Shown here piece after piece: positions 1-55,026 of a DNA stretch of 55,026 nucleotides. Numbering within the stretch: position 1 is the stretch's first letter; every line of letters starts with the position of its first letter. The position numbers and the translations under genes are program-made. The stretch lies in the IMG/VR virus record IMGVR_UViG_3300012665_000831, positions 1-55,026 of that record. The stretch is one strand, 5' to 3'. Source of the DNA: a virus. Lineage: Duplodnaviria > Caudoviricetes. The notes beneath the pieces were generated by a model. The model saw only the letters and a list, made by a program, of their open reading frames with translations. It did not search any database and had not been told where the DNA came from.

Positions 1-1300
1 ATCCCGCATTGATATTACTACTCTTAAGAGGGGGTAAACTATAACCGTTAGGCATGAATAATCTGCCATCTTGTCCAAACGTCCAATTACCGTTAACAGT
101 TTGAATGGATACGCTGCCGTGTTGGCTAGCTGTGTTGCCGTTACCAGCAATAATATCTACATTACCGCCATAGCCTTTATCAGCCTCAATACTATCAGTA
201 GCACTACCTGCCTGAATGTTTACATTACCACCATAAACGTTAGTTGAACTGCCAACGCTCATTTGAGCATCACCTGCTCGTAACTCTACGAAGCCGCCGC
301 CCCTGCCTGCTTGACCAGTGCCACCGCGAATATAAACGTAACCGCCTTCGCCACCTTTTGCGCCAGTTCCTAAGTCGTCGCTGGTCTCGCCGCCCTGGCC
401 ACCATGAATTTCGATATTACTGCCGTAGCCGCCGTTGCCTGTGGTACTCCAAGTACCGTAGCCACGTTGTCCTCGAATCTCAATATTGTAATTGCCACGA
501 CTGTCGCTGTTATATTCTTGTTGAGTGATAACAACGTTACTAGTTCTTTCGCCTAATGCTAGTGTAGGACCAGTTGAGGTGTTACCAGTTCCGTTTGCTA
601 CGGCCAGTGATGGTAATCCGATAGTACCATCTGGTTTAAATAGCCATGTACCTCCGTTGGTGCCAAGCTGAATTTCGCCGTGTAGACTGTTGCCACTGCC
701 ACCTGCTGTTATGCGAACATCACCGGCAGAACCGTTTGTACTATAGCCACCTTGAATGTCCACATTTCCGCCTTCGGTATAACCATCACCGCCTTGAATG
801 TTTACATAGCCGCCATATCCTTCTGTGTTGCTGTCAGCATCACCTGCGTAGATTTTAATGTCACCGCCGTCTATATCGCTATCACCACCCCAAACATAAA
901 TGTCACCGCCTTCGCCCGATCCATTAGCACGTTGTCCTTGGATAATCAAGCGTTGTGCGTTACCGTTTAGTGCTGGCGCTGGTCCTGTGATAACTGACTG
1001 GAATGTGCTATCATCAAACTGTAATATCTGTGCGTTTTGTACTCCGCCATTGTGTAGGTCAACAGTTCCGTATGTGAATGAACCTCCACCACCGCCCGAA
1101 ACAGTTGCCCAACTCAGCTCACTGCCGTTGGTAGTAAGATACTTTCCAACGTTTCCTGATTGTGCAGGGATTTGAATATCTAACGATGCTGTAGTATACA
1201 GCTCGGTAAAGTTTTGATTTATCTTATCAAATGCTGTGCGTAGCGGATCACCGCTACGGTCATTTGCTTGACTACCAATGTTGATTATTTGCTTTGTCAT
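1..1300 (-). CDS. Virion/tail-fibre-like protein with T4 gp9/gp10-type N-terminus (3' end runs off window; absent from ORF track)
   Basis: ATG at 1300 overlaps the upstream TAA (TAATG). Hand translation MTKQIINIGSQANDRSGDPLRTAFDKINQNFTELY... stays open to base 1, with many GGxVxIxGG repeats. Confidence 0.85.
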   Translation of the reverse strand, partial: MTKQIINIGSQANDRSGDPLRTAFDKINQNFTELYTTASLDIQIPAQSGNVGKYLTTNGSELSWATVSGGGGGSFTYGTVDLHNGGVQNAQILQFDDSTFQSVITGPAPALNGNAQRLIIQGQRANGSGEGGDIYVWGGDSDIDGGDIKIYAGDADSNTEGYGGYVNIQGGDGYTEGGNVDIQGGYSTNGSAGDVRITAGGSGNSLHGEIQLGTNGGTWLFKPDGTIGLPSLAVANGTGNTSTGPTLALGERTSNVVITQQEYNSDSRGNYNIEIRGQRGYGTWSTTGNGGYGSNIEIHGGQGGETSDDLGTGAKGGEGGYVYIRGGTGQAGRGGGFVELRAGDAQMSVGSSTNVYGGNVNIQAGSATDSIEADKGYGGNVDIIAGNGNTASQHGSVSIQTVNGNWTFGQDGRLFMPNGYSLPPLKSSNINAG

Positions 1301-4300
1301 TATACTTTTCCTATAGCTACTTCGATGACGGAGATTTCTCCAGTGTCTTTATCTTCTAATGCTTTGCCTATAATACTGCCCAACTTTGGATCGTGCGCTC
1401 TCACAGCAACGCCTGGAGTACCAGATGTTGTAAGCATATCGCCTTTCTTGATTCTACCAAGTACTTTACATGGAACACGACCTGCTAGTGCAATTAGTGC
1501 TCTTGGACCTTGTAGTTGATCGTTCATAATGTAAGCAGGGTTTGTACTGATTACACCAGCTAGTCTAGTATCACCAATAGTTGTTGTGGTAGTAACTTCA
1601 GCATCACCACCGAACACTAATACAGTTCCAACTTCATACTCTTTATCAGCTGAATAGTATTCAGCTAAGTCAGCACCGTATGTAGCAGCCAAGCTACCAT
1701 TGATACCCCAGTTACCTACAATGTTACCAGCAGTGCCTGCACTACCAGCATTCAATGTTGTTGAATATAGTGTACCAGTTCTAGCATCAATACTACCTGT
1801 ACCTAATGTAATGCTACTGGTTGTTGCTAAACTCCATGCACCTGTAATAGTACCTGTAGTTGCCGCAGTGCCTGCAGTCAATGTATAACTCTTTAGTGTA
1901 CCAGCAGTTGCATCTAGTTGACTTGATGCACCTAATGCCCAGTTACCTACAACTGTACCAGCAGTACTTGCCGCACCAGTAGTTAGTGTTGTTGACTTCA
2001 ATATGCCCAAGCTAAAGTCAACTTGGCTTGATGATTGAACAGCATACTGACCAGTAATAGTACCAGCAGTTGCGGCAGAACCTGTAGTGATAGTTGTAGC
2101 TTTTAATGTGCCACCGCTAATATCCCATGTACCAAATCCGCTTGCTACCGCAGTTCCTGAACTTGAACCAATTGCGCTCAAGTACTTAAAGCCAGCTGGT
2201 GTAAAGAAATCAACAGCATTTGATCCAGTATCAATGATCTTATAGCCGTCAACTTTAAGTTGCTTGGTATCTATCTCACCAGCTGTACCATATTTGACTA
2301 ATGTTGAATTAGTACCGTCTGTTGATATTGCTAGAATGCTTGCACTGCCGTTAGTACCACCATACGTCATTGCACCAACACCGGATGTGAACTTTAAGTT
2401 AAAGCCAGCATCTAATAGTGTCTGCGCACTTTCCTCACGTGGGTATGTTGCGCTACCTGTAAAGTTAGCAAGGATACTGCCGTTACCAATATTGGCCATT
2501 TCAGTTCTTGCAACACCGCCATCTTTGATGCCAACCCATCCGTCTGTGATGTTAAAGTTAGCACTATCAAAACTTGCCAAGCCGCTTGCTGCCTGCTTCT
2601 GTGCCGCAGTGCCTGTTGGGGCACTTGCACTAACATCAGCTAGTGTCATTGACAACTTACTTTGCACAATAGCAGCCGCTGCATTTACGTCAGCGTTGAC
2701 AATAACACCTGGGTTGATCTGGAAGTTGACCTGCGCATTTAACAAGTCAACTACTGAAGTTCCAGTGGTATGTGTTGCAGCCGTGTTACCGGTTGAAATA
2801 CCAAACTTTGTATCAGTTGTAGTTGATAGTCGTTGAACACCGTCTAGTCTGTTAGCGCCATAGTTTGTTGAACTGTAGAAGAATATTTCATTACCAACTT
2901 TAACATAACCTGGGCCTGCGCCAAACGAGCTAGCATTTGCAACAGTAATGGTTGTTACTGCGCCTGCTAACAAACTAGTAATAGCAACAGCAAGTGTTGT
3001 TGGTACTGCGTTAGTTAAGGTAGCACTCATGTCTCCTGCAGGAGTGGCACTTATCATAGCTTTACTACCGCCAGCAAAGGCAGCAATGTCACCTGATACC
3101 GGAGTAAACACTTCTACGTCTAATAATTCAGTTAACTGATCGTACAGTTTAATTTGTGCATCAACATAGGTCTTAGACACAGCATCGTTGATATCAGTAG
3201 GTGGAGCTAAGTTGATCAACTTGAAGTTGTTGGCATTAATGTTGCCCTTCATGGCCAATGCACCGTTCAATGCTAGGTAACCAGGACCTACTAGGTTACT
3301 TGCAGAGATCGGACCACCACCGTGGTCAAGACCTAAACGCTTGTCAATGTATCCACGTGTAGCTGATTGCACAGGAACAGCGTCTGGAGCATTGTTAGTA
3401 AAGCTAGCATCTGTTGAGAATTCACTTACAACAACACCACGTTTGAAACCAATACCGTCCAAGTTACTCAACGCAATTGACGCTGAGAATGTAACTGTAC
3501 CAGTACCTTGGTCAACTGTAAAGAATCGACCTACACGGAAGATACCGTTTTGGTCAGTTGTTACATAGAACACACGACCTACGCCTTCTTCGTATGTTTC
3601 GTTTTCTGGCTTACGTGTAATCGCAGGGTTACCATAAATTTGATATGGATAGTTAGTAGTTGAGTAACCACCAGTACCGATATCTAAGAAGTCATGTCCA
3701 GTTGCACGGCAAGTACTAATACGTGTTGTAACCTGTCCTTGTGTTCCTGCCGCATAACCTAAACGAATAGTAGTTGCGTCAATGTTATTAAATGGTTTAC
3801 CAATACCGCTAGCTACGTTAGTTGCACTAGTAACTTCTTTAGTAATAGTTGTAGTAGTAGCACTAGACCATGTACCCGGATCATATGGATATGTTAGTGT
3901 AATACTAGTTGTTGAGCTAGCAGTACATAGATATAATCCGTTATAGATAGGGTTTGTGTTACCAACAATTTGATAATACTTTCCAGTAGCAGGAGCAGTT
4001 GTAGCTCCAAAGTTTAGCACAACTGAATATGTTGTGCCACTACCTGCAGTCTTACTTCCAAATCCAGTAGCAGTAATTGGAGTACCAAAGTTAAAGCTGT
4101 TAGCAAGGAAAGTCATTGCACCACTTGCAGTAGTCAAAGCAAAGAATGTTCCTGCAATGGCATTAGCATAACTTGTTGCAACTTTAATTTTGCCAGCACT
4201 TGCATATGCAATGTAGTAAGTTGTACCTGTGACAAGATTACCAAAGCCCACTCCGGTAAACACAATAGTGTTACCTACATACAAGTTACTAATAGTACTC

Positions 4301-7300
4301 ATAGTAATCAAGTTAGTAGTAACTTCAGTTGCTGAAATAGTTCCGCTAGTGTTAGGATCAGTCTTGTAGGCCAGCGTCATTGTTGATGTGTTTACACCAG
4401 CAGTAGCAGTAACGTTAGTACTAGAAGCCGCTGTAAGAACCGGCACTAAAATTGCGTTGTTATCGCCTGCAACTTCAACTTGTAAATCGGGCAAACTAGT
4501 ATAGTTGTAACCTGGATTTACTACCGTAACAGTATCAATACTTCCGCCACTGATCGTACAAGTAACCAGCGCATCAATAGTTGCGCCACCGCCGCTAATT
4601 GTAATAACAGGAGGAGTTAAGTATCCACTACCACCGTTTACAATAGTAACACTACCTAGTGTTGCAACTTTAGTTGCAGTTACACTAGTGCCAGCTGGCA
4701 AGTAAATTGCCGGACTTACTTTGAATTGAGTTAGACTTACAATTTCAGTTAAGTTAACGTTACCTGTAATAGTCGCACCGGTAACAATCATACCTACATC
4801 AAGTGATGCAGTACTTGATACAGTTACTAATGTCTCAGATACAATAGCAGTAACTTGTTTTGGACCATTATACAAAGTATTGGCATTGTCAGCTACGTTT
4901 ACATAACTATCAACTGATTGCTGAGTTAACTGCCAAGGTGTGTCAAATGTTATTAACTTAGTAGTAGCTATAGAACTATCAGCAATTGATCTAAAAGTCA
5001 TGCCTGGAATAATAGTTCCGACACCACCGATGTTATATAACGGTGTGTCTTCAATAGTTAAGTACGGAGGACGATTACTAATGAAGCTTAAATTTGCACC
5101 AGGGGTACTATCCGGAGCACCACTTAGTACTAGTGTAGTACTGTTAGTAATACTAGCAATGGTTTGTCCACTGACAAATCCGTTTCCACTAACTTCCATG
5201 CCGGCGTGCATGCCTGTGGTATCACTTACTTTTAAAGTTGTACCGGAACTTCCAACTGGGTTATATGTGGCAAATACAGTATCCGGTGTCGGAGTATAAC
5301 TGTTAACATTATGTATTCTACCATTCCAACCTGTAATATATGTACCTTTGTTTATCTGGTCAATAATGGTTTGCTTACTGAATGCTAGAATAGCAATTCG
5401 AGTATCACCCACATTCAGACCCATAGTCTTTGAAGGCTCAATTGGATCAGTCTGACTAATCTTTGCCGGGTCAATAACTGGCTTGTAGTAGCTAAATGAT
5501 GTGTCTGTTGAAAGAACGGCTTGGTTAGCTGGTAATAGTTCGCCTGTACCTTCTGTTAGGTTATATGTAATAACACGATAGATACTAGCCAAGTTATCAC
5601 TATACTGTAACGCAGTTGAAGGACGAGTTGGGTTTACGTTGGCAATGCCTAAATACTTGTTATTCTGTAATGTTCGAATAGTAACTAACTGTCCATTATA
5701 CAATGCTGTAACCAAACCAACTGAAGACGTACCGTTGTTACCAGCAGTAGACAAGTTTAGTTTTAGAATGTTTACACCGTTGACAGTAACAGCAGTTCTT
5801 TCAACAGCGTTTACTTCGTAACGTGTAATACCCGAACCTGCTAGAGTATGATCAATTTCAAGTTCTGAAATATTCTGAGGACCATAATCGTAGTCAGTAA
5901 TATAAACAGCCAACGACTGTTTAGCAACAGTAGGTGTCATTTCGTTTGCAAACAAACCTTGTTTGTAGACTCGAGCTACCTGAATCATGTTGTCTGCTAG
6001 GTTTACCTCGTCTGGTAATTCAGTTACGTCATAACCTGTAGCACGTAGACCGTATGTTCCGTGTGAGTTAGAACCTGCAACAGAACGAATCTGTCCACCG
6101 TTACTTGCCCAATAGTGAGTATGACAGTAGTATGAGAACGTTGAAACTTGTTCAGTTACACCACCGTTGTTAGCAACAATACCATAACCTAAGTCGTTAA
6201 TCATGGCAAAGTCGTTAGCCAACATGGACTTGTTACCGCCCATCTCAATATTAATAGTTGTTCCAAGACCTTCGCTTAGGTACACAATGATACCGGCCGC
6301 AATGCTTGCCTTGGCACCTAAAATAGTTGTACGAGCACCTGTTAGTAATGAACTTACTCCTGTAAAGTTGCTTGGTGGAGTATAAGGTGTAGTTGTGGTA
6401 CCGCCTAAGAGAATATCATTTAAGATATCAACTAATGCGCCAACTGCTGTAGCAACAGTTGAATTACTTGCTGGTAAATTAGTAACTTGTGTAAATGTAT
6501 TTCCAACTGATTCAGTAACATCTGTGTTAACGACAATCTGCTGTAGCACAGTCTTCATTCTGTTATAGGCAGCAATGGTCACTGTTTCTTCACCGGCAAT
6601 GTAACTTGTTGTTCCTCTAAAGTACGCAAGACCTGCATCCTGTGTCATTGAGTTCCCACCGTACATTAAATCATAAATGAGTGCATCAACTACATAGCCA
6701 ACATCTCTATAACATATTGATACGCTGTAATTTGGAATTTGTGCAACATTATAGTTTGCACCAATCCAAGATACAATTTCTTTTTGTATATAAGAACGAT
6801 TGGCTGCTAATATGTCTCTAGCATTAGTATACGGCGATGTTTGCCATGTTAGTGCTGGATATGAAGAAACTGGCACACTAGCTTCACCGTTGGCAAAAAT
6901 GTCAACAATAATTGACATTCTGTCCTCTATGATTGCCTGTGCAGTAGCATTACCCGGGATGGTAGCTAACACTTGATTCTTGGCTTCATTGATTGCTTGA
7001 ATTGTTTTGTTTAACTGAACATTTCCTCTAACTAGGCTGGAGTAAGCACGAAGATATGATCTACCAGCATTTATAGATTGGAAGTTTGAACCAGTTACTA
7101 AATCGTACATTACTGAGTCAATGATTAAACCAACGTCACGTTCGCATTTTACTTTATCATAAACAAAGCCACCGTTCCATGGAGTGGCAGTATCCATTGT
7201 CATTACAACAGTTCTTGTACTAGCATTGTAGCTTACAATGTCGTTAATCTGATAACGTGTACCGGAGATAAAGAACGCACATGGAGGTTGTGGAGCACGT

Positions 7301-10300
7301 ACATCAAGACCAGAGTTTACTTCACCGGTAATAGTTAAAGTGCCGCCGTTGTTAGCAACTGCGGTAATAGTTCCTTTTAGTCGTCCAGCAAACCCGTCAA
7401 TATACTGACCACCGGCAAAACGCTTGCGGTTAATTGATTGTGAGAAGCTCGAGCAAACTTGTCCGTATGGTGACTTGGTTAAAATTTGACCTTCTGGGTC
7501 AAGTACCATGGCAAAACCGCCATGTCCTTGGAATGACATATTGCTTATACGTACAGCATCGTTACACAAGAATATGTCCATCTCTTTGTTATTCTTTGGT
7601 AGCGAATCAATATCTAATGGATCGACTAGATAGTGTCGACCGTAATTAATAGTACTATATAAATTCCAATCACCTGACTGACGCAGACCCGATATATCAA
7701 AAGGATATATCACACTACAGTTCATGAAGTTACCTGATACGCTGTCAACTACAGCCTTACCAGGAAGCGGGTTAGTACCTGGGATAACAAGTACCTTACC
7801 AATCCATGATGAAGGCGCTTGGCCAGTACCAAGAGTTGCAACCATCACACCAGATGTTGCACTAATATTTAAAGTAGTGTTAGTTGCATAATCAGTAGCT
7901 GTATCAATTGGTCCTAACTCCATCGCATCAATAATAGCATCACGATAGAACAATACTTTACGCCATGGTGATTGACTGATACGATCCTTTGGACGAACAA
8001 TTGTTCTACGGAATTCATCGCCTTTGATAGAACAGTTAGTTGGAAGTTTGATTGGATAATCTTCGTAGTAAATACCTGCTTCTACGAAAATAACAATTTG
8101 CAAATCTTTAACGCTTTCACCGAACTCTAATAGTTCTCCTACTTGGTAGTAACCAGGTTTAGTCAAACGTGCAGTAATAGAATCGCTTGTGTTTGATAAT
8201 CCTGGATTGTATGTAACAATGTTAGCATATGCAGAACTTGAAACACCAACTAGTACTTTAGCTGGTAAGATGTCGTTGTTTGCAGGGTTACCTTGGTCAA
8301 CATAGCCGTTACCGCCGTTGGTAAATCTAATAGTCCATAAGCCTGAACCAAACGTTGCAGTAGGAGCTGCTCCAAAACCGTTAACAATAATACCAATCAA
8401 CGTATTCATGTTGACAACAAAATCATCAATAGCCGGTTGACTTGGCGCACCTCTATTACCAATCATGCCATAATCGGCACTAGGTAATGTACCACTTATA
8501 TTAATAGTTTGTGTATATAATGTTTGGTAACGAGTTGCTGTAGTTTGATTTAAAACTTGTGTAGCAACTGCTTTAGCATAGTTAATACCATCGAGCGTTT
8601 CTTTGTATTGTGTTCCAATAGCAATTGACTTTGCACTAGTGTTTCTGTAGTAACTCTTACCTGCGTTGATACTTTGATAAGTGCCGCCGGTAACCAAGTC
8701 AATGGCCATTGCTTCAATGATATATCCTACATCTCGGAAACAAATTGCTTCGTCGTAATTGAATCCACCTTTGTATGTTACATCAAGATACTTGATAGTA
8801 TTATCTTGAATATTAGTTTTTTCTTCTAATACTGTAAGTCTAATGTCTTGTAAGCCTTGAGCGTATCCTGTTAGATCAGGATATACAGTGTCAACTGTTA
8901 ACGATTCTGTAGCAATTAGATCTTTAATGTTTGTAAACAATGTATTGATCTTACTGCTTGCTTCAGTGCCATCGGCAAAATTTAAATCAATTACTTGAGC
9001 TACTTGGAATGACGGAGACTGATATGATGTAGTAACTTCAACGTTGGCAATAATTTGCGCAATGATGTTTTGAATATAATTAATGGCTTCTACAGTCTGT
9101 GTAATTTGTCCGTTAACTTGGCTTAATGTGCCAACCCAATACTGCTCACCTGAAAACACACTAGCATAGTTTCCGCCATAGGTTACATCATATGCAATTG
9201 ATTCAATGATGTATTTTAAATCTCGTTGGCAAGTGGCTGCATTAAAGTTAAAGCCTGAGTAGTTAGTTTCTACCCATCCGATGATTTCAGCTTGTAGGAA
9301 TGGAATGTTAGCTAACATTAATTCTCTTGCGCTGTCATACCCTAAAGAAATATTTTCTGGATCGTTATAGATTATTTCTGGACGTGCGCTCAATCCTAAT
9401 TCTAACATGTCAATAATGATCTGGAAACAGCTATTGATCTTTACTAGCGCCGCAGAGTCAGTAATGATCGGATAGGTTTCATTTACATAGGTGATTGCCG
9501 CATTTCGTAATATAGTTCTATTTGCATTAGCTGTGCCTAAAATACCCGTTCTGGCTGCACGTAGAACACTTGAAGTACCGCCTGACGGACTAACATCAAT
9601 ATCTACAATAGTAGGTGGTGTATTCACACTTACTAGATTTTTTACAATAGTTGCTAGTTCTGAAATTCTTGTTCTAGTAGCAACCGCATCGGTACCAGAA
9701 CCACTGACTCTTGAATACGTTTGATTTCTATATTGTTTCTTAGTTGTTTGATATACAACTGTCGGAGTTTGATTTTGTATAATTGCCTGTGCTAGTTCGT
9801 TGATATAATCAACTGAATCTAATGTTGCTGACAATTCAGCATTGGCAATTTGTCTTGTAACGCCGTTCCAATACTGTTGTCCTGCATATACGCTGGCTAC
9901 GTTTACACCAGTAGTACCATTGCCATACAGCACGTCATAAATGATAGCAAAAACAATTAAACGTACATCTCGTTTACAAGTTTCTTGACTGTATTGTAAA
10001 CCTGGAAATTCTGTTTGTAAACGAGCAATAATTTCAGCTTGAATGAATTCTACGTTGTTGATCAACAACTCTCTAGTATCAGACCTAGCACCTTTAGTTA
10101 TGCCGGTAATACTAGGTAGTGTTGGAACAGGATCATCAGTGCCTTGAATAATAGAAATAATTAAATTGATATTATCAGACACAGATTTAACAGCCGCAGG
10201 CGCCGCTGTAACAGCCGCGATTGTTAAGATTGAACTCTTTAGATTAGTCAGTACACCAATCATCTGTTCAACGTCAATACCTGTATCGGCGCTTGAGTAT

Positions 10301-11757
10301 TTTAAAGCTACTAGGATTGTTCTATAATTTGATTGAATAATTAAGTCAAGGCAAATTGAATCAATTACACTACCAATGTATGAGCTTAAATTAGGGTTGC
10401 TATAAGCAAAGTTTAAGATTGAATCTCTAACAAATTTAATACCGTCAACAGTTTGAATTAACTGATCAGCTAATACTTTAGAACTTGATTGATCGTAATA
10501 TTTTGTTCCTGCTAATACAGAGTTGTATGTAGTATCTAATACCAAGTCATACATAACCGCATCGATCATATAGCCAACATCGCGGCTACATTTTGCTTTG
10601 TCAAAAGTGAATACGTTTACATATTTGTTATTGATATAGGCAATAGTTTCATACTGAATAAATTCTTTGTTAGCACGTAACAAGTCAAATGCATTTACAT
10701 ATCCGGTGTCACCACTATTACCACCGGCTAATGTTACGCTGGTAACTTCACTAAATGTTTGATCAGGACCTTGTGTATAAGCTAAACGCTGACGATATGG
10801 ACCTGGTTCTGTTTGTGCAATGCTGATTAACCCTTCAGCGGCGAGTGCGGCTGCACCAATAGATTTATAAGCATAGTTCCAGAAGCGACCTTCTTTACCG
10901 CGCGGGCTAAGAGCTTGTGTATCATCGCCCTTTGTAGTAACAAACAAGTTGATAGCACTTGAATATGTTGAATTATCAACATAATATTTTGTTGCGGCCT
11001 GTAAATCATCAGCACCGTTTGGTGTACCTATTCCAGCAATCGCACCTGGGTGATCGTTTAACAACAACGGACCAGTCATCGAATCACCACCGCGGAATAC
11101 TACATTCTTACGTGGAAGTGCTTCTGATGCAACATAGTTACTGTTTAATAACGGATCGTAGTCAGCGTCAAGAATTTGCGGAACTAACGGTTCATCACGA
11201 ACACGTAGCGCATCTCCAATAACGCCACCTTGTGATCTAACATAGTGTGTATCTGCATATCCCTTGCTAATTGCAAGTTCATCAATAGTTGTAGTTGTAC
11301 CACGTGGACCGTGTACAGCATTGAAAGCATTTACTAAGTCTTGTGACGGGTCAGGTACCTTACCAATAGGAAATTGGTTAGAATTTAATGGGCCGCCTAA
11401 TCTTGGAGCAGGGTCACTAGCAGTTGTTGATAAGCTGTTGGTAATAGTAACTTTATCTGGATCAGTTGTATCAATACTAATACCTTCACCAGCAAACAAG
11501 GTCTTTGCCGCTAGTCCACTACCGTCTGTTTTAGAAATAATAACACGGTTTTGTCCGTAGTCTGCTACATATCCTTCGCCGTCAATGTAGCGCAATTCTT
11601 GTGCATCACCTAAATTAGTTAGGCCAATCGCACCACCTGCGCCGAAAATTGCATAAATTTCGTTAAAGTTTTCATTTACTTTACGAAACGACTCACGGAT
11701 ACTATCACCCGTACCATCGTTGCCTTGTACTCCAATATCAATTTCTTGACGTGCCAT
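1300..11757 (-). CDS. Giant virion structural/fibre protein (3485 aa)
   Basis: N-terminus IDIGVQGNDGTGDSIRESFRKVNENFNEIY is gp9/gp10-like; beta-helix motifs (VEAGIYYEDYPIKLPTNCSIKGDEFRRTIVRP); CxRD helical repeats; Thr/Gly-rich distal part; C-terminal ADLAEYY...GRVPCKV...KGDML peptidase G2-type intramolecular chaperone. Confidence 0.85.
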   Translation of the reverse strand: MARQEIDIGVQGNDGTGDSIRESFRKVNENFNEIYAIFGAGGAIGLTNLGDAQELRYIDGEGYVADYGQNRVIISKTDGSGLAAKTLFAGEGISIDTTDPDKVTITNSLSTTASDPAPRLGGPLNSNQFPIGKVPDPSQDLVNAFNAVHGPRGTTTTIDELAISKGYADTHYVRSQGGVIGDALRVRDEPLVPQILDADYDPLLNSNYVASEALPRKNVVFRGGDSMTGPLLLNDHPGAIAGIGTPNGADDLQAATKYYVDNSTYSSAINLFVTTKGDDTQALSPRGKEGRFWNYAYKSIGAAALAAEGLISIAQTEPGPYRQRLAYTQGPDQTFSEVTSVTLAGGNSGDTGYVNAFDLLRANKEFIQYETIAYINNKYVNVFTFDKAKCSRDVGYMIDAVMYDLVLDTTYNSVLAGTKYYDQSSSKVLADQLIQTVDGIKFVRDSILNFAYSNPNLSSYIGSVIDSICLDLIIQSNYRTILVALKYSSADTGIDVEQMIGVLTNLKSSILTIAAVTAAPAAVKSVSDNINLIISIIQGTDDPVPTLPSITGITKGARSDTRELLINNVEFIQAEIIARLQTEFPGLQYSQETCKRDVRLIVFAIIYDVLYGNGTTGVNVASVYAGQQYWNGVTRQIANAELSATLDSVDYINELAQAIIQNQTPTVVYQTTKKQYRNQTYSRVSGSGTDAVATRTRISELATIVKNLVSVNTPPTIVDIDVSPSGGTSSVLRAARTGILGTANANRTILRNAAITYVNETYPIITDSAALVKINSCFQIIIDMLELGLSARPEIIYNDPENISLGYDSARELMLANIPFLQAEIIGWVETNYSGFNFNAATCQRDLKYIIESIAYDVTYGGNYASVFSGEQYWVGTLSQVNGQITQTVEAINYIQNIIAQIIANVEVTTSYQSPSFQVAQVIDLNFADGTEASSKINTLFTNIKDLIATESLTVDTVYPDLTGYAQGLQDIRLTVLEEKTNIQDNTIKYLDVTYKGGFNYDEAICFRDVGYIIEAMAIDLVTGGTYQSINAGKSYYRNTSAKSIAIGTQYKETLDGINYAKAVATQVLNQTTATRYQTLYTQTINISGTLPSADYGMIGNRGAPSQPAIDDFVVNMNTLIGIIVNGFGAAPTATFGSGLWTIRFTNGGNGYVDQGNPANNDILPAKVLVGVSSSAYANIVTYNPGLSNTSDSITARLTKPGYYQVGELLEFGESVKDLQIVIFVEAGIYYEDYPIKLPTNCSIKGDEFRRTIVRPKDRISQSPWRKVLFYRDAIIDAMELGPIDTATDYATNTTLNISATSGVMVATLGTGQAPSSWIGKVLVIPGTNPLPGKAVVDSVSGNFMNCSVIYPFDISGLRQSGDWNLYSTINYGRHYLVDPLDIDSLPKNNKEMDIFLCNDAVRISNMSFQGHGGFAMVLDPEGQILTKSPYGQVCSSFSQSINRKRFAGGQYIDGFAGRLKGTITAVANNGGTLTITGEVNSGLDVRAPQPPCAFFISGTRYQINDIVSYNASTRTVVMTMDTATPWNGGFVYDKVKCERDVGLIIDSVMYDLVTGSNFQSINAGRSYLRAYSSLVRGNVQLNKTIQAINEAKNQVLATIPGNATAQAIIEDRMSIIVDIFANGEASVPVSSYPALTWQTSPYTNARDILAANRSYIQKEIVSWIGANYNVAQIPNYSVSICYRDVGYVVDALIYDLMYGGNSMTQDAGLAYFRGTTSYIAGEETVTIAAYNRMKTVLQQIVVNTDVTESVGNTFTQVTNLPASNSTVATAVGALVDILNDILLGGTTTTPYTPPSNFTGVSSLLTGARTTILGAKASIAAGIIVYLSEGLGTTINIEMGGNKSMLANDFAMINDLGYGIVANNGGVTEQVSTFSYYCHTHYWASNGGQIRSVAGSNSHGTYGLRATGYDVTELPDEVNLADNMIQVARVYKQGLFANEMTPTVAKQSLAVYITDYDYGPQNISELEIDHTLAGSGITRYEVNAVERTAVTVNGVNILKLNLSTAGNNGTSSVGLVTALYNGQLVTIRTLQNNKYLGIANVNPTRPSTALQYSDNLASIYRVITYNLTEGTGELLPANQAVLSTDTSFSYYKPVIDPAKISQTDPIEPSKTMGLNVGDTRIAILAFSKQTIIDQINKGTYITGWNGRIHNVNSYTPTPDTVFATYNPVGSSGTTLKVSDTTGMHAGMEVSGNGFVSGQTIASITNSTTLVLSGAPDSTPGANLSFISNRPPYLTIEDTPLYNIGGVGTIIPGMTFRSIADSSIATTKLITFDTPWQLTQQSVDSYVNVADNANTLYNGPKQVTAIVSETLVTVSSTASLDVGMIVTGATITGNVNLTEIVSLTQFKVSPAIYLPAGTSVTATKVATLGSVTIVNGGSGYLTPPVITISGGGATIDALVTCTISGGSIDTVTVVNPGYNYTSLPDLQVEVAGDNNAILVPVLTAASSTNVTATAGVNTSTMTLAYKTDPNTSGTISATEVTTNLITMSTISNLYVGNTIVFTGVGFGNLVTGTTYYIAYASAGKIKVATSYANAIAGTFFALTTASGAMTFLANSFNFGTPITATGFGSKTAGSGTTYSVVLNFGATTAPATGKYYQIVGNTNPIYNGLYLCTASSTTSITLTYPYDPGTWSSATTTTITKEVTSATNVASGIGKPFNNIDATTIRLGYAAGTQGQVTTRISTCRATGHDFLDIGTGGYSTTNYPYQIYGNPAITRKPENETYEEGVGRVFYVTTDQNGIFRVGRFFTVDQGTGTVTFSASIALSNLDGIGFKRGVVVSEFSTDASFTNNAPDAVPVQSATRGYIDKRLGLDHGGGPISASNLVGPGYLALNGALAMKGNINANNFKLINLAPPTDINDAVSKTYVDAQIKLYDQLTELLDVEVFTPVSGDIAAFAGGSKAMISATPAGDMSATLTNAVPTTLAVAITSLLAGAVTTITVANASSFGAGPGYVKVGNEIFFYSSTNYGANRLDGVQRLSTTTDTKFGISTGNTAATHTTGTSVVDLLNAQVNFQINPGVIVNADVNAAAAIVQSKLSMTLADVSASAPTGTAAQKQAASGLASFDSANFNITDGWVGIKDGGVARTEMANIGNGSILANFTGSATYPREESAQTLLDAGFNLKFTSGVGAMTYGGTNGSASILAISTDGTNSTLVKYGTAGEIDTKQLKVDGYKIIDTGSNAVDFFTPAGFKYLSAIGSSSGTAVASGFGTWDISGGTLKATTITTGSAATAGTITGQYAVQSSSQVDFSLGILKSTTLTTGAASTAGTVVGNWALGASSQLDATAGTLKSYTLTAGTAATTGTITGAWSLATTSSITLGTGSIDARTGTLYSTTLNAGSAGTAGNIVGNWGINGSLAATYGADLAEYYSADKEYEVGTVLVFGGDAEVTTTTTIGDTRLAGVISTNPAYIMNDQLQGPRALIALAGRVPCKVLGRIKKGDMLTTSGTPGVAVRAHDPKLGSIIGKALEDKDTGEISVIEVAIGKV
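1690..2140 (-). repeat. About four tandem ~35-aa repeats at the distal end of the giant protein
   Basis: LKATTITTGSAATAGTITGQY / LKSTTLTTGAASTAGTVVGNW / LKSYTLTAGTAATTGTITGAW / LYSTTLNAGSAGTAGNIVGNW. Confidence 0.8.
6640..10610 (-). repeat. Six dispersed helical repeats C-x-R-D-[VL]-x-[YL]...D-[LV] in the giant protein
   Basis: KCSRDVGY, TCKRDVRL, TCQRDLKY, ICFRDVGY, KCERDVGL, ICYRDVGY. Confidence 0.85.
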
Positions 11758-11763
11758 ATTTTT

Positions 11764-12087
11764 TTAAACTCCGAAGCTTGCCCCACATCCGCACGTTGAT
11801 TGTGCGTTGGGATTTGTTATTGAAAAGGTAGAACCTATTAGTTCTTCCTTATAATCTATTTCTGCACCTTGCAGATACTGCATACTCATAGCATCAATGA
11901 GTACTTTAAACTCGCCTAACGGTACTTCAAAATCGTCTTCATTTTGAATATCGTCAAATGTGAAACCATAACTAAAACCACTGCATCCGCCGCCTTGTAC
12001 AAATGTACGCAATGATAGCTTAGGATTCCCTTCTTCGTATAGAAGATCAGTAATTTTTGTCTTTGCTGATTCGGTTATTGTTATCAC
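11764..12087 (-). CDS. erpA: A-type Fe-S cluster carrier (ErpA/IscA, HesB family)
   Basis: [31 protein letters not shown] motifs. Confidence 0.92.
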
Positions 12088-12092
12088 AATGT

Positions 12093-12119
12093 GCCCTCGA
12101 TATGATATTTATCAAAGGC
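12093..12119 (-). promoter_or_regulatory. Late promoter (TAAATA) in a hairpin that occludes the erpA RBS
   Basis: Minus-strand GCCUUUGAUA pairs with UAUCGAGGGC (10 bp including G-U); GAGG lies in the 3' arm. Confidence 0.6.
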
Positions 12120-12147
12120 GTTTTATAACCTTTATGTAAATACGTTT

Positions 12148-12435
12148 ATGTTCTTAAAACTAGAATATCAAGAAACTACGCATACTAGACCTAGTAAACT
12201 AGGCCATACTCACGAATATACTCGTCGCAAGACTATAGTAGTGTTTAGATGCGACAGTTGTACAGAGGTGTTTAAAAGGGATAAAGGAGCAATGAGTCCA
12301 AAGCGTTTGAGTAATAACTACTTTCATGTATGTACAAATTGTGATAGTAAACGTTTTGCACAGCGGAAGGGTGTAGAGCGCAAACACGTATGGGATATGC
12401 CTGCTTCAAGCCTAAAAGACATTAGTCAGTTATAA
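12148..12435 (+). CDS. Small putative zinc-binding protein
   Basis: CDSC...CTNC; TAAATA 5 nt before the ATG. Confidence 0.7.
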   Translation: MFLKLEYQETTHTRPSKLGHTHEYTRRKTIVVFRCDSCTEVFKRDKGAMSPKRLSNNYFHVCTNCDSKRFAQRKGVERKHVWDMPASSLKDISQL

Positions 12436-12460
12436 ATAAAACTCCAAGGAGGACATTAAA

Positions 12461-12715
12461 ATGTTCAAAGCAATTAAAGAATTCTTTACAGGCAAACCAG
12501 CTCCAGTAGAGACACCAGCTCCAGTAGCTGAATATAAAGTAGAAGCACCATTAGTACAATTAGGCCCAGAGCCAACACCTATCGCAGAACAAGCTACACA
12601 AGCAGTTGTTGAAAGTATTGCTCCAGCCAAGAAAAAGCCGGCTGCTAAAAAAGCACCGGCTGCTAAAAAGGCTACTGCTAAAAAACCACGTGCTCCAAAA
12701 GTACCAAAGGTTTAA
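12461..12715 (+). CDS. Small Lys/Ala/Pro-rich protein with histone-H1-like tail
   Basis: KKPAAKKAPAAKKATAKKPRAPK; AGGAGG RBS and TATAAATA upstream. Confidence 0.75.
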   Translation: MFKAIKEFFTGKPAPVETPAPVAEYKVEAPLVQLGPEPTPIAEQATQAVVESIAPAKKKPAAKKAPAAKKATAKKPRAPKVPKV

Positions 12716-14277
12716 CTAGGTAGTTGTTTTAATCGTTCGATGTAATTATCGACAAAACGAGTTCTGTAACCTGTATCGAAAGTAACACGATCACTTCGAT
12801 GCAGGTTAATCATGTAATTCATCTGATCTTCGGGGACTCCCATGTTCCTCATGCCGTGATACACTATCCACGCATCTTTCTCCCCAACATACATTTTTTC
12901 TTTAAAATCTTGTCGAATTTTAATAGCATCAGCAAGACTAAATCCAACATTGTTAACCCAATGCTCTGGATGTCCGGCATGTGGAAAAGTATATCCGTAC
13001 TTTTCTGGATACTTTTCAAAATCGCTAACCCATATATTTTGAACAACTTTATACGAAGTCATTGCCAGCGGCAACACTTTTGCTTGGGTTAGAGGAAAAT
13101 CAGGGTCTAATACTTCTGAAACCCAGCTACGTGTACTGGCATCAGTATCATGTGGTAGACCCATAATAAACTGAGCATCAACATATGCATCAGTACAGGT
13201 ATCTTTAATTTTCTCTAGCGTACTAATAATTTTATCTCTTGAAATGCCCTTACCGATACTCTTGTTAGATTCGTAATTAAGACTCTCAATACCTAAACTA
13301 AAGCCACCAACTCCGGATGCATGTAGCAACTCAATAGTATGCGGGTGTGCATTCATCAAATCTAATCGCATATATGCATTAAAATTTAGTCTAAATTTGA
13401 GTTTAGAAAACACTTGGTTATATAAAATCTCTAACTTTTCAGGACTATCGTTAAACGTATCGTCTAAGAACCAATACTTTGTTGTACCAAATCTATCGTA
13501 GTTTTCTTGAAGTTGATCTAATATAATAGCTGGATCTTTTAGATAGTCTAATTTCTTACGTCCGTTTAACGGATATGCACAGAAATTACATTTAAAAATG
13601 CACCCCCTGGCTATCTCCATTGGCAATGCTTCATCGTGATTGACTAGATCTCTTTCATCCCATGTAAACTTATGATTATTATAATCAAATGTAGAGGCCT
13701 TGTGATCATTGTCGATCCTAACAGACCCGTCTAAGTTTTTTGTCAATTGTATAAAAGGATTTTTTCCTTCTAAATACTTTGACCATTTAACTACACTTGT
13801 ATCTGCATACCCTTCGATATAACAGTCGATGTACGGCCCGTTGTCAACATACGGCAGCTCTTCTGCATTAAAATGCCCAATAATTGCTCGACCTCCACCA
13901 ATAACAAACTTACATTTAGGGCTTCTTTTTAAAACTGATCGTTTGATAAGTGCCAACTCTTCGTCGGAGAATAACACGGTATTTGCAACGATTGTTCTTG
14001 TGTCTTTGAATACTGCGCCTGGATCTATGACTGAATCAGGTCCTATCATTTTCTTAAACCATGTGGTACTAAACCCAATCCATAGTGTATCTTCTTGAAC
14101 AAAGTGCTCGAACAGATCTATTACAGTTTGATAACCTTTTTTTGCAATATAGGGAAAGCTATCGATTACTTGTACAGTATACCCTTCGTTTCGTAGCACA
14201 TTTGCTAATTGATACGTACCAACTGGTCGCATGTAGGGCAACCATGAAATACCTGCACACAGAATAATTTGAGCCAT
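12712..14277 (-). CDS. B12-binding-domain radical SAM protein
   Basis: EIARGCIFKCNFC (CxxxCxxC), DDTFN, GIES; N-terminal LANVLRNEGYTVQVID...IGFST...VIGG. Confidence 0.88.
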   Translation of the reverse strand: MAQIILCAGISWLPYMRPVGTYQLANVLRNEGYTVQVIDSFPYIAKKGYQTVIDLFEHFVQEDTLWIGFSTTWFKKMIGPDSVIDPGAVFKDTRTIVANTVLFSDEELALIKRSVLKRSPKCKFVIGGGRAIIGHFNAEELPYVDNGPYIDCYIEGYADTSVVKWSKYLEGKNPFIQLTKNLDGSVRIDNDHKASTFDYNNHKFTWDERDLVNHDEALPMEIARGCIFKCNFCAYPLNGRKKLDYLKDPAIILDQLQENYDRFGTTKYWFLDDTFNDSPEKLEILYNQVFSKLKFRLNFNAYMRLDLMNAHPHTIELLHASGVGGFSLGIESLNYESNKSIGKGISRDKIISTLEKIKDTCTDAYVDAQFIMGLPHDTDASTRSWVSEVLDPDFPLTQAKVLPLAMTSYKVVQNIWVSDFEKYPEKYGYTFPHAGHPEHWVNNVGFSLADAIKIRQDFKEKMYVGEKDAWIVYHGMRNMGVPEDQMNYMINLHRSDRVTFDTGYRTRFVDNYIERLKQLPS

Positions 14278-14299
14278 TGAAAATACCTTTGTTGAGTAT

Positions 14300-15322
14300 T
14301 TATAACCCTAGTTTATTTGCGTGTTCAAAAAGAGAGAAGCTAGCCAAATTCTTACCCTTGCTCTCGCACATGATGTCAAAATTATTCCAGAAACTCAATG
14401 CCCACTCGTTAGTACTTTTATTCCAATAGAAGTCACTATGTGCTCTGAGTTTTTGTTTCTTGTAACCATCTAAAAGAAGTTGGGCATGATCAGGTGAGGT
14501 AAGTGTGTCGTGATGGACGAGATAATCTTCACGACTAACTGAATAATGACAAGTAGGGCGCAGACCGCGCCAACTGTCCACGACACGCATAACACGATTA
14601 TCGTCTGCGCTGAGATATTCCCCTTCACGTATCCAGTGATGGTGTATATCAAGCACAATAGGAACGATATCGCTAATAGATAAGCAATCATTTAATCCCC
14701 ATGAGTTTTCTTCGTTTTCAATTGTAATACAATTCCGGGCTTCGGGGGTAAGTCTTTTGTAGGCAGATCGAATACCTTCGGGACCTTGTTTACCCGAGAT
14801 GTGGACATTGATCTTGAAGTCTTGAAATGATTTACCGTAGCCCATGTACCTGGCCATATCTGCATGATATTCAAACTCCTCTATACTACGTTCGACAATA
14901 CCTTCATTACAACTAGCAAGAACAGTAAACTGACCTGGATGCATAGACAAGCGAACATTACGATTACGAGCCAAGTCTCCAATTTTTCTAAAGTTGGATT
15001 CGAGGTACTGCACAACATCAGGCCTGCGCCAAAAGTAACTAAAGTCAGGCTGAGTATAAACAGGAAGAATATCGCTTGATAAGCGTACCATACGTAAAGA
15101 AGCATCTAATTCACCTACTCTTTTTACAAGTTTGTGGGTTGATTCGATGTTCTGAACCATAAGGTCCCAAAGTTTTTGTTCTGCTACATCTTGAGTTTGT
15201 CGCTTGAGCCAACTAACTGTAGTGCTACCAGTGTTATACTGTTTAGCATCGTCGGTTGCTTTAATACCGTTAACTTGATCTGCATGATCGATCCATTTAC
15301 ATGCGAAGCCTATTCGTTTCAT
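14300..15322 (-). CDS. uvsE: UV-damage endonuclease UvsE/UVDE
   Basis: RIGFACK, RLSSDILP, RLSMHPGQF, ENEE, VLDIHHH, RAHSD; start reassigned to ATG 15322 (TAATG overlap). Confidence 0.93.
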   Translation of the reverse strand: MKRIGFACKWIDHADQVNGIKATDDAKQYNTGSTTVSWLKRQTQDVAEQKLWDLMVQNIESTHKLVKRVGELDASLRMVRLSSDILPVYTQPDFSYFWRRPDVVQYLESNFRKIGDLARNRNVRLSMHPGQFTVLASCNEGIVERSIEEFEYHADMARYMGYGKSFQDFKINVHISGKQGPEGIRSAYKRLTPEARNCITIENEENSWGLNDCLSISDIVPIVLDIHHHWIREGEYLSADDNRVMRVVDSWRGLRPTCHYSVSREDYLVHHDTLTSPDHAQLLLDGYKKQKLRAHSDFYWNKSTNEWALSFWNNFDIMCESKGKNLASFSLFEHANKLGL

Positions 15323-15486
15323 TACCAATGCCTTATGACGCCTGCGATTATAAAAATGTTTGTAAGTATATATGATAACACAATTACAGTACGAATGCAA
15401 GCAATACGGTCCGATTCCTCGTCTGTATTGCCTGATTTTTCACCTAGTGCTTTAGCCCAAATGCGCCAAATTTTATTTTTTGTCAT
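15322..15486 (-). CDS. Small membrane protein (54 aa; absent from ORF track)
   Basis: MTKNKIWRIWAKALGEKSGNTDEESDRIACIRTVIVLSYILTNIFIIAGVIRHW; stop overlaps uvsE start. Confidence 0.75.
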   Translation of the reverse strand: MTKNKIWRIWAKALGEKSGNTDEESDRIACIRTVIVLSYILTNIFIIAGVIRHW

Positions 15487-15616
15487 CGGGTTTAACTATC
15501 CCGTACTGTTTATAAAGCCAATTGATAAACTGCTCAATTGATAAATTAGGACTTACCTGTCTGCTGTATTCTTTATACGCAACAGTCACTCGTTCTAACC
15601 AATCCTTGTCAATCAT
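15473..15616 (-). CDS. Hypothetical protein (47 aa; absent from ORF track)
   Basis: MIDKDWLERVTVAYKEYSRQVSPNLSIEQFINWLYKQYGIVKPDDKK; ATGA overlap with queD stop. Confidence 0.65.
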   Translation of the reverse strand: MIDKDWLERVTVAYKEYSRQVSPNLSIEQFINWLYKQYGIVKPDDKK

Positions 15617-16119
15617 GCAAACAAGTCCTCATTCCATTCACGGTGACCTTCACGATATGCCATATTGCTTTGAGTTTCTCTAACTTCTACACGATAGCAC
15701 CAAAGACGTTTGCTTTCACCGTCACCCCACATATCTGGAATGTAAACACCATTGACATACTTGTAGAGCATATCGCTTAGTGCTTCACAACCTAGTGCTG
15801 GAAGGATAGTTAGTTTAGCCAACTTACGGCGTTCCATTTCCTTGTAGAACTCAAGTTCTGGATCATCCTGCGCTACCAAAGTAGTGTGATCAAACTGATC
15901 TTCTAAGATTTTTTTGAGTTCTTTTAAGCCACCATAGTCAGCCGCCCAGTTACGAACGTCTAGATCATTAGTTCCAAAAAAGAACTTCATTGAAAAACTG
16001 TAACCGTGATTTAGATTACAGTGACTATCAGCTCGCCATTGGCGATACGCACATGGAAAGGCGTCGTGATACTCTTTTGTTGATGTGTACTTGTATTGTA
16101 CGGGTTGAAGATTTGCCAT
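15613..16119 (-). CDS. queD: 6-pyruvoyl-tetrahydropterin synthase / QueD-family protein
   Basis: HCNLNHGYS, DYGGLKELKKILEDQFDHT, VEVRET; strong AAGGAG RBS. Confidence 0.85.
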   Translation of the reverse strand: MANLQPVQYKYTSTKEYHDAFPCAYRQWRADSHCNLNHGYSFSMKFFFGTNDLDVRNWAADYGGLKELKKILEDQFDHTTLVAQDDPELEFYKEMERRKLAKLTILPALGCEALSDMLYKYVNGVYIPDMWGDGESKRLWCYRVEVRETQSNMAYREGHREWNEDLFA

Positions 16120-16203
16120 CTCTAGTCTCCTTTGTAAGGTAGCAAGTTTGACGACATGCAGAGTTTATATAGCGGGATGAATGACGTTGAAGTCCGCTGT
16201 ATA
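16120..16203 (-). ncRNA. Candidate cis-regulatory leader RNA resembling a preQ1-I riboswitch variant
   Basis: AGCGG-ACUUCAACGUCAUUCAUC-CCGCU-AUAUAAACU: 5-bp stem, CAUC just before the 3' strand, A-rich tail; lies between the promoter and queD. Confidence 0.5.
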
Positions 16204-16206
16204 GTA

Positions 16207-16234
16207 ATTATACACTTTTAACAGTAAAGGTCAA
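16207..16234 (-). promoter_or_regulatory. sigma70-type promoter for queD
   Basis: TTGACC-N16-TATAAT. Confidence 0.7.
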
Positions 16235-16236
16235 CG

Positions 16237-17532
16237 TTATTGGTGACCAATTGCCCCAAAAGGTTTCCACTCACCGGGTGTACCAGCAATAACACATATC
16301 CAACCCACGTAACTGCCCTCTTGGGGTTCAGTATTCCAACATACATCACCTTTCTTATAGTTACCGTGTGAAGGAATTGAGTTGGCTGTTATAAATGTCT
16401 TATTGGCAAATCTAATGTTGCCTTTGACTTCTAAGTCAACAGCTCCGTCTGGACTGTTCACCCCAATGGCCAATTGACCAAATAGTTTTAAAGGACGCAG
16501 TTGATTTTGGCTATTACCGATGACTATCTCATTCTGTCCAATTTTAAAATCTTCAATCCCGTCAACTTCGATTTTAAAATCTCTACTAGTAGTAATACCT
16601 AGTGTATTGATAGATAAATTATCACTACCTGTAGTAGCTCTAAATAAAGTACCTGTTATGTTTTCGCCTTCTAACGAATCATAGAACTTTGCAGGCCCGC
16701 CAACATTTAATTTTTCTAATGTTCCAACAGTAGTAAGAGATGATTGAGTAATAAAATTACCAAGCTGATTTTCACTTAGTACTAGATTGCCGTTTATGTA
16801 TAATGATTTTTTATTTTCTAAGTCGATAGATTCGCTAAAGTAAAATCTATCTGGATTATCTCTAAGATAAAATTGTCTTGTTCCGTTAGTTGATACCCAT
16901 GAAAGGCCTATACCGTATACTGAACTATCCCCGTCGGTTCTAAACACAAGGGACGATACTCTACCAGCGGTATCCTCTGCTATAATAGATTTAGCATAAA
17001 TGGTTCCGTTGACACGCAGTATACCGTTGTTAAATTTTTCGTGTCCAATTACAACAGCACCATCTGTTTTAATACTGAGTCTTGGAGTGTTGTCTGTAAC
17101 GATATCTAAATCGTGATTAGTATATGTACCAATTGTAGCACGGCCTTGGGCGGGTGCGCCGAGAATGATTTCAACACCGTTATCTGCAATACTAAGGGTA
17201 GCATTAGGTAAATCTGTACCAAGGCCTAAACGATTGAGTGCGCTGTTAAAACTAGCAAATTCTCCAATGTCAGCATTGCCAGTTACAACAAGACTCTTTA
17301 AAGTACCCACTTGGCGCAGGTTACTTTTAATAATACTAGGGCCAAGCTCTCTGGCACTTAGTACATCGGTATTGTTTATTTTATACGATTTATTTTGATC
17401 TAAGTCAAAGCTCGCATCTGTCCACAATCTTTGCCCAGATTTGTAAACTAATTTTGTTATAGTGTTTCCGTCAGACCAGTCGATGCCTTGATTTTCTAGA
17501 CCGGATTCTGATGTTGCGTTATAATTTGCCAT
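16237..17532 (-). CDS. Fibre-like virion protein
   Basis: Internal repeat SNLRQVGTLKSLVV / SSLTTVGTLEKLNV; GLGTDLP and AIGVNSP motifs; C-terminal GDVCWNTEP...GWICVIAGTPGEWKPFG. Confidence 0.7.
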   Translation of the reverse strand: MANYNATSESGLENQGIDWSDGNTITKLVYKSGQRLWTDASFDLDQNKSYKINNTDVLSARELGPSIIKSNLRQVGTLKSLVVTGNADIGEFASFNSALNRLGLGTDLPNATLSIADNGVEIILGAPAQGRATIGTYTNHDLDIVTDNTPRLSIKTDGAVVIGHEKFNNGILRVNGTIYAKSIIAEDTAGRVSSLVFRTDGDSSVYGIGLSWVSTNGTRQFYLRDNPDRFYFSESIDLENKKSLYINGNLVLSENQLGNFITQSSLTTVGTLEKLNVGGPAKFYDSLEGENITGTLFRATTGSDNLSINTLGITTSRDFKIEVDGIEDFKIGQNEIVIGNSQNQLRPLKLFGQLAIGVNSPDGAVDLEVKGNIRFANKTFITANSIPSHGNYKKGDVCWNTEPQEGSYVGWICVIAGTPGEWKPFGAIGHQ

Positions 17533-17567
17533 GGATAAAATACTCTCTTATGGAGTATTTATCCATG
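17530..17567 (-). promoter_or_regulatory. Inverted repeat pairing the late promoter arm with the start codon
   Basis: Minus strand CATGGATAAATACTC-CATAAGA-GAGTATTTTATCCATG: 15-bp stem with one bulge; the final ATG is the gene start. Confidence 0.75.
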
Positions 17568-17579
17568 TTTTGCTATAGC

Positions 17580-18776
17580 TTACTGTACTTTTAGAAGAAT
17601 AGTTTCTTCGTTCAAACGCCCGTTCATTTTAGTATCCGTAGCGTTGATGTCATCTAAGAACTTGCGTAACTGCACTTTGCCAGCAGCCTTGAACTCTTTG
17701 AGCTTTTCTTCAGGCTTGCGCAGTGTCTTGCAGATACTTTTGAACTCGTCAAAGCCTGTTAGGCTAGTACCTTTAACACCTAGGGTATTAAACTCTGCGG
17801 CAACATAACGGCCTAACTTGCGGTTTTTAGTGTTGTAAACCCAAAGCTCGCCAGCACCAATGATGTCTGTAGGATTTACACTTACAAGTTTCAACGGTTC
17901 GTTACTCTTCATAAACTTGAGTTTAGCAACTAACTTCTCTTTTGGCACTGCCTTAGTCTTGCGTGGCTTACGATTGACTTTAGCTTCCTGAGCTAGCATA
18001 TCACAAGCACTCATAATTTCTTGATAAAATGTAATCAGACTGCGAATTTGCTTCTTGCTACGATGTGAGTAACCTTCACGCAACTGTTCATCTTTGCTAC
18101 CGCTAGCAAGTTCTTCCAACTCTGCCAAGTCACCTGCATAGAAGTCTTTAATAATACGAGCATGAGCCGCTTTAACTTCTTTGCCTTTGAGCAAGTTTAG
18201 CATTTTAAATGCTTTGGGATCAAATGCTTCTGGATCTGTTTGGAAACTATCAATTGCTTCTTCAATTTCTTCAGTCATACGCATAGCCGCTTCACGAACA
18301 CGTTCTTGAATAGTAGGCTGTGCAACTGTAGGTTTTACTTCAACTACAACTTCTTCGTCAGTGTCATCTTTACCTTGAGCAATAACTTCGACAATTTCGT
18401 TACGCAACCAAGCGGCAGTATCACGCCCTTTGTTAAAGTCTTCTCTAACTGCTGGCATACCGCGGAGTAAGCATGATGCAATAGCACCCATTGTAACATT
18501 ACAACGATTGTCTTTGGTTTTCTTAAATGCGGCGATGTCTTCCTTGGTGCATTCAATACTAGCCATCCATTTAAGAACAGCCGGCTTCAAGTCTTTGCCG
18601 TTGAATTCCAAACGGTAATAGCTCATAGCACCGTGCCAATGGCGCAAAAATTGATCAGCAGTCATAGCTTCTGCCCCGTCCCAAACTGGACTGTAGTCTT
18701 TAACCGCTTTTGTACGATGGGCAATTACTTGCTTTTTAGTTACACGGGTCTTTTTCTCTGGTGCTTTAGTAGCCAA
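17580..18776 (-). CDS. Hypothetical phage protein (398 aa, basic)
   Basis: Long ORF, TTG start after AGGAG, consensus promoter upstream; C-terminus KTLRKPEE...NGRLNEETILLKV. Confidence 0.8.
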   Translation of the reverse strand: MATKAPEKKTRVTKKQVIAHRTKAVKDYSPVWDGAEAMTADQFLRHWHGAMSYYRLEFNGKDLKPAVLKWMASIECTKEDIAAFKKTKDNRCNVTMGAIASCLLRGMPAVREDFNKGRDTAAWLRNEIVEVIAQGKDDTDEEVVVEVKPTVAQPTIQERVREAAMRMTEEIEEAIDSFQTDPEAFDPKAFKMLNLLKGKEVKAAHARIIKDFYAGDLAELEELASGSKDEQLREGYSHRSKKQIRSLITFYQEIMSACDMLAQEAKVNRKPRKTKAVPKEKLVAKLKFMKSNEPLKLVSVNPTDIIGAGELWVYNTKNRKLGRYVAAEFNTLGVKGTSLTGFDEFKSICKTLRKPEEKLKEFKAAGKVQLRKFLDDINATDTKMNGRLNEETILLKVQ

Positions 18777-18808
18777 TTTCTGCTCCTGTTATGTTAAACA
18801 ATATGTAT

Positions 18809-18837
18809 ATTATACTAGACTTTTCGGTACTTGTCAA
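18809..18837 (-). promoter_or_regulatory. Consensus sigma70 (early) promoter
   Basis: TTGACA-N17-TATAAT. Confidence 0.85.
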
Positions 18838-19708
18838 CCTGTATCAAACGGTTTAGTTCCAAAAAATTGAACAAATGTTTAGCCATAACAGCGTATCCAT
18901 TTTGGCTTGGATGGGCGCAAGGTGTTACATAGTCCGTTGGACCCTTTAGATTTTTACAGTAGTCATAGAACCCACCTGGTGCAAGTTCGGGCTTACCTTC
19001 TAAGGTCAATAACACTTCCATAAATGCTCTCATGCCTGCAGGGTATACAAAACTATCCCAAGGCATAGTATCGATCAAATCTTGATAGTCGTTGCCAAGA
19101 TGCTTTAAAAAGTATTCTTTAGTTATTCGAATATCAAATGCACTGCCAACAACAAACTTCCATCCGTTGGCCTTACAGATCATTTCAGCTTCGCGAATGT
19201 TTAATAATGTTTCTACACAGATCATCTTCTCACTCCAAAGGCTTTCTGCATAGGCTTCCCATAACTTTTTGTTTGTTGCAGTTTCAGACCAAGGATTGGG
19301 CCACATTGTATAGAAATGATTATGTTCTGGAAAGTGTTGGTTGACAAAATCAAATCTTTCCATGCCAGACAGCATTAGTACAACAATTACTTCACTGGCT
19401 CGTTCTAATCTAATCTTTGGATGTAGATATAAATTTTTAACAGCGGCTCTATTACCAGTACCTAAACATCCTAAGTTCACAGGTATATAATCTGTTAAAT
19501 GGTTATCACATAATTGTTTGACCCAACTGTATTCATACATGTCATCAAAAATTTCTAAAGGGATTTTAAGGGTATCAATATTACCGTTGTAACGATCCCA
19601 TACTTCCTTTGGCCAGCTACCAACACCTTGTGTAAAACTATCCCCTAAGCCGACTACAACTTTAGCGCCATGCGGGATGTTTGGTATCATTCTATTATAC
19701 ATTTTCAA
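18815..19708 (-). CDS. SGNH/GDSL-like hydrolase-fold protein
   Basis: VGLGDSFTQG, NLGCLGTGN, HPSQNGY. Confidence 0.7.
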   Translation of the reverse strand: MKMYNRMIPNIPHGAKVVVGLGDSFTQGVGSWPKEVWDRYNGNIDTLKIPLEIFDDMYEYSWVKQLCDNHLTDYIPVNLGCLGTGNRAAVKNLYLHPKIRLERASEVIVVLMLSGMERFDFVNQHFPEHNHFYTMWPNPWSETATNKKLWEAYAESLWSEKMICVETLLNIREAEMICKANGWKFVVGSAFDIRITKEYFLKHLGNDYQDLIDTMPWDSFVYPAGMRAFMEVLLTLEGKPELAPGGFYDYCKNLKGPTDYVTPCAHPSQNGYAVMAKHLFNFLELNRLIQVDKYRKV

Positions 19709-20972
19709 CCTTTAAATTAAAAAAATTGTTATAGTAATTAAAGACATCTGTATGTGCAATAGGAGCAATGTCTTTTGTACTGTGCAACAACTTATAGTTA
19801 TGTTCTAAGATATCTTTCATCGATGCTAACCATTTAAACTTATCTGGAATTGAATTGATGCGTTTAATCTCTTCAATGATCGCATCCATTCTTTCAAATG
19901 TAGGCAAGTCATCGTAATCTTCATTTATAAAAGGACTAAATGTTTTGTAGCCCATTGACCGCAATTCTTTTAAACTTCCCCGATTACCAAATATTATAAA
20001 CGGATGCATACAGGCAATTGGTTTAAAAGTCTTTTCACTAATAAACAACGTTCCACTGCTATCCGCAAAGCTAGCTTCTGGAATTACTGTAAGCCAAGAA
20101 TCTAAAAATACTTGATCTGTAATGCGTGTAATATAAAATAAATCGTCTTTTTCATTGTTAGGAGTATCGTAGATCATTAGCGGTAATAATTTTCTAGCTT
20201 CTAACATCAGCTTTTGATCAGGCCATTGATTGTCGATACGGGGTATGTGCGGGCCGTAATCGTTCATACTAACTAGCCCACTGTTTAACAAATTCTCTTT
20301 ATATAACTTTAAGTAAAACCAGCTCCTGTGTGCTCTTGGCCGTTTGTTTAGACAGTTATAGGTTTTAATTGTAGTTATATTTTCTTGTTTATATTTTACA
20401 ATTGATTCGTAAGTTGGTTGGATATTACTGCGATGTGCAATTAAACCAATGTCTCTTTCAAAATGTGTATACGGCACTACTTTAATTCGGTCGCCTGATA
20501 TTCTAGTATTTGCCCAAACATTGTATTGTTCAAGACTTAAAACATTTCCTGTAACATAGATTATAGACGATGGATTTATCCCAACCCTTTCGCATTCTTC
20601 ATGAAAGAATTGCCATAGCCACGGAGTTTGGTATCCTTCCAAACATTGATCAAATAGCAATAATGCTCTTCTATGTTTAACTCGTTCTAATATTTTAGGA
20701 GATATGCAGTCAAACATACTATCTCTAATGTTGTCTTTATAGTAGTCAGCACCTGCCCAGAAATTTGGATCGCGCACTACTCCTAAGGGAATAATACAGT
20801 GATCAATTGTTTCGTCATCTATGCTTATAAAATTTTCTAATGTAGAATATACCCGATGATTCTTCATAGTACCTGCAATGGCACTAGGGGCGAACCTACG
20901 TTCATCCATAGGATCTACATAGTCAACGAAATTTTGTCGACGGTCTACGTCTTCAAATACAAAATTTATCAC
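19695..20972 (-). CDS. Putative glycosyltransferase-like protein
   Basis: CLNKRPRAHR, FISEKTFKPIACMHPFIIFG, LRSMGYKTF recall the GT10-like SEK motif; GTG start overlaps upstream TGA. Confidence 0.55.
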   Translation of the reverse strand: MINFVFEDVDRRQNFVDYVDPMDERRFAPSAIAGTMKNHRVYSTLENFISIDDETIDHCIIPLGVVRDPNFWAGADYYKDNIRDSMFDCISPKILERVKHRRALLLFDQCLEGYQTPWLWQFFHEECERVGINPSSIIYVTGNVLSLEQYNVWANTRISGDRIKVVPYTHFERDIGLIAHRSNIQPTYESIVKYKQENITTIKTYNCLNKRPRAHRSWFYLKLYKENLLNSGLVSMNDYGPHIPRIDNQWPDQKLMLEARKLLPLMIYDTPNNEKDDLFYITRITDQVFLDSWLTVIPEASFADSSGTLFISEKTFKPIACMHPFIIFGNRGSLKELRSMGYKTFSPFINEDYDDLPTFERMDAIIEEIKRINSIPDKFKWLASMKDILEHNYKLLHSTKDIAPIAHTDVFNYYNNFFNLKVENV

Positions 20973-21970
20973 ATCAAACGATCCTTCCAAGTTGAAGGTG
21001 TAAGATCGTTAACAATTTCTAAAGGAAAACTATAGTCAAACTCTTTAGAGCCTTGTTGTTTAATCCAAGATACTGTTTCTTTAACTGACTGTTCCACACT
21101 AACAGTAGTCTTGTACCCAAGTAATGTACGAGCCTTATCTGCCGAGCAAGTTGCGTGTTTAACTTCACGGGGACGATCTGCAATGTAGATAGGGTCTTCT
21201 TGAAAACCGCACTCGCCAGCAACCAAGGCAGCAAGTTCATTTATAGTAATAGTGCCTTCGTCCGGTCCTATGTTCACTGTTTCTTTTGTAATTGCTGGAT
21301 TCAATGCTAGTTGCTCTAAGCATTTTATGCAATCTGCTACATGACTAAAGCATCTTGTTTGCTCACCGTTGCCGTAAATGTATGCAGACTTACCTTGTAA
21401 ATTACGATTGGCCATGATGCTCATTACATTACGGAACGGATCGTCATAACGTTGACGTGGTCCTACAATGTTATGGGGAACGGCTATATTCCACTCCATG
21501 CTGTGTGTTTCACTTAATGCTTTAAGAGTTTGTTCAACTGCTACTTTAGCAATGCCGTATGGGTCTACTGGATTTGGTACCTGGCCTTCATGAAAGGGTA
21601 CAGCTTGATCGCCATAGCGAGCCATACTACTACAAAATACAAATCGTTTTACTTTAGCACGTATTGCCGCAGTGATTGTAGATATGCTTGCTTGATATAT
21701 ATTTTTAGTAATGAAATTGGGACTAAACACACTTAGACCTTCATGAGCAGTTGCGGCACAATGTACAACAACATCACAATCTTTCATAGCATCAGTCATA
21801 GCAGTAAGACTGCAACAATCGATTCCGTAAAATTCAACTCTTGGGTCTATGTTCTCTTTGTATCCGCCAAGGAAGTTATCATTGCCAGCTACACTATGCC
21901 CAAGTTCTAACATTCGATCTGCAAGATGACTTCCTAAGAAACCAGCTACTCCTGTAATAAAAATCTTCAT
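20969..21970 (-). CDS. NAD-dependent nucleotide-sugar epimerase/dehydratase (extended SDR)
   Basis: ITGVAGFLGS, YGIAK, NIVGPRQ, GNGEQTRCF. Confidence 0.93.
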   Translation of the reverse strand: MKIFITGVAGFLGSHLADRMLELGHSVAGNDNFLGGYKENIDPRVEFYGIDCCSLTAMTDAMKDCDVVVHCAATAHEGLSVFSPNFITKNIYQASISTITAAIRAKVKRFVFCSSMARYGDQAVPFHEGQVPNPVDPYGIAKVAVEQTLKALSETHSMEWNIAVPHNIVGPRQRYDDPFRNVMSIMANRNLQGKSAYIYGNGEQTRCFSHVADCIKCLEQLALNPAITKETVNIGPDEGTITINELAALVAGECGFQEDPIYIADRPREVKHATCSADKARTLLGYKTTVSVEQSVKETVSWIKQQGSKEFDYSFPLEIVNDLTPSTWKDRLM

Positions 21971-23340
21971 ACGCTTTTACAATCCAAATAAAACTTCTTA
22001 TATTCTGGGAACGTTTCTAAAAAATTAGTCCCACGTCTACGATCAAACTCTGTAAACCAACGTTGAAAGTCTGTCCTGCCTTCTTTTAATTTATCATCTG
22101 AGTAAACAGTACTTTCCATATAGTCCACTACTCTACGAAATTTTTCGTATTCTAACTCGGTGAACTTATCTGACGCAGAGTTATCTACGTTCTCTTTTAT
22201 ATAGTCCAATGCTTGGTACATGTAGGGCATGAACTCTTCCTTAGGCAGAATATTCATGTCATATTGTAACGGTTCTTTTAGATAAGGTGTATCAAAACGG
22301 ATACGATGTTCTTTTAAATGATCGTACCATCCGTATTGTCTGCGCCATTCTAACATCTTTTCTAGCAGACTTTTAAAACTAGTTACAGCTAGAATGTTAA
22401 ATGTAATCATAAAGGTAATTGGATTCTTTGTAGTTGTTAGATAGGTATGGAAGTTATTTTCCCAATTGGTTAAATCTAAACCTGTACGAATATATTCTGC
22501 TCGCGGTCCCCATGTATCTAAACTAGTAAACAACTTAAAGCGTCGAATCTTACCTTCCACACGTAGTTTTTCAACTTGCTTAGATAAGCGTTCAACTAAT
22601 ATGTGTTTAACGCCTAAGTTACTATTGATGTTTAATTCAAGTTGCGGTAGCGGATTTAGATCAAGGTCTTCTAGAAGACGCCAGGTTGATTGTTGTAGTA
22701 AAGGTTCACCACCTGTGATACGTAGAATATTTAGAGTCTTACGCATAGTAGGCCACCACTTCCACCACGCTTCAACATATGGATTCTCTTCTTCAATCTT
22801 ATGAATCTTAAACCAATCAATATCGCTTCGATGATTCTTGACCATGTCGTACGGGCCAAACTTTTCAATTTCTTTATAAAAACTGCTTGATGCTTTTGGA
22901 TGGCAGTATCCACATTTGAAATTACACTCATTACCAAACGATACTTCGATGTATTCTGGATTGATATTAAAATCAATGTCGTTGTTCTCTATCTCAGACA
23001 TCCTTGCTTCTGTATAGATACTAGCATTACGTTCGTGTCGATCGCTTATATAGTCATCGCCCATTGCTTCAATGTTCCAACAGTATTGACACCCGCTAGG
23101 TTGTTCTCCGTTGAGCATGGCAATACGTTGATTTTTCTTTTCGTGTGTATTGTGTAATGCACTAGGATTATCTTTAATTTCTTCTAAAGGAATCTTGTGA
23201 GGTGCAGGGTGATAACAACTATGTGTTTCGCCTGTTTGCAAATAGATAGTAGTATGATGCCATTTGGCCAAACAGAATGTAGGGCTAATTTTATCAGTTA
23301 TATCTTTAATGCGTATGATACGCTCTTTGTTCATTGTCAT
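21967..23340 (-). CDS. Radical SAM protein with N-terminal Twitch/SPASM-like Cys domain
   Basis: CLAKW...HSCYH...GCQYCW; CNFKCGYC; ITGGEPL. Confidence 0.88.
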   Translation of the reverse strand: MTMNKERIIRIKDITDKISPTFCLAKWHHTTIYLQTGETHSCYHPAPHKIPLEEIKDNPSALHNTHEKKNQRIAMLNGEQPSGCQYCWNIEAMGDDYISDRHERNASIYTEARMSEIENNDIDFNINPEYIEVSFGNECNFKCGYCHPKASSSFYKEIEKFGPYDMVKNHRSDIDWFKIHKIEEENPYVEAWWKWWPTMRKTLNILRITGGEPLLQQSTWRLLEDLDLNPLPQLELNINSNLGVKHILVERLSKQVEKLRVEGKIRRFKLFTSLDTWGPRAEYIRTGLDLTNWENNFHTYLTTTKNPITFMITFNILAVTSFKSLLEKMLEWRRQYGWYDHLKEHRIRFDTPYLKEPLQYDMNILPKEEFMPYMYQALDYIKENVDNSASDKFTELEYEKFRRVVDYMESTVYSDDKLKEGRTDFQRWFTEFDRRRGTNFLETFPEYKKFYLDCKSV

Positions 23341-24167
23341 TTTATTGTAATTCCAATTAGATTACCTAAGTCTGTTGTATTAATATTTCCACTAACTACC
23401 TTACCTAATGGCACATATTGCCAAGCAGTATTCAGTTTACGACCACCTTCTAACCAATCAACAAAGTCAGTAGTCTTCATGTGTTGATTCCTTGCCCCGT
23501 TTACGTCGATATAAAACGAACCGTATAAACTATTCCACTGTGGCATAATGTCAGCATGTTTGCAGTCATCATGATCGATGTAAGCCTGAAAAGCATCTTT
23601 ACCGCATATCACATGTTGAATGAATACATCACATTCTAAGTGGTAATCTAAGTATTTCCAATCTCCGATCTTATGCATATATTCTCTAACGTGTTCGCAC
23701 GTTAGTTCTATCACGGTAGTTTCTTTAAACTGTGCTTTTCTTTGATTTGGGTAGAACATCTGCAAGTCATGTACTGCAAGATTTATTGGATTTAACAGTT
23801 CGTACCATTTATCTACGTTTGAAATTCTAAATGACCTCTCGTGATAGTACCAGGATCTATGAGAGGTTGCGGTTGTAAAGAATCTGTGTATGGTATTTAG
23901 ATCATCGTTTGTAAATTTTGTATCAGCAGTTACAACAAAAGGAAAGTTTAGTTCTGTAAATGTTTCGTTAAACTGTTGGATAGTATTGATTAGTTGTTTT
24001 CTAAAAACTTCTTTTTTGAACGTATCGTAATTGGTTGCCGTTGGGTAATGCCAGCTAGATTTCCAAGGAGCAGTGAAGTCAGTACAGGCTAGCCAATCTT
24101 GGACAACTGGATTGTCAACTAGTTCAATTATTATAGTTGAGTTGGTAAATTCACAGATCGCTTGCAT
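23337..24167 (-). CDS. Hypothetical protein
   Basis: 276-aa ORF, ATGA-coupled to the radical SAM gene. Confidence 0.75.
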   Translation of the reverse strand: MQAICEFTNSTIIIELVDNPVVQDWLACTDFTAPWKSSWHYPTATNYDTFKKEVFRKQLINTIQQFNETFTELNFPFVVTADTKFTNDDLNTIHRFFTTATSHRSWYYHERSFRISNVDKWYELLNPINLAVHDLQMFYPNQRKAQFKETTVIELTCEHVREYMHKIGDWKYLDYHLECDVFIQHVICGKDAFQAYIDHDDCKHADIMPQWNSLYGSFYIDVNGARNQHMKTTDFVDWLEGGRKLNTAWQYVPLGKVVSGNINTTDLGNLIGITIK

Positions 24168-24180
24168 TTAAATAATTATG

Positions 24181-24209
24181 TCAAAACAAAAGGCTCTAAG
24201 AGCCTTTTG
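24181..24209 (-). terminator. Rho-independent terminator (possibly bidirectional)
   Basis: CAAAAGGCTC-TTA-GAGCCTTTTG followed by TTTT. Confidence 0.75.
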
Positions 24210-24235
24210 ATTAGTTGATACCGATTTAAAATATC

Positions 24236-25078
24236 TTATGTCCACAAGCTGTCACGAGCTTTGATCAGTCGGATCATCATTTCAGTATCTTCTTTGTTAT
24301 AAGCCGCTTCAATCTTAGTAGTAAGTTTAAGAGCCTTGTCAGCCATCTTACGAAGTTCGGGCGTCTTGTCACTGCTCATCCAACTTAGTTTACCACCGTT
24401 AGCCAAACGTGCCGCTTCGCAGTAAGCACTCCAGCCACTTGCATCGTGTGCATCTGGACGATTTGGATAGACAGTAGTCCACCATACATACAATTCTTTT
24501 ATCTCACGAGCTCGAATAGCTTGCCCGGTTGGCTTGCCGTAGTCTGGGTGATCTGGACCGCACCAGTCACTGTTGGTCAAAGTCATTGCCCAGTCAAGAT
24601 GATCGATGCCTGCTTGAGGGCAACGCCAAGTGCGCCAACGGAACCAACCACTAGCCCAAAAGGGAGGATCATACTTAGCACGAGCTTCTTTATCTCCCCA
24701 GGCGATGTGCGACCATGCGGATTCAATTTCGACGAAATCAACCAACTCATTAAATAGGCATGGCAGGAACCGATTGCCAACATCGCACCAAGCACCAGGC
24801 TTGATATCACGAGTATGAGCGGTAAGAGAATGAGTACGGCTAACCCAACGGTTATTGATGTAATACTTAACATCGTAGATCTTTCTAATAGGCCAAGTTA
24901 CAAAATCCTGGAGATAGCTTAGGCCTTCTTCAGCTATCCAGTAACGGAAATTATGCTTCATTTGAGCCGCAGTAGTCCAGTCGTCCCATTGTTCAGCTGT
25001 GCCTACACTCAGCTTCTTAGTCCCGCGAATCCAGTCTGCAAACGGTGTGCATGACCAATATCGTGTGTGCTGTGCCAT
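24236..25078 (-). CDS. Trp-rich hypothetical phage protein
   Basis: 280-aa ORF with AAGGA RBS. Confidence 0.8.
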   Translation of the reverse strand: MAQHTRYWSCTPFADWIRGTKKLSVGTAEQWDDWTTAAQMKHNFRYWIAEEGLSYLQDFVTWPIRKIYDVKYYINNRWVSRTHSLTAHTRDIKPGAWCDVGNRFLPCLFNELVDFVEIESAWSHIAWGDKEARAKYDPPFWASGWFRWRTWRCPQAGIDHLDWAMTLTNSDWCGPDHPDYGKPTGQAIRAREIKELYVWWTTVYPNRPDAHDASGWSAYCEAARLANGGKLSWMSSDKTPELRKMADKALKLTTKIEAAYNKEDTEMMIRLIKARDSLWT

Positions 25079-25079
25079 A

Positions 25080-25214
25080 TTAATCCTTAATTAAATCAAT
25101 TGAGTCGATACTTTGAAAAGGTGCCTCATATACCGAAAATATAACAGCATCGTGTAACGACTGAAATATTTTTGATTTCAATTTGTTGTATGACCAAAAC
25201 TTTACTTTATACAT
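25080..25214 (-). CDS. Hypothetical protein (44 aa; absent from ORF track)
   Basis: MYKVKFWSYNKLKSKIFQSLHDAVIFSVYEAPFQSIDSIDLIKD exactly fills the gap. Confidence 0.6.
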   Translation of the reverse strand: MYKVKFWSYNKLKSKIFQSLHDAVIFSVYEAPFQSIDSIDLIKD

Positions 25215-25215
25215 C

Positions 25216-25581
25216 TCATACAAACGGCTTTAAATCCGGTGGGGTCCAACCTACGGGTTTTAATACTTTGCCGTCCTCACGTTTACGAACTTTACCGGTT
25301 TCTTTATCAATCTTGGCAAAGTTGGTCATCATAACTTCTTTCCATGCACCTTCGGCATCACTGCCCATGCTATGGATAGTACCAATAGTAACAACTAGAA
25401 TATCAATAAGAGCATCTAGTGTTTCGAGCTGATCATTGTCTTCAACAGCAACTTGCAACTCTTTAAATTCTTCTTCAATTAGCCCCAAGTACATTTTAAA
25501 CTGTGCCTGGTCAAATTCTCCGCCTGTAGTTTGATCACAGGCCTTCATAAACTTCTCTTGATCTCTAAACGGATTGGTCAT
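25216..25581 (-). CDS. MazG-like/PRA-PH nucleotide pyrophosphohydrolase
   Basis: LIEEEFKEL, DALIDILVV, NFAK...KREDGKVLKP. Confidence 0.85.
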   Translation of the reverse strand: MTNPFRDQEKFMKACDQTTGGEFDQAQFKMYLGLIEEEFKELQVAVEDNDQLETLDALIDILVVTIGTIHSMGSDAEGAWKEVMMTNFAKIDKETGKVRKREDGKVLKPVGWTPPDLKPFV

Positions 25582-25822
25582 TATATTTCCTTGTCATTTT
25601 TCCATTTGGTTGTAAATAATTTTTAGAACATGAGATAGGTTTCCCGTCATCATCTAAAAAAATAGTACCCCATTTATACTTTCCATCATCAAATTCTACA
25701 AATACTCTATCATACGAACAAAACAGTTTTGCATGTCCGTCCTGCTCAGAACTAGGCAATAATAATAGTATTACCATCACTGATCCTGCAATGCTACCTA
25801 AAATGATCCAAGCTGTTCTCAT
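25565..25822 (-). CDS. Hypothetical membrane-anchored protein
   Basis: N-terminal hydrophobic segment; overlaps the next gene. Confidence 0.65.
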   Translation of the reverse strand: MRTAWIILGSIAGSVMVILLLLPSSEQDGHAKLFCSYDRVFVEFDDGKYKWGTIFLDDDGKPISCSKNYLQPNGKMTRKYNDQSV

Positions 25823-25828
25823 TGCCGG

Positions 25829-26011
25829 TTAATCCGGAAGTGCTGAAAATCGTTGTAGGAAACTTTCTCGATAGCAACTGTATTCTTTTGGAGGATTGCC
25901 TAAGGCATCCCTATAGTGTACCCAGACAACACCTTCAATAACAATTTCATCTATTACTACAAATTTTTTATCTCCGTTAGCCCACCAGTGGCTACCTTTT
26001 TTAACTATCAT
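25829..26011 (-). CDS. Hypothetical protein
   Basis: 60 aa; ATGA overlap with the ligase stop. Confidence 0.65.
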   Translation of the reverse strand: MIVKKGSHWWANGDKKFVVIDEIVIEGVVWVHYRDALGNPPKEYSCYRESFLQRFSALPD

Positions 26012-27327
26012 ATTTTTTCTCCTGGAGCAAATCCTCTAAATGCTTTGAATCGGGGAAAGCGCAAACTATATGTACCATCTTGATTCTGTGTTACTGCATC
26101 AGCTCGAACTTCAGCTACCATACCGACACAGTCACGCCTAAACTGCCAAAAACCATCACGTTGCTCATCTGTGAGTCCACTGCCTACATTGACTCGAATG
26201 GCCTTGCCATCGTCAACGCCCTCACATACCAAGGCACCTAGTTTGCCTGCGTTCTTGCCTGTACCTTCTTCTGTATCAACTACAACAAGACTGACTTCGA
26301 TAAAAGGTTTAAGTTTGAGCCATGCAACACTACGTTTACATTCATATCCAGCTTCTGGATCTTTAATCATAATGCCTTCGTAACCGCCAGCGACTGCTTG
26401 AGCATTAATCTCTTTGTAACGTAATTGGCCTTCATCAGTGTCTAGATCAACTAGCTCGTTGGCAAGACAAGTGACATTAGGTAAGTCTACATGATTCTTC
26501 TCTACCCATGCCTGCACCATTTGGCTACGAAGCGTCTGACTTTTATCCCAACTACCTTGTTCAAAATTACTTAATGGGCACATGTCAAACAGATTCAAAA
26601 TTGCATCATTTGCTTTGACATCACTTTTACGATGCACTTGTGTCATCAAGTCTTGAAAACTGCTAGACATAATCTCACCGTCTAATACTAGATCATACTT
26701 TGGCGGTGCCTTTTTAACAACTGCGCTAATTTGTTCTACAACGTGAGGAAAATTGATAAGCTCTTTGCCGTTACGACTAAACATATCAACACGACCGTCG
26801 GTCCTGACGATAGTAATAACTCGTACTCCGTCAAGTTTGACTTCGATAAGTTTTTTGCCAGATACCTTAGTCTCATGATTTGCACTATCGTGAGCAAGCT
26901 GGCAACCAAACACAGGGATACTATAATCAGCATACTTCTTTTCCACTACTTTGTTAATTGTTTTTTCACTTGTGCCACAACGCAAGTCTTTGATAAGTAT
27001 GCGTCGATACCATCCGTTCCACTCTTTTTGTGTTGCTTGTGTTATGGCTTCAGCAATGGCATCGCGAGCATCGTGGCCGGTGAGGTTACGATCGCGTAGG
27101 TTGCCAGCAAGCACAATAAAACTATCCCAATTGAGCCCAGGGCCGTCTTCATCTTTTTTCTCCGGAATTTGTTTAACACCAAAAGTAACCATAGGGTCTA
27201 ACGCAAGTTGACAACCTTGGAAGAATTCATCACAACCTTCTTCGGCAATAGATAGAATGATTGCTTCTTTATCGAGTCTGGAATTGTGAGTCTCAAGACT
27301 CCAAATGTGGCTTGCACAAACGCTCAT
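26008..27327 (-). CDS. ATP-dependent DNA ligase
   Basis: EVKLDGVR, LDGEI, EGIMIK, WLKLK, SLRFPRF. Confidence 0.95.
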   Translation of the reverse strand: MSVCASHIWSLETHNSRLDKEAIILSIAEEGCDEFFQGCQLALDPMVTFGVKQIPEKKDEDGPGLNWDSFIVLAGNLRDRNLTGHDARDAIAEAITQATQKEWNGWYRRILIKDLRCGTSEKTINKVVEKKYADYSIPVFGCQLAHDSANHETKVSGKKLIEVKLDGVRVITIVRTDGRVDMFSRNGKELINFPHVVEQISAVVKKAPPKYDLVLDGEIMSSSFQDLMTQVHRKSDVKANDAILNLFDMCPLSNFEQGSWDKSQTLRSQMVQAWVEKNHVDLPNVTCLANELVDLDTDEGQLRYKEINAQAVAGGYEGIMIKDPEAGYECKRSVAWLKLKPFIEVSLVVVDTEEGTGKNAGKLGALVCEGVDDGKAIRVNVGSGLTDEQRDGFWQFRRDCVGMVAEVRADAVTQNQDGTYSLRFPRFKAFRGFAPGEKI

Positions 27328-27358
27328 GATAGACCTTTAAATATCTGTATAAGTGTAT

Positions 27359-27387
27359 ATTATACAATCTAATTATCAGTACGTCAA
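27359..27387 (-). promoter_or_regulatory. sigma70 promoter
   Basis: TTGACG-N17-TATAAT. Confidence 0.8.
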
Positions 27388-28104
27388 GTGATTTGTTGTC
27401 TTAAATGGCTTGCCAGCGTATGCGTATTCTAACTGGCTTAGTACCTTACGCTTCATTTGTTTTACTTTTGGATGATTATGATCATACCCAAATGACTTCA
27501 TAAAACGTCCCCAACCGTTTTGTCGAACTCGTTTTGGAACAGGGCTGTCTAAATAGTCTTTGATTGCTTTGGTATCGAATCCAAATTTATCAATCATGTC
27601 TTGTGCTAGGTTAAATGAGTGTGCGCCCATTTCATCTCGATGCCCGTAGTATTCTTGCCAGGCACGATCTTTGGCATAATAGGCTGTGCTTTCATATCCT
27701 GGAATAGCTTTGAAGTTCCTAGCTCGGTATTGTCTGCAATGTATAATCTCGTGTAATATAGTGTCGGCAAACAAACTACAGATGCGTTCCCATCGATATA
27801 GACTAGTTTTCATAGTATTAGAAGTAGTCGGAAACGCTAGTTCAATTTCAATAAATCGCTTCTTTCCTTGCCTATCATAATCACTATAGTAGGCACCGCC
27901 GACCCACAGCTCACCAGGTTTAACAGGTTTGTGTCGGCTGCTTCTTACTTTAACTGGAAGATGGCTTTTAATATGCTTACTTAAAATGCTGGTAATTTCG
28001 CCGATAGGTAAGCGTCTATCTACGATTTCAGATTTGAGTTCGTAGAGCATTGAGTACAATGTAGCTCGATCCAATAAGGACCAATTAAAAGCCTGACGGG
28101 CCAT
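27376..28104 (-). CDS. HExxH zincin-like protein
   Basis: ILHEIIHCRQ...YYGHRDEMGAH. Confidence 0.7.
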   Translation of the reverse strand: MARQAFNWSLLDRATLYSMLYELKSEIVDRRLPIGEITSILSKHIKSHLPVKVRSSRHKPVKPGELWVGGAYYSDYDRQGKKRFIEIELAFPTTSNTMKTSLYRWERICSLFADTILHEIIHCRQYRARNFKAIPGYESTAYYAKDRAWQEYYGHRDEMGAHSFNLAQDMIDKFGFDTKAIKDYLDSPVPKRVRQNGWGRFMKSFGYDHNHPKVKQMKRKVLSQLEYAYAGKPFKTTNHLTY

Positions 28105-28143
28105 AGCACACTCCTAGACATTAGTATTTATAGTGTACTATGG
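28101..28143 (-). promoter_or_regulatory. Late promoter TATAAATA within a hairpin that sequesters the RBS/AUG
   Basis: CCAUAGUACACU...AGUGUGCUAUGG 12-bp stem; the end of AGGAG and the AUG are in the 3' arm. Confidence 0.7.
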
Positions 28144-28163
28144 TTTTCCGTTATATACGCACT

Positions 28164-28787
28164 TTACGGACGTTTTTCAATGACTTTATCAGCCAGTCCG
28201 TATTCTACCGCTTCTTTAGCACTCAAAAACGTATCGAATTTCATAGCTTCGTAAAGCTGTTCATATGTTTTTCCAGCAGTATTATGCTTAACATACAGTT
28301 CAGTTAGTCGTTGATTAATACGCTGACTTTCTTCAAAACTACGTTTAGCATCTTCAAACTGCAATTCCTGTACGTGAACGCTACCCCGTGTTCCCGGAGT
28401 ACCGGAACTCACACGATGAATCATAGTGCGGGCTTCGGGCAGGACAAAACGCTTTCCAGGTGCGCCGGCTTGAGCAAGGAATGAACCCATACTACAGGCT
28501 TGTCCCATAACGTATGTGGCGACGTCGGGTCTAATAAACTGCATGGTATCGTAAATAGCAAGGCCAGCAGTAACGGACCCCCCAGGGCTATTAATAAACA
28601 AGTTAATGTCTTCATTACCTTGACTCTCTAAAAAGAGCAACTGTGCCACTAACAAGCTGGACGTATGCTCGTTAACATCCGTATCTAACATTACAATACG
28701 GTCTTTGAGCAGACGACTATAAATGTCATAAGCTCTTTCGCCCTTCGGCTCACTTTCAATTACCATTGGTACTAAATTAGGCATCAT
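28164..28787 (-). CDS. clpP: ClpP protease proteolytic subunit
   Basis: ERAYDIYSRLLKDRI, INSPGGSVTAGLAIYDTM, QACSMGS, MIH; start reassigned to 28787. Confidence 0.95.
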   Translation of the reverse strand: MMPNLVPMVIESEPKGERAYDIYSRLLKDRIVMLDTDVNEHTSSLLVAQLLFLESQGNEDINLFINSPGGSVTAGLAIYDTMQFIRPDVATYVMGQACSMGSFLAQAGAPGKRFVLPEARTMIHRVSSGTPGTRGSVHVQELQFEDAKRSFEESQRINQRLTELYVKHNTAGKTYEQLYEAMKFDTFLSAKEAVEYGLADKVIEKRP

Positions 28788-29226
28788 TTTCCTTGTATAA
28801 TTGTTCTTTATAAAACTCAAGCTGATCGATGAGAGTTTGCACACCTTGATAGTTCATCATAAGTGTGCTATAGCCCATTCTAAATGCTACTCTATTATCG
28901 TCGGTATGTCCGAGAGTATAATGAATAGCTGGATCTTTTTCTTTAGGAGCAGGCGGCTCGACTGGCGCTACTGCTTTAGGAGCAGGAAACGGTACTACAT
29001 TTTTTGGCATTTTATTTTTTCTAAATAAATCAAACATCAAAGGCTCCATGTTAAAATGACGAGCTACTGGTGGGCACCAAAGTGGTACACTAAGAACCAG
29101 TACAAATCCTAGTGTAGCAAATTCTGGTTGAGCGGCATGAGTAAACGCAAGATACATGCCAACCCAAAAGTAGACAAAGCCTGTCCAGAATAGATAGTAC
29201 CCACTTGTACGGCCAAACAATTTCAT
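28777..29226 (-). CDS. Hypothetical membrane protein
   Basis: Two N-terminal hydrophobic segments and a Pro-rich linker. Confidence 0.7.
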   Translation of the reverse strand: MKLFGRTSGYYLFWTGFVYFWVGMYLAFTHAAQPEFATLGFVLVLSVPLWCPPVARHFNMEPLMFDLFRKNKMPKNVVPFPAPKAVAPVEPPAPKEKDPAIHYTLGHTDDNRVAFRMGYSTLMMNYQGVQTLIDQLEFYKEQLYKENDA

Positions 29227-29447
29227 TTTACAAAATCGTATGTACGTTCAAAAATAGGACCGTCACAAATATACAACTCGCCATCGATACCTTTCATAAG
29301 GTAATCTCCTGGTTTGCCTTGTTTGTAATTACCCTCTAATGTATTGACTCGAAATTCTTCATCAATCTGTTTAGCATGGACTACGATAGGACGCTTTACA
29401 CAAGCCCCCATATCGGCCACTTGTTCAAATGTTTCAAATGTTTTCAT
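29223..29447 (-). CDS. PGDYG-like small protein
   Basis: TLEG...GKPGDYLMKGIDGELYIC...FERTY. Confidence 0.75.
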   Translation of the reverse strand: MKTFETFEQVADMGACVKRPIVVHAKQIDEEFRVNTLEGNYKQGKPGDYLMKGIDGELYICDGPIFERTYDFVK

Positions 29448-30001
29448 TGTGTATCTAATTCTTTAAATGCATCAGGAGCACGTTTAACTGATAGTTCACG
29501 CAACTTCTGTTCTTCTTTTGCTCTGCGTAGAACGTTTGCGTCACCTGTTGGCAAAGCAATCAAAACATACGCACGGTACATACCACCTTCTTGAATTACT
29601 TTTTTCTCAGCAACTTCAACACCGGTAATATCAACTTCTTTACAACTAGTACGGATAACCATTTCACTTAGTTCAGTACTAGTCTTGCCAGCATCGGCAC
29701 GATAGATCTTTGTACGCTGGCTAGCATTACCACCAGCAGTCATACAGATTTTGCCGTATGCATCTGCCTTAGCTTTATGGAAAGCCATTTCCCAACTAGA
29801 ACTAGTATTAGTTCCATTTGAGTAAACTGCACTTTTACTAGTCGGGAGATCTAACATCCATTTAGGAGCCTTATCAATCGAACGCTCGACATAACGTTCT
29901 TGACGTTCACGCTCGGCATCAGCACGTTTAGCATACGGGTCAGTAGAGCCGCAAGCCGCCAGCATAGCAACAACAGGGATTAGCAATAGAGTGTTTTTCA
30001 T
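29444..30001 (-). CDS. Lipoprotein (LPP20-like)
   Basis: Lipobox MLAAC; PKWM...AKADA...AYVLI pattern. Confidence 0.75.
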   Translation of the reverse strand: MKNTLLLIPVVAMLAACGSTDPYAKRADAERERQERYVERSIDKAPKWMLDLPTSKSAVYSNGTNTSSSWEMAFHKAKADAYGKICMTAGGNASQRTKIYRADAGKTSTELSEMVIRTSCKEVDITGVEVAEKKVIQEGGMYRAYVLIALPTGDANVLRRAKEEQKLRELSVKRAPDAFKELDTQ

Positions 30002-30114
30002 TTCATTTTTTCCTTAGTCCATTCGGCGGTTGACGAAATGTCTTTACCAATACCCGAAACGGTTGAACATGCGGCAAGTGAACTTGCCAAAATAAGTGCT
30101 ACGAAAATTTTCAT
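29998..30114 (-). CDS. Entericidin EcnA/B-like lipoprotein (38 aa; absent from ORF track)
   Basis: MKIFVALILASSLAACSTVSGIGKDISSTAEWTKEKMK fits LAAC-xT-xxGxGKD. Confidence 0.8.
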   Translation of the reverse strand: MKIFVALILASSLAACSTVSGIGKDISSTAEWTKEKMK

Positions 30115-30239
30115 TTTGCCAACTCCTGACTCTGTGTTTTAACTGTGTCAATGCCTCTGTCCATAATTTTAGCAATGCCGGAGAATCCAACAGTAGCTAG
30201 AACCAGTCCAAAGATTGTGCCTAGGATAAATGCCTTCAT
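30111..30239 (-). CDS. Small membrane protein (42 aa; absent from ORF track)
   Basis: MKAFILGTIFGLVLATVGFSGIAKIMDRGIDTVKTQSQELAK; AGAAGG RBS; ATGA coupling. Confidence 0.7.
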   Translation of the reverse strand: MKAFILGTIFGLVLATVGFSGIAKIMDRGIDTVKTQSQELAK

Positions 30240-30274
30240 AATGTTTGCCTTCTATGTTTGTTGAACATGTGTAA

Positions 30275-30303
30275 ATTATACTAGATATATGATCAAATGT
30301 CAA
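30275..30303 (-). promoter_or_regulatory. Consensus sigma70 promoter
   Basis: TTGACA-N17-TATAAT. Confidence 0.85.
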
Positions 30304-30304
30304 G

Positions 30305-30661
30305 TTACCATTTGTCCACAATTAGCCAATTTGTATCACTGTTGTCTACCTGGCAAATAACTCCGTGGTAAACTCGAAGTCTACCTTTTTGAGTTACTCG
30401 ATCTGTGAACAGTCTACAAATGGCATTATTGTGTTTGAAGTAGCCTGCATCAACATTGGATAAACCTACTTCGTTTTCCAAAATAGTATCGCCAATTTTT
30501 AATTTAGGAAATTCAAATACTCCCTCTTTGCAAACTGTAATAGATTCTTTTTGGAACTTGCCGTTACGCTCTACTGAGGCAGAGGTAACTTTACAATTAT
30601 CTGCCAGAGCAATTTGGCAAACAAATAAACTGGCTATGAGTAAGTACTTCATTGTGCGCAC
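30305..30661 (-). CDS. Hypothetical exported protein
   Basis: Signal-peptide-like MKYLLIASLFVCQIALA; several Cys. Confidence 0.7.
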   Translation of the reverse strand: MRTMKYLLIASLFVCQIALADNCKVTSASVERNGKFQKESITVCKEGVFEFPKLKIGDTILENEVGLSNVDAGYFKHNNAICRLFTDRVTQKGRLRVYHGVICQVDNSDTNWLIVDKW

Positions 30662-30918
30662 CTATATGTGTACCACCAAATGGTAGCTTTGAGTCTACTA
30701 TTGTAAGCCCTGTCTGCTTCGTTTAAATGATCTGGATCTTCGTTAAAGTTTTTAAGGTCTTGCACTTTTTTGAGTTCGGCTAACTGCTGATCTGCAAGAT
30801 CGCAACTAACGGGGTAGTCCACTAACTGTTGATAAGACAGTGGACCTACTTCAAAATTACCTTGATTGTCGCAGCCAGCAAGACAAAGTGATGCTATAAG
30901 CAATACAGCATATTTCAC
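30649..30918 (-). CDS. Putative lipoprotein
   Basis: Lipobox CLAGC; GGAG RBS; GTG start. Confidence 0.7.
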   Translation of the reverse strand: MKYAVLLIASLCLAGCDNQGNFEVGPLSYQQLVDYPVSCDLADQQLAELKKVQDLKNFNEDPDHLNEADRAYNSRLKATIWWYTYRCAQ

Positions 30919-30962
30919 AGTCTACTCCTAATAACAGTTACGATATTAGTAGTATAACTGAA

Positions 30963-31403
30963 TCACTTATACTTGTCATCCAATTCGACGCTCGAAAGTG
31001 AAGCAATGGTTTGGAACTTATCCCAAGCCAATTTGGCGGCAGGGTTGTTTTCTAATTCGCTATTTGGCAGGACTGCTTCTAACCAAATTTCGGGACGGCG
31101 ACTAGGGTGTGCGCCAAATTTACGTGGCTGATGCAACTTGCCAGATTCCCATAGCTCGATGCTCACACTACGGAATAGATCTTCATCATGATACCCAGCC
31201 CATTCTGGGTTACTTTGGCTAAAGAATCCACGACTGTAAGCATTGTCAGTGCCGCCACCGTAACCCTCCCAAATACCTGCCCATTGATCGGCATCACGGG
31301 GGTCGAAATCTGTACGAGTAATAACAACCAGTACATCGGCAATGTCTACTTTGCCGTCAACAATATCCTTGACGCAACGACTGTAACTAAGTCCAATTTT
31401 CAT
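30963..31403 (-). CDS. Hypothetical phage protein
   Basis: Start reassigned to MKIGLSYSRCV (GAGG RBS). Confidence 0.75.
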   Translation of the reverse strand: MKIGLSYSRCVKDIVDGKVDIADVLVVITRTDFDPRDADQWAGIWEGYGGGTDNAYSRGFFSQSNPEWAGYHDEDLFRSVSIELWESGKLHQPRKFGAHPSRRPEIWLEAVLPNSELENNPAAKLAWDKFQTIASLSSVELDDKYK

Positions 31404-31404
31404 A

Positions 31405-31644
31405 TTAGCCTCTACTTCCTGTTTGTGTACGTGTAATGGTTGGTCCATTACTTTCAAAGTCCATACCGGCATTCCTACCTTCGTAGCATCTACCATTCCA
31501 TTTCATACTAATTTTAACTGCTTTATTTACGATCACATTGAGCAAAACTTTGTCTTCAAAATTCTGCACAACTGCTTCAGTCATTTTAGAACTTTTAGCC
31601 ATTTTAATTTGGCACGTATCACTGTGCCTAATTATTGTGCTCAT
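31405..31644 (-). CDS. Hypothetical protein
   Basis: 79 aa; ATGA coupling. Confidence 0.7.
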   Translation of the reverse strand: MSTIIRHSDTCQIKMAKSSKMTEAVVQNFEDKVLLNVIVNKAVKISMKWNGRCYEGRNAGMDFESNGPTITRTQTGSRG

Positions 31645-31955
31645 ATTGTAAATCTCACTTCTTTGATACTATCCCAGCGAAAGCTCTTCCAAGCCTTGTC
31701 TTCTAAATCGTATACTGGCATAACATCTTCATTCTTTTTCTTCTCTTTTTTAGGAGCAGGAAAATCAATCGGGTTATCAGTGTTAGCCATATGAACCGGT
31801 TCTTCTACAAGAGGAACAAGTGACGTATTGGTTGTGCATTCCATCACTCGTTCTGTACCGTCTTTCTTTGTAAAGACTACTGTAGTAGGTCCGTGTGCTA
31901 GATGACTCTTAAGCCATTTTTTAAATAGCTTAGTATCTTTTTCATTCAGCGGCAT
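31641..31955 (-). CDS. SH3/Sm-like (WYL_2/DUF2693-type) phage protein
   Basis: VVFTKKDGTERVMECT...VYDLEDKAWKSFRWDSI. Confidence 0.8.
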   Translation of the reverse strand: MPLNEKDTKLFKKWLKSHLAHGPTTVVFTKKDGTERVMECTTNTSLVPLVEEPVHMANTDNPIDFPAPKKEKKKNEDVMPVYDLEDKAWKSFRWDSIKEVRFTI

Positions 31956-32115
31956 TTTGTTTGCTTTCTAGTTCTTCGATACGTTTAGTTGCATTGGCAA
32001 CTTTCTGTTCAAGCATTTCAATATGCTCAGCAATTTGCTCTAAGAAATTAGCAGTATTAGCACCAGTCATTCTAAGCATTTGTACAACAGTCGGTTGCAA
32101 GTTTTCATTACTCAT
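31942..32115 (-). CDS. Small coiled-coil protein (57 aa; absent from ORF track)
   Basis: MSNENLQPTVVQMLRMTGANTANFLEQIAEHIEMLEQKVANATKRIEELESKQNAAE; GGAG RBS. Confidence 0.7.
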   Translation of the reverse strand: MSNENLQPTVVQMLRMTGANTANFLEQIAEHIEMLEQKVANATKRIEELESKQNAAE

Positions 32116-32970
32116 TTAAATCTCCAATAAAATATTTGGGTTCCAGCCTGTGTCTTCGCTGTAACCATCGTTTTCGTAACCTCTTGGATTACATACAACA
32201 CGAGTCTCACCGATCATGTAATCAAACGGATGATGAGTGTGTCCATGTGTCCACAGTTTGATCTGTGGATGGTCCATGATAAACTCACTCAAGTCACTGT
32301 GATATCCACCGTTCATCAATGTGTCGTTGCCGTACATAGGATGGCAACTTTGGAAACTAGGGCTATGATGACCTACTACAACACACTTCATATCCTTATG
32401 TTCTTGGACCATAAGTTTAATGTATTGTAATGTCTTGTCATGCCTAATAGCAACATCTAATGCACTCATTGTGGCATAGTTTCTTTTGTCGTTACGAATG
32501 ATACGGAAGTCGTTCATCATACCTTCGATGGCATGCATCGTAAGCGGGTCACGCTTGTTCATGTTAGTCCAAAGAGTTCCACCAACAAACATAACATCGT
32601 CGATGATCTTAGTATCTTGTTCTAACATGTAGACATTAGGAAACTTAGCGCACTCAGCTCGCATGTAATCGATAGCACCGTAAAACTTACCATTGTAGAA
32701 TTCGTGATTGCCCATAATGTAAATTACATGTGGGAACTGAAAACTACAACGCTTGAGAAAGTCTCTGTAGGCCTGCGCTTTACGCTGTCTACGGCCAAGG
32801 CCTTCTAAATTGACGTTGGAGTACATGCCATAGTCCATCTCTGGGTGGTCGTGTAGATCCTGGGCAACCATAATGTCACCACCTAGGATCAAAACATCGT
32901 AGTCCTGATCATTCTGAATGTTGCAGTCACTGAACTCTAAGTGCAAGTCACTGACTAGTTTGATTCGCAT
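32116..32970 (-). CDS. Calcineurin-like metallophosphoesterase
   Basis: SDLHLE, GGDI, GNHE, GHHSP, HGHTH. Confidence 0.92.
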   Translation of the reverse strand: MRIKLVSDLHLEFSDCNIQNDQDYDVLILGGDIMVAQDLHDHPEMDYGMYSNVNLEGLGRRQRKAQAYRDFLKRCSFQFPHVIYIMGNHEFYNGKFYGAIDYMRAECAKFPNVYMLEQDTKIIDDVMFVGGTLWTNMNKRDPLTMHAIEGMMNDFRIIRNDKRNYATMSALDVAIRHDKTLQYIKLMVQEHKDMKCVVVGHHSPSFQSCHPMYGNDTLMNGGYHSDLSEFIMDHPQIKLWTHGHTHHPFDYMIGETRVVCNPRGYENDGYSEDTGWNPNILLEI

Positions 32971-33543
32971 TTATATCTCGCTATAATTTTCTTGTACAAA
33001 TTTTTGAGCATCTTCTTTAGTAAGACGGCCTGATTCAACTTCTGCAATAGCATGGCGCAATGCTTCTTCAACAAACTCGTTAAATGTCATATCACGTTCG
33101 TGTGCCATCTTCATGTATTTTAACAAATCTTCATCCGAGAAGTCAACCGGCATCATCACACGGGTATCATATTTTTCCCCTGCTTTAATGGCAAGACACT
33201 TTTGGATGAAATCGTCCAATACATCCAAGTCGATGTAGTCTACTTCGTCCCACGCCTCATTTGGATTAATGCCACGCTTAATTGCTTCGTTTCGATGCTT
33301 TGTTTGAAACTTTGGATTGATCATTCGATATGCACGATCATTAGTGTAGTCATGCACTTGTACTTCGTAAACCTTTTGGCTCTTAGTACTAAACACAATG
33401 CTAAAACTATATCCGCCTGCACCGTGTACTCCATTCCAGCTGTCCATTTGATAGCTGTACGGGCCGAAGCAGTCCCAACCGTAATCACTACCTTCCGTGA
33501 TTTTATAATCAGTCAATTCCATCCATTCTTTAATCGTAATCAT
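32971..33543 (-). CDS. Hypothetical protein with C-terminal ribbon-helix-helix-like segment
   Basis: MAHERDMTFNEFVEEALR. Confidence 0.7.
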   Translation of the reverse strand: MITIKEWMELTDYKITEGSDYGWDCFGPYSYQMDSWNGVHGAGGYSFSIVFSTKSQKVYEVQVHDYTNDRAYRMINPKFQTKHRNEAIKRGINPNEAWDEVDYIDLDVLDDFIQKCLAIKAGEKYDTRVMMPVDFSDEDLLKYMKMAHERDMTFNEFVEEALRHAIAEVESGRLTKEDAQKFVQENYSEI

Positions 33544-34154
33544 TGCTCATTTCCTTCTTTGAGTAATTTTTTCATTTCCCATTCTTCCATCTCTTTGGCA
33601 CGTTTAACTTCACGTGCTTCTTCACAAGGCGTACAATATGTATGTACCCAACCACCGCCTCGTCGCTCGCCAACGTTACCACAGCTTTCGCATGTGACAC
33701 CAGTTAGGCTTTCTGCTAGGCTAACCATACCACTAATGTAGTCATCTCCGCCTGAGTAGTAAAAACGCAATGTACCAAACTTTTCTTTAACTTGGTCTAA
33801 TGTCACTTGCGGAATAGATTCTGGCACTTGTCTAAAGTCCCCAGCAACAATTTCTACAAGTCGTTTTTCTTTATACTCGTCATTGGGCAAGGCTTTCATA
33901 GACTCTTCAAACAGTTCAAAGTTACCAGCCTTAGCCTGTGCGGCCATTTCATTGTAATCAATAGCCCACTTGCGCTGTTTTTCTTTCCAGTCAATGTGAT
34001 GTTGAATACTGCCCATAAGTTGATCTAATATATTGAACCAACCATCGCCACATTCAAATCCCCAACACATACAAGTTTCCTGCATACCCTTGTTACGGTT
34101 GACCATCATCTTTGGATACTTCTCACACAACAACTTATCTAGTTCTTGTTTCAT
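33540..34154 (-). CDS. Hypothetical phage protein with Cys motifs
   Basis: GFECGDGWF, QVKEKFGTLRFY, CESCG...CTPC. Confidence 0.78.
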   Translation of the reverse strand: MKQELDKLLCEKYPKMMVNRNKGMQETCMCWGFECGDGWFNILDQLMGSIQHHIDWKEKQRKWAIDYNEMAAQAKAGNFELFEESMKALPNDEYKEKRLVEIVAGDFRQVPESIPQVTLDQVKEKFGTLRFYYSGGDDYISGMVSLAESLTGVTCESCGNVGERRGGGWVHTYCTPCEEAREVKRAKEMEEWEMKKLLKEGNEQ

Positions 34155-34345
34155 TACCAATTCTCCATGCCTGATATTTCAGTTTTAAATTCGCCGTCTA
34201 AACCATTGATTGTAGTGTGTACAATTAAATTAGTAATACTTCCAATACCACTACTGTTATCCTGCAACAACTCGAACGATGTTGCCTCTGGAAACTTGTC
34301 CATAGTGGTTAAAATCTTTTGAACTTCTTCTCTACAGATATACAT
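34154..34345 (-). CDS. Hypothetical protein
   Basis: 63 aa; TAATG overlaps at both ends. Confidence 0.7.
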   Translation of the reverse strand: MYICREEVQKILTTMDKFPEATSFELLQDNSSGIGSITNLIVHTTINGLDGEFKTEISGMENW

Positions 34346-35034
34346 TATTGAGCCGCCTTCACATAGTTTAGTCTTGTCACTGCATTATCGTGTTTCCAAT
34401 GTTTGGCATGATCTTTAATTTTAGCCTTTACAATAACGCACGGTCCGATTTTTAGATCACTTTTGCTCATCCACGATACCATCATATTGTTTATTATAGC
34501 ATCAATATTCCAAGCATCAAAGTTTTTCGAGCGTTGTGTTGAAACAATTTCGCAGTCCAAGTCTGTAACAGTAGACCCTACCTCGGCAACATACTTGTCA
34601 TCGACTTGCCTAGCTACTTTTTTAATTTTAGTCTGCACTACATCTCTTGCATATACACTAGGCAAACAAGCAACATAGCCAAACATCTTAGGTTGTACAG
34701 TATCGCCGGTTAAGATACTGTTTATACTAGTTTGAAAATCGTTTTCGCCTTCAATGGCGCTGAACATAAATTTTCGAAAATACTTTTTAATTTCTTCTGC
34801 TAGTGCTGTATCTTCAGATAATACTTTTAATGGCATAGGTGCATCTTTTGGATCAGCTGTCCAAATAGTATGATCTAGTGTATACAACATTAGAATCTTG
34901 TTAGTTGTCTTGGTGTACGCATAGACACCATCATCTGCGTAAACGGCAAATGACTCTTTGATGTAGGCGCCGTTGACTCGTTGTGCCGCACAGGCTAGTT
35001 CCAAAACATATTGGGTGGGGAATTCTTTAGCCAA
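34345..35034 (-). CDS. Hypothetical protein, possible C-terminal OB fold
   Basis: 229 aa; TTG start after GGAG; promoter upstream. Confidence 0.75.
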   Translation of the reverse strand: MAKEFPTQYVLELACAAQRVNGAYIKESFAVYADDGVYAYTKTTNKILMLYTLDHTIWTADPKDAPMPLKVLSEDTALAEEIKKYFRKFMFSAIEGENDFQTSINSILTGDTVQPKMFGYVACLPSVYARDVVQTKIKKVARQVDDKYVAEVGSTVTDLDCEIVSTQRSKNFDAWNIDAIINNMMVSWMSKSDLKIGPCVIVKAKIKDHAKHWKHDNAVTRLNYVKAAQ

Positions 35035-35067
35035 TTTATGCTCCGTACTAGTAGTTTCAATAATAGT

Positions 35068-35096
35068 ATTTTACACGAAAATTGCGTCTGTGTCAA
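35068..35096 (-). promoter_or_regulatory. sigma70 promoter
   Basis: TTGACA-N17-TAAAAT. Confidence 0.8.
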
Positions 35097-35739
35097 TCTT
35101 TTGTAATCTGATGTAGACCTTTTTGGCTAATCGCTTTAGGATAGGATGATCGATATTATTGAACTGTCCAAAATACGCGGCTAGGCACGGACTTACATAT
35201 TTGCCATTAAACTTTAGTTTACCTAGACTGTTAAATTTACCCATATATCGTAGGGCTCGGAATTTGCCTAAACTTCGACATAGTTCAATGGCAATGCTGA
35301 TAGCATACGCATCTAGTTCATCTGGGTCTGCTAGATACAAATTGTAAGGAGCAGTATCGGAATGTTGATATACAATGTACTTACGTTTTGAACTTTGACG
35401 TTGATGTTTATATTCGTGTACAACAGCATCAAAAATTTGTGTTAGTAGCTCTGAAATCTGCACTCGATCCCAAACTACTAGTTTATCAAAATTATGATGT
35501 ACAATTACTTCTATAGGAGTTTCATTATTTTGATCGTCTTCTGCATCATAGTAAGCATTGACATAAAACTCTTCTGGTAATAGTTTTTTAACTCTATCGG
35601 ATTTTATTTTGAGATCAAAGTCTTGTTCTCTAAATTCCCTACGCAACATAGTTAGCAAGTTTTGAAAACTAACGCCATGCTTGCTTCTGTCTTTAACACA
35701 ATTACAAACAAAACATACAGTTTCCATTATGCTATTCAT
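35071..35739 (-). CDS. HExxH zincin-like protein (paralogue of 27376..28104)
   Basis: VVHEYKHQRQ...YLADPDELDAYA. Confidence 0.7.
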   Translation of the reverse strand: MNSIMETVCFVCNCVKDRSKHGVSFQNLLTMLRREFREQDFDLKIKSDRVKKLLPEEFYVNAYYDAEDDQNNETPIEVIVHHNFDKLVVWDRVQISELLTQIFDAVVHEYKHQRQSSKRKYIVYQHSDTAPYNLYLADPDELDAYAISIAIELCRSLGKFRALRYMGKFNSLGKLKFNGKYVSPCLAAYFGQFNNIDHPILKRLAKKVYIRLQKIDTDAIFV

Positions 35740-35741
35740 TG

Positions 35742-35960
35742 TTACATCCTATATGTAATCCTGCCCCTAGTTAGATCATAAGGGCTAACTTCCATTTTAA
35801 CCTTATCACCTAGTATAACTTTAATTTTATGCTGTTTAAGTTTCCCGCCCATGTAGCAAAGAATAATATGTTGATTACTCTCTACTTTAACTCTAAACAT
35901 GTTTCCCGGAAGTACTTCTTCAACCAGCCCCACTAATTCAATAATATCGTCTTTAGCCAT
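35742..35960 (-). CDS. infA: Translation initiation factor IF-1
   Basis: MAKDDIIELVG...LPGNMFRV...GDKVKMEVSPYDLTRGRITYR. Confidence 0.95.
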   Translation of the reverse strand: MAKDDIIELVGLVEEVLPGNMFRVKVESNQHIILCYMGGKLKQHKIKVILGDKVKMEVSPYDLTRGRITYRM

Positions 35961-36127
35961 TATACTTTGCTGATAATCATTGCACCATCTTCTACTTTAA
36001 TATTAATTGTATCACCTTCCTTCCATCCTTGTGCTTCACACAATTCAGGAGGAATTTTAAAAATAACATTGTCAGGATCTCCTGGGATGTCCTCGAATAG
36101 TTCTTCTACTAGGTATGTTGTTTTCAT
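35960..36127 (-). CDS. AbrB/MazE/SpoVT-like small DNA-binding protein
   Basis: FKIPPELCEAQGWKEGDTINIKVEDGAMIISK; TAAATA-N4-ATG at 36127. Confidence 0.75.
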   Translation of the reverse strand: MKTTYLVEELFEDIPGDPDNVIFKIPPELCEAQGWKEGDTINIKVEDGAMIISKV

Positions 36128-36140
36128 AGTGTATTTACTC

Positions 36141-36698
36141 TTAAACTTCGTCTTCATTATAGGGAACTGGTCTCCAACCTAGGCGATTTAAATCCAATTC
36201 AATTTCTTCAGTTACAACGCCTTCTGGCACGTAGTCGCGGCCCTCTGGATCCGGAGTGGGTTGATAATGATCTAAACCAAACCCAGCTTCGTTGTTGCCA
36301 ATGCCACTACAGTACCAATCAATGTAGTCGCCCTTTTCTTGCATGTCAGCAACAATACCACCAGCATGGCGCCAACTGCACGACCAAGTTTGACCTTTTA
36401 ACTCTTGCCAAAAATCTCTGCTTTGCCAATCCATGTTGCACATGGCCGCATACAAATTCTGAGCATAGTTATCACTCTGTTTGACTTTGTCACAAAGTTC
36501 TTTGCTACTGCGAAGATCGTACTCCATGTTGTGCTTTTGCCATTTGGGATCGTGAATCTTATTGGCTTCGTCAATCTTAATTTGTTCCCACATGTCAATG
36601 TAGGATTGATTTGGCTTTTCACCCTTTTCTTCTGCCCGTCGAATTGCGCCTTCTTTTTGAAAGGTATGCCGATCAGGGCTTGATGCTACTTTTTTCAT
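36141..36698 (-). CDS. Hypothetical phage protein
   Basis: YAQNLYAAMCN...WSCSWR...DYIDWYCSG; ATGA overlap supports start 36698. Confidence 0.78.
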   Translation of the reverse strand: MKKVASSPDRHTFQKEGAIRRAEEKGEKPNQSYIDMWEQIKIDEANKIHDPKWQKHNMEYDLRSSKELCDKVKQSDNYAQNLYAAMCNMDWQSRDFWQELKGQTWSCSWRHAGGIVADMQEKGDYIDWYCSGIGNNEAGFGLDHYQPTPDPEGRDYVPEGVVTEEIELDLNRLGWRPVPYNEDEV

Positions 36699-37018
36699 TG
36701 TGGGTGCCAATCACCAATCATACAGTGTAGAAACTCATGTCCAGCAGTATGTTGACTTACTTTACGTCCTACAATGATTGTACAGTCTGTAGGTGTCCAA
36801 AATGCACAGGCTTGTACTTGGTATGCGAACCCACCGTTGCCAACTTTTTTACTATATGAGTCGCATACTTGCTGAGGGTTATCGACGGGCATCCAAGTTA
36901 TTTTCTTTGTAACAGTTGCACCTGCATTAAATTTTCTATTAGGATCGTCATTATAATTGGAAGCAGAAACAGTAATGGAACTAGCACATGCCAATGCTAC
37001 TAAAAACTTTGCCTTCAT
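36695..37018 (-). CDS. Small exported HExxH protein
   Basis: Signal peptide; GHEFLHC. Confidence 0.7.
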   Translation of the reverse strand: MKAKFLVALACASSITVSASNYNDDPNRKFNAGATVTKKITWMPVDNPQQVCDSYSKKVGNGGFAYQVQACAFWTPTDCTIIVGRKVSQHTAGHEFLHCMIGDWHPQ

Positions 37019-37046
37019 ATAAACCTTTCTTTGCCTAAATTAAAAA

Positions 37047-37146
37047 TGGTACAGACGGTAGGATTCGAACCTACAAAGGCAGTCTAAGACCAAGCCCCGT
37101 ACCCTCCCCGAAGGGAGGAGGTCTACCATATTCCACTCACGTCTGC
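37047..37146 (-). tRNA. Atypical 100-nt tRNA-Leu-like RNA without a canonical anticodon loop
   Basis: Acceptor GCAGACG/CGTCTGT, A73, encoded CCA; Leu-type D loop GGAATATGGTAGA; T arm GTAGG-TTCGAAT-CCTAC; anticodon position holds CCTCCC-TTCG-GGGAGG; long variable arm. Confidence 0.75.
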
Positions 37147-37152
37147 ATTATA

Positions 37153-37181
37153 ATTGTATACTCATCAAGCACGACTGTCAA
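37153..37181 (-). promoter_or_regulatory. sigma70 promoter for the tRNA-like RNA
   Basis: TTGACA-N17-TACAAT, 6 nt upstream of the RNA 5' end. Confidence 0.8.
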
Positions 37182-37183
37182 TC

Positions 37184-38146
37184 TTATTTTTGGTTTATAG
37201 TTGCCATAACATCTTTGATCAGTTTATTTTGAGCAGATGTGTCTGAGCCAGTCCATGCAAATTTTTCAATTGATACACCATAGGTGATCTTATTTTTATT
37301 TAATCCTCTTGGGCTAAAAAACCAATGTGCGGCATTTGGGTAAAACCAAACTTCGATATCTGTATTTTTAGATTCCTGATTCTTGAGCCATTCGGAGGGT
37401 GCTGTAGATCTGCCCTGACAGGACTTTGCAGTACCGGGTGGTGTTAATGAATCAGTCTGCATTAGCATACACGGATCTGCTCTATTCCAAATCCAGCTAG
37501 TCTCAGTATCGCCTGCAAAGTTATCCAATTCACCGTAGATTAATTTAATTGGAACCTTAGGCTGATCGGGCAATCCGATACCGGTTCCTGTCATCCCTTC
37601 TGCAAATACTGCGGGTACTTTTTTAGGGTCCACAACTGCCGAAATATTGGCTACAACGGCAGCTCCGTTACTCAACCCATAAAAATAAATCTTATCGGTA
37701 TTAATGTCCGTCCTTGTTAGAGCCCATTTGTAAGCTTCGTACGTAGTTTTAAACAACATCCGTTGTCTAGCTTCTGAGGTAACCTTTACAGAAAAGAAAC
37801 GCCAGCCCTGATTGAAACCATTCATTTCGTATGCATCAAACAATAAGGTAGCAACTCCGTTATTTCTAAACACCCTAGCAATGTCCTTGCCGTCAGTTTT
37901 ACCGCCGCCACCATGTACGTAAATTATCAATGGCGGTTTTGAACTTGACCGCGGAAGATCGAATTCTACCGACGAATGACAAGGATCAAAACCAGAGAGT
38001 GTACCTTCTACAGAATGCATCTGAGGACGGATTTCTGTAAGAGTTGCATTACCCAGCACACCTGGACTGCATTCTGTTTTAGATATTTGGCCAAAGCAAA
38101 TTGCAGTATAAAGTGCAAGAGTTAACGCTACAGATAGTCTAAGCAT
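37184..38146 (-). CDS. Exported alpha/beta hydrolase (dienelactone hydrolase-like)
   Basis: Signal peptide; HGGGG, GLSNG nucleophile elbow, GELD, YPNAAH. Confidence 0.85.
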   Translation of the reverse strand: MLRLSVALTLALYTAICFGQISKTECSPGVLGNATLTEIRPQMHSVEGTLSGFDPCHSSVEFDLPRSSSKPPLIIYVHGGGGKTDGKDIARVFRNNGVATLLFDAYEMNGFNQGWRFFSVKVTSEARQRMLFKTTYEAYKWALTRTDINTDKIYFYGLSNGAAVVANISAVVDPKKVPAVFAEGMTGTGIGLPDQPKVPIKLIYGELDNFAGDTETSWIWNRADPCMLMQTDSLTPPGTAKSCQGRSTAPSEWLKNQESKNTDIEVWFYPNAAHWFFSPRGLNKNKITYGVSIEKFAWTGSDTSAQNKLIKDVMATINQK

Positions 38147-38174
38147 ATCAATCCAACTAAGTTAGTAATAGCTA

Positions 38175-38203
38175 ATTGTACTATCTAATGTTAGATACGT
38201 CAA
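38175..38203 (-). promoter_or_regulatory. sigma70 promoter
   Basis: TTGACG-N17-TACAAT. Confidence 0.7.
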
Positions 38204-38793
38204 CCTGGATGTTTAATCTTACTGTAGTCAAAAGTCCAATCTGGATCTAACTTTTGGTATAGTACCCATTGTGGTGTATATTTTATAGTAACAGGGAATG
38301 GTACTTGATTTACACCTGTGTAGAATAGACTATCTGCTTGCCTGTTCTTTTTAACACCTGCTCCATTCCTAATGAAGACGTTCATTAACTTTGAATTGTA
38401 GTCGTTAAATGTAATTGCAAGTTGTTTATAATTATTGGCTTTGGCCCATTTAACCTGAGCGGGAAATAAATGTGAGCCGAGTAAAAATTTACCACGGTAC
38501 TCTTTGTTCACCCAGGAACGTATTCCACATATTGCGATGTGTTGATTGAAGTCGCTTTGATATATTCCACTACAGGCAATGATTTTATCATCATTAAGCA
38601 ACACGAAGAATTTACCGTTTTCTGCAAAACGTTTTTCAACTTCTAACAAATAAGGTAATGTGTGAGTTTCTGTAGGCCAATTGTTATCCCACATGTTGAC
38701 ACTAGCAGGTTGCTCAGTATCTAATAGTGCGGCACGGCAGAAATCAAAAAAGTCTTGTTGATCTACATCACTGTATTCTACAACAGTATACAT
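38200..38793 (-). CDS. GNAT-fold acyltransferase-like protein
   Basis: KIIACSGI...RSWVNKEYRGK...KWAKANNYKQL. Confidence 0.72.
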   Translation of the reverse strand: MYTVVEYSDVDQQDFFDFCRAALLDTEQPASVNMWDNNWPTETHTLPYLLEVEKRFAENGKFFVLLNDDKIIACSGIYQSDFNQHIAICGIRSWVNKEYRGKFLLGSHLFPAQVKWAKANNYKQLAITFNDYNSKLMNVFIRNGAGVKKNRQADSLFYTGVNQVPFPVTIKYTPQWVLYQKLDPDWTFDYSKIKHPG

Positions 38794-38794
38794 A

Positions 38795-39454
38795 CTATTT
38801 GCCTGTGATGAAATCCAATTGAGGATAATTTATATCATAAATTTTATGGCGAGATTCTAGCTCAACAGGATGTAATTCAGTATGTCTAACACGCATTTCA
38901 GGTTTTAGAATTCTGCTTTTAATTACAATATCTATATCGTATACTCGAGATCCAATCAATCTCCAGAACCGTTCACGCTCTATTGGAGTTTCTGCAGGTA
39001 CTTCAGCTTCTATTTTTAGATCGTATCTTCCAGTGCTAACAAGTGTATTTTTCTGCCACAATTTATCATATAGAACTTCGTGCTTCTTGGCAATGGAATA
39101 ATAGTATTTCCAATAGTGCCTATGCTCTGCAATCTCAAATGCTGTTTTAATCAGTAATCCAATTTCAGGGCGTTTAAAACTAAAAGTTGGGGTAAACACT
39201 TTTGTAAACATATACACAATGAACCATGCAGGATCGTTTATTCGCCAAAATGCTACACAAATAAATGCAAGCAACTCATCGCCTTCAAAGGCTCCTAACA
39301 TGAGATAATGTGAATTACTACTAAGATATTTCTTTAGTATCGGTTCGTAGTTTAGTTGATACGGACGCTCGGCACCACCAACTTTATCTTTTAAAGCTGT
39401 TATCTCAAGAGCCTGTGTTAAATGGGTTTCGTCACATATTTTAATCGTAATCAT
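38795..39454 (-). CDS. Divergent GNAT-like protein
   Basis: LGAFEGDELLAFI...IGLLIKTAFEIAE; acetyl-CoA loop degenerate. Confidence 0.5.
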   Translation of the reverse strand: MITIKICDETHLTQALEITALKDKVGGAERPYQLNYEPILKKYLSSNSHYLMLGAFEGDELLAFICVAFWRINDPAWFIVYMFTKVFTPTFSFKRPEIGLLIKTAFEIAEHRHYWKYYYSIAKKHEVLYDKLWQKNTLVSTGRYDLKIEAEVPAETPIERERFWRLIGSRVYDIDIVIKSRILKPEMRVRHTELHPVELESRHKIYDINYPQLDFITGK

Positions 39455-39484
39455 GTCTACCTCTGAATATGAATTATATATTCT

Positions 39485-40390
39485 TTATTGAGATTCTAGT
39501 TGCAGGATTTGATCAATATTTCTAGTTACAGTGCCGCGATAGGGCAAGCCGTTATATTTTGTTGCAAGGTGCTGTTCGAACTCTGCAATCAAAGGGTCAA
39601 CAGTTTCAAACCCAGTTTTTTTAATTCTGTCTATCATATCAGGGTACGCTTCTCGATAACCAATTAGTTTAGTAGAGTTGATTCCTAGCTTACCATAATA
39701 ATGATCGTTGGTTAAGTTATAAAACCATTTTGACTTTGTAAAGCCGACAACCATTTCGGGCGTCCATTTAAACCATTCCATGATTGCAGGCCTGTTAGTT
39801 TCTTTGATATACTTTGACCAACCTATATCGTGTTCAAAGTCACACATTAGCCATTCGACTTTTTTACTGTAATCGTCAGAGGGTCTGTACCAGGTAGGGT
39901 CGCTTGCGCCTGCAATTGCCACTTCGTCAAAATAATCTAAAAACTTCAATTGCGGCAATGCCCTAGGTCTGTCGACTTGTGCTAGTTCACTTACGTTCTC
40001 TGCATCATTTAGATAAAACTTCTTGAGATTGAAATCTATAACTTTATAAGGAACACTTAAACTCTCTGCTATAGTAATTGCATATGATACATCGTATAAA
40101 TTTATATCGTCTTCATATCTAAAAATATAAGCAATAAAGTCCTTGCCAAGTTCTTTGTACAGTCTTATTAATAGTTCACTTTCACTACCACCTGAAAATA
40201 ATACACCTAGTCGTTTACCTTCATAGAAGTCAGCGGTCGATTTTGCATTGAACAACAATGCATCTTTAAATGTTTTTATTTTTGAACTTAGAGTGTTAAA
40301 CGAAGTTTCAAACTTTTCATCTGCACTAGATCGACGATCATTACCGTTGTAGTGCCACTGATACCAGTTGTTTAAACTAGTGTTAATCAT
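39485..40390 (-). CDS. Adenine-nucleotide alpha-hydrolase (PP-loop)-like protein
   Basis: VLFSGGSESE (variant of SGGxDS); ATGA overlap gives start 40390. Confidence 0.65.
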   Translation of the reverse strand: MINTSLNNWYQWHYNGNDRRSSADEKFETSFNTLSSKIKTFKDALLFNAKSTADFYEGKRLGVLFSGGSESELLIRLYKELGKDFIAYIFRYEDDINLYDVSYAITIAESLSVPYKVIDFNLKKFYLNDAENVSELAQVDRPRALPQLKFLDYFDEVAIAGASDPTWYRPSDDYSKKVEWLMCDFEHDIGWSKYIKETNRPAIMEWFKWTPEMVVGFTKSKWFYNLTNDHYYGKLGINSTKLIGYREAYPDMIDRIKKTGFETVDPLIAEFEQHLATKYNGLPYRGTVTRNIDQILQLESQ

Positions 40391-41970
40391 AATAGCACGG
40401 TCTTCCATCGTTCGCCTGAGGTCATAGCTGTGGGCACGAATTTAGAATCAAATGGCAATCCTACGCTTTTAAGGAGAGCGTGTTTGTATTCAATTGCCTT
40501 ATGATATTTTAGTTCAAGTAAACTTTTACAATCTTGATTTTGATATGCTTCTTCTCGACTTAATGTTACTAACTTTTCTATATCAAGTCCGCATGATACT
40601 TCTTCATTAATACCAAAGCCTGCATTTTTCCATCTTGGATTATAATGAACTTTATCTTGAATGCCCCTTGCTTGCCTTGCACATACTCTAAAATTTAATC
40701 CAGTCTTATCGTTATGCCAGTGATGCGAATACTTTCCATTTGCGCTATTCGGAAAGTAGTAACCGTATTTTTCAAAATTTAATTCAAACTCTGAAGTCAT
40801 TTTTAAGTCAGCATCAAATCGTAGATGCGGCGGGTTAATGTGTAATGGATTAATTGACCAATGGTCTAACGGATTTTTTGTAGAGTCTAAGAACTCATCA
40901 AGTTCTTTTGCAGTGTCTAGATTATCTGCAGGGAGTCCAATAATAAATCCAGAGGATGTTAGTACATTTTTCCATTTTGTATTTCTAATATCTCTGATAA
41001 AATCCATTTGCTCCATTGGAGGAACACCTTTGCCGATAATCTTTGCAGACTTAGCATTTATAGTTTCAATTCCAAATACTGCTGAACGTAATCCCGATTC
41101 TCGTAGGTAATCAACCTGTTCAGGAAATCGCATCAGCAGGTCCATTCTTAGATAAGAAGTCCACGTGATCTTGAAAGGAAGTTTAGAAAAAACTTCGTCG
41201 TACAGTAATTTAACTTTATCCAGAGAATCGTTATAAGTATCATCGCTGAATATATAATTAGTAGTCCCCCACCGTTCGTAGTTATCTATAAATTCTGCTC
41301 TAAGTACTTCTGCTTTTTTAATCCACTCGCCTTTGGTCTTTCCGTTTAGCGGGAACGCACAAAATTTACATCTAAAAATACAACCTCTGCTGATTTCAAT
41401 AGGCAATGTCATCCCTGGCAGCATTATATCAGTTTCTTCATATCGAATCTGACTGCTGGTAAAATGTTTAAACTCCTGTCCTTTTGTAACACCTAAATGG
41501 TATGAAAGATCTGTTTTACCTTTACCCGCTAACCAATCAGTGTAGTCAACTACTTCTCTATCTGAATAGCTCATGAAATGATGGATTTTATATCGAGGCC
41601 AATTCCATGTCTTGAATCCGCCTGCAACTATTTTAATCTTAGGATTTAATTTTCGACAATATACTATAAAATCTATTAATGGTTGATCGGCACCGATAAG
41701 AGACATGTTTGCCAAATCTTGCGGCATATTAAATAGTGTTGCAAAAAAATTAGTGCTAAAGCCAACCCACAATGTTTTATCGGAGATAAGTTTTTCAAGG
41801 ATTCTCTTTAACTCATCATCGAAGCCGTCAAACACTGTAATATCAATCACTCTAACAGAGTAGCCTGCTTGCCTCAGTTCTGTTGCAATTCTATAGCCAC
41901 CGGTGGTTTTTATTCCGCCAGGAAAATCTGCATTCCCCGTAAGGATAATGCAATTTACTTCTTCCATCAT
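40387..41970 (-). CDS. B12-binding-domain radical SAM protein (paralogue of 12712..14277)
   Basis: EISRGCIFRCKFC, DDTYND, GIET, IATELRQAGYSVRVID. Confidence 0.88.
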   Translation of the reverse strand: MMEEVNCIILTGNADFPGGIKTTGGYRIATELRQAGYSVRVIDITVFDGFDDELKRILEKLISDKTLWVGFSTNFFATLFNMPQDLANMSLIGADQPLIDFIVYCRKLNPKIKIVAGGFKTWNWPRYKIHHFMSYSDREVVDYTDWLAGKGKTDLSYHLGVTKGQEFKHFTSSQIRYEETDIMLPGMTLPIEISRGCIFRCKFCAFPLNGKTKGEWIKKAEVLRAEFIDNYERWGTTNYIFSDDTYNDSLDKVKLLYDEVFSKLPFKITWTSYLRMDLLMRFPEQVDYLRESGLRSAVFGIETINAKSAKIIGKGVPPMEQMDFIRDIRNTKWKNVLTSSGFIIGLPADNLDTAKELDEFLDSTKNPLDHWSINPLHINPPHLRFDADLKMTSEFELNFEKYGYYFPNSANGKYSHHWHNDKTGLNFRVCARQARGIQDKVHYNPRWKNAGFGINEEVSCGLDIEKLVTLSREEAYQNQDCKSLLELKYHKAIEYKHALLKSVGLPFDSKFVPTAMTSGERWKTVLL

Positions 41971-42743
41971 TTAACCTTTATTAAACGGATAATATATCCA
42001 GAGATGTCAAATTCCCACCATTGTTGTGTGTAAGAACTGTTGCGTGGAAATCTATGATGATTGTTATGCCAACTTTCACCCCAGCTAGGTATAGCCCATA
42101 GCCAATTGTTAGAACTTTGATCGTTTAGATTAAATGTTCTATATCCGCCCCACCATGTTGGTTTGTGTCCTACATAATTTACAATGTTACTCATTAGTCC
42201 TGTAATTACAGCAGGTGCCCAATGTAAAAATATCATAAGATAAAATCCCCCCAGGGCAAACAATAATAATGACCAGGTAGCAAATATTGCAAAATAGTAA
42301 CGATGTAAGAACTGCTGATACCTGTCTGTTACTAAATGACGCATACGCCACTTGGTAGTTTCGTCCACTTCGTTTTCGTAACTTAAACTAAAAATCTTAA
42401 TGCCTTTATATAGTGGACTATGCGGATCACCAGGCTTGTCGCTCTTTAAGTGATGATTAATGTGTATAGCTACCCAAGCTAACGGACTACCAGTTCCGCC
42501 AAAGCATCCAAATAATGCAAGTACCTTTGTTAGTAAAGGAAATGTATCGTAGCTGTTATGAGTTAACTTTCTGTGGAACGTTACTACAATACCTAAACAC
42601 CCGTAAACAAAATACCCTAATAAAATCAAGCCAATGCTTTCGCTGTCTAATCCGTAGTTAAACAAGCCTACAATGGTTCCTATGAGGCTAATAATTAAAA
42701 GTATTTGAGCACCTAAGGTACTGCTAGCAAATATGTTCTTCAT
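41967..42743 (-). CDS. Delta9-type acyl-CoA/acyl-lipid desaturase
   Basis: His boxes HRKLTH, HINHH, HNNHH; DPHSP; WWEFD. Confidence 0.92.
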   Translation of the reverse strand: MKNIFASSTLGAQILLIISLIGTIVGLFNYGLDSESIGLILLGYFVYGCLGIVVTFHRKLTHNSYDTFPLLTKVLALFGCFGGTGSPLAWVAIHINHHLKSDKPGDPHSPLYKGIKIFSLSYENEVDETTKWRMRHLVTDRYQQFLHRYYFAIFATWSLLLFALGGFYLMIFLHWAPAVITGLMSNIVNYVGHKPTWWGGYRTFNLNDQSSNNWLWAIPSWGESWHNNHHRFPRNSSYTQQWWEFDISGYIIRLIKVK

Positions 42744-42748
42744 GTCAA

Positions 42749-42782
42749 TATTTATGTATTGTAGTTTTAGGCCTTATAAATA
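42749..42782. promoter_or_regulatory. Divergent T4-type late promoters
   Basis: TAAATA on minus (42749-42754) and TATAAATA on plus (42775-42782), each 4-5 nt from an ATG. Confidence 0.7.
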
Positions 42783-42786
42783 TTGT

Positions 42787-43740
42787 ATGACCATTACATA
42801 TAAAGAATTTTTTGGAACCAAATATCCTATCATGGCCGCGCCAATGAATCAGGTATCGGAAGTTGGGCTTGCAATTGCGGTTTCGAAAGCCGGCGGAATT
42901 CCTAGTCTAACTGCTTTTAATTATTTTTGGGCAGGAAGCCCTGGAATACACCCACCACTATTAGAAACATTACTGGCCGATATAATATTCTTCAGAGAAC
43001 AGACTAATAACGGGTGTTTACTGTTAAGTATAGGCCCTGGTGATTTGTTTAATAGAGAAACTGTAAACAAGATCCTATCTACTGGTCTTAGACATTTTGA
43101 AATTGTATCTGATTTTACAACTGATACTGCTGAATCCTGGGCAAAAACTTTTGAGGTTATTGATTATCTCAAAAGTCAAGATTGTAAGGTGTTAATAAAA
43201 ACTGCGGGAACTGGCATTTATTATCCAGGCGAAGACGGTAAAGTTAATGAATTACTAGATTGCGGGAGTGCCGACGGCTTTATTATCAAAGGACCCGCAG
43301 GTGCAGGTCGAGTAGCAAAGTTTAGTACACCACTAACTGACATTATCAGAATAATGCGTTCAAAACATCCCGAAAAACTTATAGTAGCTTCTGGCGGTGT
43401 TGGCTTAAGCAGTCATGTAAAATTCTTGATGAATCATAAAGTTCTTGCAGTTTCTATTGGTACTCTGTTTGCGGCATCAACAGAAAGTATAGTTTCTGAG
43501 GCTACTAAATTAAAAATGGTAGCAGCCGACGAATCTAGTATACAGCGCCTTAAAGGGACTAATCAAAACGGACTTATTTTTACACGCTATGAACAAGATG
43601 ACAGCAACTATACATTTTCCCTAAAGAATGGAATGAAAGATCCTACCAGTGGTCACATATTTGCAGGAAAAAGTATTGTTAACGTTACTGCAATTCGATC
43701 AGTACACGATATTATTCAAGACTTAGTTAAAGAATTATGA
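42787..43740 (+). CDS. Nitronate monooxygenase / FabK-like FMN oxidoreductase
   Basis: KYPIMAAPM, LAIAVSKAGG, IVASGGV, IGTLFAASTES; start reassigned to 42787. Confidence 0.85.
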   Translation: MTITYKEFFGTKYPIMAAPMNQVSEVGLAIAVSKAGGIPSLTAFNYFWAGSPGIHPPLLETLLADIIFFREQTNNGCLLLSIGPGDLFNRETVNKILSTGLRHFEIVSDFTTDTAESWAKTFEVIDYLKSQDCKVLIKTAGTGIYYPGEDGKVNELLDCGSADGFIIKGPAGAGRVAKFSTPLTDIIRIMRSKHPEKLIVASGGVGLSSHVKFLMNHKVLAVSIGTLFAASTESIVSEATKLKMVAADESSIQRLKGTNQNGLIFTRYEQDDSNYTFSLKNGMKDPTSGHIFAGKSIVNVTAIRSVHDIIQDLVKEL

Positions 43741-44189
43741 GCATAGTATTTTATTTTTTAGCGTGGACTTTGATGTTGTACTGGATACATCGTCTAGCTC
43801 ATGTAGTGCCGTTCCTTAAATATTATCATTTTGATCATCATAAAGTTATTAATCTAAATGATGTAAAATGGAATTGGAATAATCTTTTATTGTACAACGA
43901 TACTCGTAAAAGTACTATTGACTTATGGCTAACGGAAGTAATCCCTACTTTTATATTTTCAGCAGTAACCGGACAGTGGTGGGTTATTATATTCTACTAC
44001 CTATGGGCATCAATATTGCAAGAAAGAATTGAGCATAGAAAGACATTTAATATTCCTGTGTTAACTTCAGGAAAGTGGCACCTTATTCATCATAGTCACG
44101 GAACTTATAACTACGGATTGTTTATCTCTATGTGGGATATCTTGTTTAAGACAAACAAGACGATTGATCAAGGGAACGCAGTTTCGTAA
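43737..44189 (+). CDS. Fatty-acid hydroxylase / sterol desaturase family protein
   Basis: YWIHRLAH, HFDHH, HLIHH, NYG...WDILFKT. Confidence 0.9.
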   Translation: MSIVFYFLAWTLMLYWIHRLAHVVPFLKYYHFDHHKVINLNDVKWNWNNLLLYNDTRKSTIDLWLTEVIPTFIFSAVTGQWWVIIFYYLWASILQERIEHRKTFNIPVLTSGKWHLIHHSHGTYNYGLFISMWDILFKTNKTIDQGNAVS

Positions 44190-45100
44190 AACCGTTTTGT
44201 ACTAGTACCTGTCTTTAGATGGGATACTAAATGATTGAACGGAACAGCTAGCATCTTCTCTACGTAATTATGCTTAGGCCCATTCATTATGTAATCGATG
44301 CCTTCTGGGCCGCCGTACTTGGCAAAGTAAAATAAATCGTTACCCCAATAGAGACCGTACATCAACGGTTTGATATACAAGTCCCATCTATCTATCAATC
44401 GGGGCTTTTCAGTTTCGTTCGGGTAGACAAGTGTATTGTTTATTATGTAATTTGTAGAAAACAAGTAACCTTTAAAGATATTGTCATCTAGTATACTCAG
44501 CATAATCTCACTGTGTCGTTCCCAAGAAATATATTGTCCGGTTCTATCTAATTCAAGACATGCTCGTACTCTTGACTTTTCAAAACTGTTGAAACTTTCA
44601 AACAAGTAATGTATGTTAGATACGTCTGTGCTTTTAGAGATTATGTTAGGGCCTTCAATGCCCTGTATGAAGTTAGCATCTTTTGGCAACTGATTTAAAA
44701 AACGCTTATGGATGATTTGATTAGGGGGAATATTCATTGCTCTAGATTCTTCCATAACACTATCTTGTATAGCGATTGGATCCATGTCTATAACAGTTGC
44801 TTTGAAGTTATATTTCTTTTCTAGTAGCTGAAGTTGATTAAACTCTACTTCGTTAAATGTTGGAAAGTATAGGAACGCACTTTCTAACGGTAATCCTTGA
44901 CTTAAAAAACTGTGTAATACTACTTGACTATCAAGGCCTGTACTTAGCCCTAATATATTATGTTGCCCGGTTGCAGATAACTCTCTAGCATATCGTTCAG
45001 ATTCTAATCTTAAGTTATCAACAGGTCGACTGCATGGCCTGTAGTCAACATAAAATCTACTATTCTTTATTCCAAAGTCAGTGTAATGTTTATCTAACAT
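44168..45100 (-). CDS. PP-loop (AANH)-like protein
   Basis: LGLSTGLDSQ. Confidence 0.62.
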   Translation of the reverse strand: MLDKHYTDFGIKNSRFYVDYRPCSRPVDNLRLESERYARELSATGQHNILGLSTGLDSQVVLHSFLSQGLPLESAFLYFPTFNEVEFNQLQLLEKKYNFKATVIDMDPIAIQDSVMEESRAMNIPPNQIIHKRFLNQLPKDANFIQGIEGPNIISKSTDVSNIHYLFESFNSFEKSRVRACLELDRTGQYISWERHSEIMLSILDDNIFKGYLFSTNYIINNTLVYPNETEKPRLIDRWDLYIKPLMYGLYWGNDLFYFAKYGGPEGIDYIMNGPKHNYVEKMLAVPFNHLVSHLKTGTSTKRFYETAFP

Positions 45101-46247
45101 TTATAGGACCCACATAATAACTATGTCCTAATACTAACAATCCATCTTCTTGTTTATCAGCATTGTAGTTTAACATGAATTTAGGCAAGGAGTTTTTAAC
45201 ATAGTTAATACCTTCCCACCAAATTGCATTTGCATCTGTGCCCTTATAACCTTCAATGAACCAAGTGTCAAATTCACTGTACCAATCTTTAGTTGCCTTG
45301 TTTGATTGGAACCAATTATCGTCCCAAGTGGTGTACAGCATAGATCGTAGTACTCTCTCGTGATAAGTTCTATAGTGTTTAATTACTGCATCAAGTGTCC
45401 ACATAGATTGCTTTTCAGGAAATGCTTCCAACCAGTTCTTTATCACATGTGCCTGTTTGGTTAACATTTTTAAACACTCAGGGCTCCAGTAGAAAAATTC
45501 TACAGTACTGTTAGTATATTCTTTAATGTGTTCTGCCACAGTCACGATGTTTGCTGAACGATCAGAAAATCTTACAAAGAACTTACCATCTAATATATGT
45601 GTTCTAGGCTTTTCAATTCCTAGTACTAGGGCAATCTTTTTATCTTTGTCAAACTGCTTACGAACTTCAGTGAAGTGTATGTAATTAAATCTAGTGGAGC
45701 CTAACGGATTTAGTCCTTCACGTTTGTCTAGCACCCAGCTAGCATCACCTGCTTTTTCTAAACTGTTGAACAAGTTATCACTTAGGTCCAATATGTTTAT
45801 CTTTGTGCGGGGGATTAGGTGCTCTACTTCTTTTAATCTAGGTACTGTGTTTAGTTCGTGCTCGGCGGCAGCATGTTCTGGTGCTAATACAGATGCGTCA
45901 ACTGTGGTAAACTTGCTGTTAGCTTTAGTCATTGTGTTGACTACAATTTCGTCAATGTGTAGGCCTTGACGAATAAAGCTCATTAGAATGTTATGACTAT
46001 CAGCACCGCCGCTATAACTTAGCATGATATAATCGTACTCTTCTCGCAGTTGTCTAGATCTAGCGTCATATAGCTGATCCAAAGTTTCAACTGGTTCAAC
46101 AGACCAATCGTGTGCGGCAAATATACTATTATTAAAATCCCAAGTGACTTGCTTCTTTACTTTGGCACCGTATAAGTAGGCTTGTATTTTTGAATCAAAT
46201 GTTTGCCCATCACATCGATAGTATCCTAGTTTGTAATTTATGTTCAT
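45090..46247 (-). CDS. PP-loop (AANH)-like protein
   Basis: LSYSGGADSHN; GIEKP. Confidence 0.72.
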   Translation of the reverse strand: MNINYKLGYYRCDGQTFDSKIQAYLYGAKVKKQVTWDFNNSIFAAHDWSVEPVETLDQLYDARSRQLREEYDYIMLSYSGGADSHNILMSFIRQGLHIDEIVVNTMTKANSKFTTVDASVLAPEHAAAEHELNTVPRLKEVEHLIPRTKINILDLSDNLFNSLEKAGDASWVLDKREGLNPLGSTRFNYIHFTEVRKQFDKDKKIALVLGIEKPRTHILDGKFFVRFSDRSANIVTVAEHIKEYTNSTVEFFYWSPECLKMLTKQAHVIKNWLEAFPEKQSMWTLDAVIKHYRTYHERVLRSMLYTTWDDNWFQSNKATKDWYSEFDTWFIEGYKGTDANAIWWEGINYVKNSLPKFMLNYNADKQEDGLLVLGHSYYVGPINVR

Positions 46248-46253
46248 ATAACT

Positions 46254-47006
46254 TTATTTTTTAATAAATGCAATAATAGCTGAAGCTGGATCAAATTCCC
46301 ACCACAAGACTTTGGTGCTATACTTGCCAGCATTTGCATGATGATTATTATGCCAAGCGTCTCCAAGTATAAAAGGCCACAGCCAAATATTATTAGTACT
46401 GGTATCTCGGGTTTCGAAGTTTCTATGACCGTGCATGTGAGCAAAATAATTAAAACAGTTTTGACTTAGCTGTACTAACATAACTGGCAATACCCATGTA
46501 AAATAAATTAGATCGATATTGATAAAACTTAAAACTATTATCCATGCAAGTATTATAGCAAAATACCATTTATTAATAAAGAGGTGTTCCTTAGTCATTA
46601 GCTCTTTTACTAAAAAAACTTTCATCTTACCACTGTGGGTTTCAATGTGTTTAAATCCAAATAGTTTAAAACCTAAGTTATGAGGACTATGCGGATCATC
46701 TTTTTGGTCTGAATAGGCATGATGTAACCGATGTACATATACCCATCCGAGTGGACTGCCGCGACCTGTAAGGATAGCAACTAACGTGCAAATCCACTTC
46801 AGTACTATGTTTTTAAATTCAAAAGACTTGTGACTGTAGTATCTATGTAATGTAAGGCTTACACCAATGATACTATATAGATAAAAACTTATAGTTGTTA
46901 TTAGAATGTTTTGAAAAGTGAAATCAAAATAAAACAACCCAACAACTGCACACAGACTTGTGATTAGTTGAACCTTGGTAATTGTGGTTGCGCTTGCTGA
47001 AAACAT
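46254..47006 (-). CDS. Delta9-type acyl desaturase (second copy)
   Basis: HRYYSH, HRLHH, HNNHH, DPHSP; start reassigned to 47006. Confidence 0.92.
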   Translation of the reverse strand: MFSASATTITKVQLITSLCAVVGLFYFDFTFQNILITTISFYLYSIIGVSLTLHRYYSHKSFEFKNIVLKWICTLVAILTGRGSPLGWVYVHRLHHAYSDQKDDPHSPHNLGFKLFGFKHIETHSGKMKVFLVKELMTKEHLFINKWYFAIILAWIIVLSFINIDLIYFTWVLPVMLVQLSQNCFNYFAHMHGHRNFETRDTSTNNIWLWPFILGDAWHNNHHANAGKYSTKVLWWEFDPASAIIAFIKK

Positions 47007-47010
47007 AGTA

Positions 47011-47027
47011 TATTTATAAACTAAATA
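47011..47027. promoter_or_regulatory. Divergent late promoters
   Basis: TATAAATA on minus (47011-47018) and TAAATA on plus (47022-47027). Confidence 0.7.
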
Positions 47028-47043
47028 TTTCAAGGACACAAAT

Positions 47044-47667
47044 ATGATAAGTTTCTTTCCAGCTAGCATTCAATCGATACCGTTAGACATTCCAAAAATA
47101 GCAGTGGATGATGTTAACCGTTGGAGGGACCTCTATATGTCGGCTCGACGACCTCTTACTAAAACAGGTATCAACCACAACGGCTTTGACGGTGCTTGGG
47201 TAGGGATGGATATATATCGAGGCCCTAACTACGATGCTTCTAAGGATATCTACACATCTCCATATGTTGACTGCTCTGAGTTATTTCCAAAAATGATAAA
47301 AACAATTTTGGATCATATCCCAATGGATATCAATTGTGTTAGATGCGCTACTAGTGTACTTCCGTTTATTCCACATCACGATTACTCAACACCAATATTG
47401 TCTTGCAGGACACTACTAACAGATCAAAATACCAAACCAAACTTTTTTTATATAAATTCAAAAAATGAAAAAGTATTTCAACGAATGCCAACTGAGACCA
47501 ATACATGGATGTATGATGATAGTGAAATGATGCACGGGTCTGATAAGAAACCCAATCTATTCAAGGCGTTGTTAATGTATTATGGCAAACCTAATCCTGC
47601 TAAGGTTACTGAACTTGCTATTCGTAGCATGGCCAGATTCTCAGAATATGTGATAAAGGTTGATTAA
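47044..47667 (+). CDS. Cupin / 2OG-Fe(II) oxygenase-like protein
   Basis: PHHD...HGS candidate HxD...H triad; AAGGA RBS. Confidence 0.55.
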   Translation: MISFFPASIQSIPLDIPKIAVDDVNRWRDLYMSARRPLTKTGINHNGFDGAWVGMDIYRGPNYDASKDIYTSPYVDCSELFPKMIKTILDHIPMDINCVRCATSVLPFIPHHDYSTPILSCRTLLTDQNTKPNFFYINSKNEKVFQRMPTETNTWMYDDSEMMHGSDKKPNLFKALLMYYGKPNPAKVTELAIRSMARFSEYVIKVD

Positions 47668-48169
47668 ATATTATACTATGATTCCACAACAACGCACACT
47701 ACCCGAAGCCCCAGTTCAAGAACGAAAAATTAAAGATACAGTTGACAAACTTGGCAACTTAGTAGAGCTACATTGGAGTTTGACCTTAGGCGGCAACGAA
47801 TGCTTTACAATGGTACTAGATGTTTACAGCGAACTACTAAAAAAGGGTTGGGCTAACTCAGACGTGGTGTTTGACAATAAAAACAGAATCATTTATGCCA
47901 AGTACCCAGATGGCTCTATTGCCGGCGGGATTGTTTTTAAATATTTTGAAGACTTAAGAACTGGATGGATAGTGTTGAGTTTTACAGCACCTGAACACAG
48001 GGGTAAAGGTATCAACGGCTTGTGTCACGAATTTGTAGAAAACGAATGCAAAAGATTAGGGGCAAAATCGATAGCTAGTTTTGTACATATCGACAATGCC
48101 CCACGTTTGGCTGCGGCTAAAAAAGTTGGTCTTGAGCCGCAGTATTACAGAACTTACAAAAAATTATAA
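47660..48169 (+). CDS. GNAT acetyltransferase
   Basis: FTAPEHRGKGIN, VHIDN, KKVGL; alternative start ATG 47678. Confidence 0.85.
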   Translation: MIKYYTMIPQQRTLPEAPVQERKIKDTVDKLGNLVELHWSLTLGGNECFTMVLDVYSELLKKGWANSDVVFDNKNRIIYAKYPDGSIAGGIVFKYFEDLRTGWIVLSFTAPEHRGKGINGLCHEFVENECKRLGAKSIASFVHIDNAPRLAAAKKVGLEPQYYRTYKKL

Positions 48170-48466
48170 TTAAATAGTTTCTTGTTTGTTTACAGTTTGA
48201 ACAATACCGTTTGTTCTATTATGATCATTTTTTGCTGTACGGAATGTAACAACATCTGTTTCTTTTGAAAATTCATCGAATGAAGCAAAGCTATCCCAAA
48301 CTGCAATATAGGAAACAGTTAGTTTGTCATCGCTTAGAGTAGATTCCTCGCTTAATAATTTACCGTTTAATTTTGCTTCAGTTGCTTTCTCTATAACTTC
48401 GGCAGGCCTGCGATGAAATGCTACTTCAAGGCTTGGTCTAGTGTGAACCATTGTAATCTTATACAT
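48170..48466 (-). CDS. Small hypothetical protein (possible dimeric alpha-beta barrel)
   Basis: 98 aa; AAGGA RBS; YIAVWDSFASFDEF. Confidence 0.7.
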   Translation of the reverse strand: MYKITMVHTRPSLEVAFHRRPAEVIEKATEAKLNGKLLSEESTLSDDKLTVSYIAVWDSFASFDEFSKETDVVTFRTAKNDHNRTNGIVQTVNKQETI

Positions 48467-48476
48467 GTCTTTATCC

Positions 48477-49409
48477 TTATGCTGATTTAATTTTGTTGAT
48501 TAAATCGTTGCTAAAGTAATCTGCATATTTTGTGTAAACAACTTCAGTAGCTGTTTTAAACTTATCAGTTTCACTTGCAGACATTTCAATAACACGATTT
48601 CCCAGTGTTTCCTTAACACTAGCAACGTCAACAATACTTTCACGACGTTCGATACGAGCAGCATTTAAAGCCGCATCTTTCATAATTTCTTGTGTAGCTG
48701 TATCTAATGTATCCCAGAACCCATTAGCAACAATAATTGATGTTAGGAACAAACTGTGCGCAGTATCGTTTACATAGGCAAACGACTTATCTTGCTCTAA
48801 CGGAATAACGCGAACAAATGTACTTTCGCCAGCATCGATAACTCCAGCGCGAGCCGCTTCGTTCATTTCTTCTAATTCAACTGTATCAACAGGTGTAGCA
48901 CCAACTGCTAGGAATGTATCAACTGCAACTGGGCTTCTTGCTGTGCGAATCTTTGCACCCTTGAATGCATCAACTGTAGCGTACTCTTGCTGAGAAGGAA
49001 CAATTCTAAATCCGCCACTGTAGGTAAATGCTAGTCCGCGAACTGCTGAACTTTGCTCTAAACCTTCTAACAAGTACTCACCGATAGTGCCTTCTAGTAC
49101 ACGATCTGCATGTTCGTGATCGCGGAATAGGAAAGGAAGATCTAATACAAACATGTCTTTGTTATAATGACCTAACCATGTAGTATACATTTGGCTCATT
49201 TCAACTGTGCCGTCTTCCATCAACTGTAAAAGATCATGCTTAGTTACTTTCTTGCCGTTGTTATACTTTGTAGTATAGTCAGTTAGTGACAATACTTCAA
49301 TGTTAATGGCGCCGTTAGTCTGCTCGCTGACCTGCTTAGAGAAGCGATTAGCCGCTCTTAAAAAAAGATCAATTGGTTCGTGTGCGATTACCCAGCGAAT
49401 TGTTTTCAT
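48477..49409 (-). CDS. dctP: TRAP transporter DctP-family solute-binding protein lacking a signal peptide
   Basis: QTNGAINIEV, LDLPFLFRDHEH, FKGAKIR, GVIDAGE. Confidence 0.85.
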   Translation of the reverse strand: MKTIRWVIAHEPIDLFLRAANRFSKQVSEQTNGAINIEVLSLTDYTTKYNNGKKVTKHDLLQLMEDGTVEMSQMYTTWLGHYNKDMFVLDLPFLFRDHEHADRVLEGTIGEYLLEGLEQSSAVRGLAFTYSGGFRIVPSQQEYATVDAFKGAKIRTARSPVAVDTFLAVGATPVDTVELEEMNEAARAGVIDAGESTFVRVIPLEQDKSFAYVNDTAHSLFLTSIIVANGFWDTLDTATQEIMKDAALNAARIERRESIVDVASVKETLGNRVIEMSASETDKFKTATEVVYTKYADYFSNDLINKIKSA

Positions 49410-49475
49410 ATTTCCCACTCCTAGAAAGGATTCCTTGTTGTATTTATTTATCAGTTTTGAATGTTGAAATCTGTA

Positions 49476-50729
49476 TTACCAGTCTTTTTTGTAATCTATA
49501 AGGTTACTTTTAATAAAGTCTTGCACGTTAGGGTTGTCGATATATAGCAAATTATAATTGCTATCCATACCAAATCGAGCATTTGGGCGTAGGTCAGTTG
49601 GTATTCCTATAACTGATTGATCGTGTACAATGCTTAAACCTAGGCTTTCTAGCTTGATTTTAAAGTAAAAATACCAGTCATTTTTATCAAGATCGTGGAT
49701 ATAGCGTCTAGCTGCCATCTTATAACTAGCAGGACCAAAGTCTATCTTTTCTCGATTGTTATTGTTAGCCATACTCCATCGCTGGTAATCTGTGCCGTTA
49801 AACCAATTGATAATTCCCTGCTTGATAGCACGTTCGCAGGGTATACGATCGTTGTAATATATTGCGCCGCGCACACTACAGTTTAGATATTTGATATTAA
49901 AAATCATCCACCAGAAGTAGTCATGTAAACTTTGAATAGGAACCGTGCTAGTTTGTATGTTCTTTTCAAATTTATCATAGAAGCTTTCAGCAAAGTTAGG
50001 ATTACTTGCTATACTAAAATGCTGTAAGATTATATCTTTGTATTCTGAATAGTGTACATCCGCAGATGTTAGTTTGTTTTTAATTGCTTCTAATCTAATT
50101 TTCGAAGTTGAACTTACATTATCCAAATACTTGTCATAATTACTGTACAGTGTTAGGCCTAATGCTGTTCCAAATATGCAATCACCTTCGTCTGCTGTAA
50201 TAGCAACATAACCAGCCTCCATCAGATCGTCGTATTTGTTTTGAGAACTATCTCTAATCCTAAACTTTCCCCAGATGAAGTTCTTCCAGAACATAGGATT
50301 TTCAATAATGGCATGTGAGCTAGCACACACGACTATATGATTTAGTTCTGCCGGAGTTAGATTTTTAATTAATGCAGCCATGATAATAGTGCTGTCTATG
50401 CCGCCAGAATACATGACAGCAAACATTTCGCTATTGTCGTTTATTCGCTTTTTAATTTCTAAAGCCCGTTCGTCAGTAACCTGTTCGAAGCTCTTGCCAA
50501 AGTTAGCATCATATGCTGGCATCTCAAATCCCGGAGGTATCTCCTGCTTCCAAGGAATACTCCATTCACCATTGCGTGTAACGAATCTATTAGGGTTTAT
50601 GCGTTCAGCGAGATCTAGCATAAAGTTTCCACCTTCGCCAAGTTCAGGGCGAAGTCCATTCCAGAATTTATCCTGATAACCGTTAAAGATAATACTGCTA
50701 AAATATAGTGTTGAATCTTTTTGTAGCAT
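49476..50729 (-). CDS. Asparagine-synthetase-like PP-loop protein
   Basis: VMYSGGIDST and ITADEGDCIFG (compare AsnB SGEGADELFG). Confidence 0.78.
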   Translation of the reverse strand: MLQKDSTLYFSSIIFNGYQDKFWNGLRPELGEGGNFMLDLAERINPNRFVTRNGEWSIPWKQEIPPGFEMPAYDANFGKSFEQVTDERALEIKKRINDNSEMFAVMYSGGIDSTIIMAALIKNLTPAELNHIVVCASSHAIIENPMFWKNFIWGKFRIRDSSQNKYDDLMEAGYVAITADEGDCIFGTALGLTLYSNYDKYLDNVSSTSKIRLEAIKNKLTSADVHYSEYKDIILQHFSIASNPNFAESFYDKFEKNIQTSTVPIQSLHDYFWWMIFNIKYLNCSVRGAIYYNDRIPCERAIKQGIINWFNGTDYQRWSMANNNNREKIDFGPASYKMAARRYIHDLDKNDWYFYFKIKLESLGLSIVHDQSVIGIPTDLRPNARFGMDSNYNLLYIDNPNVQDFIKSNLIDYKKDW

Positions 50730-51496
50730 TAGACTGCCCTTAACGTAAATGAATTATCGTATTCTAAATTTTTTAACTTAACGGGCTGAGCCATTCCTAC
50801 GAACTTATAAAATATTTCTCTGATGTGCGGCGTTGCACCTGTATGTTCTGCAAACATATTTTCAATATGCACCAGCGCCTCTTCAACTGTATCTGATTGA
50901 TATAATATTTGCTTAACTGTGTTTACTATACCATCCGGTGCTGTTGTTTGATCTGCCGGTACTTTAAATTTATCAGGAATCATTCCGGGCATATACGTAT
51001 CTAAATAAGACTTATGCGGAACTATATTAATCAATGCACTGGTAATTTTAATAGCATGACAAATACGTAAGCAGAATAATGCATACTCTTGTAATTTTAT
51101 TAGAGCGGCTTTTCGATCTTCCCTCAGGTAATCCATAGGCCATCCTGCTCTATACACTACACCTGCACCGCGAATCTTTTTCATACTTGGTGTTTGTCTT
51201 GCTACAAGAATATTAGCACCGTGTATTGACATGTTTGTTTTATCTTTTATTGTAAACTCAATACAAGTATCGTTGTTTATAATAGGAGTTTCGTCTCCTA
51301 GCAGGACAACCTGGGTAGGAAGTTTCGAAGATAATACTTCTGCTACTTCTAATACTACCCAAGTATCAAAATGATCCGCTAGAATAAAACGGTCTATCCC
51401 CGGAGAATAGATTAAGTGTCCGTTTACTTTTTTAAAATTTAACGGGTAAAAACTGGCATGCATGCCTTCTGTTACGTTAAGCCATGGTTTGTTCAT
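50729..51496 (-). CDS. Hypothetical protein coupled to the AsnB-like gene
   Basis: TAATG overlap; TAAATA-N4-ATG at 51496. Confidence 0.72.
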   Translation of the reverse strand: MNKPWLNVTEGMHASFYPLNFKKVNGHLIYSPGIDRFILADHFDTWVVLEVAEVLSSKLPTQVVLLGDETPIINNDTCIEFTIKDKTNMSIHGANILVARQTPSMKKIRGAGVVYRAGWPMDYLREDRKAALIKLQEYALFCLRICHAIKITSALINIVPHKSYLDTYMPGMIPDKFKVPADQTTAPDGIVNTVKQILYQSDTVEEALVHIENMFAEHTGATPHIREIFYKFVGMAQPVKLKNLEYDNSFTLRAV

Positions 51497-51500
51497 GAAG

Positions 51501-51534
51501 TATTTATTGACCACTATCTATCTCTAGTTAAATA
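51501..51534. promoter_or_regulatory. Divergent late promoters
   Basis: TAAATA on minus (51501-51506) and plus (51529-51534), each 4 nt from an ATG. Confidence 0.68.
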
Positions 51535-51538
51535 CTGA

Positions 51539-52033
51539 ATGTTTATAAAACCCTTAGAAAAGATTGTTGATTTTGTCCGCTTTGAAAAAGAGATACTTGA
51601 TATTATTACACAAGTGGGCTTTAGACAAAATCAAATTATATGCCAAACAACAGATGTAGACTCTACTGATTGGTACACTGGCATAGGCCGTATTGACTTA
51701 TTAGAGCATACTAATGAAGAATTGTATTCGCAAATCAATCCTATGCTTAAAGGTACAATGCTTGCTGAGATTATTGAAAAGTACCAAGGATTCCGCACCC
51801 GTATCATGTGTATGAATTCACGCTCATGTTATTCTATCCATAGCGATCCTACACCTAGACTTCACATCCCGTTGATTACTAATAAAGGTGCTTGGATGGT
51901 TTGGCCCGATAGTTCTGTAACAATACATTTACCTAGAGGATATGTTTACTGGACTGATACTACACAACCACATACATTCTTTAATGCAGGTATCGAAGAT
52001 CGTATACACATTATAATGGGCGTGAAAATATAG
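51539..52033 (+). CDS. Aspartyl/asparaginyl beta-hydroxylase-like 2OG-Fe(II) oxygenase
   Basis: RTRIM...SIHSD...RLHIPLITN...HTFFN...RIHI. Confidence 0.82.
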   Translation: MFIKPLEKIVDFVRFEKEILDIITQVGFRQNQIICQTTDVDSTDWYTGIGRIDLLEHTNEELYSQINPMLKGTMLAEIIEKYQGFRTRIMCMNSRSCYSIHSDPTPRLHIPLITNKGAWMVWPDSSVTIHLPRGYVYWTDTTQPHTFFNAGIEDRIHIIMGVKI

Positions 52034-52035
52034 TC

Positions 52036-52063
52036 AAAAAAATAGGACCCGAAGGTCCTATTT
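52036..52063 (-). terminator. Rho-independent terminator with cUUCGg loop
   Basis: AATAGGACC-TTCG-GGTCCTATT-TTTTT between convergent genes. Confidence 0.88.
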
Positions 52064-52523
52064 AAACGTACCAAATTTCCTTAAAGCCTTCTTCTTCAGT
52101 TGGCTCTTCCCAATTATCAATCATACCTTGAACAACACCCCAGGGGATATCTTTTCCTGGACGACTAGCTAGACGTTCTTTTAGTACATCTAACGCCGGA
52201 GTACGGAATACAATCGCAATATGCTCATAGCTCGGAAGCATATTAAACTTACGAGCACGACTTGCGAGCGTAGTGCTAGTTTGATCCCAGATTACAGTAT
52301 GACCATGCTCACGTGCAAACACAGCTTGCTCGGCCATTAGGTTAACTGCTGTGGGCATGTAATCCTTAAACACTTCTGTGTAAGTCTTACCTTGCGCCTT
52401 TGCATAATCTTCTACAAACGGATCTGTAGAAATTACAGTTAAACCCAAAGCCCAAACTTGGTCCTTAATCCAAGTACTCTTGCCTGCGGCAGGAACTCCA
52501 ATTAATTGATAACACTTAGGCAT
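52062..52523 (-). CDS. P-loop kinase (AAA_33 / polynucleotide-kinase-like)
   Basis: GVPAAGKST, ISTD, VIWDQTS, ERLASR. Confidence 0.85.
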   Translation of the reverse strand: MPKCYQLIGVPAAGKSTWIKDQVWALGLTVISTDPFVEDYAKAQGKTYTEVFKDYMPTAVNLMAEQAVFAREHGHTVIWDQTSTTLASRARKFNMLPSYEHIAIVFRTPALDVLKERLASRPGKDIPWGVVQGMIDNWEEPTEEEGFKEIWYV

Positions 52524-52531
52524 ACTACTCC

Positions 52532-53137
52532 TTACATTGTTGGGCCATTGCCGCTCTTAAAACCTACTGAGCCACCTTCAGATTCGATGCGGGCAATGAC
52601 ATCTTCAAATAAGATAGGAGCAAAGTCCGGAGTCTGTTCTACACAGACACAGTGGTAGCGCACATCGTTTTCGTCACTGTATAAGATTTCTCCTGTACGT
52701 GCGTCAACACCGCGAGCCTTCTTTACACGGTTTGCATGAGTGTGTCCGTGAATGTTAACTCCAAACCTACCCATACTATCACTATGTAACGGAATGTGGC
52801 TTAAGATCATTCCGTTCATAACATGGTATGCTCGTAATTCTCTAAAGTACATTCTGTACTCGTCATCTCTGAAGATGTCGTGGTTACCGCGAATTAATAC
52901 CTTGTCGCCGTTTAAACGACTTAATACCTTTAATGCCTTGCGGTTAATAACCACATCACCTAAATGGTAAACTTTGTCAGTGGGCTTAACTCGTTCGTTC
53001 CACGCTTTAACCATAGCTTCGTCCATTTCTTCTGGATCGTCCCACGGGCGTAATTTTGTAACACCATCGTTACGTGTAAAGCGGCATACACCTGTGTGTC
53101 CAAAGTGCGTGTCGCTTACTAAGAATACACTTGGCAT
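52532..53137 (-). CDS. Calcineurin-like metallophosphoesterase
   Basis: SDTHFGH, LGD, GNHD, SHIP, HGHTH. Confidence 0.92.
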   Translation of the reverse strand: MPSVFLVSDTHFGHTGVCRFTRNDGVTKLRPWDDPEEMDEAMVKAWNERVKPTDKVYHLGDVVINRKALKVLSRLNGDKVLIRGNHDIFRDDEYRMYFRELRAYHVMNGMILSHIPLHSDSMGRFGVNIHGHTHANRVKKARGVDARTGEILYSDENDVRYHCVCVEQTPDFAPILFEDVIARIESEGGSVGFKSGNGPTM

Positions 53138-53152
53138 ATTATGCTCCTTTCT

Positions 53153-53326
53153 TTAATAAGTTTCTTTTACAATATCAAATTGGTCAGCGGGCCATTTAGC
53201 TTTGAACTCATCTGATTTAACATATTCATTGTATGCTTTAGCATCAAAAAATACTTTGCTGAACACAGTTTTAAAAGTTCCTTTTGGGTTTATAGTCAAA
53301 TAAACCGATTTAGCTTTGCCTGCCAT
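53153..53326 (-). CDS. Hypothetical protein
   Basis: MAGKAKSVYL...; AAAGG RBS; promoter upstream. Confidence 0.72.
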   Translation of the reverse strand: MAGKAKSVYLTINPKGTFKTVFSKVFFDAKAYNEYVKSDEFKAKWPADQFDIVKETY

Positions 53327-53353
53327 TTGATACCTTTCGTTGTTTAATATAGT

Positions 53354-53382
53354 ATTATAACACAGTTTCAATGATCAGTCAA
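53354..53382 (-). promoter_or_regulatory. sigma70 promoter
   Basis: TTGACT-N17-TATAAT. Confidence 0.8.
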
Positions 53383-53842
53383 CTGATCTAAATGTGCGCC
53401 AGTCATCAATGTTTGGCTTTTCGTCGGCATCGTAAGTCCAACCCAAGGCCTTCATCATACGATGTTTGACTAGCAAGTTGGGGCTACGAAAACGTTCTGT
53501 ATCATTGAAGCCCATCATGACTCCAACTTCACAAACCGCACCCGAACGGCAAATCCCTGCATAGCAATGGACAACAACATTCATACGATTGTCTAATGCG
53601 TGTTGTAGCAAACGAACAAGCTCTGCAGCCTGCTCATGACTACACTTCATTTCTTCTTCCAGCACATGGTCTTTTTCTTCTACATCCAAAAACTCAAAGT
53701 TGTGACGCTCTTTGAATTGATGCTTGGCCTCTGGGCGCCAGCTGGCCGGATCCACAATACTGATCAACATACTATTTGGGCCAGCATCGTGATGGAATCC
53801 AATTGGGATATCACTTGCGGCTACATTTTCAATCCATGGCAT
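53375..53842 (-). CDS. Cys-based (PTP/dual-specificity) phosphatase
   Basis: VVHCYAGICRS (CX5R). Confidence 0.88.
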   Translation of the reverse strand: MPWIENVAASDIPIGFHHDAGPNSMLISIVDPASWRPEAKHQFKERHNFEFLDVEEKDHVLEEEMKCSHEQAAELVRLLQHALDNRMNVVVHCYAGICRSGAVCEVGVMMGFNDTERFRSPNLLVKHRMMKALGWTYDADEKPNIDDWRTFRSVD

Positions 53843-53850
53843 AATGCCTC

Positions 53851-54045
53851 CTAACAGTCTACATCTATTTTACGACCCTTGTCTAAATCCAAACGCAGAT
53901 TTCGAGAAACTCGTTCTGCTACAATCTGATCAAATCTACGTTTTTCAATTACCTTGCGGTAGTCTTCGTCACGTTTATCTTGCAGTTTTCTTTGCTCAAG
54001 ATTGTATTCGCGGATTCGACATTGATCAACTTTTGATATATTCAT
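53851..54045 (-). CDS. Hypothetical protein
   Basis: 64 aa; ATGA overlap; ends DKGRKIDVDC. Confidence 0.68.
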   Translation of the reverse strand: MNISKVDQCRIREYNLEQRKLQDKRDEDYRKVIEKRRFDQIVAERVSRNLRLDLDKGRKIDVDC

Positions 54046-54440
54046 TCGCTTATCGCCTTTCTAAAAATAATTTCTTGCCTTGCAAACGCATCTCGTTCCC
54101 AGGGCTGATCCAAATACGGGGTCTTCTTACTGTACTTAGTACCATTCCAATAAGTATTACCTTTAACCATTTTAAGAATACCTTTAGCCATTTGGCGAAC
54201 GTGTACCATTTCGTGTGCTAATGTTAAACCAATATCTTTTAACTTCATTGGTTTAACAATAACCACATAGCTGTCCAAGCCATGCAACGGTACAGTCATT
54301 CCCATACCCTCGCACTCTTTTGCAATTCGGACAAGAAGTGTTTTTCGGCTATTAGCCAAACCCAATTGTTTAATCATACTAGGAAGAATTGCTTTAACAA
54401 ACTCTGCCTTTTTTGGGTAACCTTCTACAAGATATTGCAT
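54042..54440 (-). CDS. HExxH metallopeptidase-like protein
   Basis: TLAHEMVHVRQ...YLDQPWERDA. Confidence 0.78.
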   Translation of the reverse strand: MQYLVEGYPKKAEFVKAILPSMIKQLGLANSRKTLLVRIAKECEGMGMTVPLHGLDSYVVIVKPMKLKDIGLTLAHEMVHVRQMAKGILKMVKGNTYWNGTKYSKKTPYLDQPWERDAFARQEIIFRKAISE

Positions 54441-54469
54441 TTGATGCCTTTGTTGCTGTATATGTGTAT

Positions 54470-54498
54470 ATTATAGCACCAAATTTTGGCTACGTCAA
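54470..54498 (-). promoter_or_regulatory. sigma70 promoter
   Basis: TTGACG-N17-TATAAT. Confidence 0.8.
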
Positions 54499-54501
54499 CC
54501 T

Positions 54502-54528
54502 AAAAAAATAGCACCCGAAGGTGCTATT
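54502..54528 (-). terminator. Rho-independent terminator with cUUCGg loop
   Basis: AATAGCACC-TTCG-GGTGCTATT-TTTTT. Confidence 0.88.
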
Positions 54529-54545
54529 CAAAAACAATGTTTTTA

Positions 54546-55026
54546 TCAAAGAGCGTAACGATCACTCATTACAGTCTTCAACATGATGCCTTCTGGAGTG
54601 AACTGGTCCAAATCAGCGGCTAGCAAGCTAGTCATGATTGATGGGCTAAATCCACTTACCAATGCGGCACCACTCTTGTCAGCCTTAACAGGCACGTTAT
54701 CTGAACTGTTTAGGTTCCAGAAAACAATCTGTGGCATGCTGTAGCCTGCGGCTTCGAACTTGCGTTCGATCATTTCCATTGCGCTGTCGTCGAAACGGGC
54801 GCATTGGTTGAACTGCATGTCTGACAAGATCAGCAACATGGCTGGCATGTCGCTTGCTGGTACATTGCCCTTAACTGCAACGCTTAGGATCTTGTCCATA
54901 GCGGCATGCAAGTTAGTGCTCATTTCCCAGTCGCTCTTAGACATTTGGGTTACCTTGTCAACAATGTTACCCTTTAGAGTAACCAGTTGTGGCTTGCTTG
55001 AGAAAGTCAAGAATGTGTCCTTGAAC
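54546..55026 (-). CDS. C-terminal vWA part of a DUF2828 / TROVE(Ro60)-like protein (5' end outside window)
   Basis: FLTFSSKP, STNL, LILSDMQF, PQIVFWNL, ALVSGFSP. Confidence 0.8.
   Translation of the reverse strand, partial: FKDTFLTFSSKPQLVTLKGNIVDKVTQMSKSDWEMSTNLHAAMDKILSVAVKGNVPASDMPAMLLILSDMQFNQCARFDDSAMEMIERKFEAAGYSMPQIVFWNLNSSDNVPVKADKSGAALVSGFSPSIMTSLLAADLDQFTPEGIMLKTVMSDRYAL

Follow-up and report, generated by a model that had tools for sequence, protein, structure and literature searches.

Phage tRNA genes are usually explained either by codon supply or by the replacement of tRNAs that host defences have cleaved. Beyond decoding, tRNA-like architecture recurs in the tRNA-like domain of tmRNA and in the bacterial Y RNA YrlA; the alanine signal is the G3.U70 pair, and the ends of YrlA RNA lie in its Ro-binding stem. 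Some jumbo phages are reported to encode proteins of the Ro type (ROT/TROVE) (PMC7824862), and phage T4 makes two stable small RNAs from its tRNA region, RNAC and RNAD (species 1 and 2), whose roles are unexplained according to two accounts (PMC3014915, PMC9697503). In E. coli, leucine identity is reported to reside in A73, A15-U48, G18G19, A20a and contacts that the D loop makes with the T loop, and not in the anticodon or variable arm; a tRNA-Leu deprived of both arms is still leucylated, according to the same source (PMC9976931). Minimal tRNA-Leu variants are described there as substrates of E. coli LeuRS if A73 and the D/T-loop contacts are intact (PMC9976931, citing Larkin 2002).

Here we describe an RNA gene in a 55,026-base IMG/VR virus record (the window, meaning the whole stretch of DNA analysed), which represents a fragment of a jumbo phage, because its CheckV completeness is 15%. 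The phage is a freshwater one and uncultured. The gene is tRNA-like, 100 nt long and lies on the minus strand (37146..37047), running from G1 to an encoded CCA. We are highly confident that it is a real, non-decoding RNA gene derived from tRNA-Leu. The explanation we favour, and to which we give about an even chance, is that its product is an autonomous small RNA acting in trans as a non-decoding mimic of tRNA-Leu, leucylation included.

Architecture of the gene and its promoter

The element, its promoter and the first gene behind it are arranged as follows.

37047..37146, minus strand: whole tRNA-like RNA gene (116.8 bits on covariance model R1)
37140..37146, minus strand: 5' strand of the acceptor stem, GCAGACG, pairing with 37051..37057
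37119..37137, minus strand: D arm, an irregular stem with a Leu-type loop (A14, A15, G18G19, A20a)
37103..37118, minus strand: substitute for the anticodon arm, CCUCCC-UUCG-GGGAGG; a U:G pair (37119/37102) can extend it to 7 pairs
37076..37098, minus strand: long variable arm, a hairpin that is bulged and ends in a UUA triloop (from fold and covariation)
37058..37074, minus strand: T arm, GUAGG-UUCGAAU-CCUAC (from sequence and relatives)
37047..37057, minus strand: 3' strand of the acceptor stem (37057..37051), discriminator A73 (37050) and CCA (37049..37047)
37153..37181, minus strand: sigma-70-type promoter, TTGACA (37181..37176) and TACAAT (37158..37153) spaced by 17, 11 of 12 matches
36695..37018, minus strand: first ORF downstream (107 aa); signal peptide, and a HExxHxxxGxxH motif at the C-terminal end; start codon 28 nt after the CCA

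The 7-bp acceptor stem, the discriminator, the CCA end and a T arm with a UUCRANY loop are all as in a canonical tRNA. The acceptor stem (GCAGACG/CGUCUGU) consists of a G1.U72 wobble and six Watson-Crick pairs, and U8 and G9 follow its 5' strand. The D loop, GAAUAUGGUAGA, is of the leucine type with G18G19, and the variable arm is a bulged hairpin of 23 nt (GGGGC-UU-GGUC-UUA-GACU-GCCUU). A preliminary description of this DNA had recognised the acceptor stem, A73, CCA, T arm, Leu-type D loop and UUCG hairpin, and each of them is present in the sequence. Its further statement that all stems pair stands for the others and fails for the D stem, which is irregular: it comprises A:U and G:C pairs, U.C and G.A layers and an extra closing pair. 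The extra nucleotide and two non-canonical layers of this stem are absent from real tRNA-Leu and could block LeuRS.

Where a canonical tRNA has a 5-bp stem and a 7-nt loop, the RNA of the window has a helix of 6-7 bp capped by a 4-nt UUCG loop; it has no anticodon loop, and hence neither NAG nor YAA to serve as a leucine anticodon. The proposal that the UUA triloop in the variable arm is an ochre-suppressor anticodon was rejected: the stem of that arm covaries among relatives, and the loop varies (UUA, AUU, AUA and others). The minimum free energy fold recovers all arms except the D stem and gives the UUCG hairpin 7 pairs, the U:G pair included. Its energy is ordinary (z = -0.73, with 38 of 200 shuffles folding equally well), and the status of the element as more than a chance structure therefore rests on its relatives and not on fold energy alone.

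The strong promoter that the preliminary description attributed to the gene is held in fixed register across the family. Among 104 distinct upstream sequences, a -35 box TTGACN stands at a fixed place in 98 and a -10 box TAnnnT at -12..-7 in 103, the variants of the latter including TATAAT (63), TATACT (30) and TACAAT (6). The -10 hexamer of the window ends 6 nt before G1, and the usual spacing of bacterial promoters puts the transcript start at G1. An RNase P step would be unnecessary, because the predicted primary 5' end is at the same time the mature 5' end. Downstream, a short U-run is usual after the CCA in the relatives.

Standard detectors pass over this gene. ARAGORN, the check proposed in the preliminary description, called no tRNA anywhere in the window, and Rfam 15 gave no family match at gathering scores; its tRNA model, RF00005, scores the element 26.5 bits, below the gathering cut-off of 29. 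With E relaxed up to 10, the 401-nt region returned a sub-threshold tRNA match and chance matches (snoRNA, flavivirus CRE and the like). When the region and the element were compared by blastn with 50,697 cultured-phage records, the sole match was 32 nt of T arm, to a tRNA-Arg. Among 185,579 prokaryote species, each represented by one genome, an exact-match pattern, which misses diverged copies, gave 0 matches. No comparable RNA is described in the article texts searched. Gene finders can also mislabel the family: some copies are reported by ARAGORN as tRNA-Arg, Pro, Gln, Leu or Ser.

Relatives, covariation and the missing anticodon loop

The exact pattern of the hairpin and T loop is common to 18 viral contigs in IMG/VR, and a looser pattern that leaves the middle free matches at least 119. 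The covariance model R1, built from 18 sequences of the short type, scores members of the family at 62-120 bits, as against at most 37 bits for true tRNAs, and finds one copy per locus. For covariation we used 100 distinct relatives from IMG/VR viral contigs. In this alignment, which was fitted to the model and thereby favours structure, standard pairs are formed in 98.4% of cells and compensatory change is seen in 22 of 30 pairs. None of 500 shuffles reached the observed pairing or covariation, and slid partners were paired in at most 53.4%. A small MAFFT alignment that was not fitted to the model agrees, with 98.9% paired and 10 pairs showing compensatory change.

The compensatory pairs are spread over the acceptor stem (6 of 7), the helix base of the anticodon-arm substitute (5 of 6), the variable arm (8 of 9) and the T stem (3 of 5). 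In the D arm, three pairs are invariant in all 100 relatives and the extra closing pair covaries (G:U 64, G.G 26, U:A 8, C:G 2). The discriminator is A73 in 100 of 100; 97 end in CCA and 3 in CCG, and the T loop is UUCGAAU in 97 of 100. The pattern scans fixed parts of the D and T loops, and invariance there is partly built in; a second sample, anchored on the 185-aa protein encoded downstream of most elements, escapes that bias, though it comprises only the best 80 of at least 588 matching contigs. The element is a real, conserved gene family, and neither decay nor assembly error. The earlier argument that this mimic is under selection is thus borne out by the covariation.

The base of the anticodon-arm substitute is conserved (CCUCC/GGAGG or variants) and its tip is hypervariable. 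An anticodon-like loop occurs in 0 of 100 relatives; a 7-nt loop occurs in one, on an 11-bp stem. The terminal loops of the 100 are UUCG in 32, ACCCC(C) in 20, AACAA in 7, CUUG in 5 and GCAA in 4, with rarer others. Some tips are bare tetraloops (UUCG, UUUG or UUAG on a stem of the window type, CUUG on a shorter stem), and others are drawn out by as much as about 40 nt, with a 3x3 or UAGUA/GAAC internal loop and terminal loops of various kinds. Judged from these sequences, the family is unable to read codons. The quadruplet decoder that the preliminary description had entertained as a less likely role is rejected with it, the relatives' arms being 14-40 nt long and their loops unrelated.

Could the element nonetheless be a tRNA-Leu pseudogene in decay, an artefact of assembly or an unusual decoder whose loop has 6 or 8 nt? 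ARAGORN does force calls on 24 of the 100 relatives (and makes none in 76), and one of the 80 anchored loci, L208, holds just a truncated remnant, the T arm and the 3' acceptor strand. The forced 'anticodons', however, are mutually inconsistent and follow the letters of the tetraloop (tcg, ggg, tag, ttg, gct and four-letter readings). The copy in a 300-kb relative (G001), labelled 'tRNA-Arg(tcg)', can be read in this way only in a shifted register and with a C.A mismatch in the stem, and the long-arm relatives are unreadable as anticodon arms. Decay and artefact are further opposed by 100 distinct sequences on independent contigs whose stems are kept by compensatory change, and by the conserved promoter register. 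We give this group of explanations next to no credence.

The tips bear on another possibility, that of a natural 'tRNA scaffold' in which the tRNA body provides stability and processing and the displayed hairpin is the functional part. Several features of the inserts recur, namely the UAGUA/GAAC or 3x3 internal loop, the ACCCC(C) loops (20 of 100) and loops of the GUAAC(A/G)AAC type, and tRNA scaffolds engineered to carry inserts in their anticodon stem are reported to accumulate in E. coli (PMC3753655). Yet a tetraloop (UUCG, UUUG, UUAG or CUUG) is all that the window type displays, and the same is true of at least 22 further distinct sequences. Because these tetraloop-only types keep the rest of the molecule under covariation, the tRNA body must matter by itself, and we consider the scaffold very improbable.

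The tRNA-Leu ancestry implied by the preliminary description, like its view of the RNA as a non-decoding mimic, is sustained by scores as well as by the absence of an anticodon loop. In every set searched the best true-tRNA match to R1 was a tRNA-Leu (36.8, 34.9, 36.2 and 33.3 bits), and the tRNA-Leu of T4 scored 33.4 bits; tRNA-Tyr reached 31.8 and tRNA-Ser at most 29.3. Four related records of 282-356 kb, 80-96% complete, carry 27-41 canonical tRNAs, and both tRNA clusters that we read hold tRNA-Leu(UAA), (UAG) and (CAA), all with an encoded CCA. The element is therefore not needed for decoding in phages so equipped. All letters of tRNA-Leu identity are present in the window (A73, A14, A15/U48, G18G19, A20a) and are conserved in the aligned relatives. 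Leucylation by the host LeuRS is plausible, because the identity elements reported for E. coli-type LeuRS are all kept.

The preliminary description had named a normal 7-nt anticodon loop in close relatives as the sign of local decay or assembly error. Close relatives of the element do not carry one. At its usual site, 4 of 80 syntenic loci hold instead a genuine trio of tRNA-Met, tRNA-Leu(UAA) and tRNA-Arg(UCU) behind a promoter; in that trio, by contrast with the element, the distance from the -10 box is 10 nt. The element is absent from the whole of a 95%-complete genome belonging to the trio lineage. This pattern of loci hints at a possible exaptation of a tRNA-Leu gene.

Genomic setting and possible modes of action

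The 107-aa ORF directly behind the element is probably co-transcribed with it. Among 126 loci, co-directional genes downstream encode a homologue of this secreted protein in 80 and a 185-aa protein in 100, and further ORFs of 65, 72, 222 and 229 aa (the last searched as its 181-aa ATG form) in 57-74. The 185-aa protein has no Pfam or PHROG family and no tblastn match in the cultured-phage records; its AlphaFold model (mean pLDDT 74.6) found no PDB structure by Foldseek at E <= 0.001 and no usable match in the ESM Atlas. When loci were sampled through this protein (the best 80 of at least 588), the element stood just upstream in 51 and was missing from 24, of which 18 were rechecked with filters off. 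In the element-free loci that we inspected, the 185-aa gene is packed directly behind other ORFs. An origin-of-replication primer role was also considered and appears unlikely, with no skew turn in the window.

It is possible that the element is a 5' module working in cis, whose tRNA-like fold stabilises or punctuates the operon mRNA and is cut after the CCA by host 3' processing, without any role in trans. The downstream arrangement just described is what such a module predicts: a co-directional ORF begins shortly after the CCA in most loci, and no terminator-like site was found between the CCA and that ORF. A sister lineage moreover has real tRNAs heading the same operon, and a 769-nt contig from an RNA library joins the 3' part of the element in a relative to the ORF behind it, DNA carry-over being possible there. 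Against it, the element keeps its sequence and promoter register in settings where the operon is different or absent: before an unrelated 63-aa ORF in one clade, inside a tRNA cluster between tRNA-Arg(UCU) and tRNA-Ser(GCU) in one record, and alone before an opposite-strand ORF in another. The 24 relatives of 80 in which the 185-aa gene has no element before it point the same way, and the invariant A73, the encoded CCA and the Leu-type D loop would be superfluous in a mere stabiliser. We regard the cis module as improbable; because the promoter is kept in such differing settings, the element is better described as an autonomous, trans-acting RNA than as a dedicated 5' leader.

Transcript evidence is weak and comes from the assembled contigs of three RNA libraries (three studies) and from one run that is probably DNA, none of which displays transcript ends; no public sequencing run contained as much as half of the sequence words sampled. 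In contigs of two to three metatranscriptome libraries the conserved 3' half of relatives occurs, and DNA carry-over is possible there. A close relative is covered at a depth of about 3 from 36875 to 37240, that is, over the gene and both flanks, as RNA and DNA carry-over alike would produce.

For the autonomous mimic, we propose the following course. The host sigma-70 RNA polymerase would start at G1, as the conserved spacing suggests, and host enzymes would trim the 3' end to the encoded ACCA. The RNA would fold into a tRNA body, with stacked acceptor and T stems, a D/T elbow and a long variable arm, an arrangement consistent with the covariation. In place of the anticodon arm it would present a rigid helix capped by a tetraloop, making codon pairing impossible. 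By the published identity rules, the host LeuRS would leucylate this RNA, which may then serve as a leucyl carrier outside translation or soak up proteins that recognise a tRNA by its top half and CCA end. With or without leucine attached, the RNA would do its work elsewhere than at the decoding site.

The preliminary description had gone further and suggested a leucyl donor for nearby GNAT-like enzymes. This partnership is unsupported, because the GNAT, the 219-aa ORF and the hydrolase found upstream in the window each adjoin the element in only 5 of 126 loci (a PP-loop ORF in 7), and 105 of the 126 hold more than 2 kb of upstream sequence in which such neighbours could show. A link to aminoacyl-tRNA transferases fares no better: five phage records searched with profiles, two of them at least 94% complete, yielded no member of the known families Leu_Phe_trans, FemAB, ATE_C, LPG_synthase_C or CDPS (PF03588, PF02388, PF04377, PF09924, PF16715). 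The same five yielded no class Ia synthetase (PF00133) and no CCA-adding enzyme (PF01743).

Alternatively, the RNA may be an uncharged decoy or sponge, present in bulk and bound by a host protein with an affinity for the elbow, the acceptor stem or the CCA end of tRNA. Candidate targets would be a toxin of a defence system that modifies the 3' ends of tRNAs, or an enzyme of tRNA processing; the decoy would titrate such a protein from real tRNAs and, being non-decoding, leave translation undisturbed. A near-consensus promoter, very stable capped helices and the heavy investment of the carrier phages in tRNAs would all suit this role, as would the strict conservation of the top half and CCA beside an anticodon arm that is free to vary. 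However, no candidate target emerged from our analyses, and the full set of Leu-type identity elements is superfluous for a generic decoy. Anticodon nucleases in particular, among the targets proposed in the preliminary description, are implausible, because there is no anticodon loop for them to recognise. On balance we judge an uncharged decoy unlikely.

Returning to the leucylatable mimic, it is tempting to speculate that it is a dedicated, leaderless RNA, chargeable by LeuRS and barred from the decoding site, with which giant freshwater phages either carry leucyl groups for their own use or offer a sacrificial substrate to host immune enzymes that attack the acceptor ends of tRNA. So specific a role is not likely. 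If true, it would represent a new class of RNA-based counter-defence or of metabolic cofactor that arose through exaptation of a tRNA gene, and an arms race, or modules added lineage by lineage, would account for the hypervariability of the arm.

Comparison with known tRNAs and tRNA mimics

The closest known molecules are the type II tRNAs for leucine, including the phages' own (UAA/UAG/CAA). The element shares with them the 7-bp acceptor stem, A73, the encoded CCA, a long variable arm, the T loop UUCGAAU and a D loop of the GGAAU..GGUA(G/U)A type. It differs in having no anticodon loop, in the extra nucleotide and non-canonical layers of its D stem and in a longer, bulged variable arm. It also has its own promoter starting at G1, whereas the tRNAs are cut from a cluster transcript. 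The gap on R1 separates the two groups, at 62 bits or more for the family and 37 or less for tRNAs.

T4 RNAC shares with the element a T-arm-like hairpin, CCGGG-UUCGAAU-CCCGG. The likeness ends there: RNAC scores 19.1 bits on R1, over part of its length, too little to place it in the family. It is 139 nt long, has no encoded CCA in its annotated span and no Leu-type D loop, and lies downstream of tRNA-Arg in the tRNA region with no promoter of its own annotated in the span. The new family may nevertheless inform work on the long-unexplained stable RNAs of that region.

The tRNA-like domain of tmRNA is a chargeable acceptor/T module without an anticodon, which the element would be as well. The element has no tag reading frame and no pseudoknots, neither ARAGORN nor Rfam reports a tmRNA match, and at the position of the alanine signal it has A3:U70, not G3.U70. 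YrlA resembles it in being non-decoding and in mimicking the D and T arms; the ends of the element, however, form an acceptor stem with ACCA, its 'anticodon' helix is closed, and there is no Rfam match to the Y RNA with E allowed up to 10. Nearest in design are the minimal tRNA-Leu molecules and tRNA scaffolds made by engineering, with the anticodon arm removed or replaced and the top half kept. They are laboratory constructs, whereas the element is a natural, conserved phage gene family.

A conserved, single-copy gene with a strong promoter in more than 100 contigs of uncultured jumbo phages is a natural means of testing what a tRNA's top half can do off the ribosome, be it charging, EF-Tu binding, processing or service as an immune target. 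Promoter and gene together span only 180 bp, and can be cloned and assayed directly. Neither of the usual roles of phage tRNA genes fits this family, because it cannot decode. Among the non-decoding mimics of tRNA, set beside tmRNA, YrlA and the engineered scaffolds, it is a new family.

Hairpin sequence and variant forms of the RNA

The hairpin that takes the place of the anticodon arm in the tRNA-Leu-like RNA carries, on its two strands, the letters of the anti-Shine-Dalgarno and Shine-Dalgarno consensus.

Window 37102..37124 (-): hairpin and preceding bases, with ACCUCCU on the 5' strand and GGAGG on the 3' strand

By inspection, ACCUCC occurs in almost every listed relative, the relatives being viral contigs that encode an RNA of this family. 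It is possible that these Shine-Dalgarno-type letters merely reflect the requirement for a stable C/G helix.

Some relatives encode the RNA with a long arm, and one retains only part of it:

L024:3031-3141 (-), L031:7307-7424 (+) and L036:421-538 (+): examples of long-arm versions in three relatives
L208:1960-1999 (+): truncated remnant in a further relative, consisting of the T arm and 3' acceptor strand only

An internal loop recurs in the long-arm RNAs, either UAGUA/GAAC (loop-E/S-turn-like) or 3x3, and their terminal loops read ACCCC(C) or GUAAC(A/G)AAC. Both the internal and the terminal loops may be lineage-specific add-on modules. The remnant, in this one relative, precedes the same 112-aa and 182-aa genes.

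Genes around the RNA and elsewhere in the window

Window 36695..37018 (-): 107-aa ORF, directly after the RNA
Window 38200..41970 (-): accessory block upstream of the RNA
Window 1300..11757 (-): single 3485-aa ORF

The protein encoded by the 107-aa ORF has a signal peptide as well as conserved cysteines, and its C-terminal part carries an HExxHxxxGxxH motif, the HExxH of which is kept in 61 of 62 distinct homologues. Searches of Pfam and PHROG with this ORF matched no family; judged by its sequence, the product resembles a very small secreted zinc peptidase. The accessory block, which is common to a few close relatives only, comprises a radical SAM protein (527 aa), a QueC-like PP-loop ORF (307 aa), a 219-aa ORF and a GNAT (197 aa).

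Unusual tRNAs and tRNA-like RNAs in other phages

L129:12896-12987 (-) and L130:9108-9199 (-): ARAGORN call of a 92-nt 'tRNA-Ile(tat)' whose extra arm is long, in two related jumbo phages
L213:2909-3047 (-): phage T4 rnaC (species 1 RNA)

A UAU anticodon on a type II-like tRNA, as in the two jumbo phages, is unusual. In the T4 species 1 RNA, which folds far better than its shuffles (z = -4.57), the terminal hairpin CCGGG-UUCGAAU-CCCGG looks like a canonical T arm and lends a tRNA-like feature to an RNA without an assigned role.
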